Both the position numbers and the translations under genes were made by a program. A stretch of 52,629 nucleotides of DNA. It comes from an uncultured Bacillota bacterium. GTDB taxonomy: Bacteria > Bacillota_I > Bacilli_A > RF39 > UBA660. The number at the start of each line of letters is the position of its first letter. Positions within the stretch are counted from its first letter, which is position 1. Location of the stretch: assembly GCA_900318075.1 (NCBI GenBank), contig ONJI01000011.1, positions 1-52,629 of the forward strand, given 5' to 3'. Positions 1 through 52,629 of this stretch are shown here, in pieces. The notes under the pieces were generated by a model. The model ran no database searches, was not told the DNA's origin, and saw only the letters and a list, made by a program, of their open reading frames with translations.

Positions 1-1
1 T

Positions 2-519
2 AAAACTATTAATATATCTTATAAAGATGGTGAAAAGCATTATTTTATGCAGATATGTTTTGATAATTTTTCTTTAAAAAATAAACTAATTTCCATCTAT
101 AAACTAACAGATTTAGAAGATGGCCTAGTAGATGAAGAAAATGAAAATTTTGTAAAATATAGAATAAATCTAGCAAAATATACAAAAAGTATTATACTTT
201 AGATGAAAAGCTTACGAGATTTGAAAAAGCACTTGCTATTTTATCATTTAATAAAATAGAAGATCTTCGTAAAATATCTAAAGTAGATGAAATGCTTATG
301 AGAGCTGTCAAAAAAATTGAAGAACTTATAGATGATCCTGATATGGTACAGTACATCGATGTTGAAAAAGGTATGGAACTTGGTCGTAAAGAAGATATAA
401 AGGAAGCGGCTAAAAAAACTAGAATTGAAATGGCAAAGAAGATGCTTGAAGATAAATTAGATATAAGTGTTATATCCAAATATACTGGTTTATCAAAAGA
501 TGAAATCAAAAAAATGTAA
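2..519 (+). pseudogene. Rpn-family (PD-(D/E)XK, YhgA-like) recombination-promoting nuclease / putative transposase remnant; 5' end cut by window edge and frameshifted
   Basis: Frame 2 reads ...FVKYRINLAKYTKSIIL then TAG at 200-202. Frame 1 continues YKKYYTLDEKLTRFEKAL...IEMAKKMLEDKLDISVISKYTGLSKDEIKKM to the stop at 517-519. The shift lies in or near the A5 run at 184-188. The C-terminal part is paralogous to the intact ORF at 29716-30561 (IAMAKKMLAKGIKIKDIIEITGLTEQEL). Confidence 0.6.
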
Positions 520-538
520 TATTTGTTTATTACATTTT

Positions 539-1540
539 TTAATTGTTTTTTTCATAATTCCAAGCATCTTTTAGCATATCTTCTAAAGTATATTTAGCCT
601 TAAAGTTTAGTTCTTTTTTTGCTTTTTCAGGATCACTGTAGCAGGAATCAATGTCTCCACTTCTTCTTTCTACTATATTATACGGAACTTTAATGTTATT
701 TACTTTTTCAAATGTCTTTATTATTTCTAGCACGCTATAACCTGTTCCTGTTCCTAAATTATAAATATGCAGTCCTTTTTTATCTTTTTCTAATTTTTCA
801 ATTGCTTTAACATGACCTACTGCTAAATCAACGACATGGATATAATCTCTAACTCCAGTTCCATCTTTAGTGTCATAGTCATTTCCAAAGACGTTTAAAG
901 ATTTTAACTTTCCTTTAGCAACTTTGGCTATATATGGTACTAGATTAGCAGGAATACCATTAGGTTCTTCGCCAATTAGTCCAGACTTATGGGCTCCTAT
1001 TGGATTAAAATATCTCAGTATACATATATTCCATGTGTCATCACTTTTATACAAATCTTCGAGAATTTTTTCAACGAATAGTTTGCTTGTACCATATGGA
1101 TTTGTCGTACCGCCTATTTTTGAAGTTTCTTTAATGGGAACTTCTTCAGGATTTCCGTATACGGTAGCACTACTACTAAAAACTATGGTTTTTATGTCGT
1201 TTTCTTTCATAACGCTTAAAAGATTTAAAACGCTACTTACATTGTTGATATAGTATTCTAATGGCTTTTGAACTGATTCACCAACTGATTTATAAGCGGC
1301 AAAATCTATAACTGCTTTGATGTCATTTTCTTTAAATATGGTTTCAAGAATGTTTCGATCTATCATATCGCCTTCATAAAATTTAAAGGCTTTATTTGTT
1401 ATTTTTTTTATTTTTTCTAGCACTTCTTTTTTACTGTTACTAAAATTATCTAAACCAATTACTTCATAACCTTTTTCTAATAATTCTACTGCGGTGTGGC
1501 TACCTATATAACCACACATTCCCGTTACTAAAATTTTCAT
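539..1540 (-). CDS. galE: UDP-glucose 4-epimerase
   Basis: 333 aa. Rossmann motif VTGMCGYIGSH and catalytic YxxxK (PYGTSKLFVEK). Length and overall pattern are typical of GalE. Confidence 0.9.
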   Translation of the reverse strand: MKILVTGMCGYIGSHTAVELLEKGYEVIGLDNFSNSKKEVLEKIKKITNKAFKFYEGDMIDRNILETIFKENDIKAVIDFAAYKSVGESVQKPLEYYINNVSSVLNLLSVMKENDIKTIVFSSSATVYGNPEEVPIKETSKIGGTTNPYGTSKLFVEKILEDLYKSDDTWNICILRYFNPIGAHKSGLIGEEPNGIPANLVPYIAKVAKGKLKSLNVFGNDYDTKDGTGVRDYIHVVDLAVGHVKAIEKLEKDKKGLHIYNLGTGTGYSVLEIIKTFEKVNNIKVPYNIVERRSGDIDSCYSDPEKAKKELNFKAKYTLEDMLKDAWNYEKNN

Positions 1541-1562
1541 ATCATCACCATATTCATTATAC

Positions 1563-1596
1563 TAAAAAGGCATCTTAACTTCAAGATACCTTTTTA
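1563..1596 (-). terminator. Rho-independent terminator of the phosphoketolase gene (overlaps its stop codon)
   Basis: Minus strand: AAAAGGTATCTT-GAAGTT-AAGATGCCTTTTT. The stem is 11-12 bp with one mismatch, followed by a T run. Confidence 0.5.
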
Positions 1597-3902
1597 ATTT
1601 CGTGCCACTGCCAGTCCTGAATTTCTTTCATGTCGATTCCGTTTTCTTTAATATATTCATCGTGTTTTTTTAATTTTTCTTTCATTTTATCTATAATTTT
1701 CTCACCTTTACTGCCTAATTCTAAATGATTTATCACGTCTATAACAAGGTGATAACGATCTAGTTTGTTTTGAACGCGCATATCAAAAGGAGTTGTAATC
1801 GTTCCTTCTTCTTCATAGCCATGGACTGATATGTTTTGGTTATTTCGACCAAATGTTAGTTCATGGATTAATGATGGATAGCCATGGAATGCGAATATTA
1901 TAGGCTTATCTTTAGTAAATAGTGTATCATATATATCGTCTTCAAGGCCATGAGGATGACTTCTTTTTAGTTTCATTAAATCAATGATATTTACATATCT
2001 TATTTTTAATTTTGGAAGCTCTTTGTTTAATATCGATACTGCAGCTAAAGTTTCGATTACTGGTGTGTCGCCGGCTGAAGCAATTACGATATCAGGGTCG
2101 TCATTAATGTATGTACTTGCCCATCCCCAAATGCTTATGCCATTATTAAAGTGTTTAACTGCATCGCTCATACTTAACCACTGATAACTTGGATGTTTAG
2201 AGGCTGTTACAACATTTATTTTATTTTTGGTTTTTAAAATATGGTCCACGGCCACTATTAAACTATTAGCATCAAAAGGTAAATATATTCTTGATATGCT
2301 TCCTTTTTTATCGGCTATGTGATTTAAAAAGCCTGGTTCTTGATGTGTATAGCCGTTATGATCCTGCTGCCAAACATGAGATGTTAAAATATAATTTAAT
2401 GATGATATATCTTGACGCCAAGGAAGCTTTTGACAAACTTTTAACCATTTGGCGTGCTGAGATGCCATAGAATCTACTATTCTAATAAATGATTCGTAGC
2501 TTACAAATAATCCGTGCCTACCTGTTAATAAATATCCTTCTAACATGCCTTCGCACATGTGTTCGGAAAGATAGGAATCCATAATTTTTCCATCTTTGCT
2601 TAAATATTCTTCATTACTTGTTATAACCTTTTGCCAATCACGGTTCTGAACATCAAATATCTTATAAAGTCTATTTGACATGGCCTCATCTGGGCTAAAT
2701 AAGCGGAAGTTTTCGTTATTTCTATAAACATCTCTAAGATATTTACTTAGTTCTACCATATCTTCTGTTTGATATTCGCCGTGTCTATCAGAATTTGCGG
2801 CATAATTATAAATATCTGGTAGCTTTAATTCTTTTAATAGCTTTCCACCGTTGGCGCTTGGATTTGAACCCATTCTTTTACTACCTTTTGGCAAAAAGCT
2901 GCTTATTTTTTCTATCAGTTTTCCATTTTTGTCAAATAATTCTTCAGGATGATAACTTTTTAACCATTTTTCTAGTCTTGCGACGTCTTCGTCGTCCTTT
3001 ATTTGAAGTGGTACTTGATGAGCTCTAAATGTTCCTTCTATTTGAACGCCATTAACTTCTTTAGGTCCAGTCCAACCTTTTGGAGTTTTTAAAATTATCA
3101 TTGGCCACAAAATTTCATTATCGCCATTTTTGATTTTTTTAAAATCTTCAATTATTCTATTTAAAGTTAAATACATTTTTTTATGAAGTTCTTTTGTTTC
3201 TTCTCCTTCGACTAAATATGGATGATATCCTAAGCCATAAAAATAACTACCTAGTTCGGCTTTGCTCATTTTAGACAATATGGTTGGATTACTTATTTTA
3301 TAGCCATTTAAATTGAGTATTGGTAAAACTAAGCCGTCTTTTTTTGGATTTAAAAATTTAATCCCGTTCCAGGAAGTTGCAAGTGGGCCTGTCTCAGCTT
3401 CGCCATCGCCAATTACGGTAGCAGCTATCAGATCTGGATTATCCAAAACTGCACCGAATGCATGGGCTAAAGAATACCCTAGTTCACCACCTTCATGTAT
3501 TGAACCTGGTGTTTCTGGAGCAGCATGACTTGGAATGCCGCCTGGGAATGAAAAACTTTTAAATAGTTTCTTTAGCCCGTTTTCATCCATAGTTATGTCT
3601 TTATATATCTCACTATATGTACCTTCTAAATAAGTATTAGCTACAGGGCTATTGCCACCATGGCCTGGACCTGATATATATATCATATTTAAGTCATAGT
3701 CTTTTATTAATCTATTTAAGTGGGCGTATATAAAATTCTGTGCTGGAACGGTACCCCAATGACCAACTATTTTCTTTTTTATATCATTTTTAGTTAGTTT
3801 CCTTTTTAATAGTGGATTATCTAGTAAATATAATTCAGCTGCGGAAATATAGTTTGCCGCATTAAAATATTTGTCAATTATTACAAGTTTTTCTTCATTC
3901 AT
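1581..3902 (-). CDS. xfp: Xylulose-5-phosphate/fructose-6-phosphate phosphoketolase
   Basis: 773 aa. XFP signatures are GHWGTVPAQNFIYAHLNRLI, HEGGELGY and the ThDP-binding GDGEAETGP. Confidence 0.92.
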   Translation of the reverse strand: MNEEKLVIIDKYFNAANYISAAELYLLDNPLLKRKLTKNDIKKKIVGHWGTVPAQNFIYAHLNRLIKDYDLNMIYISGPGHGGNSPVANTYLEGTYSEIYKDITMDENGLKKLFKSFSFPGGIPSHAAPETPGSIHEGGELGYSLAHAFGAVLDNPDLIAATVIGDGEAETGPLATSWNGIKFLNPKKDGLVLPILNLNGYKISNPTILSKMSKAELGSYFYGLGYHPYLVEGEETKELHKKMYLTLNRIIEDFKKIKNGDNEILWPMIILKTPKGWTGPKEVNGVQIEGTFRAHQVPLQIKDDEDVARLEKWLKSYHPEELFDKNGKLIEKISSFLPKGSKRMGSNPSANGGKLLKELKLPDIYNYAANSDRHGEYQTEDMVELSKYLRDVYRNNENFRLFSPDEAMSNRLYKIFDVQNRDWQKVITSNEEYLSKDGKIMDSYLSEHMCEGMLEGYLLTGRHGLFVSYESFIRIVDSMASQHAKWLKVCQKLPWRQDISSLNYILTSHVWQQDHNGYTHQEPGFLNHIADKKGSISRIYLPFDANSLIVAVDHILKTKNKINVVTASKHPSYQWLSMSDAVKHFNNGISIWGWASTYINDDPDIVIASAGDTPVIETLAAVSILNKELPKLKIRYVNIIDLMKLKRSHPHGLEDDIYDTLFTKDKPIIFAFHGYPSLIHELTFGRNNQNISVHGYEEEGTITTPFDMRVQNKLDRYHLVIDVINHLELGSKGEKIIDKMKEKLKKHDEYIKENGIDMKEIQDWQWHEIKKVS

Positions 3903-3962
3903 ATAATCCCCTCTATTCTTTTATAATTATATAATGTTTTTGAAAAAAGAACAATATGTTTT

Positions 3963-3993
3963 AAAAAAAATGCCTACTTTTTCTCGGCATTTT
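3963..3993 (-). terminator. Rho-independent terminator downstream of the MNT/HEPN module
   Basis: Minus strand: AAAATGCC-GAGAAAAAGTA-GGCATTTT followed by TTTT. Confidence 0.55.
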
Positions 3994-4006
3994 TGTATGT
4001 ATTTTA

Positions 4007-4260
4007 TTAATAGTTATCGTGATTTTCTAAATCTATTAGAATTTTCTCCAAATTATCTCTTAATTCGGCTAAATCGTTATTAATTACATACCAAATATTT
4101 ACTAGATTAATTCTCCAATTTGACTTATATTAAAGATAGTAGCATCCTGTGTTCGTTCGTCAGCGCAAAATTCTTCAAAACCGTATCCTAGAGTATACTT
4201 TATGCTTTTATCAATATACTCTATCATTTTACATATGGCATCAATTTCTCTATCTTTCAT
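4007..4260 (-). pseudogene. HEPN (DUF86) toxin remnant with internal deletion and frameshift
   Basis: ATG at 4260 overlaps the MNT stop by 11 nt, which is the typical MNT-HEPN arrangement. It reads MKDREIDAICKMIEYIDKSIKYTLGYGFEEFCADERTQDATIFNISQIGELI then TAG near 4102. Another frame continues VNIWYVINNDLAELRDNLEKILIDLENHDNY to the stop at 4007-4009. The segment that should carry the R-x4-6-H catalytic motif is absent. Confidence 0.65.
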
Positions 4261-4558
4261 AAACAACAACTCCAGTATTATTTATTTCCTCGTCAATCTT
4301 TGACCCTTTGATAATTTCTGATTTTTCAAACGCGTCAACCTCTTTGCCAAAAAAGTTTTCAATTTTGGCAATTAGGCTGAATAATTTGAAGCCCATTAAT
4401 CTGCCGTTTGAGTCAATAATTAGATCTATGTCGCTATTTTCAGAAGCTTTGTTTTTAGCATAACTACCGAATAAAGTAATCTTTGAAACTTCCCTGCTAT
4501 CAACTAATTTGCTTAAACTATTTTTAATTTCTTCTATAGTATATATTTTATTATTCAT
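4250..4558 (-). CDS. Nucleotidyltransferase-domain protein (MNT-type antitoxin)
   Basis: 102 aa with the minimal nucleotidyltransferase motif LFGSYAKNKASENSDIDLIID. Confidence 0.8.
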   Translation of the reverse strand: MNNKIYTIEEIKNSLSKLVDSREVSKITLFGSYAKNKASENSDIDLIIDSNGRLMGFKLFSLIAKIENFFGKEVDAFEKSEIIKGSKIDEEINNTGVVVYER

Positions 4559-4618
4559 AAATATCCCTCGCTTATGCTTTAATTATATATATTTTTTTAT
4601 AAAAGTAAATATTTACTT

Positions 4619-5560
4619 TTATTCGGTGTTTTTACATAGTTTTTGGGAGGCATTTAAAAATACTTCATCAACATCATAATTATCACAAACTGACAGTGAA
4701 ATAGTTCGATCTATTGCTTCACTCATTTCTTTGTTAATACTATAGTTTTCTCCAGCAAATTCTAATTTCATTATTCGGTCATCTAGACTACTAGATACTA
4801 ATTTTACATCATCATTCATAAAGCTCATCAAATTTTTATTTGGACTTAGGTCAACTACTAATTCATCTATTATAATATTTATTTTATCTCTAGTGTCGTT
4901 TAAATATTTAGTGACTGGAACATAATAATAGTTTTCATTTATCTGGTTTATATAATATATGGTAACGTCTGTTATATCTTTTGTACTGGTAAGGTCAAAT
5001 TCTTTATTTATTCCAAATGATCTATCTAAAGTACTTGGTAAATTTATTTTGGTCTTGGGAAGTTTTGTTAAAATATCCCCTTCCACATATATTATTATTT
5101 TATCTACTTTGTCGATCGATGTTAGTGTATAAACGATTGCTTCTATCATTTTTTCTTCTAAATTTTTGTCAACATCTAATAAATCTTTGGAAAAGTCCAC
5201 TTTTAATACATCGTGTTCATAACTTATGCTTAGGACTTCTGTATCTGGTGGGATTATGGCACTAAATCCACTAGGTACTTTACTATCCATTCCACCAACT
5301 GTAAGAATTTTTATCAGTTCTCTAGCGCGTTTTTCAATATTGTTTTCGGAAACAGGAGCTTCTGTTAAGGCAACATAACTATTTTTATCCATTAAAAATA
5401 TTGGTGTGCTGGTGACGTTTAAGTCGACATACTCTAGCTCTTCTTTAACCTTTAATTTTGGAGTATTTGAAGGTATTAAGTATATTAAAAGCATAGCAAA
5501 TAAGGCTGCTACTGATAGACATATCTTTCTCATTGACATTTTTTTTAGCATAACAATCAC
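4619..5560 (-). CDS. gerM: GerM-like germination/sporulation lipoprotein (GerMN domains)
   Basis: 313 aa with an N-terminal hydrophobic anchor and two GerMN-like halves (ELIKILTVGG...; LKVDFSKDL...). It sits next to gerE. Confidence 0.7.
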   Translation of the reverse strand: MIVMLKKMSMRKICLSVAALFAMLLIYLIPSNTPKLKVKEELEYVDLNVTSTPIFLMDKNSYVALTEAPVSENNIEKRARELIKILTVGGMDSKVPSGFSAIIPPDTEVLSISYEHDVLKVDFSKDLLDVDKNLEEKMIEAIVYTLTSIDKVDKIIIYVEGDILTKLPKTKINLPSTLDRSFGINKEFDLTSTKDITDVTIYYINQINENYYYVPVTKYLNDTRDKINIIIDELVVDLSPNKNLMSFMNDDVKLVSSSLDDRIMKLEFAGENYSINKEMSEAIDRTISLSVCDNYDVDEVFLNASQKLCKNTE

Positions 5561-5600
5561 CTATTTAATGATATGAAAAAAAAGGCTATTTATAACCTTT

Positions 5601-5807
5601 TTATAATGAAATCTCTCCAAGCCTTAATAATTCAATTACAGCTCCAGCTCGTCCTTTGACCCCCAATTTTTGCATTGCATTTGAAATATGATTTCTGACG
5701 GTCTTGTCACTAATATTTAGCTTTTGGGCTATTTCGCTTGTACTGTTATTCTGAATAAGTAATTCAAAAACTTCACGTTCCCTTTTGGTTAAAATTCCAT
5801 TTTTCAT
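5601..5807 (-). CDS. gerE: LuxR-type HTH sporulation regulator GerE
   Basis: 68 aa. LTKREREVFELL...SEIAQKLNISDKTVRNHISNAMQKLGVKGRAGAVIELLRLGE is nearly colinear with B. subtilis GerE as I recall it. Confidence 0.85.
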   Translation of the reverse strand: MKNGILTKREREVFELLIQNNSTSEIAQKLNISDKTVRNHISNAMQKLGVKGRAGAVIELLRLGEISL

Positions 5808-5853
5808 ATTTCCCTCACTTTCTTAAGGCGGGTGGTTTATATTAACTCTAAAA

Positions 5854-5880
5854 TACTATATGCATGCACGTTTTTTAAGT
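5854..5880 (-). promoter_or_regulatory. Candidate sigma-K-type promoter of gerE
   Basis: Minus strand AC-N16-CATATAGTA fits the sigma-K consensus AC-N16/17-CATAnnnTA. It lies about 45 nt upstream of the gerE ATG. Confidence 0.35.
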
Positions 5881-5899
5881 GAGAAAAAATGCCCATTTT

Positions 5900-5927
5900 A
5901 AAAACTTTCTTTTTATAGAAAGTTTTA
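5900..5927 (-). terminator. Hairpin terminator after the spoIIIAH-like gene
   Basis: Minus strand AAAACTTTCT-ATAAAA-AGAAAGTTTT(T) forms a perfect 10-bp stem that overlaps the stop codon. The T tract is short. Confidence 0.45.
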
Positions 5928-6431
5928 TTTTTGAAATTTGACTGAGATAGACATTTGGGTGTCAAAGTTAGCTTGTACTGTTCTCATTATTTTATTGGCT
6001 ATTTCAGTGTCATGTTTTTTACTGTCAATAACGACTGTAATGTTTTTGTCATCAATACTTACAAATGCTTTATAATTAAACTCTTTTTGAATTTGATTTT
6101 CAATTTTTTCTTCTTCACTTCTATTTTTATTTAATCTTTGAAGTTCTTCAAAGGCTTTGTTTTTATCTTCAGTGGATGTTTTTGAATCTGTAAGGGTCTT
6201 TTTAAGTTCGGTAATTTTATCTAACATTTTTTCTTCGGATTCTACTCTTAAGGCAACAAGTTCAGCACTTTCATCTGTATCTTCATTAATAGAAACAGTC
6301 CCTTCTTCTTTTTCTTTACTTCCATTGTTTGTGGCCATTAAAAGTTCACTTGGCATTGTTATATAATATACACTTAATACTAATATCAAACTAAATAAAG
6401 TCAAAAACCATAAGCTTCTTTTATTAATCAT
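5925..6431 (-). CDS. spoIIIAH: SpoIIIAH-like stage III sporulation protein
   Basis: 168 aa. The N-terminal TM segment WFLTLFSLILVLSVYYI closely resembles B. subtilis SpoIIIAH WLLTMLSLVVVLSVYYI. A charged linker follows, and the C-terminal module ends in ISVKF. Confidence 0.7.
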   Translation of the reverse strand: MINKRSLWFLTLFSLILVLSVYYITMPSELLMATNNGSKEKEEGTVSINEDTDESAELVALRVESEEKMLDKITELKKTLTDSKTSTEDKNKAFEELQRLNKNRSEEEKIENQIQKEFNYKAFVSIDDKNITVVIDSKKHDTEIANKIMRTVQANFDTQMSISVKFQK

Positions 6432-6707
6432 TATTATCCCTCCTGGCGTGCTTCTAATTAAGTATATTATGGTTATTTTTATTTATTACAAAAAAGAAGA
6501 AATTTTATTTTCCTTCTATTTTATGAATCATATTATCACCGTTATCATTATATCATTTTTGCAAATTTACTAATATTATTGTCTAAGTAGTTTTAATATA
6601 TTTAGATAATTCATGTATATTTTTATAAAACCCACTATTTTGAAATGCACCCTGTAGAGTAGACATCAGAAAAAACCTAGGTTTTAAAAAAATGTAGTGG
6701 GTTTTTA

Positions 6708-8216
6708 TTATTTGTTTTTCATTTGTGGGAATAAAAGTACGTCTCTAATAGATTCTTGTTCGGTAAATAGCATACATAGTCTATCTATTCCATAGCCTAT
6801 GCCTCCGGCTGGTGGCATACCATATTCTAGAGCTTCTATGAAGTCCATATCGATATCGTTAGCTTCTTCATTACCTAAATCTCTTTCATTAAGCTGAGCT
6901 TCAAATCTTTCTAACTGATCTATTGGGTCATTTAATTCGGTATATGCGTTAGCAAATTCTTTACCACCTATAAATAGTTCAAATCTATCGACAAATCTTG
7001 GATCATCAGGATTTTTCTTAGTAAGTGGTGAAATTTCAATTGGATGTCCGTATAAAAATGTTGGTTCTATCAATGTTTCTTCAACATATTTTTCAAAGAA
7101 TTTATTTATTATATGGCCGTATGCTTTTTCGTGCTGCTCTAGTTCAATGTTGTGTTCTTCAGCAAGTTTTAGGCATTCATCTAAGTCTGTAATTGCTTTG
7201 AAGTCTATACCAGTTTTTTCTTTAATAGCATCAGTCATACTTATTCTTTTCCAAGGTCCTTCTAAATTGATATCGTGACCGCTAAATTTGAAGGTCATTT
7301 TATCAAATACTTCTTTTGCTATTGTTTGAAACATTCCCTCAGTTAAATTCATCATACCTTCTAGGTTACTATAGGCAAGATAAGCTTCCATTAGGGTAAA
7401 TTCTGGATTATGTTTAGTATCCATTCCTTCATTTCTAAATACTCTACCTATTTCATAAACGGCTTCCATGCCCCCTACCAATAGTCTTTTTAATGGTAGC
7501 TCTAAAGCAATTCTTAGATACATATCTAAATCTTGGGTATTGTGATGAGTAATGAAAGGTCTAGCTGAAGCTCCGGTAAGTAAAGTTGTAAGTACTGGTG
7601 TTTCTACTTCAGTAAATCCGTTTTTATCCATATAGTTTTGAATGCTTCTGATTATTTTTGGCCTTAAGAAAGCTACTTTTCTAGAATCTTCATTCATGAT
7701 TAGGTCGACATAACGTCTTCTATATCTTTCTTCTATGTCAGTAAGTCCATGGAATTTTTCTGGTAATGGTCTTAGGGCTTTTACTAAATGAGTATATTCT
7801 AAACATTTAATGGTTATTTCGCCGGTTTTCGTTTTCATAACTTTGCCATGAATACCAACTATATCTCCAATATCAGCTGTCTTAAATAGACTATATACTT
7901 CTTCACCTATATCGTTAATTGAAATGTAAATTTGGATTTTGCCTGTTTTATCTTGGATTGTGATGAATGAAGCTTTACCCATTTTTCTTATAAACATAAT
8001 GCGGCCTGCTACTGTTACTAGGTCATTTCGATTTTCAAATTCATCGTGAGGAATATCGCCATATTTTTCCTTTATAACTTGTGCATAATCCGTACGGTTA
8101 AATACATGGCCAAATGGATCTATTCCAGATTCGCGTATTTTTTCGGCTTTTTCCCTTCGTACTAATTCTTGTTCGGTAAATTGTCTCATTTTCATAACCT
8201 CCTTTTGACTATTCAT
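6708..8216 (-). CDS. lysS: Lysine--tRNA ligase (class II)
   Basis: Has an OB-fold N-domain and class II core motifs (FRNEG, GGIGYGIDRL). The true start is probably the ATG at 8189 or 8195, just after GGAGG. Confidence 0.93.
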   Translation of the reverse strand: MNSQKEVMKMRQFTEQELVRREKAEKIRESGIDPFGHVFNRTDYAQVIKEKYGDIPHDEFENRNDLVTVAGRIMFIRKMGKASFITIQDKTGKIQIYISINDIGEEVYSLFKTADIGDIVGIHGKVMKTKTGEITIKCLEYTHLVKALRPLPEKFHGLTDIEERYRRRYVDLIMNEDSRKVAFLRPKIIRSIQNYMDKNGFTEVETPVLTTLLTGASARPFITHHNTQDLDMYLRIALELPLKRLLVGGMEAVYEIGRVFRNEGMDTKHNPEFTLMEAYLAYSNLEGMMNLTEGMFQTIAKEVFDKMTFKFSGHDINLEGPWKRISMTDAIKEKTGIDFKAITDLDECLKLAEEHNIELEQHEKAYGHIINKFFEKYVEETLIEPTFLYGHPIEISPLTKKNPDDPRFVDRFELFIGGKEFANAYTELNDPIDQLERFEAQLNERDLGNEEANDIDMDFIEALEYGMPPAGGIGYGIDRLCMLFTEQESIRDVLLFPQMKNK

Positions 8217-8257
8217 TTGGTTTATTATTACGTCAATATTATTTCTTTATAAATTTT

Positions 8258-10009
8258 CTATTTTTTATTTTCTATTTTTTCTTTTAATTCTTTTATAAAA
8301 TCTTCTAATGATAATGTAGTAGTTTCCTTTGATGAGTATTTTCGATAACTTATGGTCTTTTCGTTTTGTTCTTTATCGCCCAATATTAATGTATACGGAA
8401 TTTTCTTTATTTGGCTTTCACGCATTTTATATGAAAGTTTTTCATCCCTACTATCAAGCGATACTCTAAAGTTTTCTTCTTTTAGTTTTTTCAATATTTC
8501 CTTGGCGTATTCTAGATGATATTCATTATTAACGGGAATTATATTAACCTGGTTTGGAGCAAGCCATAGTGGTAATACACCTTTGGTCTCTTCTAAATAA
8601 TAAGCCATGGTTCTATCAATAGATCCAAATACTGCTCTATGAAGTACTACTGGTGTTTTTTTACTTCCATCTTTATCAACGTATGTTAGATTAAATTTAG
8701 CTGGAAGGCAGAAGTCTAACTGGCATGTTGATAATGTAAATTCATTTCCAACAGCTGGTTTTACTTGAACATCTAGTTTAGGGCCATAAAAAGCGGCTTC
8801 TCCAATCTTTTCAACATAAGGTATTTTTAGATCGTTTAAAACATCTCTAAGTTTATCTTCGGCCATATTCCACATTTTATCGTCTGGGTGGTATTTAACT
8901 TTGTCTTCTGGATCTCTTAGTGATAATTCAAATTTATAGTTTGTAATACCCATTTCTCTATATACTTCTAGGATCAAATCAACAACGCCTTTAAATTCTG
9001 TCTCTATTTGTTCAGGAGTACAAAAGATGTGTGAATCATTTTGGCAAAATGTTCTAACTCTTTCGATTCCTTTAAGTGAACCACTTGTTTCAAATCTGGC
9101 ATCACGAGCTATCTCGGCTATTCTTACTGGTAAATCTCGATATGAATGTATTTCATTTCCGTAAATAACCATATGATGTGGGCAGTTCATGGGACGAATG
9201 ACGAATTCTTCGCCTTCAACTTCCATTTTAGGGAACATTGAATCTTGGTAGTGTTGCCAATGTCCACTTGTTTTATATAGTTCAACATTACCTAGTGGTG
9301 GGGTTAAAACGTGCAAATATCCTCGTTTTATTTCTTTGTTTCTAATATAGTTTTCAAGTTCATTCCACATAATAAATCCATTTGGAAGATACATTGGAAG
9401 GCCTTTTCCAACTAGATCATCAATTAGGAATATACCTAATTCTTTACCTAACTTACGATGATCTCTTTCTTTGGCTTCTTCAAGTTCTTTTAGATGTGCT
9501 TCTAAATCTTCTTTACTGTCAAAGCATATTCCATATATTCTTTGAAGTACTTTATTTTTTGAGTCACCTTTATAATAAGAACCACTAAACTTTAATAGTT
9601 TAAAGTTTTTACATTCTTTAACACTATCTACATGTGGTCCTCTACATAAGTCTGTGAAATCACCTTGGGTATAGCAGCTTATTGTCTCGTCTTCACTTAA
9701 ATTTTCAATTATGTCTATTTTATATGGATTATCCTTAAATCTTTCTAAAGCTTCTTCTTTTGATAGTTCTTCTCTATATATTCTTTTACCATCTTTAGCA
9801 AGCTTTTTCATTTCTTTAGTTATTTTTTCTAGGTCTTCGTCAGTTAGTGTATAGCCATCAAAATCTATATCGTAGTAAAATCCTTCCTCTATAACTGGTC
9901 CAACCCAAAGTTTAGCATCTTTGTATATGTGTTTAACTGCTTGAGCAAGCAAGTGTGCACAACTATGGTTTAATGTGTTTAGTCTTTTGTCTTCTTTAAT
10001 GTTTATCAT
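8258..10009 (-). CDS. thrS: Threonine--tRNA ligase lacking the N-terminal TGS domain
   Basis: 583 aa. It starts directly at the editing/SAD domain (HSCAHLLAQAVKHIY), about 60 aa shorter than canonical bacterial ThrRS. The class II core and anticodon-binding domain are present. Confidence 0.92.
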   Translation of the reverse strand: MINIKEDKRLNTLNHSCAHLLAQAVKHIYKDAKLWVGPVIEEGFYYDIDFDGYTLTDEDLEKITKEMKKLAKDGKRIYREELSKEEALERFKDNPYKIDIIENLSEDETISCYTQGDFTDLCRGPHVDSVKECKNFKLLKFSGSYYKGDSKNKVLQRIYGICFDSKEDLEAHLKELEEAKERDHRKLGKELGIFLIDDLVGKGLPMYLPNGFIMWNELENYIRNKEIKRGYLHVLTPPLGNVELYKTSGHWQHYQDSMFPKMEVEGEEFVIRPMNCPHHMVIYGNEIHSYRDLPVRIAEIARDARFETSGSLKGIERVRTFCQNDSHIFCTPEQIETEFKGVVDLILEVYREMGITNYKFELSLRDPEDKVKYHPDDKMWNMAEDKLRDVLNDLKIPYVEKIGEAAFYGPKLDVQVKPAVGNEFTLSTCQLDFCLPAKFNLTYVDKDGSKKTPVVLHRAVFGSIDRTMAYYLEETKGVLPLWLAPNQVNIIPVNNEYHLEYAKEILKKLKEENFRVSLDSRDEKLSYKMRESQIKKIPYTLILGDKEQNEKTISYRKYSSKETTTLSLEDFIKELKEKIENKK

Positions 10010-10347
10010 TTTCTTCTCTCCTTCATTTCTTCATCTTGTACAAAGCTTTCATCTAAGGTGGTTAAATATTCGTTTTCTAGATATATTTCTGGATTTATAT
10101 ATGGAGCTGGGTTATCAAACCTATCTGTTACTAGTATTACTTCACCGCTAGCTAACATTTCTCTTGTTAGATTATCAAAGCTAATTTTATGAATATTAAT
10201 GTCATAAAATCCAACTACTTCTTTTAGTTGTTTATGTGATAGTTTTGACAATTTTGTTAGTAGCTCTTCATTTGTAAATCCATAATATCTTCTTAGGAAT
10301 TTTTTTATACTCATTTTTTCAGCATGTCTTAATTCTTTTTTATCCAT
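10006..10347 (-). CDS. Hypothetical 113-aa protein translationally coupled to thrS
   Basis: ATG at 10347 follows GGGGGG plus 9 nt, immediately after the T-box terminator. Its stop overlaps the thrS start (ATGA). The longer ORF-track start at 10380 would lie inside the terminator. Confidence 0.6.
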   Translation of the reverse strand: MDKKELRHAEKMSIKKFLRRYYGFTNEELLTKLSKLSHKQLKEVVGFYDINIHKISFDNLTREMLASGEVILVTDRFDNPAPYINPEIYLENEYLTTLDESFVQDEEMKERRK

Positions 10348-10364
10348 AAATATTTTCCCCCCAA

Positions 10365-10570
10365 TAAAAAAGCCTTGCATATATTACGTGCAAGGAGTGC
10401 GTTTAAGCACGGTACCATCCTTATTTTTTACTTAATTTAGATAACGGTTTTATCCGGATTATATAATCAGCTCCAAGGTAGTAATTATTAAAGTTATTTT
10501 CTTTGGCTTACACCATCCCAAATTCGCTTTAAAACACTTTTTAATAATGTTGTCCTTTTCATCGCCATTA
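10365..10570 (-). promoter_or_regulatory. T-box leader (threonine specifier)
   Basis: Read on the minus strand. Stem I starts GCGATGAAAAGG, and AGCGAATTTGGGATGGTGTAAGCC is the distal region. The specifier loop is ...AATAAT-TACTA-CCTT, with ACU (10480-10482) followed by A, and an adjacent ACC. The T-box sequence AAGGATGGTACCGTG maps to 10408-10420. The terminator is CCTTGCA-N9-TGCAAGG plus T6 (10365-10395). Confidence 0.8.
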
Positions 10571-10575
10571 ATGAT

Positions 10576-10584
10576 ATTTTATCA
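10576..10584 (-). promoter_or_regulatory. Extended -10 promoter element for the T-box/thrS transcript
   Basis: TGATAAAAT (TGn-TAAAAT) on the minus strand, just upstream of stem I. Confidence 0.4.
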
Positions 10585-10629
10585 CAATTTTACTAATTTA
10601 AAAACATTATTTTGCATTTTTTACTTATT

Positions 10630-11232
10630 TTAGTTTAATAAAATATCTACTTTGATGTTTTTATCTATTAATTCTTTAAATTTTACCCCATCTTCTTTGT
10701 TTCCAACAATGGAACCGTAGTGAATTGGGGTTACTATTTTAGGTTTTATAATGTTTGTAAGACGTGCGGCTTCTTGATAATCCATGGTATATGTCCCACC
10801 TATTGGAATAAATAGATAGTCACATTTTACGTGTTGGCTTTCTTCTATTATATCAGTATCACCCATTATGTAGTATGTTTGATTTAAATAAACAAGATAT
10901 CCTACCCATCCATATTGTTTTTTATGAAATGGTTTATTTGTGTTATAGGCTGGAATGGTTTTGAATTTTATACTATTTATTTCATATTCATTATTTGGTT
11001 TTACTATAAATAAATTATAATTATTTAACTTTCTTATTATTTCTTCATCGTTTGGTGCGATGATTACGGTTTTATCATTTATAATTTTATCTATGCTTTC
11101 TTTATCAAAATGATCATAGTGAGGGTGCGTAATAAATATGGCTTTAGCATCATGCACATCATCTTTTATTTTAAATGGATCAAAGTAGATATTATTTATT
11201 TTAATACTACTTTGAGTATTTATAGTTATCAT
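10630..11232 (-). CDS. MBL-fold metallo-hydrolase
   Basis: 200 aa with the HxHxDH motif (ITHPHYDHF). Confidence 0.8.
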   Translation of the reverse strand: MITINTQSSIKINNIYFDPFKIKDDVHDAKAIFITHPHYDHFDKESIDKIINDKTVIIAPNDEEIIRKLNNYNLFIVKPNNEYEINSIKFKTIPAYNTNKPFHKKQYGWVGYLVYLNQTYYIMGDTDIIEESQHVKCDYLFIPIGGTYTMDYQEAARLTNIIKPKIVTPIHYGSIVGNKEDGVKFKELIDKNIKVDILLN

Positions 11233-11236
11233 TTTT

Positions 11237-12160
11237 TCACTTCCTTAAGTTTTTACTTATTAGTTCTTGATATTCGGTTAATTGCTTAATTCTGGATATT
11301 ATCCTTCCAGCTTTTATTATTTCATCACCTTTACTCGTTATAGATAAATGAGTTTCTAAAGCTTTTAAGTCTAAGTTGGAAGTAAAAAATGTAGGCAATT
11401 TTTCATCCATTCTATACTGAAGAATCGGACACAATATTTCATCTCTAGCCCAAGGTGTAACACTTTCAGCTCCAATATCGTCTATAAGTAAAAGTGGGGC
11501 TTTTTTAACTATGTCATATTTGGTTTTAAATTCTGTTTTTATGGGTGAATTAAATGATGCTTTTAAATCATTTAAAAATTCTGGCCAAAAGATAATAGCA
11601 CTTTTAACATTATCTTTAGCAAGTTCATTTAACATAGCCGCTATTAAATATGTTTTTCCTGAACCAAAATTGCCACATAAATAAAGGCCTTTTTGATGAG
11701 GATTTTCTTTATATTTTTTTATAAATTCTGTAAGCCAAATAATGGTATTATATCTAGCTTTATCTGTTTTATAAATTTTTTTTATGCTAGCTTGTTCTAT
11801 TTCTTTAGGCAAATTATAAAGATAAGTGTTTTCGTGGTATTTATTTTCTTTATCCATTTTCTTTTTATATTTACATGCTTTATATGAAAATTCTAAGGAC
11901 TCATTTACAACTTTTGGAAGGTAGGCAAAACCTTCTAGTTTATTTTTACATTCTAAAAGTCCTTTGCAATTTTGGCAGTTACTGTATTCTTTTTCACTTT
12001 CTTCTAAAAGAGATGTATACTTTTTTAACTGTTCTTTTTTTAATCTAATTCTACCGACAAAGTTTTTGAAATTTTCATCTTCAAGTGCTTCATCGTAAGC
12101 TTCATCTAATAGCTCATTTATATTACTTTTTGGATTTAAATGTTCTTTTAGTTTTTGCAT
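11237..12160 (-). CDS. dnaI: Primosomal helicase loader DnaI
   Basis: N-terminal Cys cluster (CQNCKGLLEC...C), Walker A GNFGSGKT and Walker B LLLIDDIGAE. It follows dnaB as in Bacillus. Confidence 0.85.
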   Translation of the reverse strand: MQKLKEHLNPKSNINELLDEAYDEALEDENFKNFVGRIRLKKEQLKKYTSLLEESEKEYSNCQNCKGLLECKNKLEGFAYLPKVVNESLEFSYKACKYKKKMDKENKYHENTYLYNLPKEIEQASIKKIYKTDKARYNTIIWLTEFIKKYKENPHQKGLYLCGNFGSGKTYLIAAMLNELAKDNVKSAIIFWPEFLNDLKASFNSPIKTEFKTKYDIVKKAPLLLIDDIGAESVTPWARDEILCPILQYRMDEKLPTFFTSNLDLKALETHLSITSKGDEIIKAGRIISRIKQLTEYQELISKNLRK

Positions 12161-12170
12161 ATTAATCCTC

Positions 12171-13442
12171 CTATAGGTTTTGGAGCTTTTCCTCTAATTT
12201 TTTTATATCTTCTAAAGATGCGGTATCCTCAGCAACGTCTTTATTGAACCAATCTGGTTTTACTTCTTTCTTAACTATTTTATTAGATGTCTTTTTGGTT
12301 TTGTTTTCTTTTTTGCATATATCTATAGCTTCTTCGACTGAATTAATATTACTTCTTTTCCACTGACTAGCAATAGTTAAGCAGAAGTTTTTAGTGAGTT
12401 TATTATCGTTTATTCTAAGAACGTAATCGATTAAAACATTGACAACTCCTGGTGAAAGTTCATAGTCTAATAGCAAGGTTTCAATCAAATTCAAATCTGC
12501 TTTGCTCGGTCTTACGCCTTTATTTTTACCGGTTAAAAAGTCATATGGTGATGTCGTTTCAAAGGTATATATCATTTTCGATTTTTTTGAATTATCACTG
12601 ACAGTTTTTCTTAGATATTCTGGCTGTTTTTTATATACTAATGTCGGTGATGAGTTTTTGTTTTCAAATGTATAATAGTTATGGCAATTTTCTCTAAGTT
12701 TTTTCTTATCTATTATGTGTTTTTCGTTTACTGAGTTTCGTATAAGTTCTCTTAGCGATTCATCATCTAAATCATATATAAATGATAGTTTATATATTAG
12801 TGATCTAGTGTCTGATGTAATGCTTCTATGATTTAATATTTCACTGGGAATTAATGAAAGTATATTATTTAAGTCTATTTTTTCATCAACTGTTATATCG
12901 ATGCTTTTTACTCTTTTGATGTTTTCAGTATCTTCTATTTTTGAACTATTCATGGTATCGAAAATTTCATTAAATTTGGATGTTATATCCTCATATTCAT
13001 TCAGATCTATTTTGGGTATTGAAAAAGTTTTTAGTATTTTTCGATATTCTTTTTTTCCAATATTGCTTTCTAATGTAGTAGAAAGTATTGGGTTATCTAA
13101 AAATTCAGCTGGTTCTAATGGTGAATATAGTTCATATATGTAACTATTTATATTTCCGCTTTTTAGATATGTTTTTAAAAGACCAATGCCTTCTAATTTT
13201 TCTCTTGATTCTAGAATGTCTTCTAATTTTAAGCGCATAGTGGCCATTAGGTTATGATGAGTAAATTCCGTAGAAATTATTCCCAAGGTATCTAAGTTTG
13301 CCCATAATGTAAAATATAGATTTATAGCAGTAGCTCCGATAACTGGTTCATATAATTTTATTAAAATAAATCTATCTTCATTGTTGAGTATGCTGGCGTT
13401 TTTTACAATATATGTGTCGGCAGGAAATAAGTTTCTCGTCAT
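12171..13442 (-). CDS. dnaB: Replication initiation/membrane attachment protein (Firmicute DnaB, DnaD-like domains)
   Basis: 423 aa, immediately upstream of dnaI. N-terminal region LYEPVIGATAINLYFTLW and a C-terminal DnaB_2-like region VVNVLIDYVL. Confidence 0.7.
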   Translation of the reverse strand: MTRNLFPADTYIVKNASILNNEDRFILIKLYEPVIGATAINLYFTLWANLDTLGIISTEFTHHNLMATMRLKLEDILESREKLEGIGLLKTYLKSGNINSYIYELYSPLEPAEFLDNPILSTTLESNIGKKEYRKILKTFSIPKIDLNEYEDITSKFNEIFDTMNSSKIEDTENIKRVKSIDITVDEKIDLNNILSLIPSEILNHRSITSDTRSLIYKLSFIYDLDDESLRELIRNSVNEKHIIDKKKLRENCHNYYTFENKNSSPTLVYKKQPEYLRKTVSDNSKKSKMIYTFETTSPYDFLTGKNKGVRPSKADLNLIETLLLDYELSPGVVNVLIDYVLRINDNKLTKNFCLTIASQWKRSNINSVEEAIDICKKENKTKKTSNKIVKKEVKPDWFNKDVAEDTASLEDIKKLEEKLQNL

Positions 13443-13499
13443 ATGCTCACCTTCTTTCTATAAATAGTTTATCATATTTTTTTAAAAGAAAAAAGAGCT

Positions 13500-14216
13500 T
13501 TATAGCTCTACATTATGATAAACTGTTTGAACGTCTTCAACTTCATCTAGCATATCTAGCATTCTTTTAAATGTATCCAAATCTTCACCAGTCAATGTTA
13601 CTTTTTCTTTTGGAAGCATAGTTATTTCATCCATATCGAATTCAACATTTGGTAGTTTTTTAGAAATAGTTTCCTTTATTTTATATAAATCGTTTGGGGC
13701 ACCATAAACAATGGTTTCACCATCTTCCATTTCAATATCACTTACATCGATTCCGGCATCAATTAATGTTTCTAAAGTTTCTTCATCTGAAAGTCCTTTA
13801 AAGCTTACAATGGCAAGATGATCATACATGTAGCTTACACTGCCTTGCGCACCCATTTTAACATGGCATTTATTGATGACAGCTCTTATACTACTAACAC
13901 TTCTATTTACGTTATCGGTAAGACATGTAGCTATAGCATTGGAACCAGCTGGTCCAAATATTTCATAGTTAGCTACTGTATATGTCTCATCAGCTCCACT
14001 ATTTACTTTATCGATAGCTCTTTTTACAATGTCATTAGGAACTTGCTCTTTTTTTGCTTTTTCGACAAGTCTTTTTAAAGAAGGATTACCTTCTAATTCT
14101 GTTCCTCCATTTTTTGCTGCTTGATATATTTCTCTAGCATACATCGAATATAATTTTGCTTTTGCAGCTCCTGTTTTTTGAATACTAGCTTTTCTTACTT
14201 CATATGCTCTTCCCAT
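13500..14216 (-). CDS. YebC/PmpR family DNA-binding regulator
   Basis: 238 aa with N-terminus MGRAYEVRKASIQKTGAAKAKLYS, typical of the family. Confidence 0.88.
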   Translation of the reverse strand: MGRAYEVRKASIQKTGAAKAKLYSMYAREIYQAAKNGGTELEGNPSLKRLVEKAKKEQVPNDIVKRAIDKVNSGADETYTVANYEIFGPAGSNAIATCLTDNVNRSVSSIRAVINKCHVKMGAQGSVSYMYDHLAIVSFKGLSDEETLETLIDAGIDVSDIEMEDGETIVYGAPNDLYKIKETISKKLPNVEFDMDEITMLPKEKVTLTGEDLDTFKRMLDMLDEVEDVQTVYHNVEL

Positions 14217-14884
14217 TTTAACATCCCTTTCTGTGCTTTTGACAAAGCATCCTTTGCGGCTTGTTGTTCAGCCGATTTTTTACTATTAGCTTCACCTATG
14301 CCATAGACTATTCCATCGATTACAGCTTCGACTTTAAAATGTCTATTGTGAGCTGGACCACTTTCTTCAATTAATCTATAGTTTAAGCTTTTTTTATCTG
14401 TTTGAACAAATTCTTGCAAAATTGATTTATAGTCGTCGAAGAAATCGACTTCATGATTTTCGATATGTGGAACTACATTTTCATCAAAGAATTTTTTGGC
14501 GGTATCTAATCCTTGGTCCAAATATAAAGCTCCTAAGAACGATTCAAAGATATCGGCTAATATAGCTTTTCTATTTCGTCCACCGCTGGCTTCTTCACCT
14601 ATACCTAATTTCAAATATTTTTCTAGGCCTAATTTTTTTGAATATTCGTAATTTGCAGTTGTACAGACGTAGTGCGATCTTAATTTGGTCATTTCTCCTT
14701 CGTTATATTCGTACCTATTATAAAGATAGTCACTCATTAAAAGTTCTAAAACAGCGTCACCTAAAAACTCTAATCTTTCGTAACTTATGGTGTTATTTTC
14801 GTTGGCATAAGAGGTATGTGAAAAGGCTGTTTCATATAAACTTATGACATTTGGTTTAATATTTAACTTATCGAGCAGTTCCAT
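14195..14884 (-). CDS. rnc: Ribonuclease III
   Basis: ERLEFLGDAVLELL signature plus a C-terminal dsRBD (GPAHNRHFKVEAVIDG...AEQQAAKDAL). Its 3' end overlaps the yebC-family start by 22 nt. Confidence 0.9.
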   Translation of the reverse strand: MELLDKLNIKPNVISLYETAFSHTSYANENNTISYERLEFLGDAVLELLMSDYLYNRYEYNEGEMTKLRSHYVCTTANYEYSKKLGLEKYLKLGIGEEASGGRNRKAILADIFESFLGALYLDQGLDTAKKFFDENVVPHIENHEVDFFDDYKSILQEFVQTDKKSLNYRLIEESGPAHNRHFKVEAVIDGIVYGIGEANSKKSAEQQAAKDALSKAQKGMLKWEEHMK

Positions 14885-15025
14885 TTAAATCACCTACAAT
14901 ATTATAGCACATTTTTCTATATTTTTAACCTACTAATAGTAATAATATGAAATCTCTAATGTGTAAAGGTAAAATATTTGTTTTACTTTTATTTTCATTT
15001 TATAGTATAATTATTTTGAGGATAT

Positions 15026-15259
15026 ATGAAAAGATTATTAATTATGCTTATTAGAATTTATCAAAAAATACCTGGACCTTGGCACAATGCGTGCAGGCAT
15101 ATTCCAACTTGTTCAAATTATGCGATAGAAGCTATTGAAATTTATGGTTCATTTAAAGGTGGATTAATGGCTTTTAGAAGAATTTTAAGATGTAATCCTT
15201 TTGGGACAAGCGGCTATGATCCAGTAATTAAGGAGGATGTAAATGAGAAAAATATTTAG
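15026..15259 (+). CDS. yidD: Membrane protein insertion efficiency factor YidD
   Basis: 77 aa with CRHIPTCSNYAIEAIE...GGLMAFRRILRCNPF. Confidence 0.88.
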   Translation: MKRLLIMLIRIYQKIPGPWHNACRHIPTCSNYAIEAIEIYGSFKGGLMAFRRILRCNPFGTSGYDPVIKEDVNEKNI

Positions 15260-16109
15260 TATGTTTGCTTTATTTCTTTTGTGTTTTAGTATGACAGGAT
15301 GTTTAAAAAGGGATAATATGGAAGATATAACTATATATACAACTAATTATCCAACTTACTATATTACTAAAAAATTATATGGCAAATTCAGTAAGGTTAA
15401 AAGTATTTATCCTAATGGAGTTAATATTGATGATTATAGTTTGACTAGCAAGCAAATAAAAGACTATAGTAGTGCAAGTTTATTTATATTTAACGGTCTT
15501 AGTAAAGAAAAAAAATATGTAGATAAAATGAGAGATAATAATAAGAATTTAAAAATAATAGATACAACGCTTTATATGGAATATACTTACGATATGAATG
15601 AGCTTTGGCTTGATCCTTCTAATTTATTGATGATGGCTCAAAATATAAAGTCCGGATTTAATGAATACATTGATAGTTATTATCTAAACAATAATATTAA
15701 TACTAATTATGAAAATTTAAAGGTTGAAATATCAAATTTAGATGCAAAAATGAAGGAAATAGTATTAAATGGTAACAGTAAAACTATAGTTGTATCAAGT
15801 AATATGTTTAAATATTTAGAAAAATATGGTTTGACGGTTTATGTCTTAGATGAAGAAGATTCTAATATTGAAATTACTACTAATGAAGTTACAAAATTAA
15901 TTAAAAACGGTCAAATTAAATATATATTTATTAAAAATAATGAGGAAGAAAACAATACTATAAAGAAACTAGCAAGTTCCACTGGGGTAACTATTCAAAA
16001 ATGGCATACTTTATCTAATATTTCAGAAGTTGATGCCAGTGAAAATCAAGATTATTTTACAATTATGAATAATAATCTAGAAATGCTTAAAAATGAATTA
16101 TATAAATAG
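15243..16109 (+). CDS. ZnuA/TroA-fold lipoprotein (metal-ligand positions substituted)
   Basis: Lipobox LLCFSMTGC. It is colinear with cluster-9 solute-binding proteins (YPTYYITKKL..., LFIFNGLSKE, ELWLDPSN). The usual His ligands (xPHDYE, PHxWLDP) read IDDYS and NELWLDP. Confidence 0.6.
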   Translation: MRKIFSMFALFLLCFSMTGCLKRDNMEDITIYTTNYPTYYITKKLYGKFSKVKSIYPNGVNIDDYSLTSKQIKDYSSASLFIFNGLSKEKKYVDKMRDNNKNLKIIDTTLYMEYTYDMNELWLDPSNLLMMAQNIKSGFNEYIDSYYLNNNINTNYENLKVEISNLDAKMKEIVLNGNSKTIVVSSNMFKYLEKYGLTVYVLDEEDSNIEITTNEVTKLIKNGQIKYIFIKNNEEENNTIKKLASSTGVTIQKWHTLSNISEVDASENQDYFTIMNNNLEMLKNELYK

Positions 16110-16135
16110 CGAGCTATTTTCTAGCTCGCTTTATT
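16108..16135. terminator. Bidirectional hairpin between convergent genes
   Basis: AGCGAGCTA-TTTTC-TAGCTCGCT followed by TTATT. It overlaps the last codons of the carboxypeptidase gene. Confidence 0.5.
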
Positions 16136-17295
16136 AATATGATTAATATGATTGTTAGTGGTATGACTATTATATTTGACTTTATAAAAGCTATTAAGCT
16201 GAAGCTGGGTCTATTTTTTAAATAGACGTTTTCTTTTCTTATTAGCTTATTTTGATAATATATTTTTAAAGTTCCTAGTTTGTTTTTAGTAAATGGTGTA
16301 ACTTCTTCTACTCCGTTATATTCGTATTTAATATCTTTCTTTTCATAATTGTTTGGTAGATATTTAATTATATCTTTTGAAGGATATAATTTTATTTTGG
16401 TCTCTTTTGAGTACTTTGTCTTTAGTGTTTTATAGCTTATATTTTTATCAACTATTTTTTGATTACTATAGTTTTGGATAAAATAGTCATAAATTATTTT
16501 GGCATCTTCTATATGGTGAGGCGCTTTTTTATCATATAAAGCTCCAGTAGTTATAAGTATATAATTTGTGCCATTTTCTTTAGCAATTGTTGCTAGACAT
16601 AAACCGGCTTTGGTTGTAGTTCCTGTTTTTCCGCCTAAAACATATGGAATATCAATATTGAAAGCTTTGGCGTTTTTTTGAATTGTACTTTTGAAGGTCA
16701 GTTTTCCATCAGTCGTCTTGTATTCTTTAGTTTTAATCATTTTTTTGAATGTCTCATTTTCTAAGGCTTTTTTAAAAATTATAAATAGATCTTTAACTGT
16801 TGAATAATTATTCTCGTCATCTAGGCCTATGACATTACTGAAATTTGTATTTTTTAAATTTAAATCTTGGACTTTTTTATTCATGAGAATAATAAATTCT
16901 TCTTCACTTCCTGCAATGTTTCTGGCTAGGGCTTTGGCGGCATCAGCCCCTGATGGCAGTAATAACCCATATAGTAAATCTTTATATGTTACTACTTCAC
17001 CTACTGTAAAGCCGGCTGTAACTAAATTATATTTTTGAACATTCTTAAAATCACTATTATTTATGATAATTTGTTTATCTAAGTCTTCAATATTTTCGAT
17101 ACTGACTAAGGCGGTCATTATTTTTGTCAAAGAAGCTATTTGGACTTTGTCATTAGAATTTTTTTCATATAATATTTCGTTATTATCTATATTATATAAA
17201 ATAGCATTTTTTGAACTTATATCTAATTCTATGGCCTTAATGTTTAATGGTATTAATAATATTAATATGATTAATAATTTTATGGTTTTTTTCAT
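16114..17295 (-). CDS. D-alanyl-D-alanine carboxypeptidase (S11, PBP5/DacB/DacF-like)
   Basis: Signal peptide, SxxK (ASLTKIM), KTG (GGKTGTT) and a C-terminal membrane anchor. The SxN motif reads SGA (LLPSGADAA) rather than SGN. Confidence 0.8.
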   Translation of the reverse strand: MKKTIKLLIILILLIPLNIKAIELDISSKNAILYNIDNNEILYEKNSNDKVQIASLTKIMTALVSIENIEDLDKQIIINNSDFKNVQKYNLVTAGFTVGEVVTYKDLLYGLLLPSGADAAKALARNIAGSEEEFIILMNKKVQDLNLKNTNFSNVIGLDDENNYSTVKDLFIIFKKALENETFKKMIKTKEYKTTDGKLTFKSTIQKNAKAFNIDIPYVLGGKTGTTTKAGLCLATIAKENGTNYILITTGALYDKKAPHHIEDAKIIYDYFIQNYSNQKIVDKNISYKTLKTKYSKETKIKLYPSKDIIKYLPNNYEKKDIKYEYNGVEEVTPFTKNKLGTLKIYYQNKLIRKENVYLKNRPSFSLIAFIKSNIIVIPLTIILIILIKRARK

Positions 17296-17368
17296 ATCAT
17301 CACCTATTTAAAATCAATATTTGTTATATGGTACTTTATATTCATGGTATCATAATATTTTGCAAATT

Positions 17369-17395
17369 AAAAGATATTCTTTGCGAATATCTTTT
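17369..17395 (-). terminator. uvrA terminator hairpin
   Basis: AAAAGATATTC-N5-GAATATCTTTT forms a perfect 11-bp stem. Confidence 0.6.
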
Positions 17396-17412
17396 AGATT
17401 AAATTTTCTTCT

Positions 17413-20223
17413 TTATTTTAAATAAGGCTTTAAAAATTTACCTGTATAGCTGTTTTCACAAGAAGCCACTTCTTCTGGGGTTCCAGTTATAACGATGTTA
17501 CCACCTTCGTCTCCGCCTTCTGGACCTAAATCTATGATGTGATCAGCAACTTTAATAACATCTAAATTATGTTCAATAACAATTACAGTGTCACCGTTAT
17601 CAACTATTCTATCTAGAATGACAAGTAGCTTTTTAATATCATCTGTATGAAGACCGGTTGTTGGTTCATCTAGAATAAATAAACTTTTACCTGTAGGTTT
17701 CTTTTGAAGTTCTTTAGCAAGTTTAATTCTGGCAGCTTCCCCTCCAGATAGTGTTGGTGCCGGCTGTCCTAATTTAATATATGATAGACCAACATCCATA
17801 AGTATACTAAGTTTATGTTTTATTTTTGGATGGTTTTCAAAAAATTCTAGGGCTTCTTCAACTGTCATATCTAAAACTTCTGAAATATTTTTTCCTTTAT
17901 ATTTGATTTGTAAGGTTTCACTATTATATCTTGTTCCGTGACATACTTCACAAGGAACGTAAACATCTGGAAGAAAGTGCATCTCTATTTTTTTAACGCC
18001 ATCTCCCCAGCATGCTTCACATCTTCCACCTTTAACGTTAAATGAAAATCTTCCTTTATCGTATCCTCTCATTTTAGCTTCTTTGGTTTCAGTAAATACA
18101 TCTCTTATATCATCGAATACACCTGTATATGTGGCAGGATTACTTCTTGGCGTTCTTCCGATTGGGGCCTGCGAAATATCAACAACTTTATCAATATTTT
18201 CTAAGCCTTTTATCTTTTTGAATTTACCTGGTTTAGCTTTTGATTTGTATAAGTTATTAGATACTACTCTATATAGGATTTCATTTACTAAAGTACTTTT
18301 GCCTGAACCAGATACACCTGTTACACATATAAATTTGCCTAATGGAAATTTTACTTTGATATTTTTTAAGTTATTTTCAGAAGCTCCAACAATTTCTAAA
18401 TATTTTTTATTTCCTTTACGTCTTTTTTTAGGGACTTCTATTTTGCACTCTCCAGTTAAGTATTTGGCCGTCAAACTATTTTTGTTTTTCATTACTTCTT
18501 CTGGCGTTCCTTCTGCTATAACTTTTCCTCCATGAACTCCAGCTTTTGGCCCTATATCAACTAAATAGTCAGCGGCAAGCATTGTATCGGTATCGTGTTC
18601 AACTACTATCAAAGTATTTCCTAGATCACGCATTTCTAGGAGTGATTTAATTAGTCTATTATTATCTCTTTGGTGCAAGCCAATAGATGGTTCGTCTAGT
18701 ACGTATAAAACACCTGTTAATCTTGAACCGATTTGGGTAGCGAGTCTAATTCTTTGGGCTTCCCCTCCAGATAATGTTCCTGCGCTTCTAGATAATGTTA
18801 AATATTCAAGCCCAACATTAATTAAAAATTTTAGTCTAGAGTTTATTTCTTTGATTACTAAATCGGATATTTCTTTTTGTTCTTTAGTTAATTTTAAGTT
18901 TGATAAAAATTCATATAATTTTCCGATTGAAATCTTTGTTACTTCATAAATGTTTTTACCACCTATTAATACTGAAAGTACACTGTCATCTAGTCTGGCG
19001 CCATGACATTTTGGGCACTCTAGTTCAGTCATGTAATTTTCGATCCACTGTCTTATCCAGGTACTTTTGGTTTCAACGTATCTTCTTTCTAAATTAGTAA
19101 TTATTCCTTCAAAAAAACCTTTTGTTGTCCGAGTATTACCGGTTTTAGATATATAGTTAAAGGTCATGGCTTCGCTTGAACCATATAAAATTATGTCTAG
19201 CTGTTTTCTAGTTAAGTTTTTTATTGGCGTGTCCATGTCTATTTTATGATGATGACATGCCGTTTCTAGATTAGTGTATGTTATATTGTTATCATCACCA
19301 CTTACGACAGCTATAGCGCCTTCATTGATACTTTTATTTTTATCTGGAATAATTAGGTCTTCATCTATTTTATATTTAATTCCTAGGCCTTTACACTCCG
19401 TACATGCTCCCCAAGGGGCATTAAATGAAAACATTCTTGGTTCTAAAGATGGAAGTGAAAAATTACATTCAGGGCATGCATATGTTTCACTCATTAATAA
19501 CTTTTCTTTTCCAACAATATCGATTATAACTTTACCACTACCTAGTTTGGTGGCTGTTTCCATACTTTCATAAAGTCTACTTCTAACATCTGGCTTTATA
19601 ATCAATCTATCGATAACTACTTCGATTGTATGTTTTTTATTCTTGTCTAGTGTTATTTCTTCTGATAAGTCGTATTCTTCATCATCAATTATAGCTCTTA
19701 CGTATCCATCTTTTCTTAAATCTTCTAGTAAGTCTTTATGGGTTCCTTTTTCTAGAGCTACAACTGGAGCAAGTACTCTTATTTTGGTTTTTTCTTCTAG
19801 CTCTAATACATCATTTACCATTTCTTCTATGGACTGACTACTAATTGGAATATGATGATTTGGGCAGTAAGGAACGCCAATTCTTGCATATAAAAGTCTT
19901 AAATAGTCGTATATTTCGGTAACAGTTCCAACAGTACTCCTTGGGTTTTTATTGGTTGTCTTTTGATCGATACTAATAGATGGACTTAAACCTTCAATAC
20001 TATCAACATCTGGTTTATCTGATCCACCTAAAAACTGTCTTGCATAAGCACTTAAACTTTCAACATATCTTCTTTGGCCTTCGGCGTATATAGTATCAAA
20101 CGCTAGGCTACTTTTACCTGAACCAGATACTCCTGTCATAACTATTAGCTTGTTTTTTGGTAGTGTTATATCTATATTTTTAAGGTTATTTTCTCTAGCA
20201 CCTTTAATTATTATCTCATCCAT
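17413..20223 (-). CDS. uvrA: Excinuclease ABC subunit A
   Basis: 936 aa. Two ABC modules ([18 protein letters not shown]), LSGGE signatures and CxxC zinc modules. Confidence 0.95.
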
Positions 20224-20321
20224 AGTATCTCTCCTTTTGTCTTTCTATTATTATATCAGACGTGTCAATTATAATGATACTAAGGAAACAAATGTTTGTC
20301 AATGCTATTATAAAAATTGTT

Positions 20322-21245
20322 CTATTTTAGTTTATAAGTAGTCGTAAATATTCTATCGTCAGAGCAGTATTCTAAAACATATTTATCTTCTTTTCTGCAT
20401 ATAATTACACCAACGCTTTTATCATGAAAAACTTTCTTTATTTTTTTATCTACATAATTCATATATTTTTTAACTTGCCCTATATATTCTGCTTTCATTA
20501 CACTTACTTTTATCTCTATAATAATAAAACAATTAAATTCATAATTAAATAGAAGAAAATCTATATAGTGATAATTACTACCTATTTTTATTTTTACTTC
20601 ATGGTCTATATATGAAAATCCTTGACCTAATTCTTATAAAAAATTATCCATATCTTCTAATATAAACTGATGTAATGTATACTCACTTATATTATCATTT
20701 ACTTTATTTTTGGTTTTAATTATTATTGGATTTTTAATTAAGGTATTTACTTTAGGTTCTTCTAGTTCTTCTTTATAACCTATTCTTTCATATTCTTTTG
20801 ATTTAATTCTTTCTCTTAAATCTCTAACTGACAAATTATGACTTTCACAAATATAAATGTAGTATTTTATTTCATTTATATCATCTAGTTTTAACAGCTC
20901 TACATAATTACTCCATGTCAATTGGTGCGACATTGTCGCACCTTTTTGAATTATCAAATAAAACTTTCGCATTCTTTTTAACGACGACACATTATATCCC
21001 TTACCAAGTTCTTTTGTTAACTTTTCCGAATATTCCTTTATTAATTTATTTCCGTATTTAGCACGTGCTTCCCCACCTTGAGCTACTACTAATAATCTTC
21101 CTACTTCAAAATATGAATTTAAATCACTTTTATTTTTGGAATAATCCTTAACCTTTTTATATGCTTCGTTTTTTATTAATGTTGTCTTTATCTCGTTATA
21201 GTAGTTGATAGAAATCATCTCCTCATTTATTAATATACTAGACAA
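20322..21245 (-). pseudogene. YhcG-type (DUF1016) PD-(D/E)XK nuclease with an in-frame TAA
   Basis: The 203-aa N-terminal ORF ends ...EDMDNFL-TAA (20634-20636). The same frame continues ELGQGFSYIDHEVKIKIGSNYHYIDFLLFNYEFNCFIIIEIKVS...TTTYKLK to TAG at 20322-20324. The total of 924 nt is 308 codons. The D...E-x-K nuclease core lies after the stop. Confidence 0.7.
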
Positions 21246-21292
21246 ATTTCTTATTTCCTTTTTTATTTATAAGAATTATAAATAATAACATA

Positions 21293-21314
21293 TAAAAAAA
21301 CAGCGGGTGCTGTT
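21293..21314 (-). terminator. spoVA operon terminator
   Basis: Minus strand AACAGC-ACCC-GCTGTT followed by T7. Confidence 0.65.
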
Positions 21315-21393
21315 ATTAGTAAAAATATGATATGTTTTTTAGAACTTTCCACTGAAACTCTTCTCTTTTACTCAAGATTTGAGGAAATATATA

Positions 21394-21744
21394 TTAATCT
21401 TTTGGTTCAAATATTAATGAGAAAAAGAAAGAAAATATAATAGCTGCACTGATGCCAGCTGAAGTTAGATTTAAGGTTCCATTAAATAATCCTAAAACTC
21501 CACCTTCGTTATAACCTTGTATGGCTCCATGAGTTAACATGTGTCCAAAGCTTGTTATCGGAACTAAAGCTCCGCCACCTGCCCACAAAACGATTTTATC
21601 GTAAATGTTAAATACATCTAAAAATGTTCCAACCACAACGAATATAACTGTAATATGGCCTGGGGTAAGATTTGTATTATCTAAAATTATTTGGCCTAAG
21701 GCACATACTAATCCGCAGAACAAAAAAGCATTTAAATATATCAC
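21394..21744 (-). CDS. spoVAE: Stage V sporulation protein AE (SpoVAEB-type)
   Basis: 116-aa polytopic membrane protein (GALVPITSFGH, GGVLGLF). It immediately follows spoVAD. Confidence 0.85.
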   Translation of the reverse strand: MIYLNAFLFCGLVCALGQIILDNTNLTPGHITVIFVVVGTFLDVFNIYDKIVLWAGGGALVPITSFGHMLTHGAIQGYNEGGVLGLFNGTLNLTSAGISAAIIFSFFFSLIFEPKD

Positions 21745-22724
21745 TATATCGCCTCCAAACTAACCGCATGAGCAATAGCTGGTATTGTTAGTTTTTGATT
21801 TGTCATTGTAGGGTTCATTAAGGCACCTGTTGCGACTAATAATACTTTTTTTAATTTTTTATTTTTCATTTGATTAAATATATAGCTATATGTAACTAGT
21901 GGTGCGCAAGCTGGACCTGATGCTCCGGCATATACTGGCTGATTTTCTACATCAAATATCATAGTTCCAGTATCATTATAATTTTTTAAATTTATATCGT
22001 ACTTTTCTTTCATATATTCTTTTAATATTTCTTTTCCATATATTCCAAGGTCTCCGGTTAAGACTAAGTCATAATAATCGATAGTTCTATTTGTATCTTT
22101 TAAATGAGTATAAATAGTATCCGCTGCCGCTTTTGCCATAACTGCGCCCATATGAAAAACATTGGTTGTCTTAGAATCTATTACTTTTCCAATTGTGCCT
22201 GATTCTAATTTTATTCCTTTTTTATTTTTAGATAGTAAAGCTGATGCTGCTCCAGTTGTGGTAAATGTTGTTGTTTTTGGTTTTGGACCGCCATATTCAA
22301 CTGGATATCTATACTGTTTTTCGGCTCCATTATTATGTGAGGAAGTAAATGTAATTATATTTTTAGCAAGTTTATTTTCAATAAAATTGGCGCCTAGTAT
22401 TAATCCTAAAGTACTGGTTGAACATGCAGCATATATTCCAATAAAGCTAGAATCTATTTTAGATGAGGCATAACTAGAAGCGACTATTTGATTTAATAAG
22501 TCTCCACCTATTAATATATCTACATCCTTTATATTACTTTTTGATTTTACCATGTCAATACTTTCATTTATCAGTTTTATCTCTGCTTGTTCCCAGGTTT
22601 TAGCTTTAAAATATAAATCCTCATATGTTTTATCAAAGTATTTTTTTAATGGGCCACTAGCTTCATATGGTCCTGTTATAGTTGATGTTTCATTTATGTA
22701 TACATTATTATATTTTATTGTCAT
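21744..22724 (-). CDS. spoVAD: Stage V sporulation protein AD
   Basis: 326 aa, thiolase-like fold (YAACSTS, GASGPACAP). Its start and stop overlap the neighbouring genes. Confidence 0.88.
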   Translation of the reverse strand: MTIKYNNVYINETSTITGPYEASGPLKKYFDKTYEDLYFKAKTWEQAEIKLINESIDMVKSKSNIKDVDILIGGDLLNQIVASSYASSKIDSSFIGIYAACSTSTLGLILGANFIENKLAKNIITFTSSHNNGAEKQYRYPVEYGGPKPKTTTFTTTGAASALLSKNKKGIKLESGTIGKVIDSKTTNVFHMGAVMAKAAADTIYTHLKDTNRTIDYYDLVLTGDLGIYGKEILKEYMKEKYDINLKNYNDTGTMIFDVENQPVYAGASGPACAPLVTYSYIFNQMKNKKLKKVLLVATGALMNPTMTNQKLTIPAIAHAVSLEAI

Positions 22725-23158
22725 ACGAGTCCCACCAACGTTCTAATTAAACTAAAGACAAAACTTCCAATAATTCCAAATATTATTACGGCTCCTGATA
22801 GTTTTAACATATTAGCGCCTAATCCTGTTACTAATCCTTCTTTACGGTATTCTAATGCAGCGCTTTGAGTAGCATGAGCAAATCCGGTAATTGGAATAAT
22901 TAGCCCGCATTTACAAAAATTTACCCACTTATCGAAAAAGCCTAAACTTGTAAGTAGACAGCTTAAAAATATTAATGTAATTAACATGCATACTGTTGCT
23001 TCTTTAGCTGGAACTGACATATAGCTTTGGTATAATTCTATTAAAAGTTCTCCTATTATTCCCATCATTCCTCCAGTTATAAAAGCAATAGCGGCATTAT
23101 AAAAGACTTCTTCTTTTGGCATATGTTTATCTACTATTTTTTGATATTCATCTTTCAT
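22721..23158 (-). CDS. spoVAC: Stage V sporulation protein AC
   Basis: ATG at 23158 is preceded by GGAGG plus 6 nt. MKDEYQKIVDKHMPKE...AFITGGMMGIIGE is typical of SpoVAC. The longer ORF-track start lacks an RBS. Confidence 0.88.
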   Translation of the reverse strand: MKDEYQKIVDKHMPKEEVFYNAAIAFITGGMMGIIGELLIELYQSYMSVPAKEATVCMLITLIFLSCLLTSLGFFDKWVNFCKCGLIIPITGFAHATQSAALEYRKEGLVTGLGANMLKLSGAVIIFGIIGSFVFSLIRTLVGLV

Positions 23159-23175
23159 ATTTTTCCTCCTGATAT

Positions 23176-23205
23176 TATTATGGAAGTTTTTACTTTTTTC
23201 TATAC
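23176..23205 (-). promoter_or_regulatory. Candidate forespore (sigma-G/sigma-F type) promoter of spoVAC-AD-AE
   Basis: Minus strand GTATA-N18-CATAATA fits GhATr-N17/18-CATxhTA. It lies in the 59-nt gap between the pilin-like gene and spoVAC. Confidence 0.4.
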
Positions 23206-23217
23206 AAAAAATAACAC

Positions 23218-23583
23218 TTATAAACAAGTGTTATTTTCATTATACTCATATTTATATTTGTTACTAGTAAAGGTAATGATAATGTAGCCTTCTATATTTT
23301 CATCAGATTTTTTTGGGTTTTTTATATCACTGTTTGTTAGCAAACCAGCTTGTTTTAACTCGTTTATGGCTAAGCATTTTTTTTCACCGTCATTAGGAAG
23401 CTCTTTTGAATTTTTTGCCATATATGTTCTAGCGGCATTTTTTATGTGTTCTATCTGTTTTTCATAGGCTTTATCTTTAGAACTATTTATAACACTACCT
23501 ACAGCTGGTACTGTAATCATGGTTATTATTCCGATGATTGTAATTACGGCTATAAGTTCAATTAAAGTAAATCCTTTTTTCAT
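23218..23583 (-). CDS. Prepilin-type N-terminal cleavage/methylation domain protein (pseudopilin/ComGC-like)
   Basis: MKKG|FTLIELIAVITIIGII is a class III signal peptide with Gly-1, Phe+1 and Glu+5. The small globular domain carries two Cys. Confidence 0.8.
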   Translation of the reverse strand: MKKGFTLIELIAVITIIGIITMITVPAVGSVINSSKDKAYEKQIEHIKNAARTYMAKNSKELPNDGEKKCLAINELKQAGLLTNSDIKNPKKSDENIEGYIIITFTSNKYKYEYNENNTCL

Positions 23584-23625
23584 ATTCTCACCCTATCATC
23601 ATTATAGATTAATAGGGTCATGTTG

Positions 23626-24270
23626 TCAATTGAAGGTTTTTTTTAATTTTGTTAATACTTTTTTTTCCTTTCTAGAGATATCTACTTGAGATAGTCCTAG
23701 TTTTTTGGCCACTTCAGTTTGGGTTAAATCCTCAAAGTATCTTTTTATCATTATAGTTCTTTCTGGTTCATTCAAGCTTTCAATTTCTTTTTTTAAAGCT
23801 ATTATAGTGTCATAGTCCATTTCTTTATCAGCGATAATTTCATGCATAGATAAATCGTCAGAAAAGATTTCATCCATACTATATGGATCTGTATAGTTAA
23901 GTGTTTGTTCAATTATTTCTTCATCTATCTCTAGAAAATTACTTAATTCTTTATTTGATGGAATATGCATGAGACTTTGAGCTAAATGATTTTTGGCAAT
24001 CTCTATTTTAGTTTTTAGTCTTGATAAATCTCTACTTAATTTAATGGTGTGATCTTCTCTTACAAATTTGCTCATTTCTCCATAGATGTATTGATAGGCG
24101 TAGCTTGTAAATTTTGTACCTTTTGTTTCATCGTAGTTTTTATAAGCCTCGATCATACCAATACACCCTACTTGAAATAAGTCCTCTTTACTTTTGTATT
24201 TTGAAAATTTACTTGCAATACTATAAATAAAACTTTCATTTTTTAATATAATTTGAGTTATTTCCTCCAT
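23626..24270 (-). CDS. sigF: Group 3 sporulation-type sigma factor (SigF by synteny)
   Basis: ATG at 24270 follows AGGAGGAG. Regions 2-4 are recognisable (FQVGCIGMIEAYKNYD, YAYQYIYGEMSKFVRE, LTQTEVAKKLGLSQVDISR). It sits between spoIIAA and the spoVA genes as in Bacillus. Confidence 0.75.
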   Translation of the reverse strand: MEEITQIILKNESFIYSIASKFSKYKSKEDLFQVGCIGMIEAYKNYDETKGTKFTSYAYQYIYGEMSKFVREDHTIKLSRDLSRLKTKIEIAKNHLAQSLMHIPSNKELSNFLEIDEEIIEQTLNYTDPYSMDEIFSDDLSMHEIIADKEMDYDTIIALKKEIESLNEPERTIMIKRYFEDLTQTEVAKKLGLSQVDISRKEKKVLTKLKKTFN

Positions 24271-24280
24271 ATCTCCTCCT

Positions 24281-24592
24281 TTAAGCGCCAATTAAATTAA
24301 CTGCAGTCATTTCGTCAGTAACATATTTTAAATCACCTATTAGACTTAATTGATTAGGATTTGCACATATGAAACTTTTATCGCATGTTTTATAACATTT
24401 TTTTAGTGTCTTTATTCCACTTTCATCAATATAATTAAGGTTTTGAATATTTAAGACAATATTTTGAATTCCAACATTATTGATTAGTGTTATTACTTCT
24501 TCATTTATCTTACTTCGTGTTTCTTTTGTAAGTCTGCCAAATAATCTGACAAATAAAATGCCCATTTTAGAATCTATATCAATATCTAACAT
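24281..24592 (-). CDS. spoIIAA: STAS-domain anti-sigma-factor antagonist (SpoIIAA-like)
   Basis: 103 aa. IVLNIQNLNYIDESGIKTL aligns to B. subtilis SpoIIAA IVLNLEDLSFMDSSGLG. Confidence 0.75.
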   Translation of the reverse strand: MLDIDIDSKMGILFVRLFGRLTKETRSKINEEVITLINNVGIQNIVLNIQNLNYIDESGIKTLKKCYKTCDKSFICANPNQLSLIGDLKYVTDEMTAVNLIGA

Positions 24593-24680
24593 ATCATCAC
24601 CTTCTAAAGTGTAGCATTTATTAAATTTAAATTATATAGTTTCGACAAAACTAGAATTTTCTTTTAATTTAAAAAGAAGA

Positions 24681-26876
24681 TTACTCAGAATCTTCTTTCT
24701 TTTCTAGTTTAACTAAAACTTCTCTCGGTTTAGAACCGTTTGATGGTCCTATTATTCCTCTTTCTTCTAAAAGATCAATACATCTAGCAGCTCTATTATA
24801 ACCTAATCTAAATCTTCTTTGAAGAAGAGAGGCACTAGCTTTACCTTGGGTTATAACAAATTCTCTAATTTCATTATAAAGTGGTTCTTCGTGTTCATCA
24901 CTACTATCTAGCATGGTAGTTGCTCCTTTATCTTCATCAGAAAGAGTTAAAGATTTATCGTACATAGCTTTTTGCTGGGAAATAGTATAATCTACTACCT
25001 TTTTTATTTCCTCATCGCTGATAAATGTACCTTGAACTCTTATTGGAATGTTTTCGCCTTGTGGCAAGAATAACATGTCACCTTTACCGAGTAATTTTTC
25101 GGCTCCACTCATGTCTAGAATTGTTCTAGAGTCGATACTACTAGATACAGCAAATGATATTCTAGATGGAATATTGGCTTTTACAACTCCGGTAATGACA
25201 TCGGTACTTGGTCTTTGTGTAGCTACTATTAAATGTATTCCAGCAGCTCTTGCCATTTGGGTTATTCGCATTATTGAATCTTCAACTTCTTTAGCAGCTA
25301 CTAGCATCAAGTCAGCAAGTTCATCGATGATTACTACGATATAAGGTAATTTTTGTATTTGTTCATCTTCATCTAATTTTTCGTTTTTCTTTTCAACGTA
25401 GGCATTATAACCGGCAATATTTTTTGTGCCACTTTCTTCAAATAAGTCATATCTATCTTCCATTATTTTTACTATTTTTTGAAGAACGATATTAGCTTTT
25501 TTAGGATCAGTCACTACTGGTGTTAGAAGGTGTGGTACACCATTATACATTGAAAGTTCTACTTTTTTAGGGTCAACTAGAACTAGTTTTACTTCGTCTG
25601 GTTTAGTACGCATTAAGATTGATGTAATCATACTATTTATACAAACTGATTTACCAGAACCAGTAGATCCAGCTACTAGTAAATGGGGAGTTTTATCTAT
25701 TTCACAAAAGATTGATTCACCCATTATACTTTTTCCTAAAGTGACTAATAATTTACTATTTTCTTTATCTTTAGGCACAGCTGTCAAAATTTCTCTTACA
25801 GAAACTGGTGTGGTTGTCTTATTAGGCAGTTCAATACCGACGGTTTTTTTACCAGGTATTGGAGCTTGAATTCTGACATCTTTAGCTCCTAAATCTAAAG
25901 CGATTTCTTTATTTAAAGCGGTTATTTTAGAAAGTCTGGTTCCTGATTTAACTTCAAGTTCATACTGCGTTACTGATGGTCCAATATGTGCGGTAGCAAC
26001 TTTTACTTCAACTCCAAAATCTCTAGTTACTTTTTCGATAGCTGCAGCATTTTGATTAATTGCTTCTTTATTAGCTTTAGTGGCTGCGGCTTTATTTGCA
26101 GATGGTTTATTTAATAGATCAATTGGCGGTTTTTGATAACCTTTGGTATCCATGTATTCTTCAGGCTCTTTTTCTTCTGTCTTTGGAACGTTGCTTTCAA
26201 GCTCATCCATTGATGATATAACTAATTTTTTATTGTTATCTTCCTCGTATTTTTCTTCAGCTTCTTCAACGGCTTCTCTTATTTTTACATTGTGTTTAAT
26301 ATCTTTTAATCCAGCCATTTTTTCTTTCATATATGTTATGGCATCATAAATTGATACTCCTGTAAACATAATAGTTCCGCATATTATTAAGGCGGTACAT
26401 ACAACTTTAGTTCCCTCGATTGTAAGCAGTTTATATCCAATTACTGAGAATATAGCGCCAATCATTCCACCGCCTTGAATTGCTTCAGTATGCTTTACAA
26501 AGCCCATGAGATTATTTATTGTTTCAGTAAATATTTTACCGGCTTCGAGGTCTTTACCTGCTAGTTCTTTAATATATTCGATATGTGATAGTGTTAAAAT
26601 GCCAATCATTAAAATATAAAGTCCGACTAAATGTGATGTTAAAAAGTCAACTTTTTCTCTTTTTATCATCATATATATACCAGCAGCTCCAACGCATAAA
26701 AGAGGAACAATGTACCAACTGCCAGCCAAAAATCCTGCAAAGCCTTTAAATATATCAGCGGCAATGCCAAATGGGCAGCAGCCAATTATTGCGATTAAAA
26801 GTAGTAAAATTCCTTGTAATTCTACACTATATGATGATTCTTTTTTTGATTGTTTTCTTTTTTTTCTTTTTGCCAT
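24681..26876 (-). CDS. ftsK: DNA translocase FtsK/SpoIIIE
   Basis: N-terminal TM helices, linker, motor domain (Walker A GSTGSGKS, Walker B VVIIDELADL) and a C-terminal gamma wHTH (LLQRRFRLGYNRAARCID). Confidence 0.93.
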   Translation of the reverse strand: MAKRKKRKQSKKESSYSVELQGILLLLIAIIGCCPFGIAADIFKGFAGFLAGSWYIVPLLCVGAAGIYMMIKREKVDFLTSHLVGLYILMIGILTLSHIEYIKELAGKDLEAGKIFTETINNLMGFVKHTEAIQGGGMIGAIFSVIGYKLLTIEGTKVVCTALIICGTIMFTGVSIYDAITYMKEKMAGLKDIKHNVKIREAVEEAEEKYEEDNNKKLVISSMDELESNVPKTEEKEPEEYMDTKGYQKPPIDLLNKPSANKAAATKANKEAINQNAAAIEKVTRDFGVEVKVATAHIGPSVTQYELEVKSGTRLSKITALNKEIALDLGAKDVRIQAPIPGKKTVGIELPNKTTTPVSVREILTAVPKDKENSKLLVTLGKSIMGESIFCEIDKTPHLLVAGSTGSGKSVCINSMITSILMRTKPDEVKLVLVDPKKVELSMYNGVPHLLTPVVTDPKKANIVLQKIVKIMEDRYDLFEESGTKNIAGYNAYVEKKNEKLDEDEQIQKLPYIVVIIDELADLMLVAAKEVEDSIMRITQMARAAGIHLIVATQRPSTDVITGVVKANIPSRISFAVSSSIDSRTILDMSGAEKLLGKGDMLFLPQGENIPIRVQGTFISDEEIKKVVDYTISQQKAMYDKSLTLSDEDKGATTMLDSSDEHEEPLYNEIREFVITQGKASASLLQRRFRLGYNRAARCIDLLEERGIIGPSNGSKPREVLVKLEKKEDSE

Positions 26877-27002
26877 CTTATATCACTCCGTTATTTTAAT
26901 TATAACATCATTTACTTTAAAGGAAAAGTTTAGCTTGTCATTATTTAACATTTATGTACAAAAAATTAAATCTTTTATTGGGATATATGTGTGCATCTTC
27001 AT

Positions 27003-27040
27003 ATAAAAACTTCATTTCAGCAACAGCGAAATGAAGTTTT
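27003..27040 (-). terminator. pnp terminator
   Basis: AAAACTTCATTTC-N9-GAAATGAAGTTTT forms a 13-bp stem followed by a T run on the minus strand. Confidence 0.7.
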
Positions 27041-27050
27041 ATTATAATTA

Positions 27051-29222
27051 CTATTCATCTTTTTTATCCTTTGAATCTTCTTTCTTTTTTTCTGGGGCAA
27101 TAGCTTGTTTTCTTGAAAGATTTAATCTTCCCCTATTGTCATAGCCTAAGGACTTAACAATTATTTCGTCTCCTACTTTAACTAGGTCACTTGGTTTTTC
27201 TACCCTTTTGGTATCTAGTTGTGATACATGTACTAGTCCTTCACAACCGGGCCATAGTTCAACAAAACATCCAAAGTCTTCAACTTTAACAACTTTTCCG
27301 GTATATATTTTGCCATTTTCGACTTCTTTTGTGATGTTTTTGATTCTTTCAGCGGTACTTTCTATTACTTCTTTATCAGTGTGATAAATAATTACTCTTC
27401 CGTCGTCTTCTAAATCAACTTTAACGGCATTTATATCGTTAACACTATTTACATGACTACATTCTAGAATAATTTTAGTAATCATTTCTCCGCCTTTACC
27501 AATAACGTCTTTAATCTTTTCTGAATCGATTGTGAATGTACAAACTTTTGGCGCATATTTACTTACTTCTTTACGTGGCTCTGGAATTGTACTTGTAATT
27601 AAATCTAGAATTTCTAATCTTGCTTTTTTAGCCTGCTGTAAAGCTTCTTTTAAAATTTGTTTTGTTATACCTTTTATTTTTATATCCATTTGTAAGGCAC
27701 ATATTCCTTCTTTAGTTCCAGCAACTTTAAAGTCCATGTCACCTAAATGGTCTTCCATTCCTTGAATGTCAGTTAAAATAGTATAGTCTTTATCATTTGA
27801 AATTAATCCCATTGCAATACCAGCAACTGGGGCTTTTATTGGAACTCCAGCGGCCATTAAGCTCATGCAGCCTGCACAAATACTGGCCTGTGATGATGAA
27901 CCATTACTTTCTAAAATTTCGGAAACTACTCTAATTGTGTATGGAAATTCATCTTCACTTGGAATAACTTGAAGTAAAGCTTTTTCACCTAGGGCACCAT
28001 GACCAATTTCTCTTCTTCCAGGTGCGCCATATCTTCCAGTTTCACCAACTGAAAATTGTGGGAAATTATAGTGAAGCATGAATCTTTTTGAATCTTCAAG
28101 TCCGAGTCCATCTAATATTTGATGTTCACCTAGGGCTCCTAATGTAGTTACAGATAAGCTTTGAGTTTGTCCTCTTGTAAATAAAGCTGATCCGTGGGTT
28201 CTTGGCAAGAAGTCAATAGATGCAGAAAGTGGTCTTATTTCATCCATTTTTCTACCATCTGGTCTTATTTTTTCATTAGTTATAATATTTCTAAATAATG
28301 AATATTCAACTTCTCCATAAATTAATGATATTTTAGTTAAAAGTTCAGCTAGTTCATCGTCTTTTAAATTTTCATTTTCGGTTTTATATTTTTCAAGTAA
28401 ATTCTCTTTTATTTCATCAAGTCTTGCATATTTTTCTAGTTTATCTTTAATTCTTAAAGCTTCATCTATATCCTTTTCAATTAATTTTGTTACTTCGTTT
28501 TTAAGTTCATCAGTTATTTCTAGTTTTTCATATTCCATTTTTTCTTCGCCGATTTCATTTACTATTTTATTTTCAAATTCAATTAGTTCTTTAACAGCAT
28601 CATGTCCAAACATTAAAGCTTCAAGCATGTCTTCTTCACTAGCTTCTTTAGCTGATGATTCAACCATATTGATAGCGTCCATTGTTCCAGCTACTGTTAA
28701 ATCGATATCTGATTTTTCGGCTTCATCAGTTGTTGGGTTGATAATAAATTTTCCATCAATTCTACCAACTTTAACTCCGGCAATAGGTCCATTAAATGGT
28801 ATTTTACTAATTGATGTTGCAAGTGATGAAGCAAATAATGCGGTTATTTCTGGAGAATTATCTGGATCTACTGATAAAACTGTGTTTACTATTTGAACTT
28901 CATTTTTAAAGTCTTCTGGAAATAGTGGTCTCATTGGTCTATCGATCATGCGGGCAGCTAAAGTAGCCGCTTCGCTTGGTCTACCTTCTCTTTTTATAAA
29001 GCCTCCTGGAATTTTTCCTACTGAATATAATTTTTCTTGATATAAAACCATTAATGGGAAGAAGTCTGATAAAAGATTTGCTTTTTTAGAGACAACAGCT
29101 GTAGATAATACTACGGTATCTCCATATCTAACTAAAACAGCTCCGTCAGCTTGTTTAGCAACTTCTCCTATTTCAACTATTAATTTTCTTCCTCTAAATT
29201 CTGTTTCAAAAGTTTTTTTCAT
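27051..29222 (-). CDS. pnp: Polyribonucleotide nucleotidyltransferase (PNPase)
   Basis: Two RNase PH domains, KH and S1. The probable start is ATG 29222 (GGAGG plus 6 nt). The upstream ORF-track extension lies in the rpsO-pnp hairpin. Confidence 0.95.
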
Positions 29223-29262
29223 ATATACCTCCATGAAAATAGACACCTTAAAAGAGTGTCTA

Positions 29263-29532
29263 CTATTTTCTTAATCCTAATGATTTAACGATTTCACGAT
29301 ATCTAGTAACATCTTTTTTCATAAGATAGTTAAGTAAACTTCTTCTGTGTCCTACTTTTTTAAGTAATCCTCTTCTTGAATGGAAATCGTGTTTGTGAGT
29401 TTTTAAATGTTCTGTAAGCTCACTTATTTCTTTAGTTAAAATTGCAATTTGTACTTCGGCTGAACCTGTATCGCCATCTTTTTTTGCATATTTTTTAACT
29501 ATTTTTGCTTTTTCATCTTTTGATAAAGCCAT
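29263..29532 (-). CDS. rpsO: 30S ribosomal protein S15
   Basis: 89 aa with [14 protein letters not shown]...[16 protein letters not shown]. Confidence 0.95.
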
Positions 29533-29572
29533 TTTTAATTCCTCCTTTTTTAATATATTCGCTTAAATCCTA

Positions 29573-29598
29573 GAATAAAAGATGGAGTTCTTTTATTC
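29573..29598 (-). promoter_or_regulatory. rpsO 5'-UTR hairpin (possible S15 autoregulatory element)
   Basis: Minus strand GAATAAAAGA-ACTCCA-TCTTTTATTC forms a 10-bp stem about 40 nt upstream of the rpsO ATG. Confidence 0.3.
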
Positions 29599-29715
29599 CA
29601 AGAAATAAGTACATTAATAATATACACTAGTTTATGGAAAAATGCAAGAAAAATATGTAAAGCATTTATTTGTTTTATAGGAAATTAATAATATTATTAT
29701 ACATAACAAGCAGTT

Positions 29716-30561
29716 TTATACTTTCAATTTTACTAATTCTTGTTCAGTTAAACCTGTTATCTCTATAATGTCTTTTATCTTTATTCCTTTAGCAAGCATC
29801 TTTTTAGCCATAGCTATTTTATTTTGAGTTATACCTTTTTCAATACCTTTTTTAAGACCTGTATTATATCTTTGATTGGCCCATTTCTCGGTTTCGTCTT
29901 CTATAACAAGTTCTTTGGCTACGTCTGGATCTAAGTTTAAGTATTTTACTTTATTTGATATTTCTACCATTATTTCATCACCTTTACTTATTTTATCCAT
30001 CTCTTCATAAGTTTGGGCCGCGAGTAACATCATAAATGGATCTTCTTTCTTTTCTTCTTTATTGTACCACTTATCATCAAAATAATCCATATTGATATGT
30101 ACTATCTCAAATATATCATTATATATTTTATTATTTGTATTATTTTCGGTTATATAGAATTTTATTATCTTTTTGTCTTTTATATCATAATCTAGATATT
30201 TTTTTAAATTCCATGTCAAATTTAACTGCACGTGTTTTACTATATTTATATAACTTTCTTTTTGTTTTAAATTACTGCTTATTAGTTTACAAAAATATAA
30301 TAGATTTCTATTAAATACTTCTTCTTTGTAATTATTATTTACTTCGACATTTATTATTCCTTCTTCTGTATATACTATCAAATCTAAAAACATTTTTCTT
30401 TCTTTTTTATTTTCTATATTCATTTCATTATTATTTACAATTAAGACTTTATCTACTTTTATGTTTAACGATACCTCTAACAATTTTTTTATTCTCTCTT
30501 CTGTTATAAAGACATTTTTAAATATGATATCGTTTCTTAAAAATTGGGGTTTTAACTTCAT
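29716..30561 (-). CDS. Rpn-family recombination-promoting nuclease / putative transposase (PD-(D/E)XK)
   Basis: 281 aa. The N-terminus DIIFKNVF...FLDLIVYTEEGIINVEVN carries a D...E-x-N/K-like core. The C-terminal helical tail is shared with the remnant at 2-519. Confidence 0.7.
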   Translation of the reverse strand: MKLKPQFLRNDIIFKNVFITEERIKKLLEVSLNIKVDKVLIVNNNEMNIENKKERKMFLDLIVYTEEGIINVEVNNNYKEEVFNRNLLYFCKLISSNLKQKESYINIVKHVQLNLTWNLKKYLDYDIKDKKIIKFYITENNTNNKIYNDIFEIVHINMDYFDDKWYNKEEKKEDPFMMLLAAQTYEEMDKISKGDEIMVEISNKVKYLNLDPDVAKELVIEDETEKWANQRYNTGLKKGIEKGITQNKIAMAKKMLAKGIKIKDIIEITGLTEQELVKLKV

Positions 30562-30649
30562 TTTTTCACGTCCTTTTCATGGACTATAACATCTTTTTAT
30601 TTCTTAAGCAAACAAAGATTTCTCTTATTTTTTTCGTTATTTTTAATTT

Positions 30650-30687
30650 AAAAAAGGTAAATTGTTTTTATGAATTTACCTTTTTTT
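30650..30687. terminator. Bidirectional terminator downstream of truB
   Basis: AAAAAAGGTAAATT-N9-AATTTACCTTTTTT forms a 14-bp stem with A/T runs on both sides. Confidence 0.7.
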
Positions 30688-30726
30688 ACTTATTTTTCAT
30701 TTTTAATTTATTAAATTAATACTTTT

Positions 30727-31572
30727 TTATTTTTCATAAAGCATAACTTCCATTTTCATTTCATCTTTTTCTTTTTTATATATTGCAAGTTCATTTCCTT
30801 CATTATCTATAAACAAGACTTCTTCTGGATAATTATCTTTTAGTTTTACGCCATTTACTATTTTATGTTTCAAATTATCATCAGCAGTTATAATAGGGAT
30901 ATCTATAATATCTTTTAGTTTTAATAATTTATATTTTCCTTCTTTGATATCTTCTATAGTGTAAGAATTTTCTATGTTGAAGTTTCCTTGTTTAGTTCTT
31001 GTAAGTGCGCTCATGGTTCCAATTGTATTTATGTTTTTAAGTAAATCTCTAATTAAGCTTCTTATGTATGTACCTTTACTAACTCTGGTCTTAAATGTGA
31101 ATTTATTTTCGTTATAGTCTAAAAGTTCTATTTTTTTAATTGAAACTTCTTTTTTAGGCAAGTTTATTTTAATTCCTTCTCTTGCATATTCATATAATTT
31201 TTTTCCATTTACTTTAACGGCTGAATATTCTGGAACTTCTTGCATGTATGTTTTGGGAAATGAATCAATGGCTTTTTTTAATTTTTCTATATCTAAAGTT
31301 TCTTTTCTTTTTTCTAAAACATTGCCTGTTATATCTAAGGTATCTGTTTTTATTCCTAAAGTTACTTCGGCTATATACTCTTTTTCTTTACTCGTAAGCA
31401 TTTCATTTAATTTTGTATATTTTCCTAGGCATATAACTAAAACACCTTCTGCTAGTGGATCTAATGTTCCGTTATGACCTACTTTTTTTATTTTTAGTAA
31501 TTTGCTTATCTCATTAACAGCATCTCTACTAGTAATGCCTTTTTGTTTATTTAAAATTATTATTCCATTCAT
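30727..31572 (-). CDS. truB: tRNA pseudouridine(55) synthase
   Basis: 281 aa. The GHNGTLDPLAEG motif holds the catalytic Asp. Its start overlaps the cysS stop (ATGA). Confidence 0.9.
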   Translation of the reverse strand: MNGIIILNKQKGITSRDAVNEISKLLKIKKVGHNGTLDPLAEGVLVICLGKYTKLNEMLTSKEKEYIAEVTLGIKTDTLDITGNVLEKRKETLDIEKLKKAIDSFPKTYMQEVPEYSAVKVNGKKLYEYAREGIKINLPKKEVSIKKIELLDYNENKFTFKTRVSKGTYIRSLIRDLLKNINTIGTMSALTRTKQGNFNIENSYTIEDIKEGKYKLLKLKDIIDIPIITADDNLKHKIVNGVKLKDNYPEEVLFIDNEGNELAIYKKEKDEMKMEVMLYEK

Positions 31573-32963
31573 TTTACTTCGTATGTTGTTCCTTCTCTAG
31601 TATCTTTAATAATTATGTTTTTTTCTAAAAGTTCTTCTCTTATATTGTCAGCAAGTTCATAATTTTTATCTTTTTTGGCTTTTATTCTTTCTTCTATTTT
31701 TTCTTCGATGTATTTTTTAAGGTCACTATCTATTTCATTTTCTTTTAGTAAATCAAGGCTTAAAACTTTATCAAAATCTTCGATTAAATATAATTTTTCA
31801 TTATTATTTAAATCGCTTTTTAAAACATCATATAGTGTTGTTAAAGCTAAAGATGTATTTAAATCATTTTCTAATGCTTCTTTAAATTTATCTTGATAAG
31901 TTTTTGTTTTAGTATAATCAATACTTCCTGATTTATTATCTTTAATATTTTTTACTTTATTTAATAGTTTTTCATATGAACTAGAAGCATTATCTAAGGA
32001 ATCATAATTAAATACTAGTTGTTTTCTATAGTGACTTGATAGGCACATATATCTAAAGCTAAGTGGGTTATATCCTTTTTCCTTTAATAGTGATACTGTA
32101 AGTACAGCTCCTTTGCTTTTGCTCATTTTTCCAGATTCATCCATTAAGTGTTCATTGTGGAACCAATAATTGCACCATTTATGACCTAAATAGGCTTCAC
32201 TTTGAGCGATTTCATTTGTGTGGTGCGGAAAGATATTATCTACTCCTCCACCATGAATATCTAAATATTCTCCGCAGTAGTGAATATTTATTCCGCTACA
32301 TTCAATATGCCATCCTGGATATCCATATCCCCAAGGACTATCCCACTTTAGTTCTTGGTCTTCAAATTTTGATTTGGTAAACCATAATACGAAGTCTGCT
32401 TGATTATGTTTATTTTTATCAAATTCAACGCCTTCTCTTATACCGACAACCATTTCATCTTCTTTATGATTAGTAAGTTTATAGTAATCGGTTAATTTAG
32501 AGGTATCAAAATAGACGTTGCCTCCTTCAATATAGGCATAACCATTATCTAATATTTTTTGGATTATTTTTATATAATCATTTATGTGTTCAGTAGCTGG
32601 GGCAACTACTTCTGGAACTTTATTATTTAAAAGTTTAAAGTCATTAAAAAATTGTTCAGTATAAAATTTAGCAATATCCATAACGGTTTTATTTTGGGTT
32701 TTAGCGCTTTTGACCATTTTGTCTTCACCAGAATCTGAATCGCTTGTTAAGTGGCCAACATCTGTTATGTTCATTACTCTATATACGTCATACCCCAAAT
32801 ATCTTAATGTTTTATCTAAAATATCATGACCAATATAGTTTCGCATATTACCTATGTGCTGGAAGTGGTAAACAGTTGGGCCGCATGTATAAAACTTTAC
32901 CTTTCCTTTTTCGTTTGGAATAAACTCTTCTACTTTTCTAGTTAAAGTATTATATATTTTCAT
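31569..32963 (-). CDS. cysS: Cysteine--tRNA ligase
   Basis: 464 aa. HIGH-type motif (HIGNMRN), KMSKS, and zinc-ligand context (CGPTVY, HIECS). Confidence 0.93.
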   Translation of the reverse strand: MKIYNTLTRKVEEFIPNEKGKVKFYTCGPTVYHFQHIGNMRNYIGHDILDKTLRYLGYDVYRVMNITDVGHLTSDSDSGEDKMVKSAKTQNKTVMDIAKFYTEQFFNDFKLLNNKVPEVVAPATEHINDYIKIIQKILDNGYAYIEGGNVYFDTSKLTDYYKLTNHKEDEMVVGIREGVEFDKNKHNQADFVLWFTKSKFEDQELKWDSPWGYGYPGWHIECSGINIHYCGEYLDIHGGGVDNIFPHHTNEIAQSEAYLGHKWCNYWFHNEHLMDESGKMSKSKGAVLTVSLLKEKGYNPLSFRYMCLSSHYRKQLVFNYDSLDNASSSYEKLLNKVKNIKDNKSGSIDYTKTKTYQDKFKEALENDLNTSLALTTLYDVLKSDLNNNEKLYLIEDFDKVLSLDLLKENEIDSDLKKYIEEKIEERIKAKKDKNYELADNIREELLEKNIIIKDTREGTTYEVK

Positions 32964-33004
32964 CTACATCACCTTTTATTCATTATATCATATTATATTA
33001 TACT

Positions 33005-33029
33005 ATAAAAAGGTGTTTTTAACACCTTT
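33005..33029 (-). terminator. Terminator after the DUF853 gene
   Basis: Minus strand AAAGGTGTT-AAA-AACACCTTT followed by TTTAT. It overlaps the stop codon. Confidence 0.6.
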
Positions 33030-34569
33030 ATTTCTTTTTACTATTAAATGCTGCTTTTACAATAGCATTAGCTATTCTTCTGATAAATCCAGTAGTTGTG
33101 TTTTGAATAACTCTTTGGCCCATTTTTTTGGCTTGTCCCATAGGGCTATTTTCATATTCCTTTTGTCTTTGTTTTTCTAATCTTGCTTTTTCTTTTTCTT
33201 CTTCTTTTTTCTTTTTGGCTAGTTCTTTTTCTTCTTTTTCTTTTTGTTTTTTTTCATCTTCTACCTTTTTTAAGGCTTCTTTTTCTTCTAGTTTTTTAGT
33301 TAAAATTTCATAGGCTGATTCATTATCAATTTTCTCATCATATTTGCCTACTAATTCGCTATTATTTATTATTTTATTTCTTGTCATGTCATCAATTGTT
33401 CCCATAGCGCTTTGTGGTGGTAAAATGACCGCCTTTTCAACAATTTCAGGTTCACCTTTTTCATTTTGGAATGATATTAAGGCTTCTCCTGTTCCAAGCT
33501 CTAATATTGCTTTTTCTGTATCAAATTTAGGATTTACTCTAAAAGCTGTAGCGGCGGCTTTCACAGTTTTTTGTTCTGCCGGAGTATATGCTCTTAACGT
33601 ATGCTGAACTCTATTTCCTAATTGGGCTAATATAGCATCTGGAATATCGGTTGGTGCTTGTGATACAAAATAAAGTCCTATTCCTCTTGATCTAATAAGT
33701 TTTACAACTTGAACTATTCTTTTTAATCTATATTCTGGCATCCCATTAAATAGCAAGTGGGCTTCATCAAAGAAAAATACTATTTTTGGTTTATCTAAAT
33801 CTCCTACTTCTGGCATATCAGTAAATAGTTCAGTTAAAAGCCATAGCAAAAACGAAGCATATAAATCTGGATTTTGGAATAATCTTGTTGCATGTAATAT
33901 ATTGATATAACCTTTTCCATCACTATTTAATTTTATAAAGTCTTTAATATCTAAATCTGGTTCACCAAAAAATTCTTCAGCTCCTTCTTTTTCTAAGGAA
34001 AGTAAGCTTCTTTGAATAACGCCTATACTTTGGGTAGTAATATTTCCATATTTAGTAATATAATCTTTTCTATTATCACCTACGTGCTGAAGCAAAAGTC
34101 TTAAGTCTTTTAAATCTATAAGTTTTAAATTTTCATCTTCAGCTATTTTAAAAGCAATATCAAGTACGCCTTCCTGGGCTTCAGATAGACCTAACATTAT
34201 TGATAATATTGATGATCCTACTTTTGATATTGTGGTTCTTATTGGATGGCCAGATTCTCCATATATATCCCAAAAACGAACTGGGAATGCTTTATAATCA
34301 AAGTCTTTTATTTTAAGATTTTTTAATCTTTCTTCTAATTTTTCGGATGTTTTCCCTTCAGTGCATGTTCCTCCTAAATCACCTTTTACATCGGCCATAA
34401 AAACGGGAATTCCAGCATCAGAAAAGCTTTCTGCCATTACTTTTGATGTTACTGTTTTTCCTGAACCACTAGCTCCGGTTATAATTCCATGTCTATTTAT
34501 CATATTTGATAAAATACACAATTCTTTTTCTTTAGTTTTTCCTACTACTATTTTATTATTTAAATACAT
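33028..34569 (-). CDS. HerA-like ATPase, DUF853/YjgR family
   Basis: 513 aa. Walker A GASGSGKT and Walker B VFFFDEAH. There is a long Lys/Glu-rich C-terminal tail. Confidence 0.75.
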   Translation of the reverse strand: MYLNNKIVVGKTKEKELCILSNMINRHGIITGASGSGKTVTSKVMAESFSDAGIPVFMADVKGDLGGTCTEGKTSEKLEERLKNLKIKDFDYKAFPVRFWDIYGESGHPIRTTISKVGSSILSIMLGLSEAQEGVLDIAFKIAEDENLKLIDLKDLRLLLQHVGDNRKDYITKYGNITTQSIGVIQRSLLSLEKEGAEEFFGEPDLDIKDFIKLNSDGKGYINILHATRLFQNPDLYASFLLWLLTELFTDMPEVGDLDKPKIVFFFDEAHLLFNGMPEYRLKRIVQVVKLIRSRGIGLYFVSQAPTDIPDAILAQLGNRVQHTLRAYTPAEQKTVKAAATAFRVNPKFDTEKAILELGTGEALISFQNEKGEPEIVEKAVILPPQSAMGTIDDMTRNKIINNSELVGKYDEKIDNESAYEILTKKLEEKEALKKVEDEKKQKEKEEKELAKKKKEEEKEKARLEKQRQKEYENSPMGQAKKMGQRVIQNTTTGFIRRIANAIVKAAFNSKKK

Positions 34570-34618
34570 ACTCTTCCTCCTAACCGTAGTATATCATAAT
34601 TACTTTAGTTTTTATATA

Positions 34619-35194
34619 TTAAAATATAAAGTAGCCGAATATAAAACCGCATATGGCTCCAACTATATGGCTGTCATGGGAAATATTATCTTTTTTATTT
34701 GAAAACTGTTTAATAATTTCATCAGCCACATAAAATAAGAATATTAATATTAGTGTTATTGGAATTTTACCTTCCGTAACGTTTACTACTGAACATAGTA
34801 CAATTAACATATATACGTTATCGCTTGCGCCTATCGCACTACTTTCATATATAAATAAATGAACTAAACTACTTGCAGCTGTAGTTATTACAAGCATTTC
34901 TAATATTGGAATGCTTCCATATTTTTCTTCTAAAAGTGGTCCGATTAATAAAATTGTAATGAAATTATTTCTAAAATGTGACCACCCACTATGGCAAAGA
35001 CCTGTTGTAAATAGTCTAATATATGTCATAGGGCTTAATAAACTTCCTTTTCTTAAAGCTAGAAAATTATTTACCTTTCCTTTAAAAATTATATTTAATA
35101 TTAATACTAATAGGCATATTAGAAAATATGAAAGTATTACTACTGAATTATAAGAAAACTTATTAATTAATTCCATGATATTATCTATTTCCAT
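34619..35194 (-). CDS. Rhomboid family intramembrane serine protease
   Basis: 191 aa and polytopic. GxSxxxY (GASDNVY) with the Ser, and HxxGxxxG (HIVGAICG) with the His. Confidence 0.8.
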   Translation of the reverse strand: MEIDNIMELINKFSYNSVVILSYFLICLLVLILNIIFKGKVNNFLALRKGSLLSPMTYIRLFTTGLCHSGWSHFRNNFITILLIGPLLEEKYGSIPILEMLVITTAASSLVHLFIYESSAIGASDNVYMLIVLCSVVNVTEGKIPITLILIFLFYVADEIIKQFSNKKDNISHDSHIVGAICGFIFGYFIF

Positions 35195-35261
35195 ATGTAC
35201 TCCTTACTATTTATATTATATCACGTATAATAATTATTCGTAAATTATTTAAGTAAGTGAC

Positions 35262-35649
35262 AATATCGTTTCCGGAAATATATTTATGAATGTTATCAAG
35301 GTATTATTAATTCTATTAAAAATAAAGACTTTAAAACTTTTAAAAATATAATTTATAACGATAACAAAAATATTTCTCCTAAAATGAGTAAAGCTTTTAA
35401 ATTATACGAAGATAATATTAAATACATTGATCATTCTTTTTAGATATGTTATTAATAATGGCAAAGTTGGAGAAACTAGTAATTTAATTAAAACTATTAA
35501 AAGAATAGCTCTTGGATATAGAAAATAAGATCATTTTATTGTCAGAATTTTCTTAATCAAAGGCATTATAAAAGGATGATTTTCATCATCCTCCTATCAT
35601 AGTTCATTTATCAAATTTATTGTCCATCAACACCATTTGACAAAGAACC
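35262..35649 (+). mobile_element. ISL3-family transposase 3' remnant with terminal inverted repeat
   Basis: Broken frames read ...INSIKNKDFKTFKNIIYNDNKNISPKMSKAFKLYEDNIKYIDHSF / YVINNGKVGETSNLIKTIKRIALGYRK(stop)DHFIVRIFLIKG, which resembles the ISL3 C-terminus (NxxxEGxNxKIKxIKRxxxGYRxFxxFxxRI). The end sequence GGTTCTTTGTCAAATGG (reverse complement, ending at 35649) resembles ISL3 IRs (GGCTCTT...). Confidence 0.6.
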
Positions 35650-35689
35650 ACTATATTTAAAGTTCGGATAGCTCGAACAAATTTATCAA

Positions 35690-35774
35690 TGGTGCGGGCG
35701 AAGGGACTTGAACCCCCATGCCGCAAGGCGCTAGATCCTAAGTCTAGTGCGTCTACCAATTTCGCCACGCCCGC
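35690..35774 (-). tRNA. tRNA-Leu (anticodon UAG), CCA encoded
   Basis: Reverse complement GCGGGCGTGGCGAAATTGGTAGACGCACTAGACTTAGGATCTAG...(long variable arm)...GGGGTTCAAGTCCCTTCGCCCGCACCA. The anticodon loop is CTTAGGA. Confidence 0.9.
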
Positions 35775-35781
35775 AATTAAG

Positions 35782-35858
35782 TGGTGGACCCTGATGGACT
35801 CGAACCATCGACCGCCCGGTTATGAGCCGGATGCTCTAACCAACTGAGCTAAGGGTCC
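35782..35858 (-). tRNA. tRNA with CAU anticodon (Ile2-lysidine type or elongator Met), CCA encoded
   Basis: Reverse complement GGACCCTTAGCTCAGTTGGTTAGAGCATCCGGCTCATAACCGGGCGGTCGATGGTTCGAGTCCATCAGGGTCCACCA. The body closely resembles E. coli ileX-type tRNA as I recall it. Confidence 0.85.
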
Positions 35859-35878
35859 ATACTTTGGCTGACTTCTAT

Positions 35879-35907
35879 ATAATAACATAATAGATAATTT
35901 ATTTCAA
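35879..35907 (-). promoter_or_regulatory. Sigma-A promoter of the tRNA pair
   Basis: Minus strand TTGAAA-N17-TATTAT with a TGT extension, about 20 nt upstream of the first tRNA. Confidence 0.5.
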
Positions 35908-35947
35908 GAAAATTTTAATTATTTTCTAAAATATTTTATGTTTTTAA

Positions 35948-36364
35948 TTAATTTTTATTTATCATATTAAGTAAATTTATTTTAAATTTGTCTTTATCTT
36001 CATGTTCTTTTGAAACCATTACGCCTTTATAGGCTACTAGTTCTGATTTGTGGCCTTCTTTTAATATGTCTTCTGGTGATAGTGTTACTAAAGTGATGTT
36101 ATTTGTTCCTTCATTTACACTGTAGTGAAGTTTAACTTCGCCATGGACTTTAACAAATAATGCATCTGTTGGTAATTTTACTTCATAGTTTTTTATATTT
36201 CCTTCAGTGCTTACGACAGTACCTAAAAACTCCCCAGATTTTAATTTAGGGTAATATTCGAAGTAAAGTTTTTTGAAAGCAAGCATGTTGTATTTTTTTA
36301 GCGCACTTTCCAACTTTTTAAATTCATTTTCATTTTCATATCCAAACATGTACTTTTCTTCCAT
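35948..36364 (-). CDS. Hypothetical protein (138 aa)
   Basis: Clean ORF. I recognise no motif. The RBS is weak (AAAGGA, 10 nt). Confidence 0.5.
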   Translation of the reverse strand: MEEKYMFGYENENEFKKLESALKKYNMLAFKKLYFEYYPKLKSGEFLGTVVSTEGNIKNYEVKLPTDALFVKVHGEVKLHYSVNEGTNNITLVTLSPEDILKEGHKSELVAYKGVMVSKEHEDKDKFKINLLNMINKN

Positions 36365-36486
36365 GGCCTACAGTCCTTTCTCGAGCCTAGTTTCTTATTA
36401 TTATAGTAGCATATTAATTCTTAGAAATCCAGTATTTTACTATCATTTGATTAAATTTGACATGCTCTTTGCATTTTTTACATTTT

Positions 36487-36512
36487 AAAACTAGATTATA
36501 TAATCTAGTTTT
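36487..36512. terminator. Perfect 26-nt palindrome / bidirectional terminator
   Basis: AAAACTAGATTAT|ATAATCTAGTTTT. It contains the stop codon of the 294-aa gene. Confidence 0.6.
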
Positions 36513-37389
36513 GTGCTACTTTTGTGTAACCATTTTTAATCAACGATTCATCATCACAATTAGCTTCTTTAGTATCTACTTTGCTGTTTTCTAAAGTTTT
36601 TGTTCTGTAGCGATAATAAGTTACAGTTTTATAAACTGGCTCATCATAATAAATGGTTGTTTTTTTAATGCAGTTTGTTGGTTCTTCATATGTCCCTGGA
36701 TTATCATATCTATTGCCACAAACATAATAGACTTTTGAGCCACTATAGATGTATTTATTTGCAGGTCTTGTTGTAATTTCATCCTTGGTTACTGTCTTAG
36801 TTCCTGTTTTTACTTTTTTAGATGATGTTTCGACTTGAATGTTACCATTTTCTTCTACTTTTTTGGTACTCCAGCTTGACCACTGTCCATAGGTCCAAGC
36901 TTCATCAAGATTTTTTACGAATGTGCACCTTGCGGTGCTGGTACTGGGAAATTGTGTTCCATCTAATCCCATATGTAAGATTATATAATCTGTTTTATCA
37001 GCACATGTTAAATTTACTTTCATAGTGTATTCGTCTTCTTTTCTTTTAACTAGTACATATGATTTTTTTGTGCTGCAAGAAATTCCGTTATTGTCAGTAA
37101 GTTTTACTATCATTTTTTGGTCTAACATTTCTTTTAATGTCATTTTAGATTCTTCGTCAGTTTTCTTAGGCAATCTACTATCTGTATAATAACCACTAGC
37201 AGCAGTAGCCATAGCAATTAAATTACTGTTAAAATTACTATTTTTTGTAGTTCCTAGTTTTTTGTCAATATAATTTGTAACAAATCCCTTTGTAGGGAAA
37301 AGTATCATTAGAATAAATAGTGCAACCACTATTAGAACAATCTTAGCAAATACTGATCCAAATGGACGATTATTTCTTTCTGTGTACAT
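36505..37389 (-). CDS. Membrane-anchored extracytoplasmic protein, unknown function
   Basis: 294 aa with an N-terminal TM helix (IVLIVVALFILMILF), 6 Cys, and the motifs WTYGQWSSWS and TYYRYRTKT. Confidence 0.6.
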   Translation of the reverse strand: MYTERNNRPFGSVFAKIVLIVVALFILMILFPTKGFVTNYIDKKLGTTKNSNFNSNLIAMATAASGYYTDSRLPKKTDEESKMTLKEMLDQKMIVKLTDNNGISCSTKKSYVLVKRKEDEYTMKVNLTCADKTDYIILHMGLDGTQFPSTSTARCTFVKNLDEAWTYGQWSSWSTKKVEENGNIQVETSSKKVKTGTKTVTKDEITTRPANKYIYSGSKVYYVCGNRYDNPGTYEEPTNCIKKTTIYYDEPVYKTVTYYRYRTKTLENSKVDTKEANCDDESLIKNGYTKVAQN

Positions 37390-37434
37390 ATATATTCCCC
37401 CTTTGAATATGGCGTATATATTAACACTTTTCTT

Positions 37435-37707
37435 TTATTTTGTCAATTTTATTTTTACTATTGTGCAGCCTCTATTAGAATAAGAGCTTTTAAAGTCGGT
37501 GACATTTTTATTACGTGCTAATGTTTTCACAGTTGTTTCTCTTATAATGCCCGCTCCAATGCCATGGATAATTACAATAATTTCGTTGCCCATTTTAATA
37601 TTATCTTCGATAAAATCATTGATTGCTACTCTAGCTGTATCCCGATCATAGCCATGAAGATCTATTTTAGGAAAACTATCTGGAAAGATTACTTCATTTA
37701 TTTCCAT
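37435..37707 (-). CDS. Smr (small MutS-related) domain protein
   Basis: 90 aa with IDLHGYDRDTA and IIHGIGAGIIR, the Smr LDLHG/HGxG signatures. Its start overlaps the upstream gene by 14 nt. Confidence 0.8.
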   Translation of the reverse strand: MEINEVIFPDSFPKIDLHGYDRDTARVAINDFIEDNIKMGNEIIVIIHGIGAGIIRETTVKTLARNKNVTDFKSSYSNRGCTIVKIKLTK

Positions 37708-40198
37708 TTAACTCGGCTCTGGCAGCTATTAGTGTTACTTTTGGAATTTGATTTAATTTACAAATAAGGTAATCTATTCCTATTTTTTCAAAAATTTTGA
37801 TATTTTTTTCATTTTCTCCATGTGGGCCAGAAACTCCTAATATAATATTTGGGTTTGATTTATATGCCAGTTTACTAGTAACTGTCATGAATTTTCCTAA
37901 ACCTTCTTCATCGATAATTGTAAATGGATCATGCAAAACATTATTGTAATACCACTTTAAATCGTCATCATATATGCCGTATGTATATTTTGTAAGTTTA
38001 TATGAGTCAATTATTAAAAAGTCTACTTCTTTAGCAATATTGCTAGCTAAAGCAACATTTCTTGGGGTTTCAATCATCGTTCCTAACTTACAATCTATAT
38101 TGTATCTTCTCAATGTTTGTTTTGTAATATTTATTATTTCCTTTAAATATTTTAGCTCTTCGATATCATTTATAACTGGCACTACAATTCCAGGCTTTAT
38201 GTCATATCCTTTTCTTTTGACATTTATAGCTGCTTTTAATATAGCTTCGGTTTCCATCTTGACAATTTCTGGATATGTAACCGCAAATGGGCTACCATGC
38301 AGATCAATAATTGAATTAAAGTTTTGAAGTGATTTAATTTTTGCTTTTATATCATCTATTTCAGCTTTCATGTTTTTGGAAAGTTCATATATTTCTTCGT
38401 CACTTTTTGGCAGAAAACTTCTTAATGGAGTATCTAAAAGTTTAATTGCCACCTGTTTACCATTTAAGTTTTTAAATACTTCTTCAAATTTTATTGTAAG
38501 TATTGGTAATAGCTCTTTTAGTGCTCTATTTATTTCTTCTATATTTTTCGATAATATTAATTTTTTTATGATAAATATTTGGGCAGATTCAAAAATTAGA
38601 TCTTCTACTCTACATATGCCCATAGTATCAATACCAAAATCAATAGTCTTTTTTGAGGGTTCAATTACGCTAGCAATGTTTATTTGTTTTATATCTTTAG
38701 CCCATGACAGTAAAGTTATAAGTTTGCTGTCAATTTTTGGTTTATTTATTTCGATTTGTCCTTCATATATGTATTTGTCATCTATAGATAAATAACTTCC
38801 TTCTTCATATATTTTGCCATTAATTTTCACTATTTTGTTTTTTTCATCAATTACAGTATTTTTGCATTCAGTAATATAACATTTTCCATAATCGTTTTTG
38901 AAAATATCGATGTCTGACTTATTTACAGTAATAATTCCTTTTATTTTTTTTGCATATTCGGCATCTTCTGGGAGAATCTGTTTTTTTACTAAAATGATAT
39001 CTTCTTTTTGTGATTCTCTTTTAGCACTTTCGATATCAAAATATATTGGCCCTGAAAATGCACCTTTATTATATGTTTTACCGCTTGTAAGTGGGGTTAT
39101 ATTCTTTTTGTTTAAACTGCTGTAAGTTAATATATCTAGGTCATCAGGGTTTATTTTCATTATAGCTTCCTCTTTGGTTATAAGGCCCTCTTCGGCCATT
39201 GAAACGGCAATATTAATACTGGCTATTTCACTTTTTTTTGCTTTCTTAGCTTCTATAATATATAGTTTACTATTTTCAACTATAAAATCTATTTGGACTA
39301 TATCTTTATAGTGATATTCTAATAATTTAGAATATTCATCTAGGTTTTTATAAATATCTATATTTGTATCTATCAACATCTCAATAGGCTTAAAATCTAT
39401 TTCTTGCATTTGCCTTAAAAAAATTCCTGATAATTTATCTTCTCCAGTTATATTATCTCTCGAATAAACGGTGCCTTGTAACGAGGTATTATTAATATTT
39501 CCAAACACCATTTGCTGGACAATTATAGCTAGATCATTTATCTCTTTATTTTGTTTATCCCAGGTTTTAAATATATATTTAATAGTTTCTAATAACTGAC
39601 ATATAGGATCTTTGGGAAAATTTTCGCCAGTCAATTTTTTATATATTTTTTTAGATTCTGCAGCGATTTGAAAAAGATCTTCGGCAGTTAGTTCTAAATC
39701 ATTTTTTACTTTTCTTTTTTCTTTATATTTATCTATAAGTAATTTAAATGGGGCTTCGTCTTTGCTTTTCACAGTAGTTGCGTATGTCATTATGAGTTTG
39801 CGATATATATCGTATATGAATTTTGCTGAATTTTCATCTATTGCCATATTAGCGGCAATATTATCATTTAAACCGATATTTAAAATAGCTTTTGGCTCAT
39901 TTTTAATTTCTATAGTTGGACTTAAACGGACGGCTAAAAATAATGGGTTTTCTTTATCCCCTACTTTTTTTCCGCATTTTGTCTCAATGATTTTTATATA
40001 TTCTAGTATTTGATGTTCGATTTCCCTGGATAAGCGTTCATTATTTTCATGGTAATTTTTATAAGCTTCTTTAGTTATAATAAAACCATGTGGCACTGGG
40101 AGATTTTTGCTAGTTAATGTTACTAACCTTGTGCCTTTTAAACCTAATAAATCACTATCAGCGTTTTCTTCATCGAATGAATAAATGTATTTTTCCAT
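37694..40198 (-). CDS. Pyruvate,phosphate dikinase-like protein with substituted catalytic motifs (probable pseudoenzyme)
   Basis: 834 aa and colinear with PPDK over its full length (FDEENA..LLGLKG, ILNIGLND, LITKEEAIMKI, ILVKKQILPED, AVTYPEI, LGTMIETPR, GIDYLIC). The phospho-His motif, the GTNDLTQ motif and the CGE motif are all replaced. Confidence 0.8.
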   Translation of the reverse strand: MEKYIYSFDEENADSDLLGLKGTRLVTLTSKNLPVPHGFIITKEAYKNYHENNERLSREIEHQILEYIKIIETKCGKKVGDKENPLFLAVRLSPTIEIKNEPKAILNIGLNDNIAANMAIDENSAKFIYDIYRKLIMTYATTVKSKDEAPFKLLIDKYKEKRKVKNDLELTAEDLFQIAAESKKIYKKLTGENFPKDPICQLLETIKYIFKTWDKQNKEINDLAIIVQQMVFGNINNTSLQGTVYSRDNITGEDKLSGIFLRQMQEIDFKPIEMLIDTNIDIYKNLDEYSKLLEYHYKDIVQIDFIVENSKLYIIEAKKAKKSEIASINIAVSMAEEGLITKEEAIMKINPDDLDILTYSSLNKKNITPLTSGKTYNKGAFSGPIYFDIESAKRESQKEDIILVKKQILPEDAEYAKKIKGIITVNKSDIDIFKNDYGKCYITECKNTVIDEKNKIVKINGKIYEEGSYLSIDDKYIYEGQIEINKPKIDSKLITLLSWAKDIKQINIASVIEPSKKTIDFGIDTMGICRVEDLIFESAQIFIIKKLILSKNIEEINRALKELLPILTIKFEEVFKNLNGKQVAIKLLDTPLRSFLPKSDEEIYELSKNMKAEIDDIKAKIKSLQNFNSIIDLHGSPFAVTYPEIVKMETEAILKAAINVKRKGYDIKPGIVVPVINDIEELKYLKEIINITKQTLRRYNIDCKLGTMIETPRNVALASNIAKEVDFLIIDSYKLTKYTYGIYDDDLKWYYNNVLHDPFTIIDEEGLGKFMTVTSKLAYKSNPNIILGVSGPHGENEKNIKIFEKIGIDYLICKLNQIPKVTLIAARAELNGNK

Positions 40199-40215
40199 TT
40201 TATTCTCCTTTTTAT

Positions 40216-41064
40216 CTACTTTCTTGCTCTTGGATGGGCTTTTAGGTATACTTCTCTTAATCTTTCGTTAGAAATGTGGGTATATATCTGGGTTGTTGAA
40301 AGATTTTCGTGTCCAAGTAAATCACCTACACTTTTTAAATCGGCTCCATCGTTTAATAAGTGAGTAGCATATGTGTGTCTTAGGGTATGGGGAGTCACAT
40401 GCACGTCAAGTCTAGCTTTTTTTGAATTATCATCGACGATTTTTCTGACTATTCTTTCGTTTAATTTATTACCGTGCTTATTCGTAAATAAATACTCGTG
40501 CGTTTCTTTTTCAAGATATTTATTAAGCAAATTTTCACATTTTGTTCCATAATATACATATCTTTCTTTATTGCCTTTTCCTAATATTAGGATTTTTCTT
40601 TCTTTAAAATTAATATCTTTTATTTTGATATTTGTAAGCTCGCTTACTCGGCAACCGGATGAATATAACATCTCTAGTATTAAGGCATCTCTTAAACCGT
40701 ATTTGTTATTAATGTCTGGCGCTTCTAACAATCTTTCTAAGTCGTCATAGTTTAGGTAATTTGGTAATGTTTTTTCTACTTTTGGATTGCTTATTAAGCT
40801 CATTGGATTATCATCAATGATGTTTTCGCTTTCTAAATATTTGAAATAACTTTTTAGGCTACTTACTTTTCTAGATATTGTGCGAGAAGTGTATTTGTTT
40901 TCATATAGTTTTTTTAAATAGTTTCTGATTAGGTCAATAGTTATTTTATCTTTTCCTACAAATTCATAAAAGTTAGTTAGGTCAATTTTATAATTTTTGA
41001 CTGTATGTTCTGAAAAATTTTTTTGATATTTTAAATAGTTTAAAAATTTATCTATATTTTTCAT
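40216..41064 (-). CDS. xerC: Tyrosine recombinase XerC/XerD family
   Basis: Core-binding plus catalytic domain: R (SGCRVSEL), HTLRHTYATHLL, GHENLSTTQIYTHI. ATG 41064 lies behind AGGTGG; the ORF track used GTG 41073. Confidence 0.85.
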   Translation of the reverse strand: MKNIDKFLNYLKYQKNFSEHTVKNYKIDLTNFYEFVGKDKITIDLIRNYLKKLYENKYTSRTISRKVSSLKSYFKYLESENIIDDNPMSLISNPKVEKTLPNYLNYDDLERLLEAPDINNKYGLRDALILEMLYSSGCRVSELTNIKIKDINFKERKILILGKGNKERYVYYGTKCENLLNKYLEKETHEYLFTNKHGNKLNERIVRKIVDDNSKKARLDVHVTPHTLRHTYATHLLNDGADLKSVGDLLGHENLSTTQIYTHISNERLREVYLKAHPRARK

Positions 41065-41147
41065 GTGTCCCACCTAATTTAATTATAGCACGTATGGTGT
41101 TCTTAGTAAATTAATGAATTTTAATATAGTTTTAGCTTTTTTGCATT

Positions 41148-41170
41148 TAAAAAGAAGTAAAATACTTCTT
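41148..41170 (-). terminator. Terminator after paralog B
   Basis: Minus strand AAGAAGTA-TTT-TACTTCTT followed by TTTAAAT. Confidence 0.45.
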
Positions 41171-41223
41171 AGTAACTTTTTTTATAATTTTTATATTATT
41201 TTTCTTATTTCGTATGACTGTTA

Positions 41224-41859
41224 TTATATATTAGTTTTTTTGTATTTTTTTGCTTTGTTTTCTTTTTTTAGGTGTTTTTCATATTCATTTATCCCGTAAG
41301 ATATATCTCTAAATACTCTATAATTACTTATTTCACGAGTAATATCTTGATAATACTCCAATATATCATTTTCATTTACTTCAGTATCAATAAAATAGTT
41401 ATATGTAGCAATGAGGAGAACTAGTTTTGAGCTAATATAATTTTTCAGTTGTAGATAGCTCCATAGTTTTTTATGTCTTCTTTGAATATTTATCAATTTA
41501 TACGATAGTTCTATGACATTTTTACTTCTTTTTGGTTCTTCTTTTCCTGAATTAATTGCCTCTTCGCGGTATGTACTTTCTTCAGCTATTTCTATATTAT
41601 CAGCATAGGCAACATCAATATATTTTGTTTCTCTATTTACTCTATATTCGATATATAGGTGTCCAAAATCATATCCTATATTCATAAGTTCTGATAGGAA
41701 TTCGCTTTCACTATTATAGTTTGTTGTCATTCTATCTATAGTAGCTAATGGAAGTTTACTCATTACTTTACCATTATAGGCAATTTCAATAGTTTTTGTA
41801 TTTCCAAACATATCTATGCTGACTAATGAATATCTGTTAGCTCTATTATCTTTATTCAT
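41224..41859 (-). CDS. Hypothetical protein, tandem paralog B (211 aa)
   Basis: Shares blocks with the upstream gene: LATIDRMTTNYNSESEFLSEL / LTQLDALTTSCNSMEELLEL; LYIEYRVN..KYIDVAYADN / CYIEYRNN..KKLDIAFNDN; NYRVFRDISYGINEYE / QYKIFRDITFEIHRYE. Confidence 0.65.
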   Translation of the reverse strand: MNKDNRANRYSLVSIDMFGNTKTIEIAYNGKVMSKLPLATIDRMTTNYNSESEFLSELMNIGYDFGHLYIEYRVNRETKYIDVAYADNIEIAEESTYREEAINSGKEEPKRSKNVIELSYKLINIQRRHKKLWSYLQLKNYISSKLVLLIATYNYFIDTEVNENDILEYYQDITREISNYRVFRDISYGINEYEKHLKKENKAKKYKKTNI

Positions 41860-41917
41860 AATATCATCCTTTTTTATTATCTTTTAAATTAAAGAAAATA
41901 GCGATGAAGCTATTTTT

Positions 41918-42631
41918 CTAAAAATCATCTGGATTGAAAAGTCTTGGCTGCTCTATTTTTCGTGGTAAAATTATTTTTACTTTTGGCTTTTCGGCTCTTG
42001 CGTTTATTTCAGAAATTTGTGATTTTGTTTTTTCTTCGTATCGATGAATTTCGAATGTAATATCTCTGAAAATTTTATACTGACTTAGTTTACCAATTAT
42101 AAGGTCTAGGTAGGCGTCTGCTTCATTTATATTATAGTAGTCACTACTAGTATAAGCATCATACATGCATAGATAATAAGATAAATCGCTATCAATAACG
42201 TTACAACTATTAAGATAATTGTAAAGTGGGTCTTTTTCTCTATGAATTTTGATTAGACTCATAGCTAACTGTTTAACTTGATAGGTTCCCTTAATATTAT
42301 ACTTTCCTTCATAAGATCTAGATACTTCTTTAATAATTTCATTATCGTTAAAAGCTATATCTAACTTTTTAATATTGCCGTTATTTCTATATTCAATATA
42401 ACAATATCCATCTATAAATTCGTCTTTAGAATTTTTCTTTGGAACATTAATTAAACTTATGAGTTCTAGCAATTCTTCCATGCTGTTACAACTTGTTGTT
42501 AAGGCATCTAGCTGCGTTAGAGCAAATTTTTCTCTTAATTTACCATTATCGCATTTAATTCTAAGTGTACTTTCAAGTCCGTCTAAGGCTCTATGTTTTA
42601 ATGAATATATGCCTTTTTTTATGTCTTTCAT
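41918..42631 (-). CDS. Hypothetical protein, tandem paralog A (237 aa)
   Basis: ATG 42631 lies behind AGAGGTG plus 6 nt. It is a paralog of 41224-41859. I recognise no family. Confidence 0.65.
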   Translation of the reverse strand: MKDIKKGIYSLKHRALDGLESTLRIKCDNGKLREKFALTQLDALTTSCNSMEELLELISLINVPKKNSKDEFIDGYCYIEYRNNGNIKKLDIAFNDNEIIKEVSRSYEGKYNIKGTYQVKQLAMSLIKIHREKDPLYNYLNSCNVIDSDLSYYLCMYDAYTSSDYYNINEADAYLDLIIGKLSQYKIFRDITFEIHRYEEKTKSQISEINARAEKPKVKIILPRKIEQPRLFNPDDF

Positions 42632-42654
42632 GAATAACACCTCTTTTGTTTAGT

Positions 42655-42682
42655 ATTATATATTTTTTTATATTTTTGTCAA
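42655..42682 (-). promoter_or_regulatory. Near-consensus sigma-A promoter of paralog A
   Basis: Minus strand TTGACA-N16-TATAAT. It lies directly after the topA terminator hairpin (AGTAGCT...AGCTACT plus T6). Confidence 0.6.
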
Positions 42683-42715
42683 ATTTTTGTTTTAATGATT
42701 TTACTAAAAAAGTAG

Positions 42716-44761
42716 CTACTTTGTAAAGTCGCAGCTACTACATTTAATTTTATCTTTTTTTTCGGTAAGCATGCTTCCGCATTCTGGACATTTTTCACCA
42801 GTTGGTTTATCCCAATATGCAGTTTTACATTTCGGATAATTATTACATCCATAGAAGATTTTGCCTTTTCTTGTTTTCTTTTCGATTATTTTACCGTCAC
42901 AGTTTGGACAGTCACATATTTCTTTTTCTTCTTTAGGCTCTTGTTTTATGTATTTACACTCTGGGAAATTACTGCATGCTGTAAATGAACCGTATTTTCC
43001 TTTTCTAATAACTAGTGGATGACCACAATTAGGGCAGTTTTCGCCAGTTTCTAAAGCTTCTTTTTTAGGCATTTTATCGAATGCGTCTTTAACTGATGGC
43101 TCAAACTGTTTATAAAATTCTTCTAACACTTTATACCATATTTCTTTGCCTTCAGCTATTTTATCTAAATCTGTTTCCATATCGGCTGTATATTTAACAT
43201 TAATTATGTGGCTAAAGAACTCTTGAAGCTTATCTGTTACTTCAAAGCCAATTTCCGTTGGAACAAATTTTCTTTCTACTAAATTTACATATCCTCTTTT
43301 TTTGATGTTATCAATTATAGTCGCATATGTAGATGGTCTACCTATTCCAAGTTCATCCATTTCTTTAATTAGTTTAGCTTCAGTATATCTAGCTGGGGGT
43401 TCAGTAAAGTGTTGCTCTTTAGAGATATCGTTTGAAACAATTATTTTAGAATTATATGCATCAAATGGTGGAAGTATGGCATCTTTAGTATCTTCATAAT
43501 CGCTAAATACTTTTAAGTAACCATCAAAGATGATAATTTGTCCAGTTGCTTTAAACTGATAATCGTTATTATTAAGAATTACGGTTGTTCCTTCTACTTT
43601 AGCTGGGGCCATAATGCTGGCTAAAGCTCTATAGTATATCATTCTATATAATTTATATTCATCATCTGATAAATACTGTTTGATACTTTCTGGAGTTCTT
43701 GTTATACTTGTAGGTCTAATAGCTTCGTGGGCATCTTGAACATTTTCAGTTTTTTTACTTACTTTTACAGGTCCTGTATATTCTTTACCGTATTTTGTTT
43801 CAATAAATTTATAAGCAGATGATATAAATTCATTAGATAATCTAATTGAATCGGTACGCATATATGTAATTAAACCAGCGGTTTCATTTTCTAAATCGAT
43901 ACCTTCATATAATTTTTGCGCAACTTGCATAGTTTTTCTTGATGAAAATCTTAATTTATTTGATGCTGTTTGCTGTAAAGTACTAGTTGTGAATGGTGGT
44001 TTTGATGATCTATTTTTTAATTTTTTATCTACACTTTCTATTTCAAATGCTTTAGATAACTTATTTAATATTTCGTCTGCATCAATTTCTGTTTTTATTT
44101 CTATTTTCTTATGTTTGTATTGAAACAGATCGGCAGTAAAGTCTTTAAAATCGGCAGTTATCGTCCAGTATTCTTCTGGATTAAAGGCATTTATTTCTCT
44201 TTCTTTATCAACTATTAGTTTCAAAGCAACGCTTTGAACTCTACCGGCACTACTACCATCTGTTTTTGATTGAATTAGTTTAGAAAGTCTAAAACCGATA
44301 ATTCTATCTAATATTCTTCTAGTTTCTTGACTGTTTACTAGATCTTTATCGATTTTTCTTTCATCTTTGATGGCCTTTAAAATAGTGTCTTTAGTTATTT
44401 CGTTAAATACTACTCTACTATAGTTTTCATCTTTTAGACCTAAGGCATCATATAGGTGCCAAGCAATAGCTTCTCCTTCTCTATCCAAGTCGGTCGCAAG
44501 ATAAACTTTATCTGCTTTTTTAGCTTCTTTTTTAAGCTCATCGATAACGGATTTTTTACCTTTTATAGTTTTATAGTCAGGTTTAAAATGATCTTCTATA
44601 TCGACACCTAATCCATATTTACCTTTGGTAGACAAATCTCTAATGTGTCCTTTACTTGATGATACTATATAATCACTACCTAAATATTTTCCGATTGATT
44701 TTACTTTTGTTGGTGACTCTACGATAACTAGTTTTTTACCCAAGGTAATCAACTCCTTCAC
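42716..44761 (-). CDS. topA: DNA topoisomerase I
   Basis: 681 aa. TOPRIM (LVIVESPTK), the catalytic Tyr region (ITYMRTDS) and C-terminal CxxC zinc ribbons. Confidence 0.95.
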   Translation of the reverse strand: MKELITLGKKLVIVESPTKVKSIGKYLGSDYIVSSSKGHIRDLSTKGKYGLGVDIEDHFKPDYKTIKGKKSVIDELKKEAKKADKVYLATDLDREGEAIAWHLYDALGLKDENYSRVVFNEITKDTILKAIKDERKIDKDLVNSQETRRILDRIIGFRLSKLIQSKTDGSSAGRVQSVALKLIVDKEREINAFNPEEYWTITADFKDFTADLFQYKHKKIEIKTEIDADEILNKLSKAFEIESVDKKLKNRSSKPPFTTSTLQQTASNKLRFSSRKTMQVAQKLYEGIDLENETAGLITYMRTDSIRLSNEFISSAYKFIETKYGKEYTGPVKVSKKTENVQDAHEAIRPTSITRTPESIKQYLSDDEYKLYRMIYYRALASIMAPAKVEGTTVILNNNDYQFKATGQIIIFDGYLKVFSDYEDTKDAILPPFDAYNSKIIVSNDISKEQHFTEPPARYTEAKLIKEMDELGIGRPSTYATIIDNIKKRGYVNLVERKFVPTEIGFEVTDKLQEFFSHIINVKYTADMETDLDKIAEGKEIWYKVLEEFYKQFEPSVKDAFDKMPKKEALETGENCPNCGHPLVIRKGKYGSFTACSNFPECKYIKQEPKEEKEICDCPNCDGKIIEKKTRKGKIFYGCNNYPKCKTAYWDKPTGEKCPECGSMLTEKKDKIKCSSCDFTK

Positions 44762-44858
44762 AAATTAATTTATACACTAATATTTATTTTATGTCAAATG
44801 TTTTTTTCTTATTATATTTACACATTTATTATATTTATATGTATATGAAATAATACAT

Positions 44859-44887
44859 TAAAAAAGTAAATCTATTTTGATTTACTT
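44859..44887 (-). terminator. Terminator after the 193-aa gene
   Basis: Minus strand AAGTAAATC-AAAATA-GATTTACTT followed by T6. Confidence 0.6.
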
Positions 44888-44889
44888 AA

Positions 44890-45471
44890 TTACTCTTGAT
44901 ATTTTAGTGTTATAGGACCATAACCTACATTACCATATACATTATAGTTAGTTTCGTATAGCGTTTTATTAGCCATATCAATTATAAAACTTTCGCGCTT
45001 TAACACCTTGTATGAATAACAATCTGTCTCGTTGTTATCTATATCACTGCATTTTTTCCACTCATTATTTACATCTTTTACATAAACTCTTTCATATGTT
45101 AAAAGATTCCCATTTATAGAGTATGTTCCTTTTGTAGTTTCTATTTCACTTAGTGTATCATCTGAAGTTATTGTCATTTCCGTATCATTAATAATCTCTA
45201 ATTCAATATTTAAGTCTAATTCAGTTCCAGTTGCTGCCGTTCCTCTTTTTTCATTATATTTATATTTACCTTTTAATAACTTGACATTTCCATCTGTCGC
45301 TGTTTCTTGGGATTTTTCTTCTTCTATAACTTCTTCTTTTTTTGATGGTTCAGTCTTTTGGGTATTATGGTTGTTTCGTATTTTATCTTTGCTTGTATTT
45401 AAATAAAATAATGATCCTCCCATGATTAAAATAATTACAATAAGCACTCCTATAACAATATTTTTTTTCAT
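44890..45471 (-). CDS. Membrane-anchored hypothetical protein (193 aa)
   Basis: N-terminal TM helix (IVIGVLIVIILIMGG), a charged linker and a beta-rich ectodomain. No family recognised. Confidence 0.6.
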   Translation of the reverse strand: MKKNIVIGVLIVIILIMGGSLFYLNTSKDKIRNNHNTQKTEPSKKEEVIEEEKSQETATDGNVKLLKGKYKYNEKRGTAATGTELDLNIELEIINDTEMTITSDDTLSEIETTKGTYSINGNLLTYERVYVKDVNNEWKKCSDIDNNETDCYSYKVLKRESFIIDMANKTLYETNYNVYGNVGYGPITLKYQE

Positions 45472-45607
45472 AAATTATCCTCCTTAAATATTCTTATATT
45501 TCAATTGTAATTATATATATAGTATTTCAAGTATTTTCTTGATTTTTATTTTAACTTTACGTAAAGAGTAAATTGATTAATTTAGGAAAATGTGTTATGA
45601 TGTATAT

Positions 45608-45725
45608 GGATGAAGAAAACTTCATATAATAAAAAAGGGAACATTCAGTTTTACCATGTTGAATGTCTACCCTAATTAAATTAAGTTAGACATTTAATTT
45701 CTTATAAATTAAGTGTCATTTTTTT
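45608..45725 (+). ncRNA. Candidate antisense sRNA (type I antitoxin-like)
   Basis: Plus-strand promoter TTGATT-N17-TATGAT with a TGT extension (45573-45601). The plus-strand terminator is GACATTTAATTT-CTTAT-AAATTAAGTGTC plus AT7 (45689-45725). The transcript would be complementary to the 3' end and 3' UTR of the small minus-strand ORF. Confidence 0.35.
45631..45672 (-). terminator. Terminator of the small-peptide mRNA
   Basis: Minus strand GGGTAGACATTCA-N11-TGAATGTTCCC followed by T6. Confidence 0.55.
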
Positions 45726-45808
45726 ATAACTACTATCATAATGATAAGGAGAAATAAAATGATAACAATGTATCTAAGAACTTTGATTACAAAGTTTCTT
45801 TTCCTCAT
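45716..45808 (-). CDS. Candidate 30-aa hydrophobic peptide (type I toxin-like)
   Basis: GAGGAGG lies 9 nt before the ATG. The peptide is MRKRNFVIKVLRYIVIILFLLIIMIVVIKK: a basic N-terminus, one TM helix and a KK tail. It has its own promoter and terminator. Confidence 0.4.
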   Translation of the reverse strand: MRKRNFVIKVLRYIVIILFLLIIMIVVIKK

Positions 45809-45873
45809 CTTTATCAAACCTCCTCTCTTTTAGAGATTCGGTAGACACTCAACAACTGATATTCCCTATACGA

Positions 45874-45903
45874 ATTATAACATTTTGTTACATAATATAT
45901 CAA
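45874..45903 (-). promoter_or_regulatory. Sigma-A promoter of the small-peptide transcript
   Basis: Minus strand TTGATA-N18-TATAAT with a TGT extended -10. Confidence 0.5.
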
Positions 45904-45930
45904 GAAAATAAAAGCACCTTTTGGTATTTT

Positions 45931-46866
45931 TTAATATTTCCCGCATTTACTACCCCAAGAGTCTATTTGCCGGCCATTTTTAAATATTCTAAGAAGTTCA
46001 CAATTATTAGAACAGTGATTGCATTCAAAGGCTTTAGTTTCAAATTTTATGTTATTTACTTCTAGTGAATAATTATTTCCTGTTTTATTATTTTTAGCAA
46101 GTATGGCTATACCTATTGCCCCCATTAAGTGTCCTTCTTTATCTACTATTATGTCTTCGTCTAATACTTCTTTAAAGTATTTTACTACGCCCTCATTTTT
46201 AGAAACTCCCCCTTGAAAAACAATTGGCGGTTCTATTTTTTTACCTTTACCAACATTATTTAAATAATTTAAAACTATACTTTTACAAAGGCCAGCAATG
46301 ATATCTTCTTTTGGATATCCTACCTGCGCTTTATGAACTAAATCTGATTCGGCAAAAACTGTGCATCTAGCAGCTATTTTAACTGGATTTTTTGATTTTA
46401 AAGCATATTTGCCGAAATCTTCAACATCTATACCTAATCTTTTAGCTTGTGAGGATAAAAAGGCTCCTGTACCTGCTGCACATAGGGTATTCATAGCATA
46501 ATTAGTAATAATACCATTTTTAATTAGTATTATTTTAGAATCTTGGCCGCCTATTTCTAATATTGTTCTAACGTTTGGATGATAAAAAAGAGTGCCTATG
46601 GCATGGGCGGTTATTTCATTTTTAATGATATTAGCATTTAGCATTAGCCCTATTAGTTTTCTAGCACTTCCAGTTGTTCCTACTGCTTTTAATATATAAT
46701 TTTTAGGTAGATTCTTTTTTAATATATTTACAAGTTTTTTAACTGCATTAACTGGATTTCCTTCAGTCCATATGTATGATGATGTGATTATATTATTTCT
46801 TTCATCAATAATAACTCCTTTAGTTGATATTGATCCAATATCAATCCCTAAATAGCATTCTTTCAT
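45931..46866 (-). CDS. BadF/BadG/BcrA/BcrD-type ATPase (CoA-substrate-specific enzyme activase)
   Basis: 311 aa. GIDIGSISTKG, EIGGQDSK, the cluster-bridging Cys context NTLCAAGTGAF and CTVFAES, plus an extra C-terminal Cys cluster CNHCSNNC...C. Confidence 0.8.
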   Translation of the reverse strand: MKECYLGIDIGSISTKGVIIDERNNIITSSYIWTEGNPVNAVKKLVNILKKNLPKNYILKAVGTTGSARKLIGLMLNANIIKNEITAHAIGTLFYHPNVRTILEIGGQDSKIILIKNGIITNYAMNTLCAAGTGAFLSSQAKRLGIDVEDFGKYALKSKNPVKIAARCTVFAESDLVHKAQVGYPKEDIIAGLCKSIVLNYLNNVGKGKKIEPPIVFQGGVSKNEGVVKYFKEVLDEDIIVDKEGHLMGAIGIAILAKNNKTGNNYSLEVNNIKFETKAFECNHCSNNCELLRIFKNGRQIDSWGSKCGKY

Positions 46867-47921
46867 TTATTTTTCCTCATTTCTAACATATCATAAAATG
46901 CCTCTAATCTAGTTTTTATTCCTGTCTCACTAGATTGCATGTCAAAGCTAAAGTATATAACTGGTACGTTATAGGCGTTTGCGACTTTATTTATTATTGG
47001 CATAGCGCCTATTTCTGGTGTGCAGAAAGATGATTTGATATGAATTATACCATCATATCCATTTTCACATAAATATTCAGTGTTGGCTACATTATCACTG
47101 GCATCTGCTCCACACGAATATTTAATATATTTATTATTTTTTAAATATTTTTTCATTCTTCTTTTTTTTCTTAGAAATAAATAGTCGACATTAGTAAATC
47201 TTTTTATTTCGATGTTGTGACTGGCAAGCTCTTTTTCTAAAAAATAATTAGAAAATGGTTCCATTATGGTATATAGTTCACCGATGATTCCTATTTTTAA
47301 TCTATCTTCTTTTTTATATGTTTTAATGTTTTCAAATCTTTTTTTATAATTTCTATATAAAACTTTTAATTCATGATAACTTTTAACTTTACTAAATTTA
47401 ATAAGCATTTCATTTTTTAATTTTTCAAATGATCCTTTATTAACTTCAAAGCCAATATTTTGTCTTATATAATCGTCTATTTTATCCATATATTTAATCA
47501 TTTTTATAGTTATAAACGTATAATATAAAGCTTTTAGTTTATTATATTTAGGATCAATTTGTTTTATCATTTTATTAATCCTTTTGATACTCATTTTTCC
47601 TTCTGTGACAAAATTAATCATGTTGAAGTCATAATCTAGGTCTTTTAATATTTTTTCTTGTAGCTCATAGTAATAGCCATATCTACATCCTCCGCCCATT
47701 TGAATTAGTGTATCTGCGCCTTTTTCTAAGCATTCTATCATTGTGCCTAGTGTATATTTAAATGGTGTGCATACAAATTCCGGAGAATATTTACTTCCTA
47801 GTTCAATAGTTTTAGTAGTTATTTTAGGTGCTTTAACTATTTTGGCGTTTAAAGCATGACTCATAAGATACTCTGCTGGAACATAATAATCTCCCATTTG
47901 CGGAAAAGCAATTTTATACAT
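46863..47921 (-). CDS. Activase-associated / 2-hydroxyacyl-CoA dehydratase-related protein (DUF2229-like)
   Basis: 352 aa. Its stop overlaps the activase start. Conserved Cys contexts are FVCTPFKY, GGGCRYGYY and SFCTPE. Confidence 0.55.
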   Translation of the reverse strand: MYKIAFPQMGDYYVPAEYLMSHALNAKIVKAPKITTKTIELGSKYSPEFVCTPFKYTLGTMIECLEKGADTLIQMGGGCRYGYYYELQEKILKDLDYDFNMINFVTEGKMSIKRINKMIKQIDPKYNKLKALYYTFITIKMIKYMDKIDDYIRQNIGFEVNKGSFEKLKNEMLIKFSKVKSYHELKVLYRNYKKRFENIKTYKKEDRLKIGIIGELYTIMEPFSNYFLEKELASHNIEIKRFTNVDYLFLRKKRRMKKYLKNNKYIKYSCGADASDNVANTEYLCENGYDGIIHIKSSFCTPEIGAMPIINKVANAYNVPVIYFSFDMQSSETGIKTRLEAFYDMLEMRKNK

Positions 47922-48828
47922 GAATATTCCCCCTTAATACGTCTAGGAAGCTTTCTAATCTTGTCTCAATTCCAGTAAATGAAGAATTATTATCAATTAT
48001 AATATTAATATGTGGTTTTTTTATTTTACGCATAACGAGTTCATTGACTAGGCTATCTGGAGCGCAGGGAAATGATGAGATAAAAATAATTCCATCAATT
48101 TTATCCATCGCATATATAATAGATCCTATACTTTCTTTACTATATTTAAAATATAAATTTTTTGATAATTTGCCACTTAACTTATTTGTTTTTTCTGCAT
48201 CAAACTTATCTGAATATATTACTTCTGCTCCCTCGTTTGTTAAGTATTTAATTATATCACTACCAATGATACTATCATATGTGTTATAAGGATGGGAGAC
48301 GATCAATATTTTTGTCTTTTTACTATTTAGTTTGTTTAAATTTATTTGGGTATTTTTCTTTTTTATTAAGTTATATTCATATATGGCTTTTTTATAGGCT
48401 TTTCTTATTTCTAAAGGCTTTTTATTTAACTTTCTACCAATCTTATATAAACCCTTCTTTAAAGACTCACCTTTTTCTAAATCAATATTATAATTTAATA
48501 TATTTATATCAAATAAGTTATTTACAATATCATAAGCGGCCCAAAAATTAGTGCAAGCCTGATTATTTACTTTATAATTACATATTCTAGGAATTAATAT
48601 GTAATCACATTTGTCTTTTAAATAGTCAATATGTCCTAAATAATTTTTTAAAGCTAGGCACATTTCATCATTTGAAACTTTAAGTCCTCTATCCATTATT
48701 TCTTTGTTTGTATTTGGACTTATTATATATGGAATATTTAATTTACTGAAAAATGTTTTCCAAATATCACCGTGGTAGTAATAAAATAAGCTTCTTGGTA
48801 AACCAATCTTGTCCATTTTAATCACCAA
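47914..48828 (-). CDS. Activase-associated / dehydratase-related protein (second subunit-like)
   Basis: 304 aa, overlapping the next gene by 8 nt. Motifs are NDEMCLALK, ACTNFWA and SSFPCAPDS. Confidence 0.5.
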   Translation of the reverse strand: MVIKMDKIGLPRSLFYYYHGDIWKTFFSKLNIPYIISPNTNKEIMDRGLKVSNDEMCLALKNYLGHIDYLKDKCDYILIPRICNYKVNNQACTNFWAAYDIVNNLFDINILNYNIDLEKGESLKKGLYKIGRKLNKKPLEIRKAYKKAIYEYNLIKKKNTQINLNKLNSKKTKILIVSHPYNTYDSIIGSDIIKYLTNEGAEVIYSDKFDAEKTNKLSGKLSKNLYFKYSKESIGSIIYAMDKIDGIIFISSFPCAPDSLVNELVMRKIKKPHINIIIDNNSSFTGIETRLESFLDVLRGNIHV

Positions 48829-48861
48829 TATAAATATATTTTGTATTTTAGTTTTTTATGA

Positions 48862-48885
48862 ATAAAAAAACTGGAAGCCCAGTTT
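48862..48885 (-). terminator. Terminator after the PP2C gene
   Basis: Minus strand AAACTGG-GCTT-CCAGTTT followed by T7. Confidence 0.6.
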
Positions 48886-50452
48886 ATTTTGTAAGTACTT
48901 TGTTTTTTGAATAATTTGGTAAATTAATCACTATTACAGAAATATTATCTTCTGTTTTAACTAACCATTCAGTATATTTTTTACTTAACGCATCTTCTAT
49001 CATTGTACTTGTAGGAATATTTTCCTTAAAATATGATTTAAAAGTTTCTTCACTTACTAAATCGGTAATTCCATCACTTGATAGAATTATTTTTTGACCA
49101 ATGTTATCTATAATATTTATATGAAGTTCATCATTATAACCGGCTCCTATAGCAGCCGTTATAGTATTATTCCAAGGATTATATCTAGCTTCTTCATAGT
49201 CTAGTCCTTTAGAATCAGAGTCTAAGGTTGTAAGTAAGACTAAATCATCAGTTTCTTTATCATAGGTATAGGCAGCCGAATCACCAATATTGGCAATTAC
49301 TGTTTTATCATTTACTGTGATTGATAAAACCATTGTAGTATAACTACCATGATATTTTTGATTTATTAAACTATCAATTTGAGAAATTTTATATTTCAGT
49401 AGTTTAATTAATAAATCAATATCGTTTAAAATTTCATCTGGAATAATTTCAAACCAATCTTTGATTTCTTCTATGAGTAATTTACTAGCTTCTTCTCCTT
49501 TTTCAGAGCCACCTGCTCCATCAGCGACCATATTTAAAAAGCAGTTTTCATTTTTAACTATACTTAAAACAGCGTCTTGCTGGGGCATTTCTGGTTTGCT
49601 TTCATATCCTCTATCTGTAGATACTTCGATTTTGCCTGAAAGCAGGCTGGCGTTAAATGAATCTAATAGTTTTATTCCATTTCCATTACTTAAAATTTCA
49701 TATGCATTTTTAGTTATTTTAAGCCCACTTTCTTTTAAAACTTCAGTTACATCTATATTTTTAATATATTTTTTTATTAATTCTTCTAAGATTTTTTCAG
49801 TTTGTTTTATATTAAGTTTGTTATACATAGTTATATCTTTAGTTTTTAATAAATCAATTAATATTATAGGTATATCATGCATTAGCTCGCGATAATTATT
49901 TGTTTTTACGGAGGTAACTTTTTTTTCAGCTTGGCCATAAAAAACATTATTTTTATGAACTTTTATATTACCTGTTTGATCAACATCTACATTAATATCA
50001 TCTATTTTATAACTTCCCGGCATATATACTGGGTAAATAATTATTTTTAAATCTTCTACGTTTTTAGGCAAGTTTTCTTCTATATTTATATGCGAAAAAT
50101 CGTCTGCGTGGAGTAACCAATCTGAGCCTATAATGTTAATTCTATTATCGTTTACAAAAATTGCGTAATTTCCTGAAAACATAAATTTATCTATTTCATC
50201 TAATTTTGATAAATAGTCGTTATATATAATTTCTAGGCATTTTTCTGGCGTTATGGTTATATGTTCTTTTATCAAGAAATTTTTAAAATAGTTATCTTGG
50301 AATAAATAAGAAATGATATCATTATTATTTTTTATTTTGTTTAATGTGCTATCTAATTCATTTAAAATTATTTGTGCGAGTTTTTTCTCAAGGTCATCAC
50401 CCGGATGATTTAGTTTATAGCCAATAATTGCTTTTTTTAATAATTTTTCCAT
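48884..50452 (-). CDS. PP2C-family Ser/Thr phosphatase with an unknown ~290-aa N-terminal region
   Basis: The C-terminal half carries the PPM motifs MVADGAGGSEKGEEAS, IANIGDSAAY, LSSDGITD and EDNISVIV. I recognise nothing in the N-terminal half, and no TM segments are present. Confidence 0.75.
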   Translation of the reverse strand: MEKLLKKAIIGYKLNHPGDDLEKKLAQIILNELDSTLNKIKNNNDIISYLFQDNYFKNFLIKEHITITPEKCLEIIYNDYLSKLDEIDKFMFSGNYAIFVNDNRINIIGSDWLLHADDFSHINIEENLPKNVEDLKIIIYPVYMPGSYKIDDINVDVDQTGNIKVHKNNVFYGQAEKKVTSVKTNNYRELMHDIPIILIDLLKTKDITMYNKLNIKQTEKILEELIKKYIKNIDVTEVLKESGLKITKNAYEILSNGNGIKLLDSFNASLLSGKIEVSTDRGYESKPEMPQQDAVLSIVKNENCFLNMVADGAGGSEKGEEASKLLIEEIKDWFEIIPDEILNDIDLLIKLLKYKISQIDSLINQKYHGSYTTMVLSITVNDKTVIANIGDSAAYTYDKETDDLVLLTTLDSDSKGLDYEEARYNPWNNTITAAIGAGYNDELHINIIDNIGQKIILSSDGITDLVSEETFKSYFKENIPTSTMIEDALSKKYTEWLVKTEDNISVIVINLPNYSKNKVLTK

Positions 50453-50561
50453 AAACTCTCCTTTTTTTCATCTAGATGATAGCAGCTTCTTTTTTTATTG
50501 TCAAATTTGTTTATATCTTTTTTTATATATGATATAATTATTAGAGGCAGGAGGCGTTTAT

Positions 50562-51812
50562 ATGGAAATAAAGCTACTTACAAACGCAGAGTTTTTGGAA
50601 TTTAGTAAAGCTTATCAGCCATCATCTATTTATCAAACTATAAATTATGCCTTTACTATGCATGAGCAAGGATATGAATCAATGTTTGTTGGGCTTACCG
50701 ATGGCAATATTTTAAAGGCGGCTAGTTTAATATTAGTTCACAAGGTTAATGGATTTAAATATGGTCTTGTTCCTAGAGGTTTTTTAATTGATTATAATGA
50801 TGAAGATCTTTTATCTGAATTTACAAGACTTTTAAAAAAGTTTCTAGGAAAAAAAGATATTGTTGCGATCAAAATTAATCCAATGATTATCAAAAAAATA
50901 TATGACAGTAATGGTAGAACAACGTTTAATAATAATCTATATGACGTTACTTTCCAAAGACTTACTAAATTAGGGTATTTTCATTTGGGATATAACAATA
51001 ATTTTGAAGCCTTAAAACCAAGATTTGAAGCGGTTATAAATCTAGATTTAAATTTTGTTCAATTATTTGGTAATATGGATAAAAGTACTAGAAATAAAAT
51101 TAGAAAAGCTACTCGTGATGGTATAAAAGTATATCACGGTCATAAAGAAGATCTTAAGTACCTATATTTACAAACAAAAAATAAATATCCTAGAGATTTA
51201 GAATATTTTGAAGATTTATATAAATTCTTTGATAAAGATGGATTAATTGATTTTTATTATAGTAAATTAGATACAACAGAATATCTAAAATATACTCAAA
51301 ATAAATATAATGATTTTCTAAATCAAAGTAAAAATTTAAGCCGTGCATTACTAAATGGTCAAGGTACTGATAAAGTCATAAATAAAAAACTATATGTTGA
51401 TCAAAATGTCGTTAAATATCGTAATCAACTAGCTGAAGCAACCGAATATTTAAAACAATATCCAAACGGTATCGTTATATCTTCAGCTCTAGCAATTAAA
51501 TGGCAAAATGAAGTATATGTAGTTATGGATGGTTATGATACTAAATTTAAAAAGTTTGGGGCTAAACAACTACTCTTTTGGAAATTAATTGGAAGATATG
51601 CGAAGCTTGGATTTAAAAAGTTAAATTTAGGTGGTGTTAGTAATATTAATCAATTAAATAACAAATATAAAGGTCTTAATGAATTTAAAATGAGTTTTCA
51701 TTCAAATATTATCGAATATATTGGTGATTTTGAACTTATTACTAATAATCCTTTATACTTTGTATATAGTAATTCTTTTGGAATTACTGGCATATTTAAT
51801 GGAAAAAAGTGA
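50562..51812 (+). CDS. FemAB-family peptidoglycan interpeptide aminoacyltransferase
   Basis: 416 aa. It has the two GNAT-like halves and the central coiled-coil insertion typical of FemX/FemA/MurM (SKAYQPSSIYQT..., NKIRKATRDGIKV, YKGLNEFKMSF). Confidence 0.8.
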   Translation: MEIKLLTNAEFLEFSKAYQPSSIYQTINYAFTMHEQGYESMFVGLTDGNILKAASLILVHKVNGFKYGLVPRGFLIDYNDEDLLSEFTRLLKKFLGKKDIVAIKINPMIIKKIYDSNGRTTFNNNLYDVTFQRLTKLGYFHLGYNNNFEALKPRFEAVINLDLNFVQLFGNMDKSTRNKIRKATRDGIKVYHGHKEDLKYLYLQTKNKYPRDLEYFEDLYKFFDKDGLIDFYYSKLDTTEYLKYTQNKYNDFLNQSKNLSRALLNGQGTDKVINKKLYVDQNVVKYRNQLAEATEYLKQYPNGIVISSALAIKWQNEVYVVMDGYDTKFKKFGAKQLLFWKLIGRYAKLGFKKLNLGGVSNINQLNNKYKGLNEFKMSFHSNIIEYIGDFELITNNPLYFVYSNSFGITGIFNGKK

Positions 51813-51845
51813 GAATAATTTGAAGGAAAATTAAAAATTAAAAAT

Positions 51846-51874
51846 AGTCAGGAAAATAATTCCTGACTTTTTAT
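51846..51874 (+). terminator. FemAB gene terminator
   Basis: AGTCAGGAA-AATAA-TTCCTGACT followed by T5. Confidence 0.75.
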
Positions 51875-52075
51875 TCATACATCCAACCTCTATCCAATAA
51901 AAAACGCAGTAAGGATAGAAAACGAAGAGTTTCGCATATAAATACTACTAATCTAAATTTTCATTTACTGCATATATTTTGTAATTCTTAAGCAAATATA
52001 GAATTACAAGGATTATCCTTGTTTCCAAGCTTCTGATTATTAAATTCCTCTAATAAAATATAGTCATTGGAAAAT

Positions 52076-52097
52076 CTAGTGGGCGCCGGATCACTAG
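52076..52097 (-). terminator. GC-containing hairpin just after the last gene's stop
   Basis: Minus strand CTAGTG-ATCCGGCGCC-CACTAG followed by ATTTT. The stem is weak (6 bp). Confidence 0.25.
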
Positions 52098-52103
52098 GTA
52101 CTA

Positions 52104-52629
52104 TCAGCCCCCGATCTCGATGCAAGCCGCACGGCCATCGGAATTGACATCGCATCCCCAAGAGTCACCATGCGCACAAACGCTACCACCAGAGCTAGCG
52201 TCAGCGCCCACTCCAGAAGCATCGCATACGAAGTGAGAACCGTAATCATTGCAAGCGTTTTCTTCAGTAAATGCCGCTTGAAGTACACCTACATTCGCAT
52301 TATATATTGGTTTTGTTTCTAAAGATGATTCATTATGCCATCCAGTTAAACAATACTCTGCTCCGTCTTTTATAAAACATGCATCTGCACCTGTTACTTT
52401 ATTATTTTCAATTGTATACTTTAAGCAATCATTCTTTCCTGTTGCACTGCAACTACTATATGTTTGTCCAACATCTTCTAAGCTTGATGAATCTTTATAA
52501 ATTGGATTTGTGTTTATCGCATATACTGTTTGAGCCGCTGGTGTTATAGCCATTCCACTAGTCCCTTGAACTACATTTATTCCGACTGTTAGACTACTAC
52601 TTCCTCCAGTTGTAAGATTACTTATATCA
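52104..52629 (-). CDS. Partial (5' end outside window) Cys-rich secreted/surface-type protein with a compositionally foreign C-terminus
   Basis: The frame stays open to the window edge (DISNLTTGGSSSLTVGINVVQGTSGMAITP...). There are 10 Cys. It ends ...FVCDASGVGADASSGGSVCAHGDSWGCDVNSDGRAACIEIGG. Confidence 0.6.
   Translation of the reverse strand, partial: DISNLTTGGSSSLTVGINVVQGTSGMAITPAAQTVYAINTNPIYKDSSSLEDVGQTYSSCSATGKNDCLKYTIENNKVTGADACFIKDGAEYCLTGWHNESSLETKPIYNANVGVLQAAFTEENACNDYGSHFVCDASGVGADASSGGSVCAHGDSWGCDVNSDGRAACIEIGG

Follow-up and report, generated by a model that had tools for sequence, protein, structure and literature searches.

Our analysis shows that a single ancestral event removed spoIIAB from a large clade of uncultured Bacilli, leaving a SpoIIAA-derived STAS gene beside a shortened, SigF-derived sigma factor gene, and that after this loss the phosphorylatable serine of SpoIIAA and eleven other canonical-invariant positions stopped being conserved. 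The locus described here lies in a 52.6-kb stretch of DNA, referred to as the window, and represents a streamlined form of the spoIIA-spoVA region; it comes from an uncultured lineage of Bacilli with a small, AT-rich genome, probably of the order RF39 or of an order close to it. According to the textbook, SigF activity is confined to the forespore by the partner switch of SpoIIAA, SpoIIAB and SpoIIE, a switch generally taken to be universal among endospore formers. With both SpoIIAB and the phosphosite lost, the textbook switch must therefore work differently in this clade, and we consider it likely that spoIIAB was lost once, that the phosphosite was thereby freed from constraint and that the forespore sigma factor is controlled without a partner switch. 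The genes of the operon region all lie on the minus strand, in the order FtsK/SpoIIIE, STAS, SigF-like sigma, prepilin and then spoVAC, spoVAD and spoVAE:

24681-26876, minus strand: FtsK/SpoIIIE-family DNA translocase gene, directly upstream of the STAS gene (Pfam FtsK_alpha, FtsK_SpoIIIE and FtsK_gamma)
24281-24592, minus strand: SpoIIAA-derived STAS protein, 103 aa, phosphosite not conserved (Pfam STAS 40 bits, cut-off 22.6; TIGR02886)
24422-24424, minus strand: codon of Glu57, aligned with B. subtilis SpoIIAA Ser58
24271-24280, minus strand: STAS-sigma spacer of 10 nt with an AGGAGG ribosome-binding site; genes closely coupled, too little space for spoIIAB
23626-24270, minus strand: SigF-derived sigma factor, 214 aa, without the N-terminal segment of SigF/SigG (NCBIfam, tree and alignment)
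23218-23583, minus strand: prepilin-type protein, 121 aa, beginning MKKG-FTLIE (PF07963 and TIGR02532 pass their cut-offs)
22721-23158, minus strand: spoVAC, 145 aa from ATG 23158 (PF03862 103 bits; TIGR02838 153 bits; also called as 145 aa in L001)
21744-22724, minus strand: spoVAD (PF07451 402 bits; NF006160 408 bits, above its cut-off of 402)
21394-21744, minus strand: spoVAE, spoVAEB-type (TIGR02839 135 bits, above its cut-off of 131)
21299-21314, minus strand: terminator-like site closing the spoVA unit (consensus scan)

The order spoIIAA-sigF-spoVA without spoIIAB, on which the first-pass annotation of this DNA was built, is thus confirmed in the sequence. Only 10 nt lie between the TAA that ends the STAS gene (24283-24281) and the ATG of sigma (24270-24268), which leaves no room for spoIIAB, as had been claimed; the overlap of the two genes described at the same time did not stand, as only the mechanical ORF with a TTG start at 24291 overlaps and homologues indicate ATG 24270. 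For spoVAC, too, the start is an ATG, at 23158, rather than the TTG chosen in the mechanical ORF. Among relatives with coordinates that were read, STAS and sigma are 8-11 nt apart or overlap by 4 nt, and the FtsK/SpoIIIE gene adjoins STAS both in the window and in L007, L091, L092 and L093. Further sporulation genes in the window encode GerM-like and SpoIIIAH-like proteins and an S11 carboxypeptidase.

The absence of a HATPase gene near the operon, also noted in the first pass, was upheld by every search. Pfam scans of the 52.6-kb window, extended to ORFs of at least 90 aa beyond the precomputed gene annotations, found no HATPase or SpoIIAB-like ORF, and phmmer with B. subtilis SpoIIAB found no SpoIIAB in the window. 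An HMM built from 59 SpoIIAB sequences and run with filters off likewise found none in the window and nothing in 261 kb around spoIIAB-less operons, where its best match reached 12 bits. No anti-sigma serine kinase of a partner-switching module is therefore seen within the window or the related loci, and no canonical spoIIAB accompanied by a second, Ser-containing spoIIAA came to light there.

The STAS gene is followed directly by the sigma gene, without SpoIIAB, in 12 diverged lineages (the window, L007, L009, L011-L014, L018, L066 and L091-L093), so that the arrangement is common to related genomes; clustered at 50% identity, the clade has at least 190 protein clusters. Among the matches listed by a scan of genome contigs, relatives were at most 55% identical. 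A 13th lineage, L015, has the sigma gene and the upstream Spo0A box but no STAS gene, and STAS may therefore be dispensable. The order IIAA-IIAB-sigF is found in 59 canonical loci, including a Coprobacillaceae locus (L033).

Sigma-70 regions 2, 3 and 4 are all recognised in the window sigma factor (PF04542, PF04539 and PF04545 pass), and its NCBIfam scores, all below cut-offs, rank SigBFG (169 bits, subfamily cut-off 234) and SigF (162 bits against 321.45 for TIGR02885) above SigG (133) and SigB (104). The best-scoring models comprise SigBFG, SigF and SigF/G. In a neighbour-joining tree, the sigma factors of the spoIIAB-less lineages are monophyletic (bootstrap 100/100) and nested in SigF, and the split between SigG and SigF plus the clade is supported at 100/100; this tree has no SigB or FliA outgroup, and the NCBIfam scores rank SigB and FliA lower. 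The sigma factor thus belongs within SigF/SigG, on the SigF side. About 30 N-terminal residues of SigF/SigG are missing from all clade sigma factors, and B. subtilis SigF positions 22-30, the segment before region 2.1, align with gaps in 99-100% of 129 of them. Sigma variants of 220-222 aa listed in public gene annotations are artefacts of reading through a TGA stop codon. The clade sigma factors carry many other substitutions, which are too unspecific to indicate any particular mechanism.

The clade STAS protein has kept the SpoIIAA fold and is under purifying selection. The score of the window protein against the SpoIIAA equivalog TIGR02886 is 35.2 bits, below the cut-off of 114.75; its AF2 model (pLDDT 94) has the topology beta-beta-alpha-beta-alpha-beta-alpha-alpha, and its top PDB matches are, in keeping with the B. 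subtilis system, SpoIIAA chains, namely chain B of 1TH8 and 1THN from G. stearothermophilus (TM 0.85-0.89, 28% identity). These chains come from SpoIIAA-SpoIIAB complexes, and the UsfX-RsfB complex is also among the structural matches. The dN/dS of STAS (0.07-0.25) is similar to that of sigma and SpoVAD (0.06-0.21 for spoVAD). The clade STAS proteins show no new polar surface with strong conservation, and their higher pI (8.9 versus 6.4) is a weak hint, too unspecific for any particular mechanism.

The retention of fold and purifying selection, together with the UsfX-RsfB match, would also suit a STAS protein that still serves as an anti-anti-sigma factor, acting on another anti-sigma factor, not a kinase, whose gene lies elsewhere, and itself controlled by means other than phosphorylation, in the manner of RsfA and UsfX of M. 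tuberculosis. RsfA, a STAS protein that antagonises the anti-sigma-F factor UsfX, is not controlled by phosphorylation, so that such antagonists do exist, and the clade protein would resemble it as a SpoIIAA-fold protein working without a phosphorylatable serine. The partner of RsfA, however, is a SpoIIAB-like anti-sigma factor; no such partner is seen here, and none of the 12 lineages has a candidate in or near the operon. We also considered RsfA-like redox control via Cys66 and Cys70 and rejected it as a clade-wide mechanism, because both cysteines are confined to a narrow subclade. Overall, we find it unlikely that another anti-sigma factor has taken the place of SpoIIAB.

The elements predicted to drive the STAS-sigma operon and spoVAC are the following:

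24641-24649, minus strand: TTTGTCGAA, a motif resembling a Spo0A box and found once in the window, within a conserved block CTAGTTTTGTCGAA
24608-24616, minus strand: extended -10-like element TGcTACACT, putative STAS-sigma promoter, identified by eye
23176-23205, minus strand: forespore-type (SigF/SigG-like) promoter motif GTATA-N18-CATAATA before spoVAC

The TTTGTCGAA motif, which we take to be a Spo0A box by the published B. subtilis consensus, recurs as TGNCGAA at a similar position before STAS in nine lineages (L007, L011, L013, L014, L018, L066, L091, L092 and L093) and as the one-base variant TGTCGAT in L009 and L012; it also precedes the STAS-less sigma gene of L015. In L091, L011, L012, L013 and L007 the putative extended -10 element (TGnTA...T) has the same spacing from the 0A box as in the window. 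The spoIIA promoter of B. subtilis is of the sigma-H type, in contrast to the window promoter, which looks like an extended -10 element with a 0A box; no sigma-H-type promoter was seen by eye upstream of the STAS gene. The predicted promoter of spoVAC, already proposed in the first pass as an independent, forespore-type one, is presumably of the SigF/SigG type by the B. subtilis consensus; it is kept as G(T/C)ATA-N17/18-CA(T)AATA in L091, L092, L093 and L007, and a CATA(A/C)TA -10 element precedes spoVAC in L009, L012, L013 and L018. Transcription is predicted to begin near 24601 for the STAS operon, 23594 for the pilin gene and 23169 for spoVAC, with 3' ends expected at 23206 and about 21299. 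A bona fide SigK, which passes its equivalog cut-off, is encoded next to the operon in L014.

The conservation of the 0A box and of the forespore-type promoter argues against the possibility that the lineage no longer sporulates and that its STAS and sigma genes are remnants, either decaying or co-opted. This possibility draws on the reduced genomes of the clade (relatives are on contigs of 1.32-1.36 Mb), on the scores of sigma and STAS far below their family cut-offs, on the loss of the STAS gene in L015 and on a published gene census (PMC10868615), which describes sporulation as lost several times in these orders. Against it stand a dN/dS of 0.06-0.25 for STAS, sigma and SpoVAD, with dS saturated, ORFs that are intact in every lineage examined, and the presence of the GerM-like, SpoIIIAH-like and spoVA genes and, in L014, of SigK above cut-off. 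Relics are thus a quite unlikely explanation.

The loss of the phosphosite is seen most directly at Glu57 of the window protein. As the first-pass annotation had proposed, this residue aligns with Ser58 of B. subtilis SpoIIAA, the serine phosphorylated by SpoIIAB, in an alignment anchored by the invariant Asp56 and Gly59 (SpoIIAA Asp57 and Gly60). It lies in the first turn of helix alpha2 in the AF2 model, and the start of this helix reads D-E-S-G-I-K in the window versus the canonical D-S-S-G-x-G. More than 15 different residues occupy the site across the clade (K25, E22, L16, I15, S14, D8, and also M, N and others among 151 representatives); Ser or Thr is found in 17 of the 151 (11%), compared with Ser in 59/59 SpoIIAA proteins encoded beside SpoIIAB. 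The D-E-S-G motif is therefore not common to related genomes, only 22 representatives having the Glu, and the phosphosite has not simply moved to the adjacent Ser58 of the window protein, which is equally variable in the clade. The twelve positions that are invariant in canonical SpoIIAA but no longer so in the clade, including the phospho-Ser (E21, D23, H25, R31, F55, S58, S59, G62, L65, G66, R67 and G95), cluster around the phosphosite.

This pattern bears on whether the partner switch could be intact and simply dispersed, with SpoIIAB (and SpoIIE) encoded elsewhere in the genome and STAS still antagonising SpoIIAB. Our SpoIIAB searches covered the window and 261 kb of related loci, and a PP2C phosphatase gene is located 24 kb away. 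However, the canonical invariants (DSSGxG, ELDHH, G66-R67 and G95, each in 59/59) are unconstrained in the 151 clade representatives, and Glu is exchanged for Lys at the phosphosite between proteins of 85% identity; we disfavour a dispersed switch because such a loss of constraint would not be expected if the same partner had been kept. The PP2C protein (48884-50452, 522 aa) is soluble and Stp1/PphA-like rather than SpoIIE-like. It was rejected as a SpoIIE remnant, having no transmembrane region and Stp1, PphA and PstP as its best matches; it is the sole PP2C in the window and lacks a SpoIIE family match, so that, unlike the B. subtilis system, no SpoIIE/RsbU-type phosphatase is found there. 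The loss of spoIIAB and spoIIE in the order RF39, reported in the same census (2024, Microb Genom; PMC10868615), also speaks against a dispersed switch, which we consider very unlikely. The first-pass suggestion that Glu57 is a selected phosphomimetic, locking the SpoIIAA-like protein in its 'phosphorylated' state, is extremely improbable: Glu does align with Ser58 in the window, but Lys, Leu and Ile are as common at the site, Lys replaces it in the near relatives P0003-P0005 (85% identical) and, because the site is unconstrained, Glu57 is one incidental state of it.

Loss of conservation in the phosphosite region and the published census of RF39, if the window belongs to that order, together argue for the absence of SpoIIAB and SpoIIE from these genomes as a whole. 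The census is limited to presence or absence of KEGG orthologues, from which it predicts 'markedly different ... regulation' in RF39; the available portion of its text (PMC10868615) describes neither how the operon is built nor a retained SpoIIAA-like gene, a lost phosphosite or a truncated sigma factor. The loss of spoIIAB and spoIIE in RF39 had thus been reported before. A literature phrase search found no papers stating the lack of spoIIAB.

The prepilin gene was inserted later and forms a transcription unit of its own, outside the switch and with its own signals:

23601-23629, minus strand: predicted sigma-A-type promoter of the pilin gene, TTGACA-17-TATAAT, a 12/12 match to the consensus
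23206-23235, minus strand: terminator-like hairpin with a 10-bp stem (AATAACACTT/AAGTGTTATT), then a T-run, overlapping the pilin stop codon

Its product has a class III signal peptide, MKKG followed by FTLIELIAVITIIGII, with Gly-1, Phe+1, Glu+5 and a hydrophobic helix (PF07963 26.4 bits, cut-off 21.2; TIGR02532, N-methylation, 32.6 bits, cut-off 16.3). Named pilin equivalogs score below cut-off (ComGC 35.4 vs 75, GspG 39.5 vs 88.85), and PDB matches cover the N-terminal helix only. The first-pass annotation correctly saw no terminator-like site between sigma and the pilin gene and no pilus-assembly gene within the window; its view of the pilin gene as an integral third cistron in the 'spoVAA/AB slot' needs revision. 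The gene is restricted to a subclade (the window, L001-L008, L011 and L091-L093) and is absent from L009, L012-L014 and L018, deeper relatives having STAS-sigma-spoVAC/AD/AE without it. The perfect sigma-70 consensus promoter before it had been overlooked; its -35 hexamer contains the sigma stop codon, and it is kept with its 17-nt spacer in L091, L092, L093 and L007, and as TTGACT in L011. The hairpin was missed by the consensus scan because its stem has only 2 G-C pairs; RNA folding of the window and five relatives recovered it in 6/6, with a T-run after it in 5/6, the stems differing in sequence yet remaining complementary. Direct linkage of sigF to spoVAC-spoVAD-spoVAE without spoVAA/AB, at a distance of 69-136 nt, also occurs in canonical loci (L040, L052/L053 of Sporolactobacillus, L063 of Clostridium tepidiprofundi and L078 of Alicyclobacillus). 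These canonical loci keep spoIIAB and the DSSG motif, whereas the window subclade has the pilin unit between sigma and spoVAC.

The locus still resembles the spoIIA region of B. subtilis in having a SpoIIAA-fold STAS gene first and a SigF-type sigma gene last in the operon, a Spo0A box upstream, and spoVA genes with a forespore-type promoter downstream. It differs from it in the absence of spoIIAB and of conservation at the phospho-Ser and eleven further invariants, and in a sigma factor some 30 N-terminal residues shorter than B. subtilis SigF. The kinase-independent control of the forespore sigma factor put forward in the first pass is implied by the conservation of such a SpoIIAB-less, SpoIIAA/SigF-derived operon across the clade. 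We propose that the phosphorylation-driven partner switch, with its SpoIIAB kinase and SpoIIE phosphatase, is gone from the clade, and that the operon would still be turned on by Spo0A~P via the conserved 0A box before the putative extended -10 promoter. Sigma would be made with roughly equimolar STAS protein and would then read forespore-type promoters, such as the predicted GTATA-N18-CATAATA before spoVAC. The operon structure suggests a functional link between STAS and sigma; the least certain step, which we put forward only tentatively, is that STAS acts on sigma directly and free of phosphorylation, as a stoichiometric brake or chaperone, with no anti-sigma factor involved. It is rather unlikely that the clade sets up forespore expression by a two-protein module in which STAS binds the truncated SigF directly and so replaces SpoIIAA, SpoIIAB and SpoIIE. 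If it does, release in the forespore would have to come by non-phosphatase means, for example STAS instability combined with the transient asymmetry of the chromosome. The STAS-sigma module is small enough for testing by two-gene expression in B. subtilis.

The clade has kept the sigma factor, a SpoIIAA-like protein, the Spo0A box and the spoVA genes, and has dropped the kinase and the phosphosite. These observations matter for the use of marker genes to predict whether uncultured gut Bacilli form spores, and with that their transmission. If these organisms sporulate, the compartment-specific activation of their first forespore sigma factor must come about in another way, and the clade would define a minimal circuit of a simpler kind, which serves as a natural experiment on the actual need for a partner switch.

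Our analysis showed that the window carries a spoIIAA-like/sigF-like gene pair without spoIIAB, as the first-pass annotation had proposed, in an AT-rich background (G+C ~29%) and within a minus-strand run that begins with an FtsK/SpoIIIE translocase gene:

Genes of the minus-strand run 26876-21394
24681-26876 (-): FtsK/SpoIIIE translocase, first of the run
24592-24281 (-): STAS protein, 103 aa
24270 (ATG) to 23626 (-): sigma factor, 214 aa
23583-23218 (-): prepilin, 121 aa
23158-22721 (-): spoVAC
22724-21744 (-): spoVAD
21744-21394 (-): spoVAE

The STAS and sigma genes, previously said to overlap, in fact abut: the 10 nt that part the sigma start codon from the STAS stop codon (24283-24281) contain an AGGAGG site and leave no space for spoIIAB. 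Pfam scans of those ORFs of at least 90 aa that lack a precomputed annotation found no HATPase or SpoIIAB-like ORF in the window, and neither phmmer with B. subtilis SpoIIAB nor an HMM of 59 SpoIIAB sequences detected one there. The identical layout occurs on six metagenomic contigs of the same species. More distant relatives share the pair without SpoIIAB, the STAS gene lying 8-11 nt from the sigma gene or overlapping it by 4 nt (loci L091-L093, L007, L009, L011-L014, L018 and L066), as sigma identity drops to about 35-40%. The order spoIIAA-spoIIAB-sigF is found in all 59 other loci that possess SpoIIAB, drawn from Bacillus, Paenibacillus, Sporolactobacillus, Clostridia and a Coprobacillaceae MAG.

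The window sigma factor scores best with the NCBIfam SigB/F/G model (169 bits), followed by SigF (162), SigG (133) and SigB (104), all below the curated cut-offs. In neighbor-joining trees the spoIIAB-less sigmas are monophyletic (bootstrap 100/100) and nest among SigF, the two together being set apart from SigG with 100/100 support, so that a placement outside SigF/G is not borne out. All of them lack an N-terminal segment common to SigF and SigG; in 99-100% of the 129 clade sequences compared, the alignment shows gaps opposite B. subtilis SigF positions 22-30. The SigK gene of L014 (24-731, minus strand), 1.6 kb from the STAS-sigma pair, reaches 301.7 bits against an equivalog cut-off of 298.65, which shows that the clade conserves this late mother-cell sigma well and that the strong divergence of the SigF-like sigma reflects more than general fast evolution. 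Given this monophyly on the SigF side, one loss event explains the pattern most simply: spoIIAB was lost from the operon in one ancestor, and the arrangement is a character of the clade, not a local accident. The base composition and gene set of the window, and the 1.32-1.36 Mb contigs on which relatives lie, would fit order RF39 or a neighbouring order. The bare loss of spoIIAB, together with spoIIE, in order RF39 has already been reported, according to the passages available from a gene census of the order (PMC10868615; Microb Genom 2024), the only such report found in our literature search; those passages say nothing of the operon's layout, of a retained SpoIIAA-like gene devoid of the phosphosite or of a shortened sigma.

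The STAS protein passes the Pfam STAS model and scores 35 bits with the SpoIIAA equivalog model (cut-off 115). Its Glu57 (codon 24424-24422) does align with Ser58 of B. subtilis SpoIIAA, but the proposal that it acts as a phosphomimetic fails on comparison with relatives. Lys replaces Glu in proteins just 83-85% identical to that of the window, and the 18 nearest STAS clusters show E, K, D, S, Y or L at the aligned position. When 1.84 billion representative proteins were searched with a profile, 190 STAS clusters emerged at E <= 1e-10; in the best 151 of these, counted with the window's own protein, position 58 (SpoIIAA numbering here and below) is K25, E22, L16, I15, S14, M8, D8, N8, Y7 and others, with Ser/Thr in 11%, and position 59 is equally variable. 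Of the D-E-S-G motif, the relatives keep the flanks, Asp57 (144/151) and Gly60 (147/151). Given the spread at position 58, Glu57 is no selected phosphomimetic; the site has ceased to matter. Canonical SpoIIAA encoded beside SpoIIAB (n=59) has the motif F-M-D-S-S-G-(L/I/V)-G, with Ser58 in 59/59. Position by position, twelve residues near-invariant in canonical SpoIIAA (E21, D23, H25, R31, F55, S58, S59, G62, L65, G66, R67 and G95) are unconstrained in the clade, whose STAS proteins retain the structural core (L14, L18, G20, L22, D57 and G60). Judged from these alignments, constraint has been lost at the phosphosite and eleven other positions, which we take to lie on the SpoIIAB-facing side of the SpoIIAA-SpoIIAB complex (beta2-alpha1 loop and the starts of helices alpha2 and alpha3).

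The STAS protein is nevertheless probably still functional, as its predicted fold and the signature of purifying selection indicate. The AF2 model is a confident SpoIIAA fold (pLDDT 94, pTM 0.86), and its five best matches in the PDB (TM 0.85-0.89, 28% identity) are all SpoIIAA chains of G. stearothermophilus, solved in complex with SpoIIAB. Across five lineages dN/dS, computed with saturated dS, is 0.07-0.25 for STAS, in line with 0.07-0.44 for sigma and 0.06-0.21 for SpoVAD.

Almost all lineages carry a block, CTAGTTTTGTCGAA, ahead of the STAS start, with variants TGTCGAT (one base off) in L009 and L012, TGGCGAA in L007 and TGACGAA in L018. The window has a sole copy of TTTGTCGAA (24649-24641), which fits the B. 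subtilis Spo0A-box consensus; a lone copy is not significant by itself, and the significance of the box comes from its positional conservation. An extended -10-like TGnTA...T (24616-24608) follows at a fixed distance, and we infer that transcription of the operon is Spo0A-dependent. In L015 the sigma gene and upstream box are present and the STAS gene is missing; TTTGTCGAA lies ~55 nt before the sigma start, and a 6S RNA gene (9702-9886, plus strand; Rfam 57.8 bits) occupies the place of STAS. In each lineage compared, spoVAC is preceded by G(T/C)ATA-N17/18-CA(T)AATA or CATA(A/C)TA (window 23205-23176), presumably a forespore SigF/SigG-type promoter. Both putative signals are thus conserved. 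Further genes of the window include:

Sporulation and other genes elsewhere in the window
4619-5560 (-): GerM-like, two Germane domains; sporulation
5925-6431 (-): SpoIIIAH-like; sporulation
16114-17295: S11 D-Ala-D-Ala carboxypeptidase; sporulation
29716-30561 (-): PD-(D/E)XK (Rpn-type) transposase-like; ordinary
40216-41073 (-): tyrosine recombinase (XerC/D-like); ordinary

A minimal SpoIIQ/SpoIIIAH/GerM set has been described for Erysipelotrichia, and the adjoining GerM-like and SpoIIIAH-like genes fit it; L013 also has a GerM homologue near the operon (9480-10439).

The prepilin gene, earlier read as the third cistron of the operon, is confined to a subclade (window, L007, L011 and L091-L093); in L009, L012-L014 and L018 the STAS-sigma pair leads directly to spoVAC/AD/AE. 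Its promoter (TTGACA-17-TATAAT, 23629-23601, 12/12 consensus) has the sigma stop codon inside the -35 hexamer and, with the 17-nt spacing unchanged, recurs in all six pilin lineages (TTGACT in L011). A hairpin at 23235-23206 embeds the pilin stop codon and is followed by a T-run; such hairpins occur in 6/6 pilin lineages, with stems that differ yet remain complementary and a clear T-run in five. The gene is thus probably a self-contained transcription unit that was placed between sigF and spoVAC. Transcripts running on from the STAS promoter would also cover it and stop at its terminator. Nor does it fill a spoVAA/AB slot, since canonical loci also join sigF to spoVAC without spoVAA/AB. As noted before, the window contains no pilus-assembly genes.

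FtsK/SpoIIIE lies directly upstream of the operon in the window, L007 and L091-L093. In deeper-branching relatives this position, immediately 5' of the STAS gene, is held by a family with a signal peptide, a C-terminal membrane anchor and an N-terminal YYS-YS-FS motif (L009 8347-9906, L011 1367-2548, L012 7985-9565, L013 2718-4598, L014 1197-2360), which is absent from the window and has no Pfam or NCBIfam match; in L018 and L066 a protein built in the same way is encoded at this place. A 522-aa soluble protein (48884-50452, minus strand) joins an unassigned 287-aa N-terminal part to a C-terminal PP2C domain resembling Stp1, PphA and PstP, not SpoIIE, and no Ser/Thr kinase gene adjoins it. A DUF1016/YhcG-family gene (20322-21245, minus strand) is broken into two ORFs (203 and 58 aa) in the window, L002, L004 and L006 but uninterrupted (307 aa) in L001 and L003, which belong to the same species, and so looks like a strain-level pseudogene. 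In public gene calls (L002 10323-10991; L004, L006, L091) sigma has 220-222 aa and SpoVAC 147 aa because translation was carried past an in-frame TGA, presumably under a code-4 gene model; since code 11 leaves the long ORFs of the window unbroken, TGA is a stop codon here.

Of the earlier interpretation, control without the kinase thus stands, and the phosphomimetic Glu and the pilin's part in the operon do not. The STAS fold and purifying selection are retained and the STAS gene is tightly coupled to the sigma gene. A non-kinase anti-sigma partner as the STAS target seems rather unlikely. Vestigial genes in a non-sporulating lineage sit poorly with purifying selection, and are improbable. A canonical SpoIIAB relocated elsewhere in the genome would escape searches of the window, yet is very improbable, since an unconstrained phosphosite fits a kinase that is missing from the whole cell and not just from this locus. 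The kinase/phosphatase switch is probably absent genome-wide, Spo0A~P probably induces the operon, and the sigma probably drives spoVA-type promoters. Beyond this, our tentative preference is that STAS may now bind sigma directly, as a phosphorylation-independent brake or chaperone.

Follow-up and report, generated by a model that had tools for sequence, protein, structure and literature searches.

Pyruvate, phosphate dikinase (PPDK, EC 2.7.9.1) is a textbook multi-domain 'swivelling' enzyme. Its structures (1DIK/1KBL from C. symbiosum; 5JVJ from Flaveria) consist of an ATP-grasp domain (NBD), a swivelling central domain and a TIM-barrel PEP domain. For PepA, an E. coli aminopeptidase, catalysis is dispensable for the role that it plays in Xer recombination. 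PepA moonlights there, serving XerCD recombination at cer/psi as an architectural accessory factor (PMC2655662, PMC5357621). In B. subtilis, the PEPut domain of PykA, a PEP-utiliser homolog with a TSH motif, links pyruvate kinase to the control of DNA replication (PMC9009071, PMC10143966). No description of a PPDK-derived pseudoenzyme or of a non-catalytic PPDK was found in our literature searches.

Here we analyse a PPDK-like gene located directly after xerC in the window, that is, the whole stretch of 52,629 nucleotides under study. The host lineage consists of uncultured, spore-forming, Erysipelotrichaceae-like Bacilli of about 29% GC from the guts of ruminants and other animals. The gene and its neighbours are as follows.

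40216 to 41073, minus strand: xerC, tyrosine recombinase (TIGR02224, 328 bits; Phage_integrase and SAM_1 domains), 17 nt upstream of the PPDK-like gene
37694 to 40198, minus strand: PPDK-like gene, 834 aa, positional ortholog of ppdK from profile, structure and synteny, probable pseudoenzyme
37694 to 37707, minus strand: 14-nt overlap ATGGAAATAAATGA, with the Smr start codon within the final codons of the PPDK-like gene, which ends in TGA
37435 to 37707, minus strand: stand-alone Smr-domain protein, 90 aa, DLHG and HGxG motifs kept (Pfam Smr, 52.5 bits)
36505 to 37389, minus strand: final gene of the cluster, encoding a 294-aa protein with a single hydrophobic segment at its N terminus
36487 to 36512, no strand: perfect AT-rich palindrome of 26 nt that extends across the TAG stop of the 294-aa gene

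A predicted PPDK fold with replaced catalytic residues

The window protein is homologous to PPDK over its full length, as the preliminary description had proposed. Residues 1-873 of the C. symbiosum enzyme (1dik_A) align with residues 1-832 of the query (E=1e-152), and TIGR01828 covers 3-830 of the 834 aa with 624.9 bits, a score beneath the equivalog cut-off of 843.45. The three domains (PPDK_N, PEP-utilizers and PEP-utilizers_C) are colinear, the central one with a Pfam match of only 16.8 bits, under the cut-off of 23.1. The PPDK fold is predicted confidently by AlphaFold2 (pLDDT 85.4, pTM 0.77); dips in pLDDT are confined to the former catalytic loops and reach 58 at the former phospho-His loop. 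Compared with PPDK structures by Foldseek, the model gives a TMq of 0.76-0.81 (0.81 for 5jvj_A). The window protein is 32-33% identical to PPDK of C. symbiosum and 45-49% identical to its closest active orthologs, and the degenerate proteins are 35-55 aa shorter through loop deletions.

Thirteen of the 20 mapped catalytic or ligand residues are replaced in the window protein, including H455, the P-loop, D321/E323/Q335/R337, R617, N768/D769 and C831. By alignment we verified the five motif replacements reported previously, and with them the substitution of all three catalytic centres.

39887 to 39928, minus strand (aa 91-104): former ATP P-loop, RS..SMPGMMDT replaced by RLSPTIEIKNEPKA
38885 to 38923, minus strand (aa 426-438): former phospho-His loop, NKSDIDIFKNDYG in place of GGMTSHAAVVARGMG, 3 aa shorter and lacking His
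aa 527-536: GLCRTEHMFF replaced by GICRVEDLIF
37988 to 38011, minus strand (aa 730-737): former Mg2+/substrate motif, FGTNDLTQ replaced by IDSYKLTK
37814 to 37837, minus strand (aa 788-795): former Cys proton-donor motif, GICGEHGG replaced by GVSGPHGE

At the ATP-grasp nucleotide/Mg site, the loop with G101 and M103 is replaced, although K22 and R92 are kept, and the Mg/phosphate residues, absent from the earlier list, are changed as well (D321Q, E323D, Q335E, R337K). The phospho-carrier His455 and T453 are lost with the replacement of GGMTSH in the shortened loop, for which the preliminary description had given a slightly too wide span (nt 38879-38938). No His occurs anywhere in aa 297-633 of the window protein, which excludes a shifted catalytic His. 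The PEP/pyruvate site carries R617K, N768Y, D769K and C831S, while R561 and E745 are kept, as are E563, D620 and R748. The reported loss of the catalytic His and Cys stands. Because 13 of the 20 catalytic or ligand residues are replaced, we infer that the window protein is unable to perform the PPDK reaction.

It is conceivable that the TIM barrel, rather than being part of an inert scaffold, has been neofunctionalised into a sensor or enzyme that binds an anionic metabolite (PEP, pyruvate) or carries out new chemistry. R561 and R617 are conservatively replaced by K (the window protein itself retains R561), E563, D620, E745 and R748 are largely kept among the degenerate proteins, and the K or R found at the Mg2+ ligand D769 in six of the seven main-clade members could substitute for the metal charge. 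An intermediate from a sister lineage, P0272, with His455 and the PEP domain beside a dead ATP site, would moreover resemble PTS Enzyme I. We nevertheless judge this explanation unlikely. The N768 and C831 positions and the entire His loop vary freely among the degenerate members, which is unexpected for a new active site, and constraint on the PEP domain is among the weakest in the protein (dN/dS 0.14-0.26). In addition, 21 residues are invariant in the seven aligned main-clade proteins yet unlike the canonical enzyme; most of these changes are conservative, six being R to K, and they are scattered and outline no new site.

Orthology, recurrence and selection

The gene order around canonical ppdK is topA, a gene of unknown function, xerC, ppdK, in some cases pfkB, then smr. 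L006, L007 and L027 have the stretch from topA to ppdK, and L009 has xerC-ppdK; in all four, a fully canonical ppdK (20/20 sites) lies directly after xerC, and TopA of L006 and L007 is 88-90% identical to that of the window. Since the canonical gene occupies the identical position in close relatives, the window gene is not a paralog, as had been proposed, but the positional ortholog of ppdK, degenerated in situ. In a neighbour-joining tree, the degenerate clade is nested beside the canonical P0003 on a long stem of 0.46 substitutions per site.

A second degenerate lineage comprises L029 and L030, whose TopA proteins are 96% identical. All three sites are dead in L029, whereas in its close sister L030 only the ATP site is dead: its protein, the intermediate P0272, retains His455 together with the full set of 10 PEP-domain residues. 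The His/PEP loss in L029 was hence independent of that in the main clade, and the ORF was again retained after it. Metagenomic representatives also include further full-length PPDK homologs, unrelated to one another, in which the catalytic sites are degraded.

The degenerate form is intact in every lineage (about 10 examined), with full-length ORFs in L001, L003-L005, L011-L014, L020 and L028-L030; decay was looked for in these relatives and no interrupted ORF was seen. From the observed non-synonymous divergence, 13-62 stop-creating changes are expected per pairwise comparison, and none was observed (P from 2e-6 to 7e-28). For L001 and L014, the pair with the least saturation (dS 0.81), dN/dS is 0.108 (CI 0.084-0.137), compared with 0.048 for TopA, 0.041 for xerC and 0.085 for a canonical ppdK pair; because most pairs have a dS close to 1 or higher, most dN/dS values are imprecise. 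The degenerate form evolves 4-11 times faster than TopA, indicating that constraint outside the NBD2 helical subdomain is weak. The window's own sub-lineage (window versus L011) is the fastest, with a dN/dS of 0.24 overall and 0.47 in aa 210-330.

NBD2, and not the former active-site loops, is now where selection is tightest.

39572 to 39880, minus strand (aa 107-209): NBD2 helical subdomain with its hinges, the most constrained part of the protein

NBD2 proper has been defined as aa 112-196 (PMC5371819). For the subdomain with its hinges, three of the four degenerate pairs give a dN/dS of 0.026-0.058 and the fourth, the saturated window-L011 pair, gives 0.11; the canonical pair gives 0.13. 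Pairwise identity within the main clade is 0.77 in NBD2 versus 0.39-0.47 elsewhere in the protein, and NBD2 is the best conserved region in every degenerate lineage (0.63-0.77 versus 0.34-0.47). Taken with the ORFs intact in all relatives and the overall dN/dS of the L001-L014 pair, these values bear out the earlier suggestion that the open frame reflects selection on a non-catalytic role.

Alternatively, the gene might be a functionless relic, drifting in sequence, whose frame is kept open only by translation running from xerC to the overlapping Smr start (coupling or polarity). The Smr overlap, conserved to the nucleotide, and the xerC gap of 8-17 nt would fit such a relic. So would the rapid evolution relative to TopA, the shrinkage by loop deletions and the disappearance of the terminator and promoter that lay ancestrally between ppdK and smr, as they still do in L007. 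Drift of this kind, however, predicts a dN/dS near 1 apart from stops, against the 0.108 seen overall and, in NBD2, values as low as that of TopA. ORFs that are dead or half-dead are also intact in L029 and L030 despite the absence of a downstream Smr gene, no whole domain has been removed by a large in-frame deletion, and the fold is still confidently predicted. A relic is thus improbable. Full length, a predicted three-domain fold and purifying selection across species, in an enzyme homolog that lacks its catalytic residues, set it apart from a decaying pseudogene, and we read the protein as a pseudoenzyme.

Gene neighbourhood and proposed function

The spacings within the cluster were confirmed as first described: 17 nt after xerC, the 14-nt overlap with Smr, and 45 nt between the Smr gene and the 294-aa gene. 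Among the neighbours, xerC alone is invariant across canonical and degenerate lineages, with a gap to the PPDK gene of 1-17 nt in 10 loci and of 84-86 nt in L009 and L027. The 17-nt spacing in the window suggests co-transcription of the PPDK-like gene. The 14-nt overlap is common to the six main-clade loci compared, with one base different in L014, and measures 11 nt in L028. Between ppdK and smr of the canonical sister L007 lie a terminator and a promoter; hence the overlap is derived in the main degenerate clade, in which the PPDK-like gene is predicted to be translationally coupled to the Smr gene.

Smr, a putative nuclease, has its DLHG and HGxG motifs conserved in an alignment of eight orthologs, and its gene has a dN/dS of 0.078. 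The 294-aa protein has no family match in Pfam, NCBIfam or PADLOC; its counterparts in relatives are 73-80% identical, and L029 and L030 lack it. The palindrome at the end of its gene had been described as a terminator. It is perfect and is a possible weak terminator; the terminator scan did not flag it, as it has too few G-C pairs.

The order xerC, PPDK-like gene, Smr and a gene of about 294 aa occurs in all main-clade loci and in L028. Canonical ppdK already lies in the xerC/Smr neighbourhood, so that this linkage is older than the catalytic loss. Of the conserved linkage foreseen in the preliminary description, the part concerning xerC holds, whereas Smr is missing from L029 and L030 and is therefore not an obligatory partner. 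The degenerate lineages are all close relatives with generally conserved synteny, and a shared neighbourhood hence says little about partnership.

We consider it likely that the gene encodes a conserved PPDK-derived pseudoenzyme, enzymatically dead, which binds through NBD2 in a role older than the catalytic loss. The ancestral ppdK has stayed at its original position directly after xerC, while its ATP-grasp site, phospho-carrier His and PEP/pyruvate site were lost. The dead protein, whose function is probably non-enzymatic, may act as a scaffold or by binding a partner or a ligand through NBD2. The active enzyme probably had this role beforehand as a second, moonlighting function, which would have preserved the protein once PPDK chemistry became dispensable.

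A bolder reading, drawn by analogy and in our view doubtful, would assign to the NBD2 helical bundle a structural role in DNA or RNA transactions, as an architectural or regulatory accessory factor of XerC, comparable to PepA for XerCD, or as an adaptor of the stand-alone Smr nuclease. The dead orthologs would then be the moonlighting function exposed by stepwise loss (ATP, then His and PEP) at least twice independently, and, together with the unrelated degraded homologs among metagenomic representatives, 'dead PPDK' would be a recurrent, undescribed class of bacterial pseudoenzyme. Least probable of all is the original proposal of a dedicated paralog in a novel system with XerC, the Smr nuclease and a membrane protein, such as a DNA-processing or defence module: the shared gene order and the derived coupling to Smr speak for it, but the gene is an ortholog, active ppdK has a matching neighbourhood (xerC-ppdK-(pfkB)-smr), L029 and L030 keep xerC with neither Smr nor the 294-aa gene beside their dead or half-dead genes, no PADLOC-DB defence model matches the PPDK-like protein, Smr, XerC, the 294-aa protein or the two upstream paralogs, and the region belongs to the core chromosome (topA, xerC, herA, cysS, truB) and is no island.

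Significance and comparison with known systems

The sole ortholog at this locus, not a spare duplicate, has lost all three reaction centres and yet been kept by selection, and the intermediate stages in sister lineages are a natural experiment on the passage from a large enzyme to a pseudoenzyme. The case also points to the poorly understood NBD2 helical subdomain as having a function of its own. In MAG annotation, the dead genes are labelled 'pyruvate, phosphate dikinase'. Such labels would mislead the metabolic reconstruction of gut and rumen Bacilli; active and dead forms can be separated by a simple 20-site check.

The window protein has in common with PPDK the ATP-grasp NBD, the swivelling central domain and the TIM-barrel PEP domain, and its gene has the chromosomal position of the active ppdK of sister genomes. 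It differs from PPDK by the 13 replaced residues, the loop deletions, the sub-cut-off profile score and the constraint on NBD2. With PTS Enzyme I it shares the module of a His domain and a PEP-binding TIM barrel, and the intermediate P0272 (L030) resembles that state; however, the window protein lacks the His and PEP-site residues, and no HPr-like partner is encoded nearby. The PEPut domain of PykA provides a documented non-metabolic role in DNA transactions for the PEP-utiliser domain family in Firmicutes, but this role needs the TSH motif, which is deleted in the window protein, and the architecture differs. The likeness to PepA is purely one of analogy, between a metabolic enzyme tied to Xer recombination and a PPDK or PPDK-like gene that always lies immediately after xerC; PepA remains catalytically active, its gene does not lie beside xerC, and neither DNA binding nor XerC contact is predicted for the PPDK-like protein. 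Like pseudoenzymes in general, the window protein is devoid of catalytic residues, is under purifying selection across species and retains its fold, as predicted. Its non-catalytic role is a proposal, and, in contrast to pseudoenzymes in general, the dead form here is the ortholog itself and not a duplicated copy.

Cluster layout and chromosomal setting

The window has a G+C content of ~29% and carries nearly all of its genes on the minus strand. The PPDK-like gene stands in the following cluster, listed 5' to 3' on that strand:

42716-44761, minus strand, topA, first in the cluster
41918-42640, minus strand, ORF of unknown function, 240 aa, between topA and xerC
41224-41859, minus strand, ORF of unknown function, 211 aa, between topA and xerC
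40216-41073, minus strand, xerC
37694-40198, minus strand, PPDK-like ORF, 834 aa
37435-37707, minus strand, Smr-domain gene, 90 aa
36505-37389, minus strand, 294-aa protein with a single N-terminal hydrophobic segment
36487-36512, perfect 26-nt AT-rich palindrome (AAAACTAGATTATATAATCTAGTTTT) that includes the TAG stop of the 294-aa gene

The spacings reported in the preliminary description were exact: the PPDK-like gene begins 17 nt after xerC and overlaps the Smr gene by 14 nt (ATGGAAATAAATGA), and 45 nt then precede the 294-aa gene. The palindrome was missed by our terminator scan, its AT content being too high for it to be called; over the AT-rich window, the promoter/terminator scan returned 56 sites for 55 expected, that is, no excess. 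The remainder of the window is the ordinary core chromosome of a spore-former (phosphoketolase, lysS, thrS, dnaB/dnaI-like, RNase III, uvrA, SpoVAC/SpoVAD, a sigma factor, ftsK, pnp, truB, cysS, herA-like, rhomboid and femAB genes). We rejected a defence island, since the cluster has no PADLOC match and the genes of the window, including those for sporulation and housekeeping, are those of a core chromosome. Among the housekeeping genes lie a PD-(D/E)XK_2 'transposase-like' nuclease gene (29716-30561, minus strand) and a 203-aa ORF with DUF1016_N alone (20634-21245, minus strand), which could be what is left of mobile or nuclease elements.

The two ORFs between topA and xerC are tandem paralogs (33% identical, E=1e-23) without a match in Pfam or PADLOC; relatives carry one to four copies, which evolve fast (40-67% identity where TopA is at 93-95%). 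Directly after the palindrome and upstream of a tRNA-Met/tRNA-Leu pair (35690-35858), a 138-aa ORF (35948-36364, minus strand) is 93-96% identical across the clade, a conservation equal to that of TopA, and has no family match.

Loss of catalytic residues in an orthologous ppdK

The PPDK homology proposed earlier holds over the whole length: the ORF matches the equivalog model TIGR01828 from end to end, at 624.9 bits, below the cut-off of 843, and its residues 1-832 align to residues 1-873 of C. symbiosum PPDK (E=1e-152). All five motif replacements given in that description are correct. We mapped 20 catalytic or ligand positions (C. symbiosum numbering), of which seven are retained (K22, R92, R561, E563, D620, E745, R748) and 13 substituted (G101, M103, D321, E323, Q335, R337, T453, H455, R617, N768, D769, C831, E833); the His loop is in addition three residues shorter. 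A catalytic His or Cys present at a shifted position was looked for and rejected, since the stretch from aa 297 to 633 contains no His, which excludes a shifted one, and the Cys motif reads GVSGPHGE. Judged from these residues, the protein would be incapable of any of the three partial reactions of PPDK. The fold is predicted with confidence: the AlphaFold2 model, built on an alignment of 19 sequences, has a pLDDT of 85.4 and a pTM of 0.77, its weak spots are confined to the former catalytic loops, and Foldseek aligns it to PPDK structures with TMq values of 0.76-0.81. A new active site made of clade-specific invariant residues was rejected: there are just 21 such residues, scattered and for the most part conservative R-to-K changes.

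Database neighbours that lack all the motifs (hereafter 'dead') fall into seven 90%-identity clusters of 813-865 aa, namely the window's own and six others that are 45-59% identical to the window protein, while canonical PPDKs from 'Bacilli bacterium' MAGs (866-871 aa) are 44-48% identical to it. P0001, the 90%-cluster representative, differs from the window protein by one residue, I131T, inside the conserved NBD2 segment described below; the other six main-clade proteins aligned have T at this position. Public annotation labels the dead proteins 'pyruvate, phosphate dikinase'. In a scan of GTDB species representatives, the dead form was found in five species, all MAGs, from the rumen or the gut of sheep where a source is named; their labels are Bacilli, Firmicutes or Erysipelotrichaceae, save for one Muribaculaceae label that we take as a binning or labelling error.

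All dead-form contigs share the order topA, two to four small unknown ORFs, xerC, PPDK-like gene, overlapping Smr gene, ~294-aa gene and ~138-aa gene. Contigs with a canonical ppdK are arranged as follows:

Gene order around canonical ppdK
L006: topA-unk-xerC-ppdK
L007: topA-unk-xerC-ppdK-smr-293 aa
L009: xerC-ppdK-pfkB-smr
L027: topA-unk-xerC-ppdK-pfkB-smr

A more distant canonical PPDK, on contig L026, has a different chromosomal context. The window TopA is 93-96% identical to that of the other dead-form genomes and still 88-90% identical to that of L006 and L007. This shared gene frame, together with TopA identity, indicates that the window gene is ppdK itself, degenerated in place, and that its linkage to xerC and smr predates the degeneration. 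It is thus not a paralog, as had been proposed, and no second canonical ppdK lies within the 52.6-kb window. The suggestion that the undescribed gene combination forms a novel multi-gene system is likewise not supported, since the neighbourhood is ancestral, also surrounds active enzymes and matches no PADLOC model. At the equivalent position in L009, a 526-aa N_methyl protein has no detectable homology to the 294-aa protein.

In the window, TGA is a stop in 8 of 35 confident genes and TGG codes for Trp, which points to code 11, under which the large conserved genes are all intact; genetic code 4 was rejected on these grounds. The public gene calls for three proteins of the dead clade (P0002, P0025 and P0026; compare contigs L003 and L005) translate the TGA stop as Trp, which adds 6 aa to P0025 and P0026 and ~30 aa to P0002 (…NGNKWS…). 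Source pipelines evidently applied code 4 to these low-GC contigs.

At the junction with smr, the canonical locus L007 has a spacer (10605-10765) containing a hairpin-plus-T-run terminator (AAAAAGACTAA…TTAGTCTTTTT), a promoter-like TTGACC…TGgTACAAT element and a Shine-Dalgarno sequence for smr, while in L009 and L027 pfkB separates the two genes, and each of the three overlaps or abuts the next. The L007-type spacer is missing from the main dead clade, where Smr starts within the final five codons of the PPDK-like gene; the 14-nt overlap is identical in six lineages and one base different in L014. From these junctions, translational coupling of Smr would be an innovation of the main dead clade or else an older trait that this clade specifically kept. 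The Smr proteins retain their DLHG and HGxG motifs.

A second loss, and selection on the retained gene

A dead-clade profile run against 1.8 billion representatives recovered two further relatives, P0121 and P0122, and subsequent searches brought in P0269 and P0272. Within the dead clade, P0122 and P0269 make up a branch of greater divergence, and the neighbourhood of P0269 matches that of the clade, including an 11-nt Smr overlap. In P0272 (L030:6552-9101), the ATP-grasp site is dead (K22N, loop deleted, D321K, Q335K, R337K, T453A), while His455 and 10 of 10 PEP-domain residues are retained, with 74% PEP-domain identity to canonical enzymes, an Enzyme-I-like state. In P0121 (L029:8001-10457), 58-60% identical to P0272, all three centres are dead. 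These two genomes show PPDK degeneration at different stages in one locus. L029 and L030 share 96% TopA identity and pair as sisters in the TopA tree, outside the main dead clade, which indicates that the His/PEP-site loss in L029 is independent of that in the window's clade. The PPDK tree places the fast-evolving lineages on one stem, possibly by long-branch attraction; the ATP-site loss could be shared or parallel. In both L029 and L030 the PPDK-like gene follows xerC by 1-2 nt, and Smr and the 294-aa gene are absent downstream. Hence the anticipated linkage stands for xerC, kept in all dead lineages, and fails for Smr in these two; Smr coupling cannot be the reason why the dead protein is retained there, which weakens Smr as an obligatory partner.

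Catalytic residues are also missing from many full-length PPDK homologs (814-921 aa) among the best 150 50%-identity representatives: 9-15 of the 20 are absent in P0223, P0230, P0248, P0265, P0178, P0167, P0176, P0189, P0249 and P0258. Identity among these is mostly 24-32% (42% in the highest pair), and several lie nearest to canonical PPDKs, which suggests several independent 'dead PPDK' lineages in this set.

The PPDK-like ORF is intact in every copy examined, without stops or frameshifts. About 7% of random non-synonymous changes in its sequence would create a stop, so that 13-62 stop hits are predicted per pair from the observed divergence; none is present. Rates are NG86 pairwise estimates, limited by saturation of synonymous sites in most pairs, L001 and L014 being the least saturated (dS 0.81); trees are NJ rather than likelihood models, and all sequences come from uncultured organisms.

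Pairwise dN/dS
PPDK-like, L001 vs L014: 0.108 (bootstrap CI 0.084-0.137)
topA, L001 vs L014: 0.048
xerC, L001 vs L014: 0.041
smr, L001 vs L014: 0.078
canonical ppdK, L006 vs L007: 0.085

Together with the intact ORFs, the first value bears out the earlier argument for selection on a non-catalytic role. Between L029 and L030, dN/dS is 0.27 (CI 0.22-0.33) for the PPDK-like gene vs 0.03 for topA. Within the same genome pairs, the dN of the PPDK-like gene exceeds that of topA by a factor of 3.6-11, vs 1.6 for canonical ppdK, and a long stem (0.46 substitutions per site) leads to the dead clade, nested beside canonical P0003 in the NJ tree. The low dN/dS contradicts the explanation that the gene is a relic whose ORF is kept open by coupling, as do L029 and L030.

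Constraint is strongest at aa 107-209, the NBD2 helical subdomain with its hinges (NBD2 is defined as aa 112-196; PMC5371819). There, dN/dS is 0.026-0.058 in three of four dead pairs (0.11 in the saturated window-L011 pair), where the canonical pair gives 0.13; values for the central and PEP domains are 0.12-0.27. NBD2 is the most conserved segment in each dead lineage (identity 0.63-0.77 vs 0.34-0.47 elsewhere), while its conservation is unremarkable among canonical comparisons. Its pI is acidic (4.7-6.8) in 11 of 12 canonical proteins and basic (8.0-9.4) in six of seven dead ones. We set nucleic-acid binding aside, of which this shift would be a weak hint, because it amounts to few net charges and could stem from AT-driven Lys enrichment.

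A putative non-catalytic role

The data fit a pseudoenzyme whose fold, above all NBD2, is under selection. The retained copy is the ortholog itself rather than a spare one, and in sister lineages it has outlasted the loss of catalysis on at least two occasions; this is most economically explained if the PPDK of the group had acquired a second, non-catalytic role even before catalysis was lost, a role that would now carry the selection. A barrel with residual ligand sensing is possible, though we do not favour it, as the former site residues vary among members. Our full-text literature search found no description of a non-catalytic, pseudoenzyme or moonlighting PPDK. The sole invariant neighbour is xerC, and two known systems offer a likeness by analogy only: PepA, a metabolic enzyme that serves a DNA transaction as a Xer accessory factor (PMC2655662, PMC5357621), and the pyruvate kinase of B. 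subtilis, whose PEP-utiliser-like domain acts in replication control (PMC9009071).
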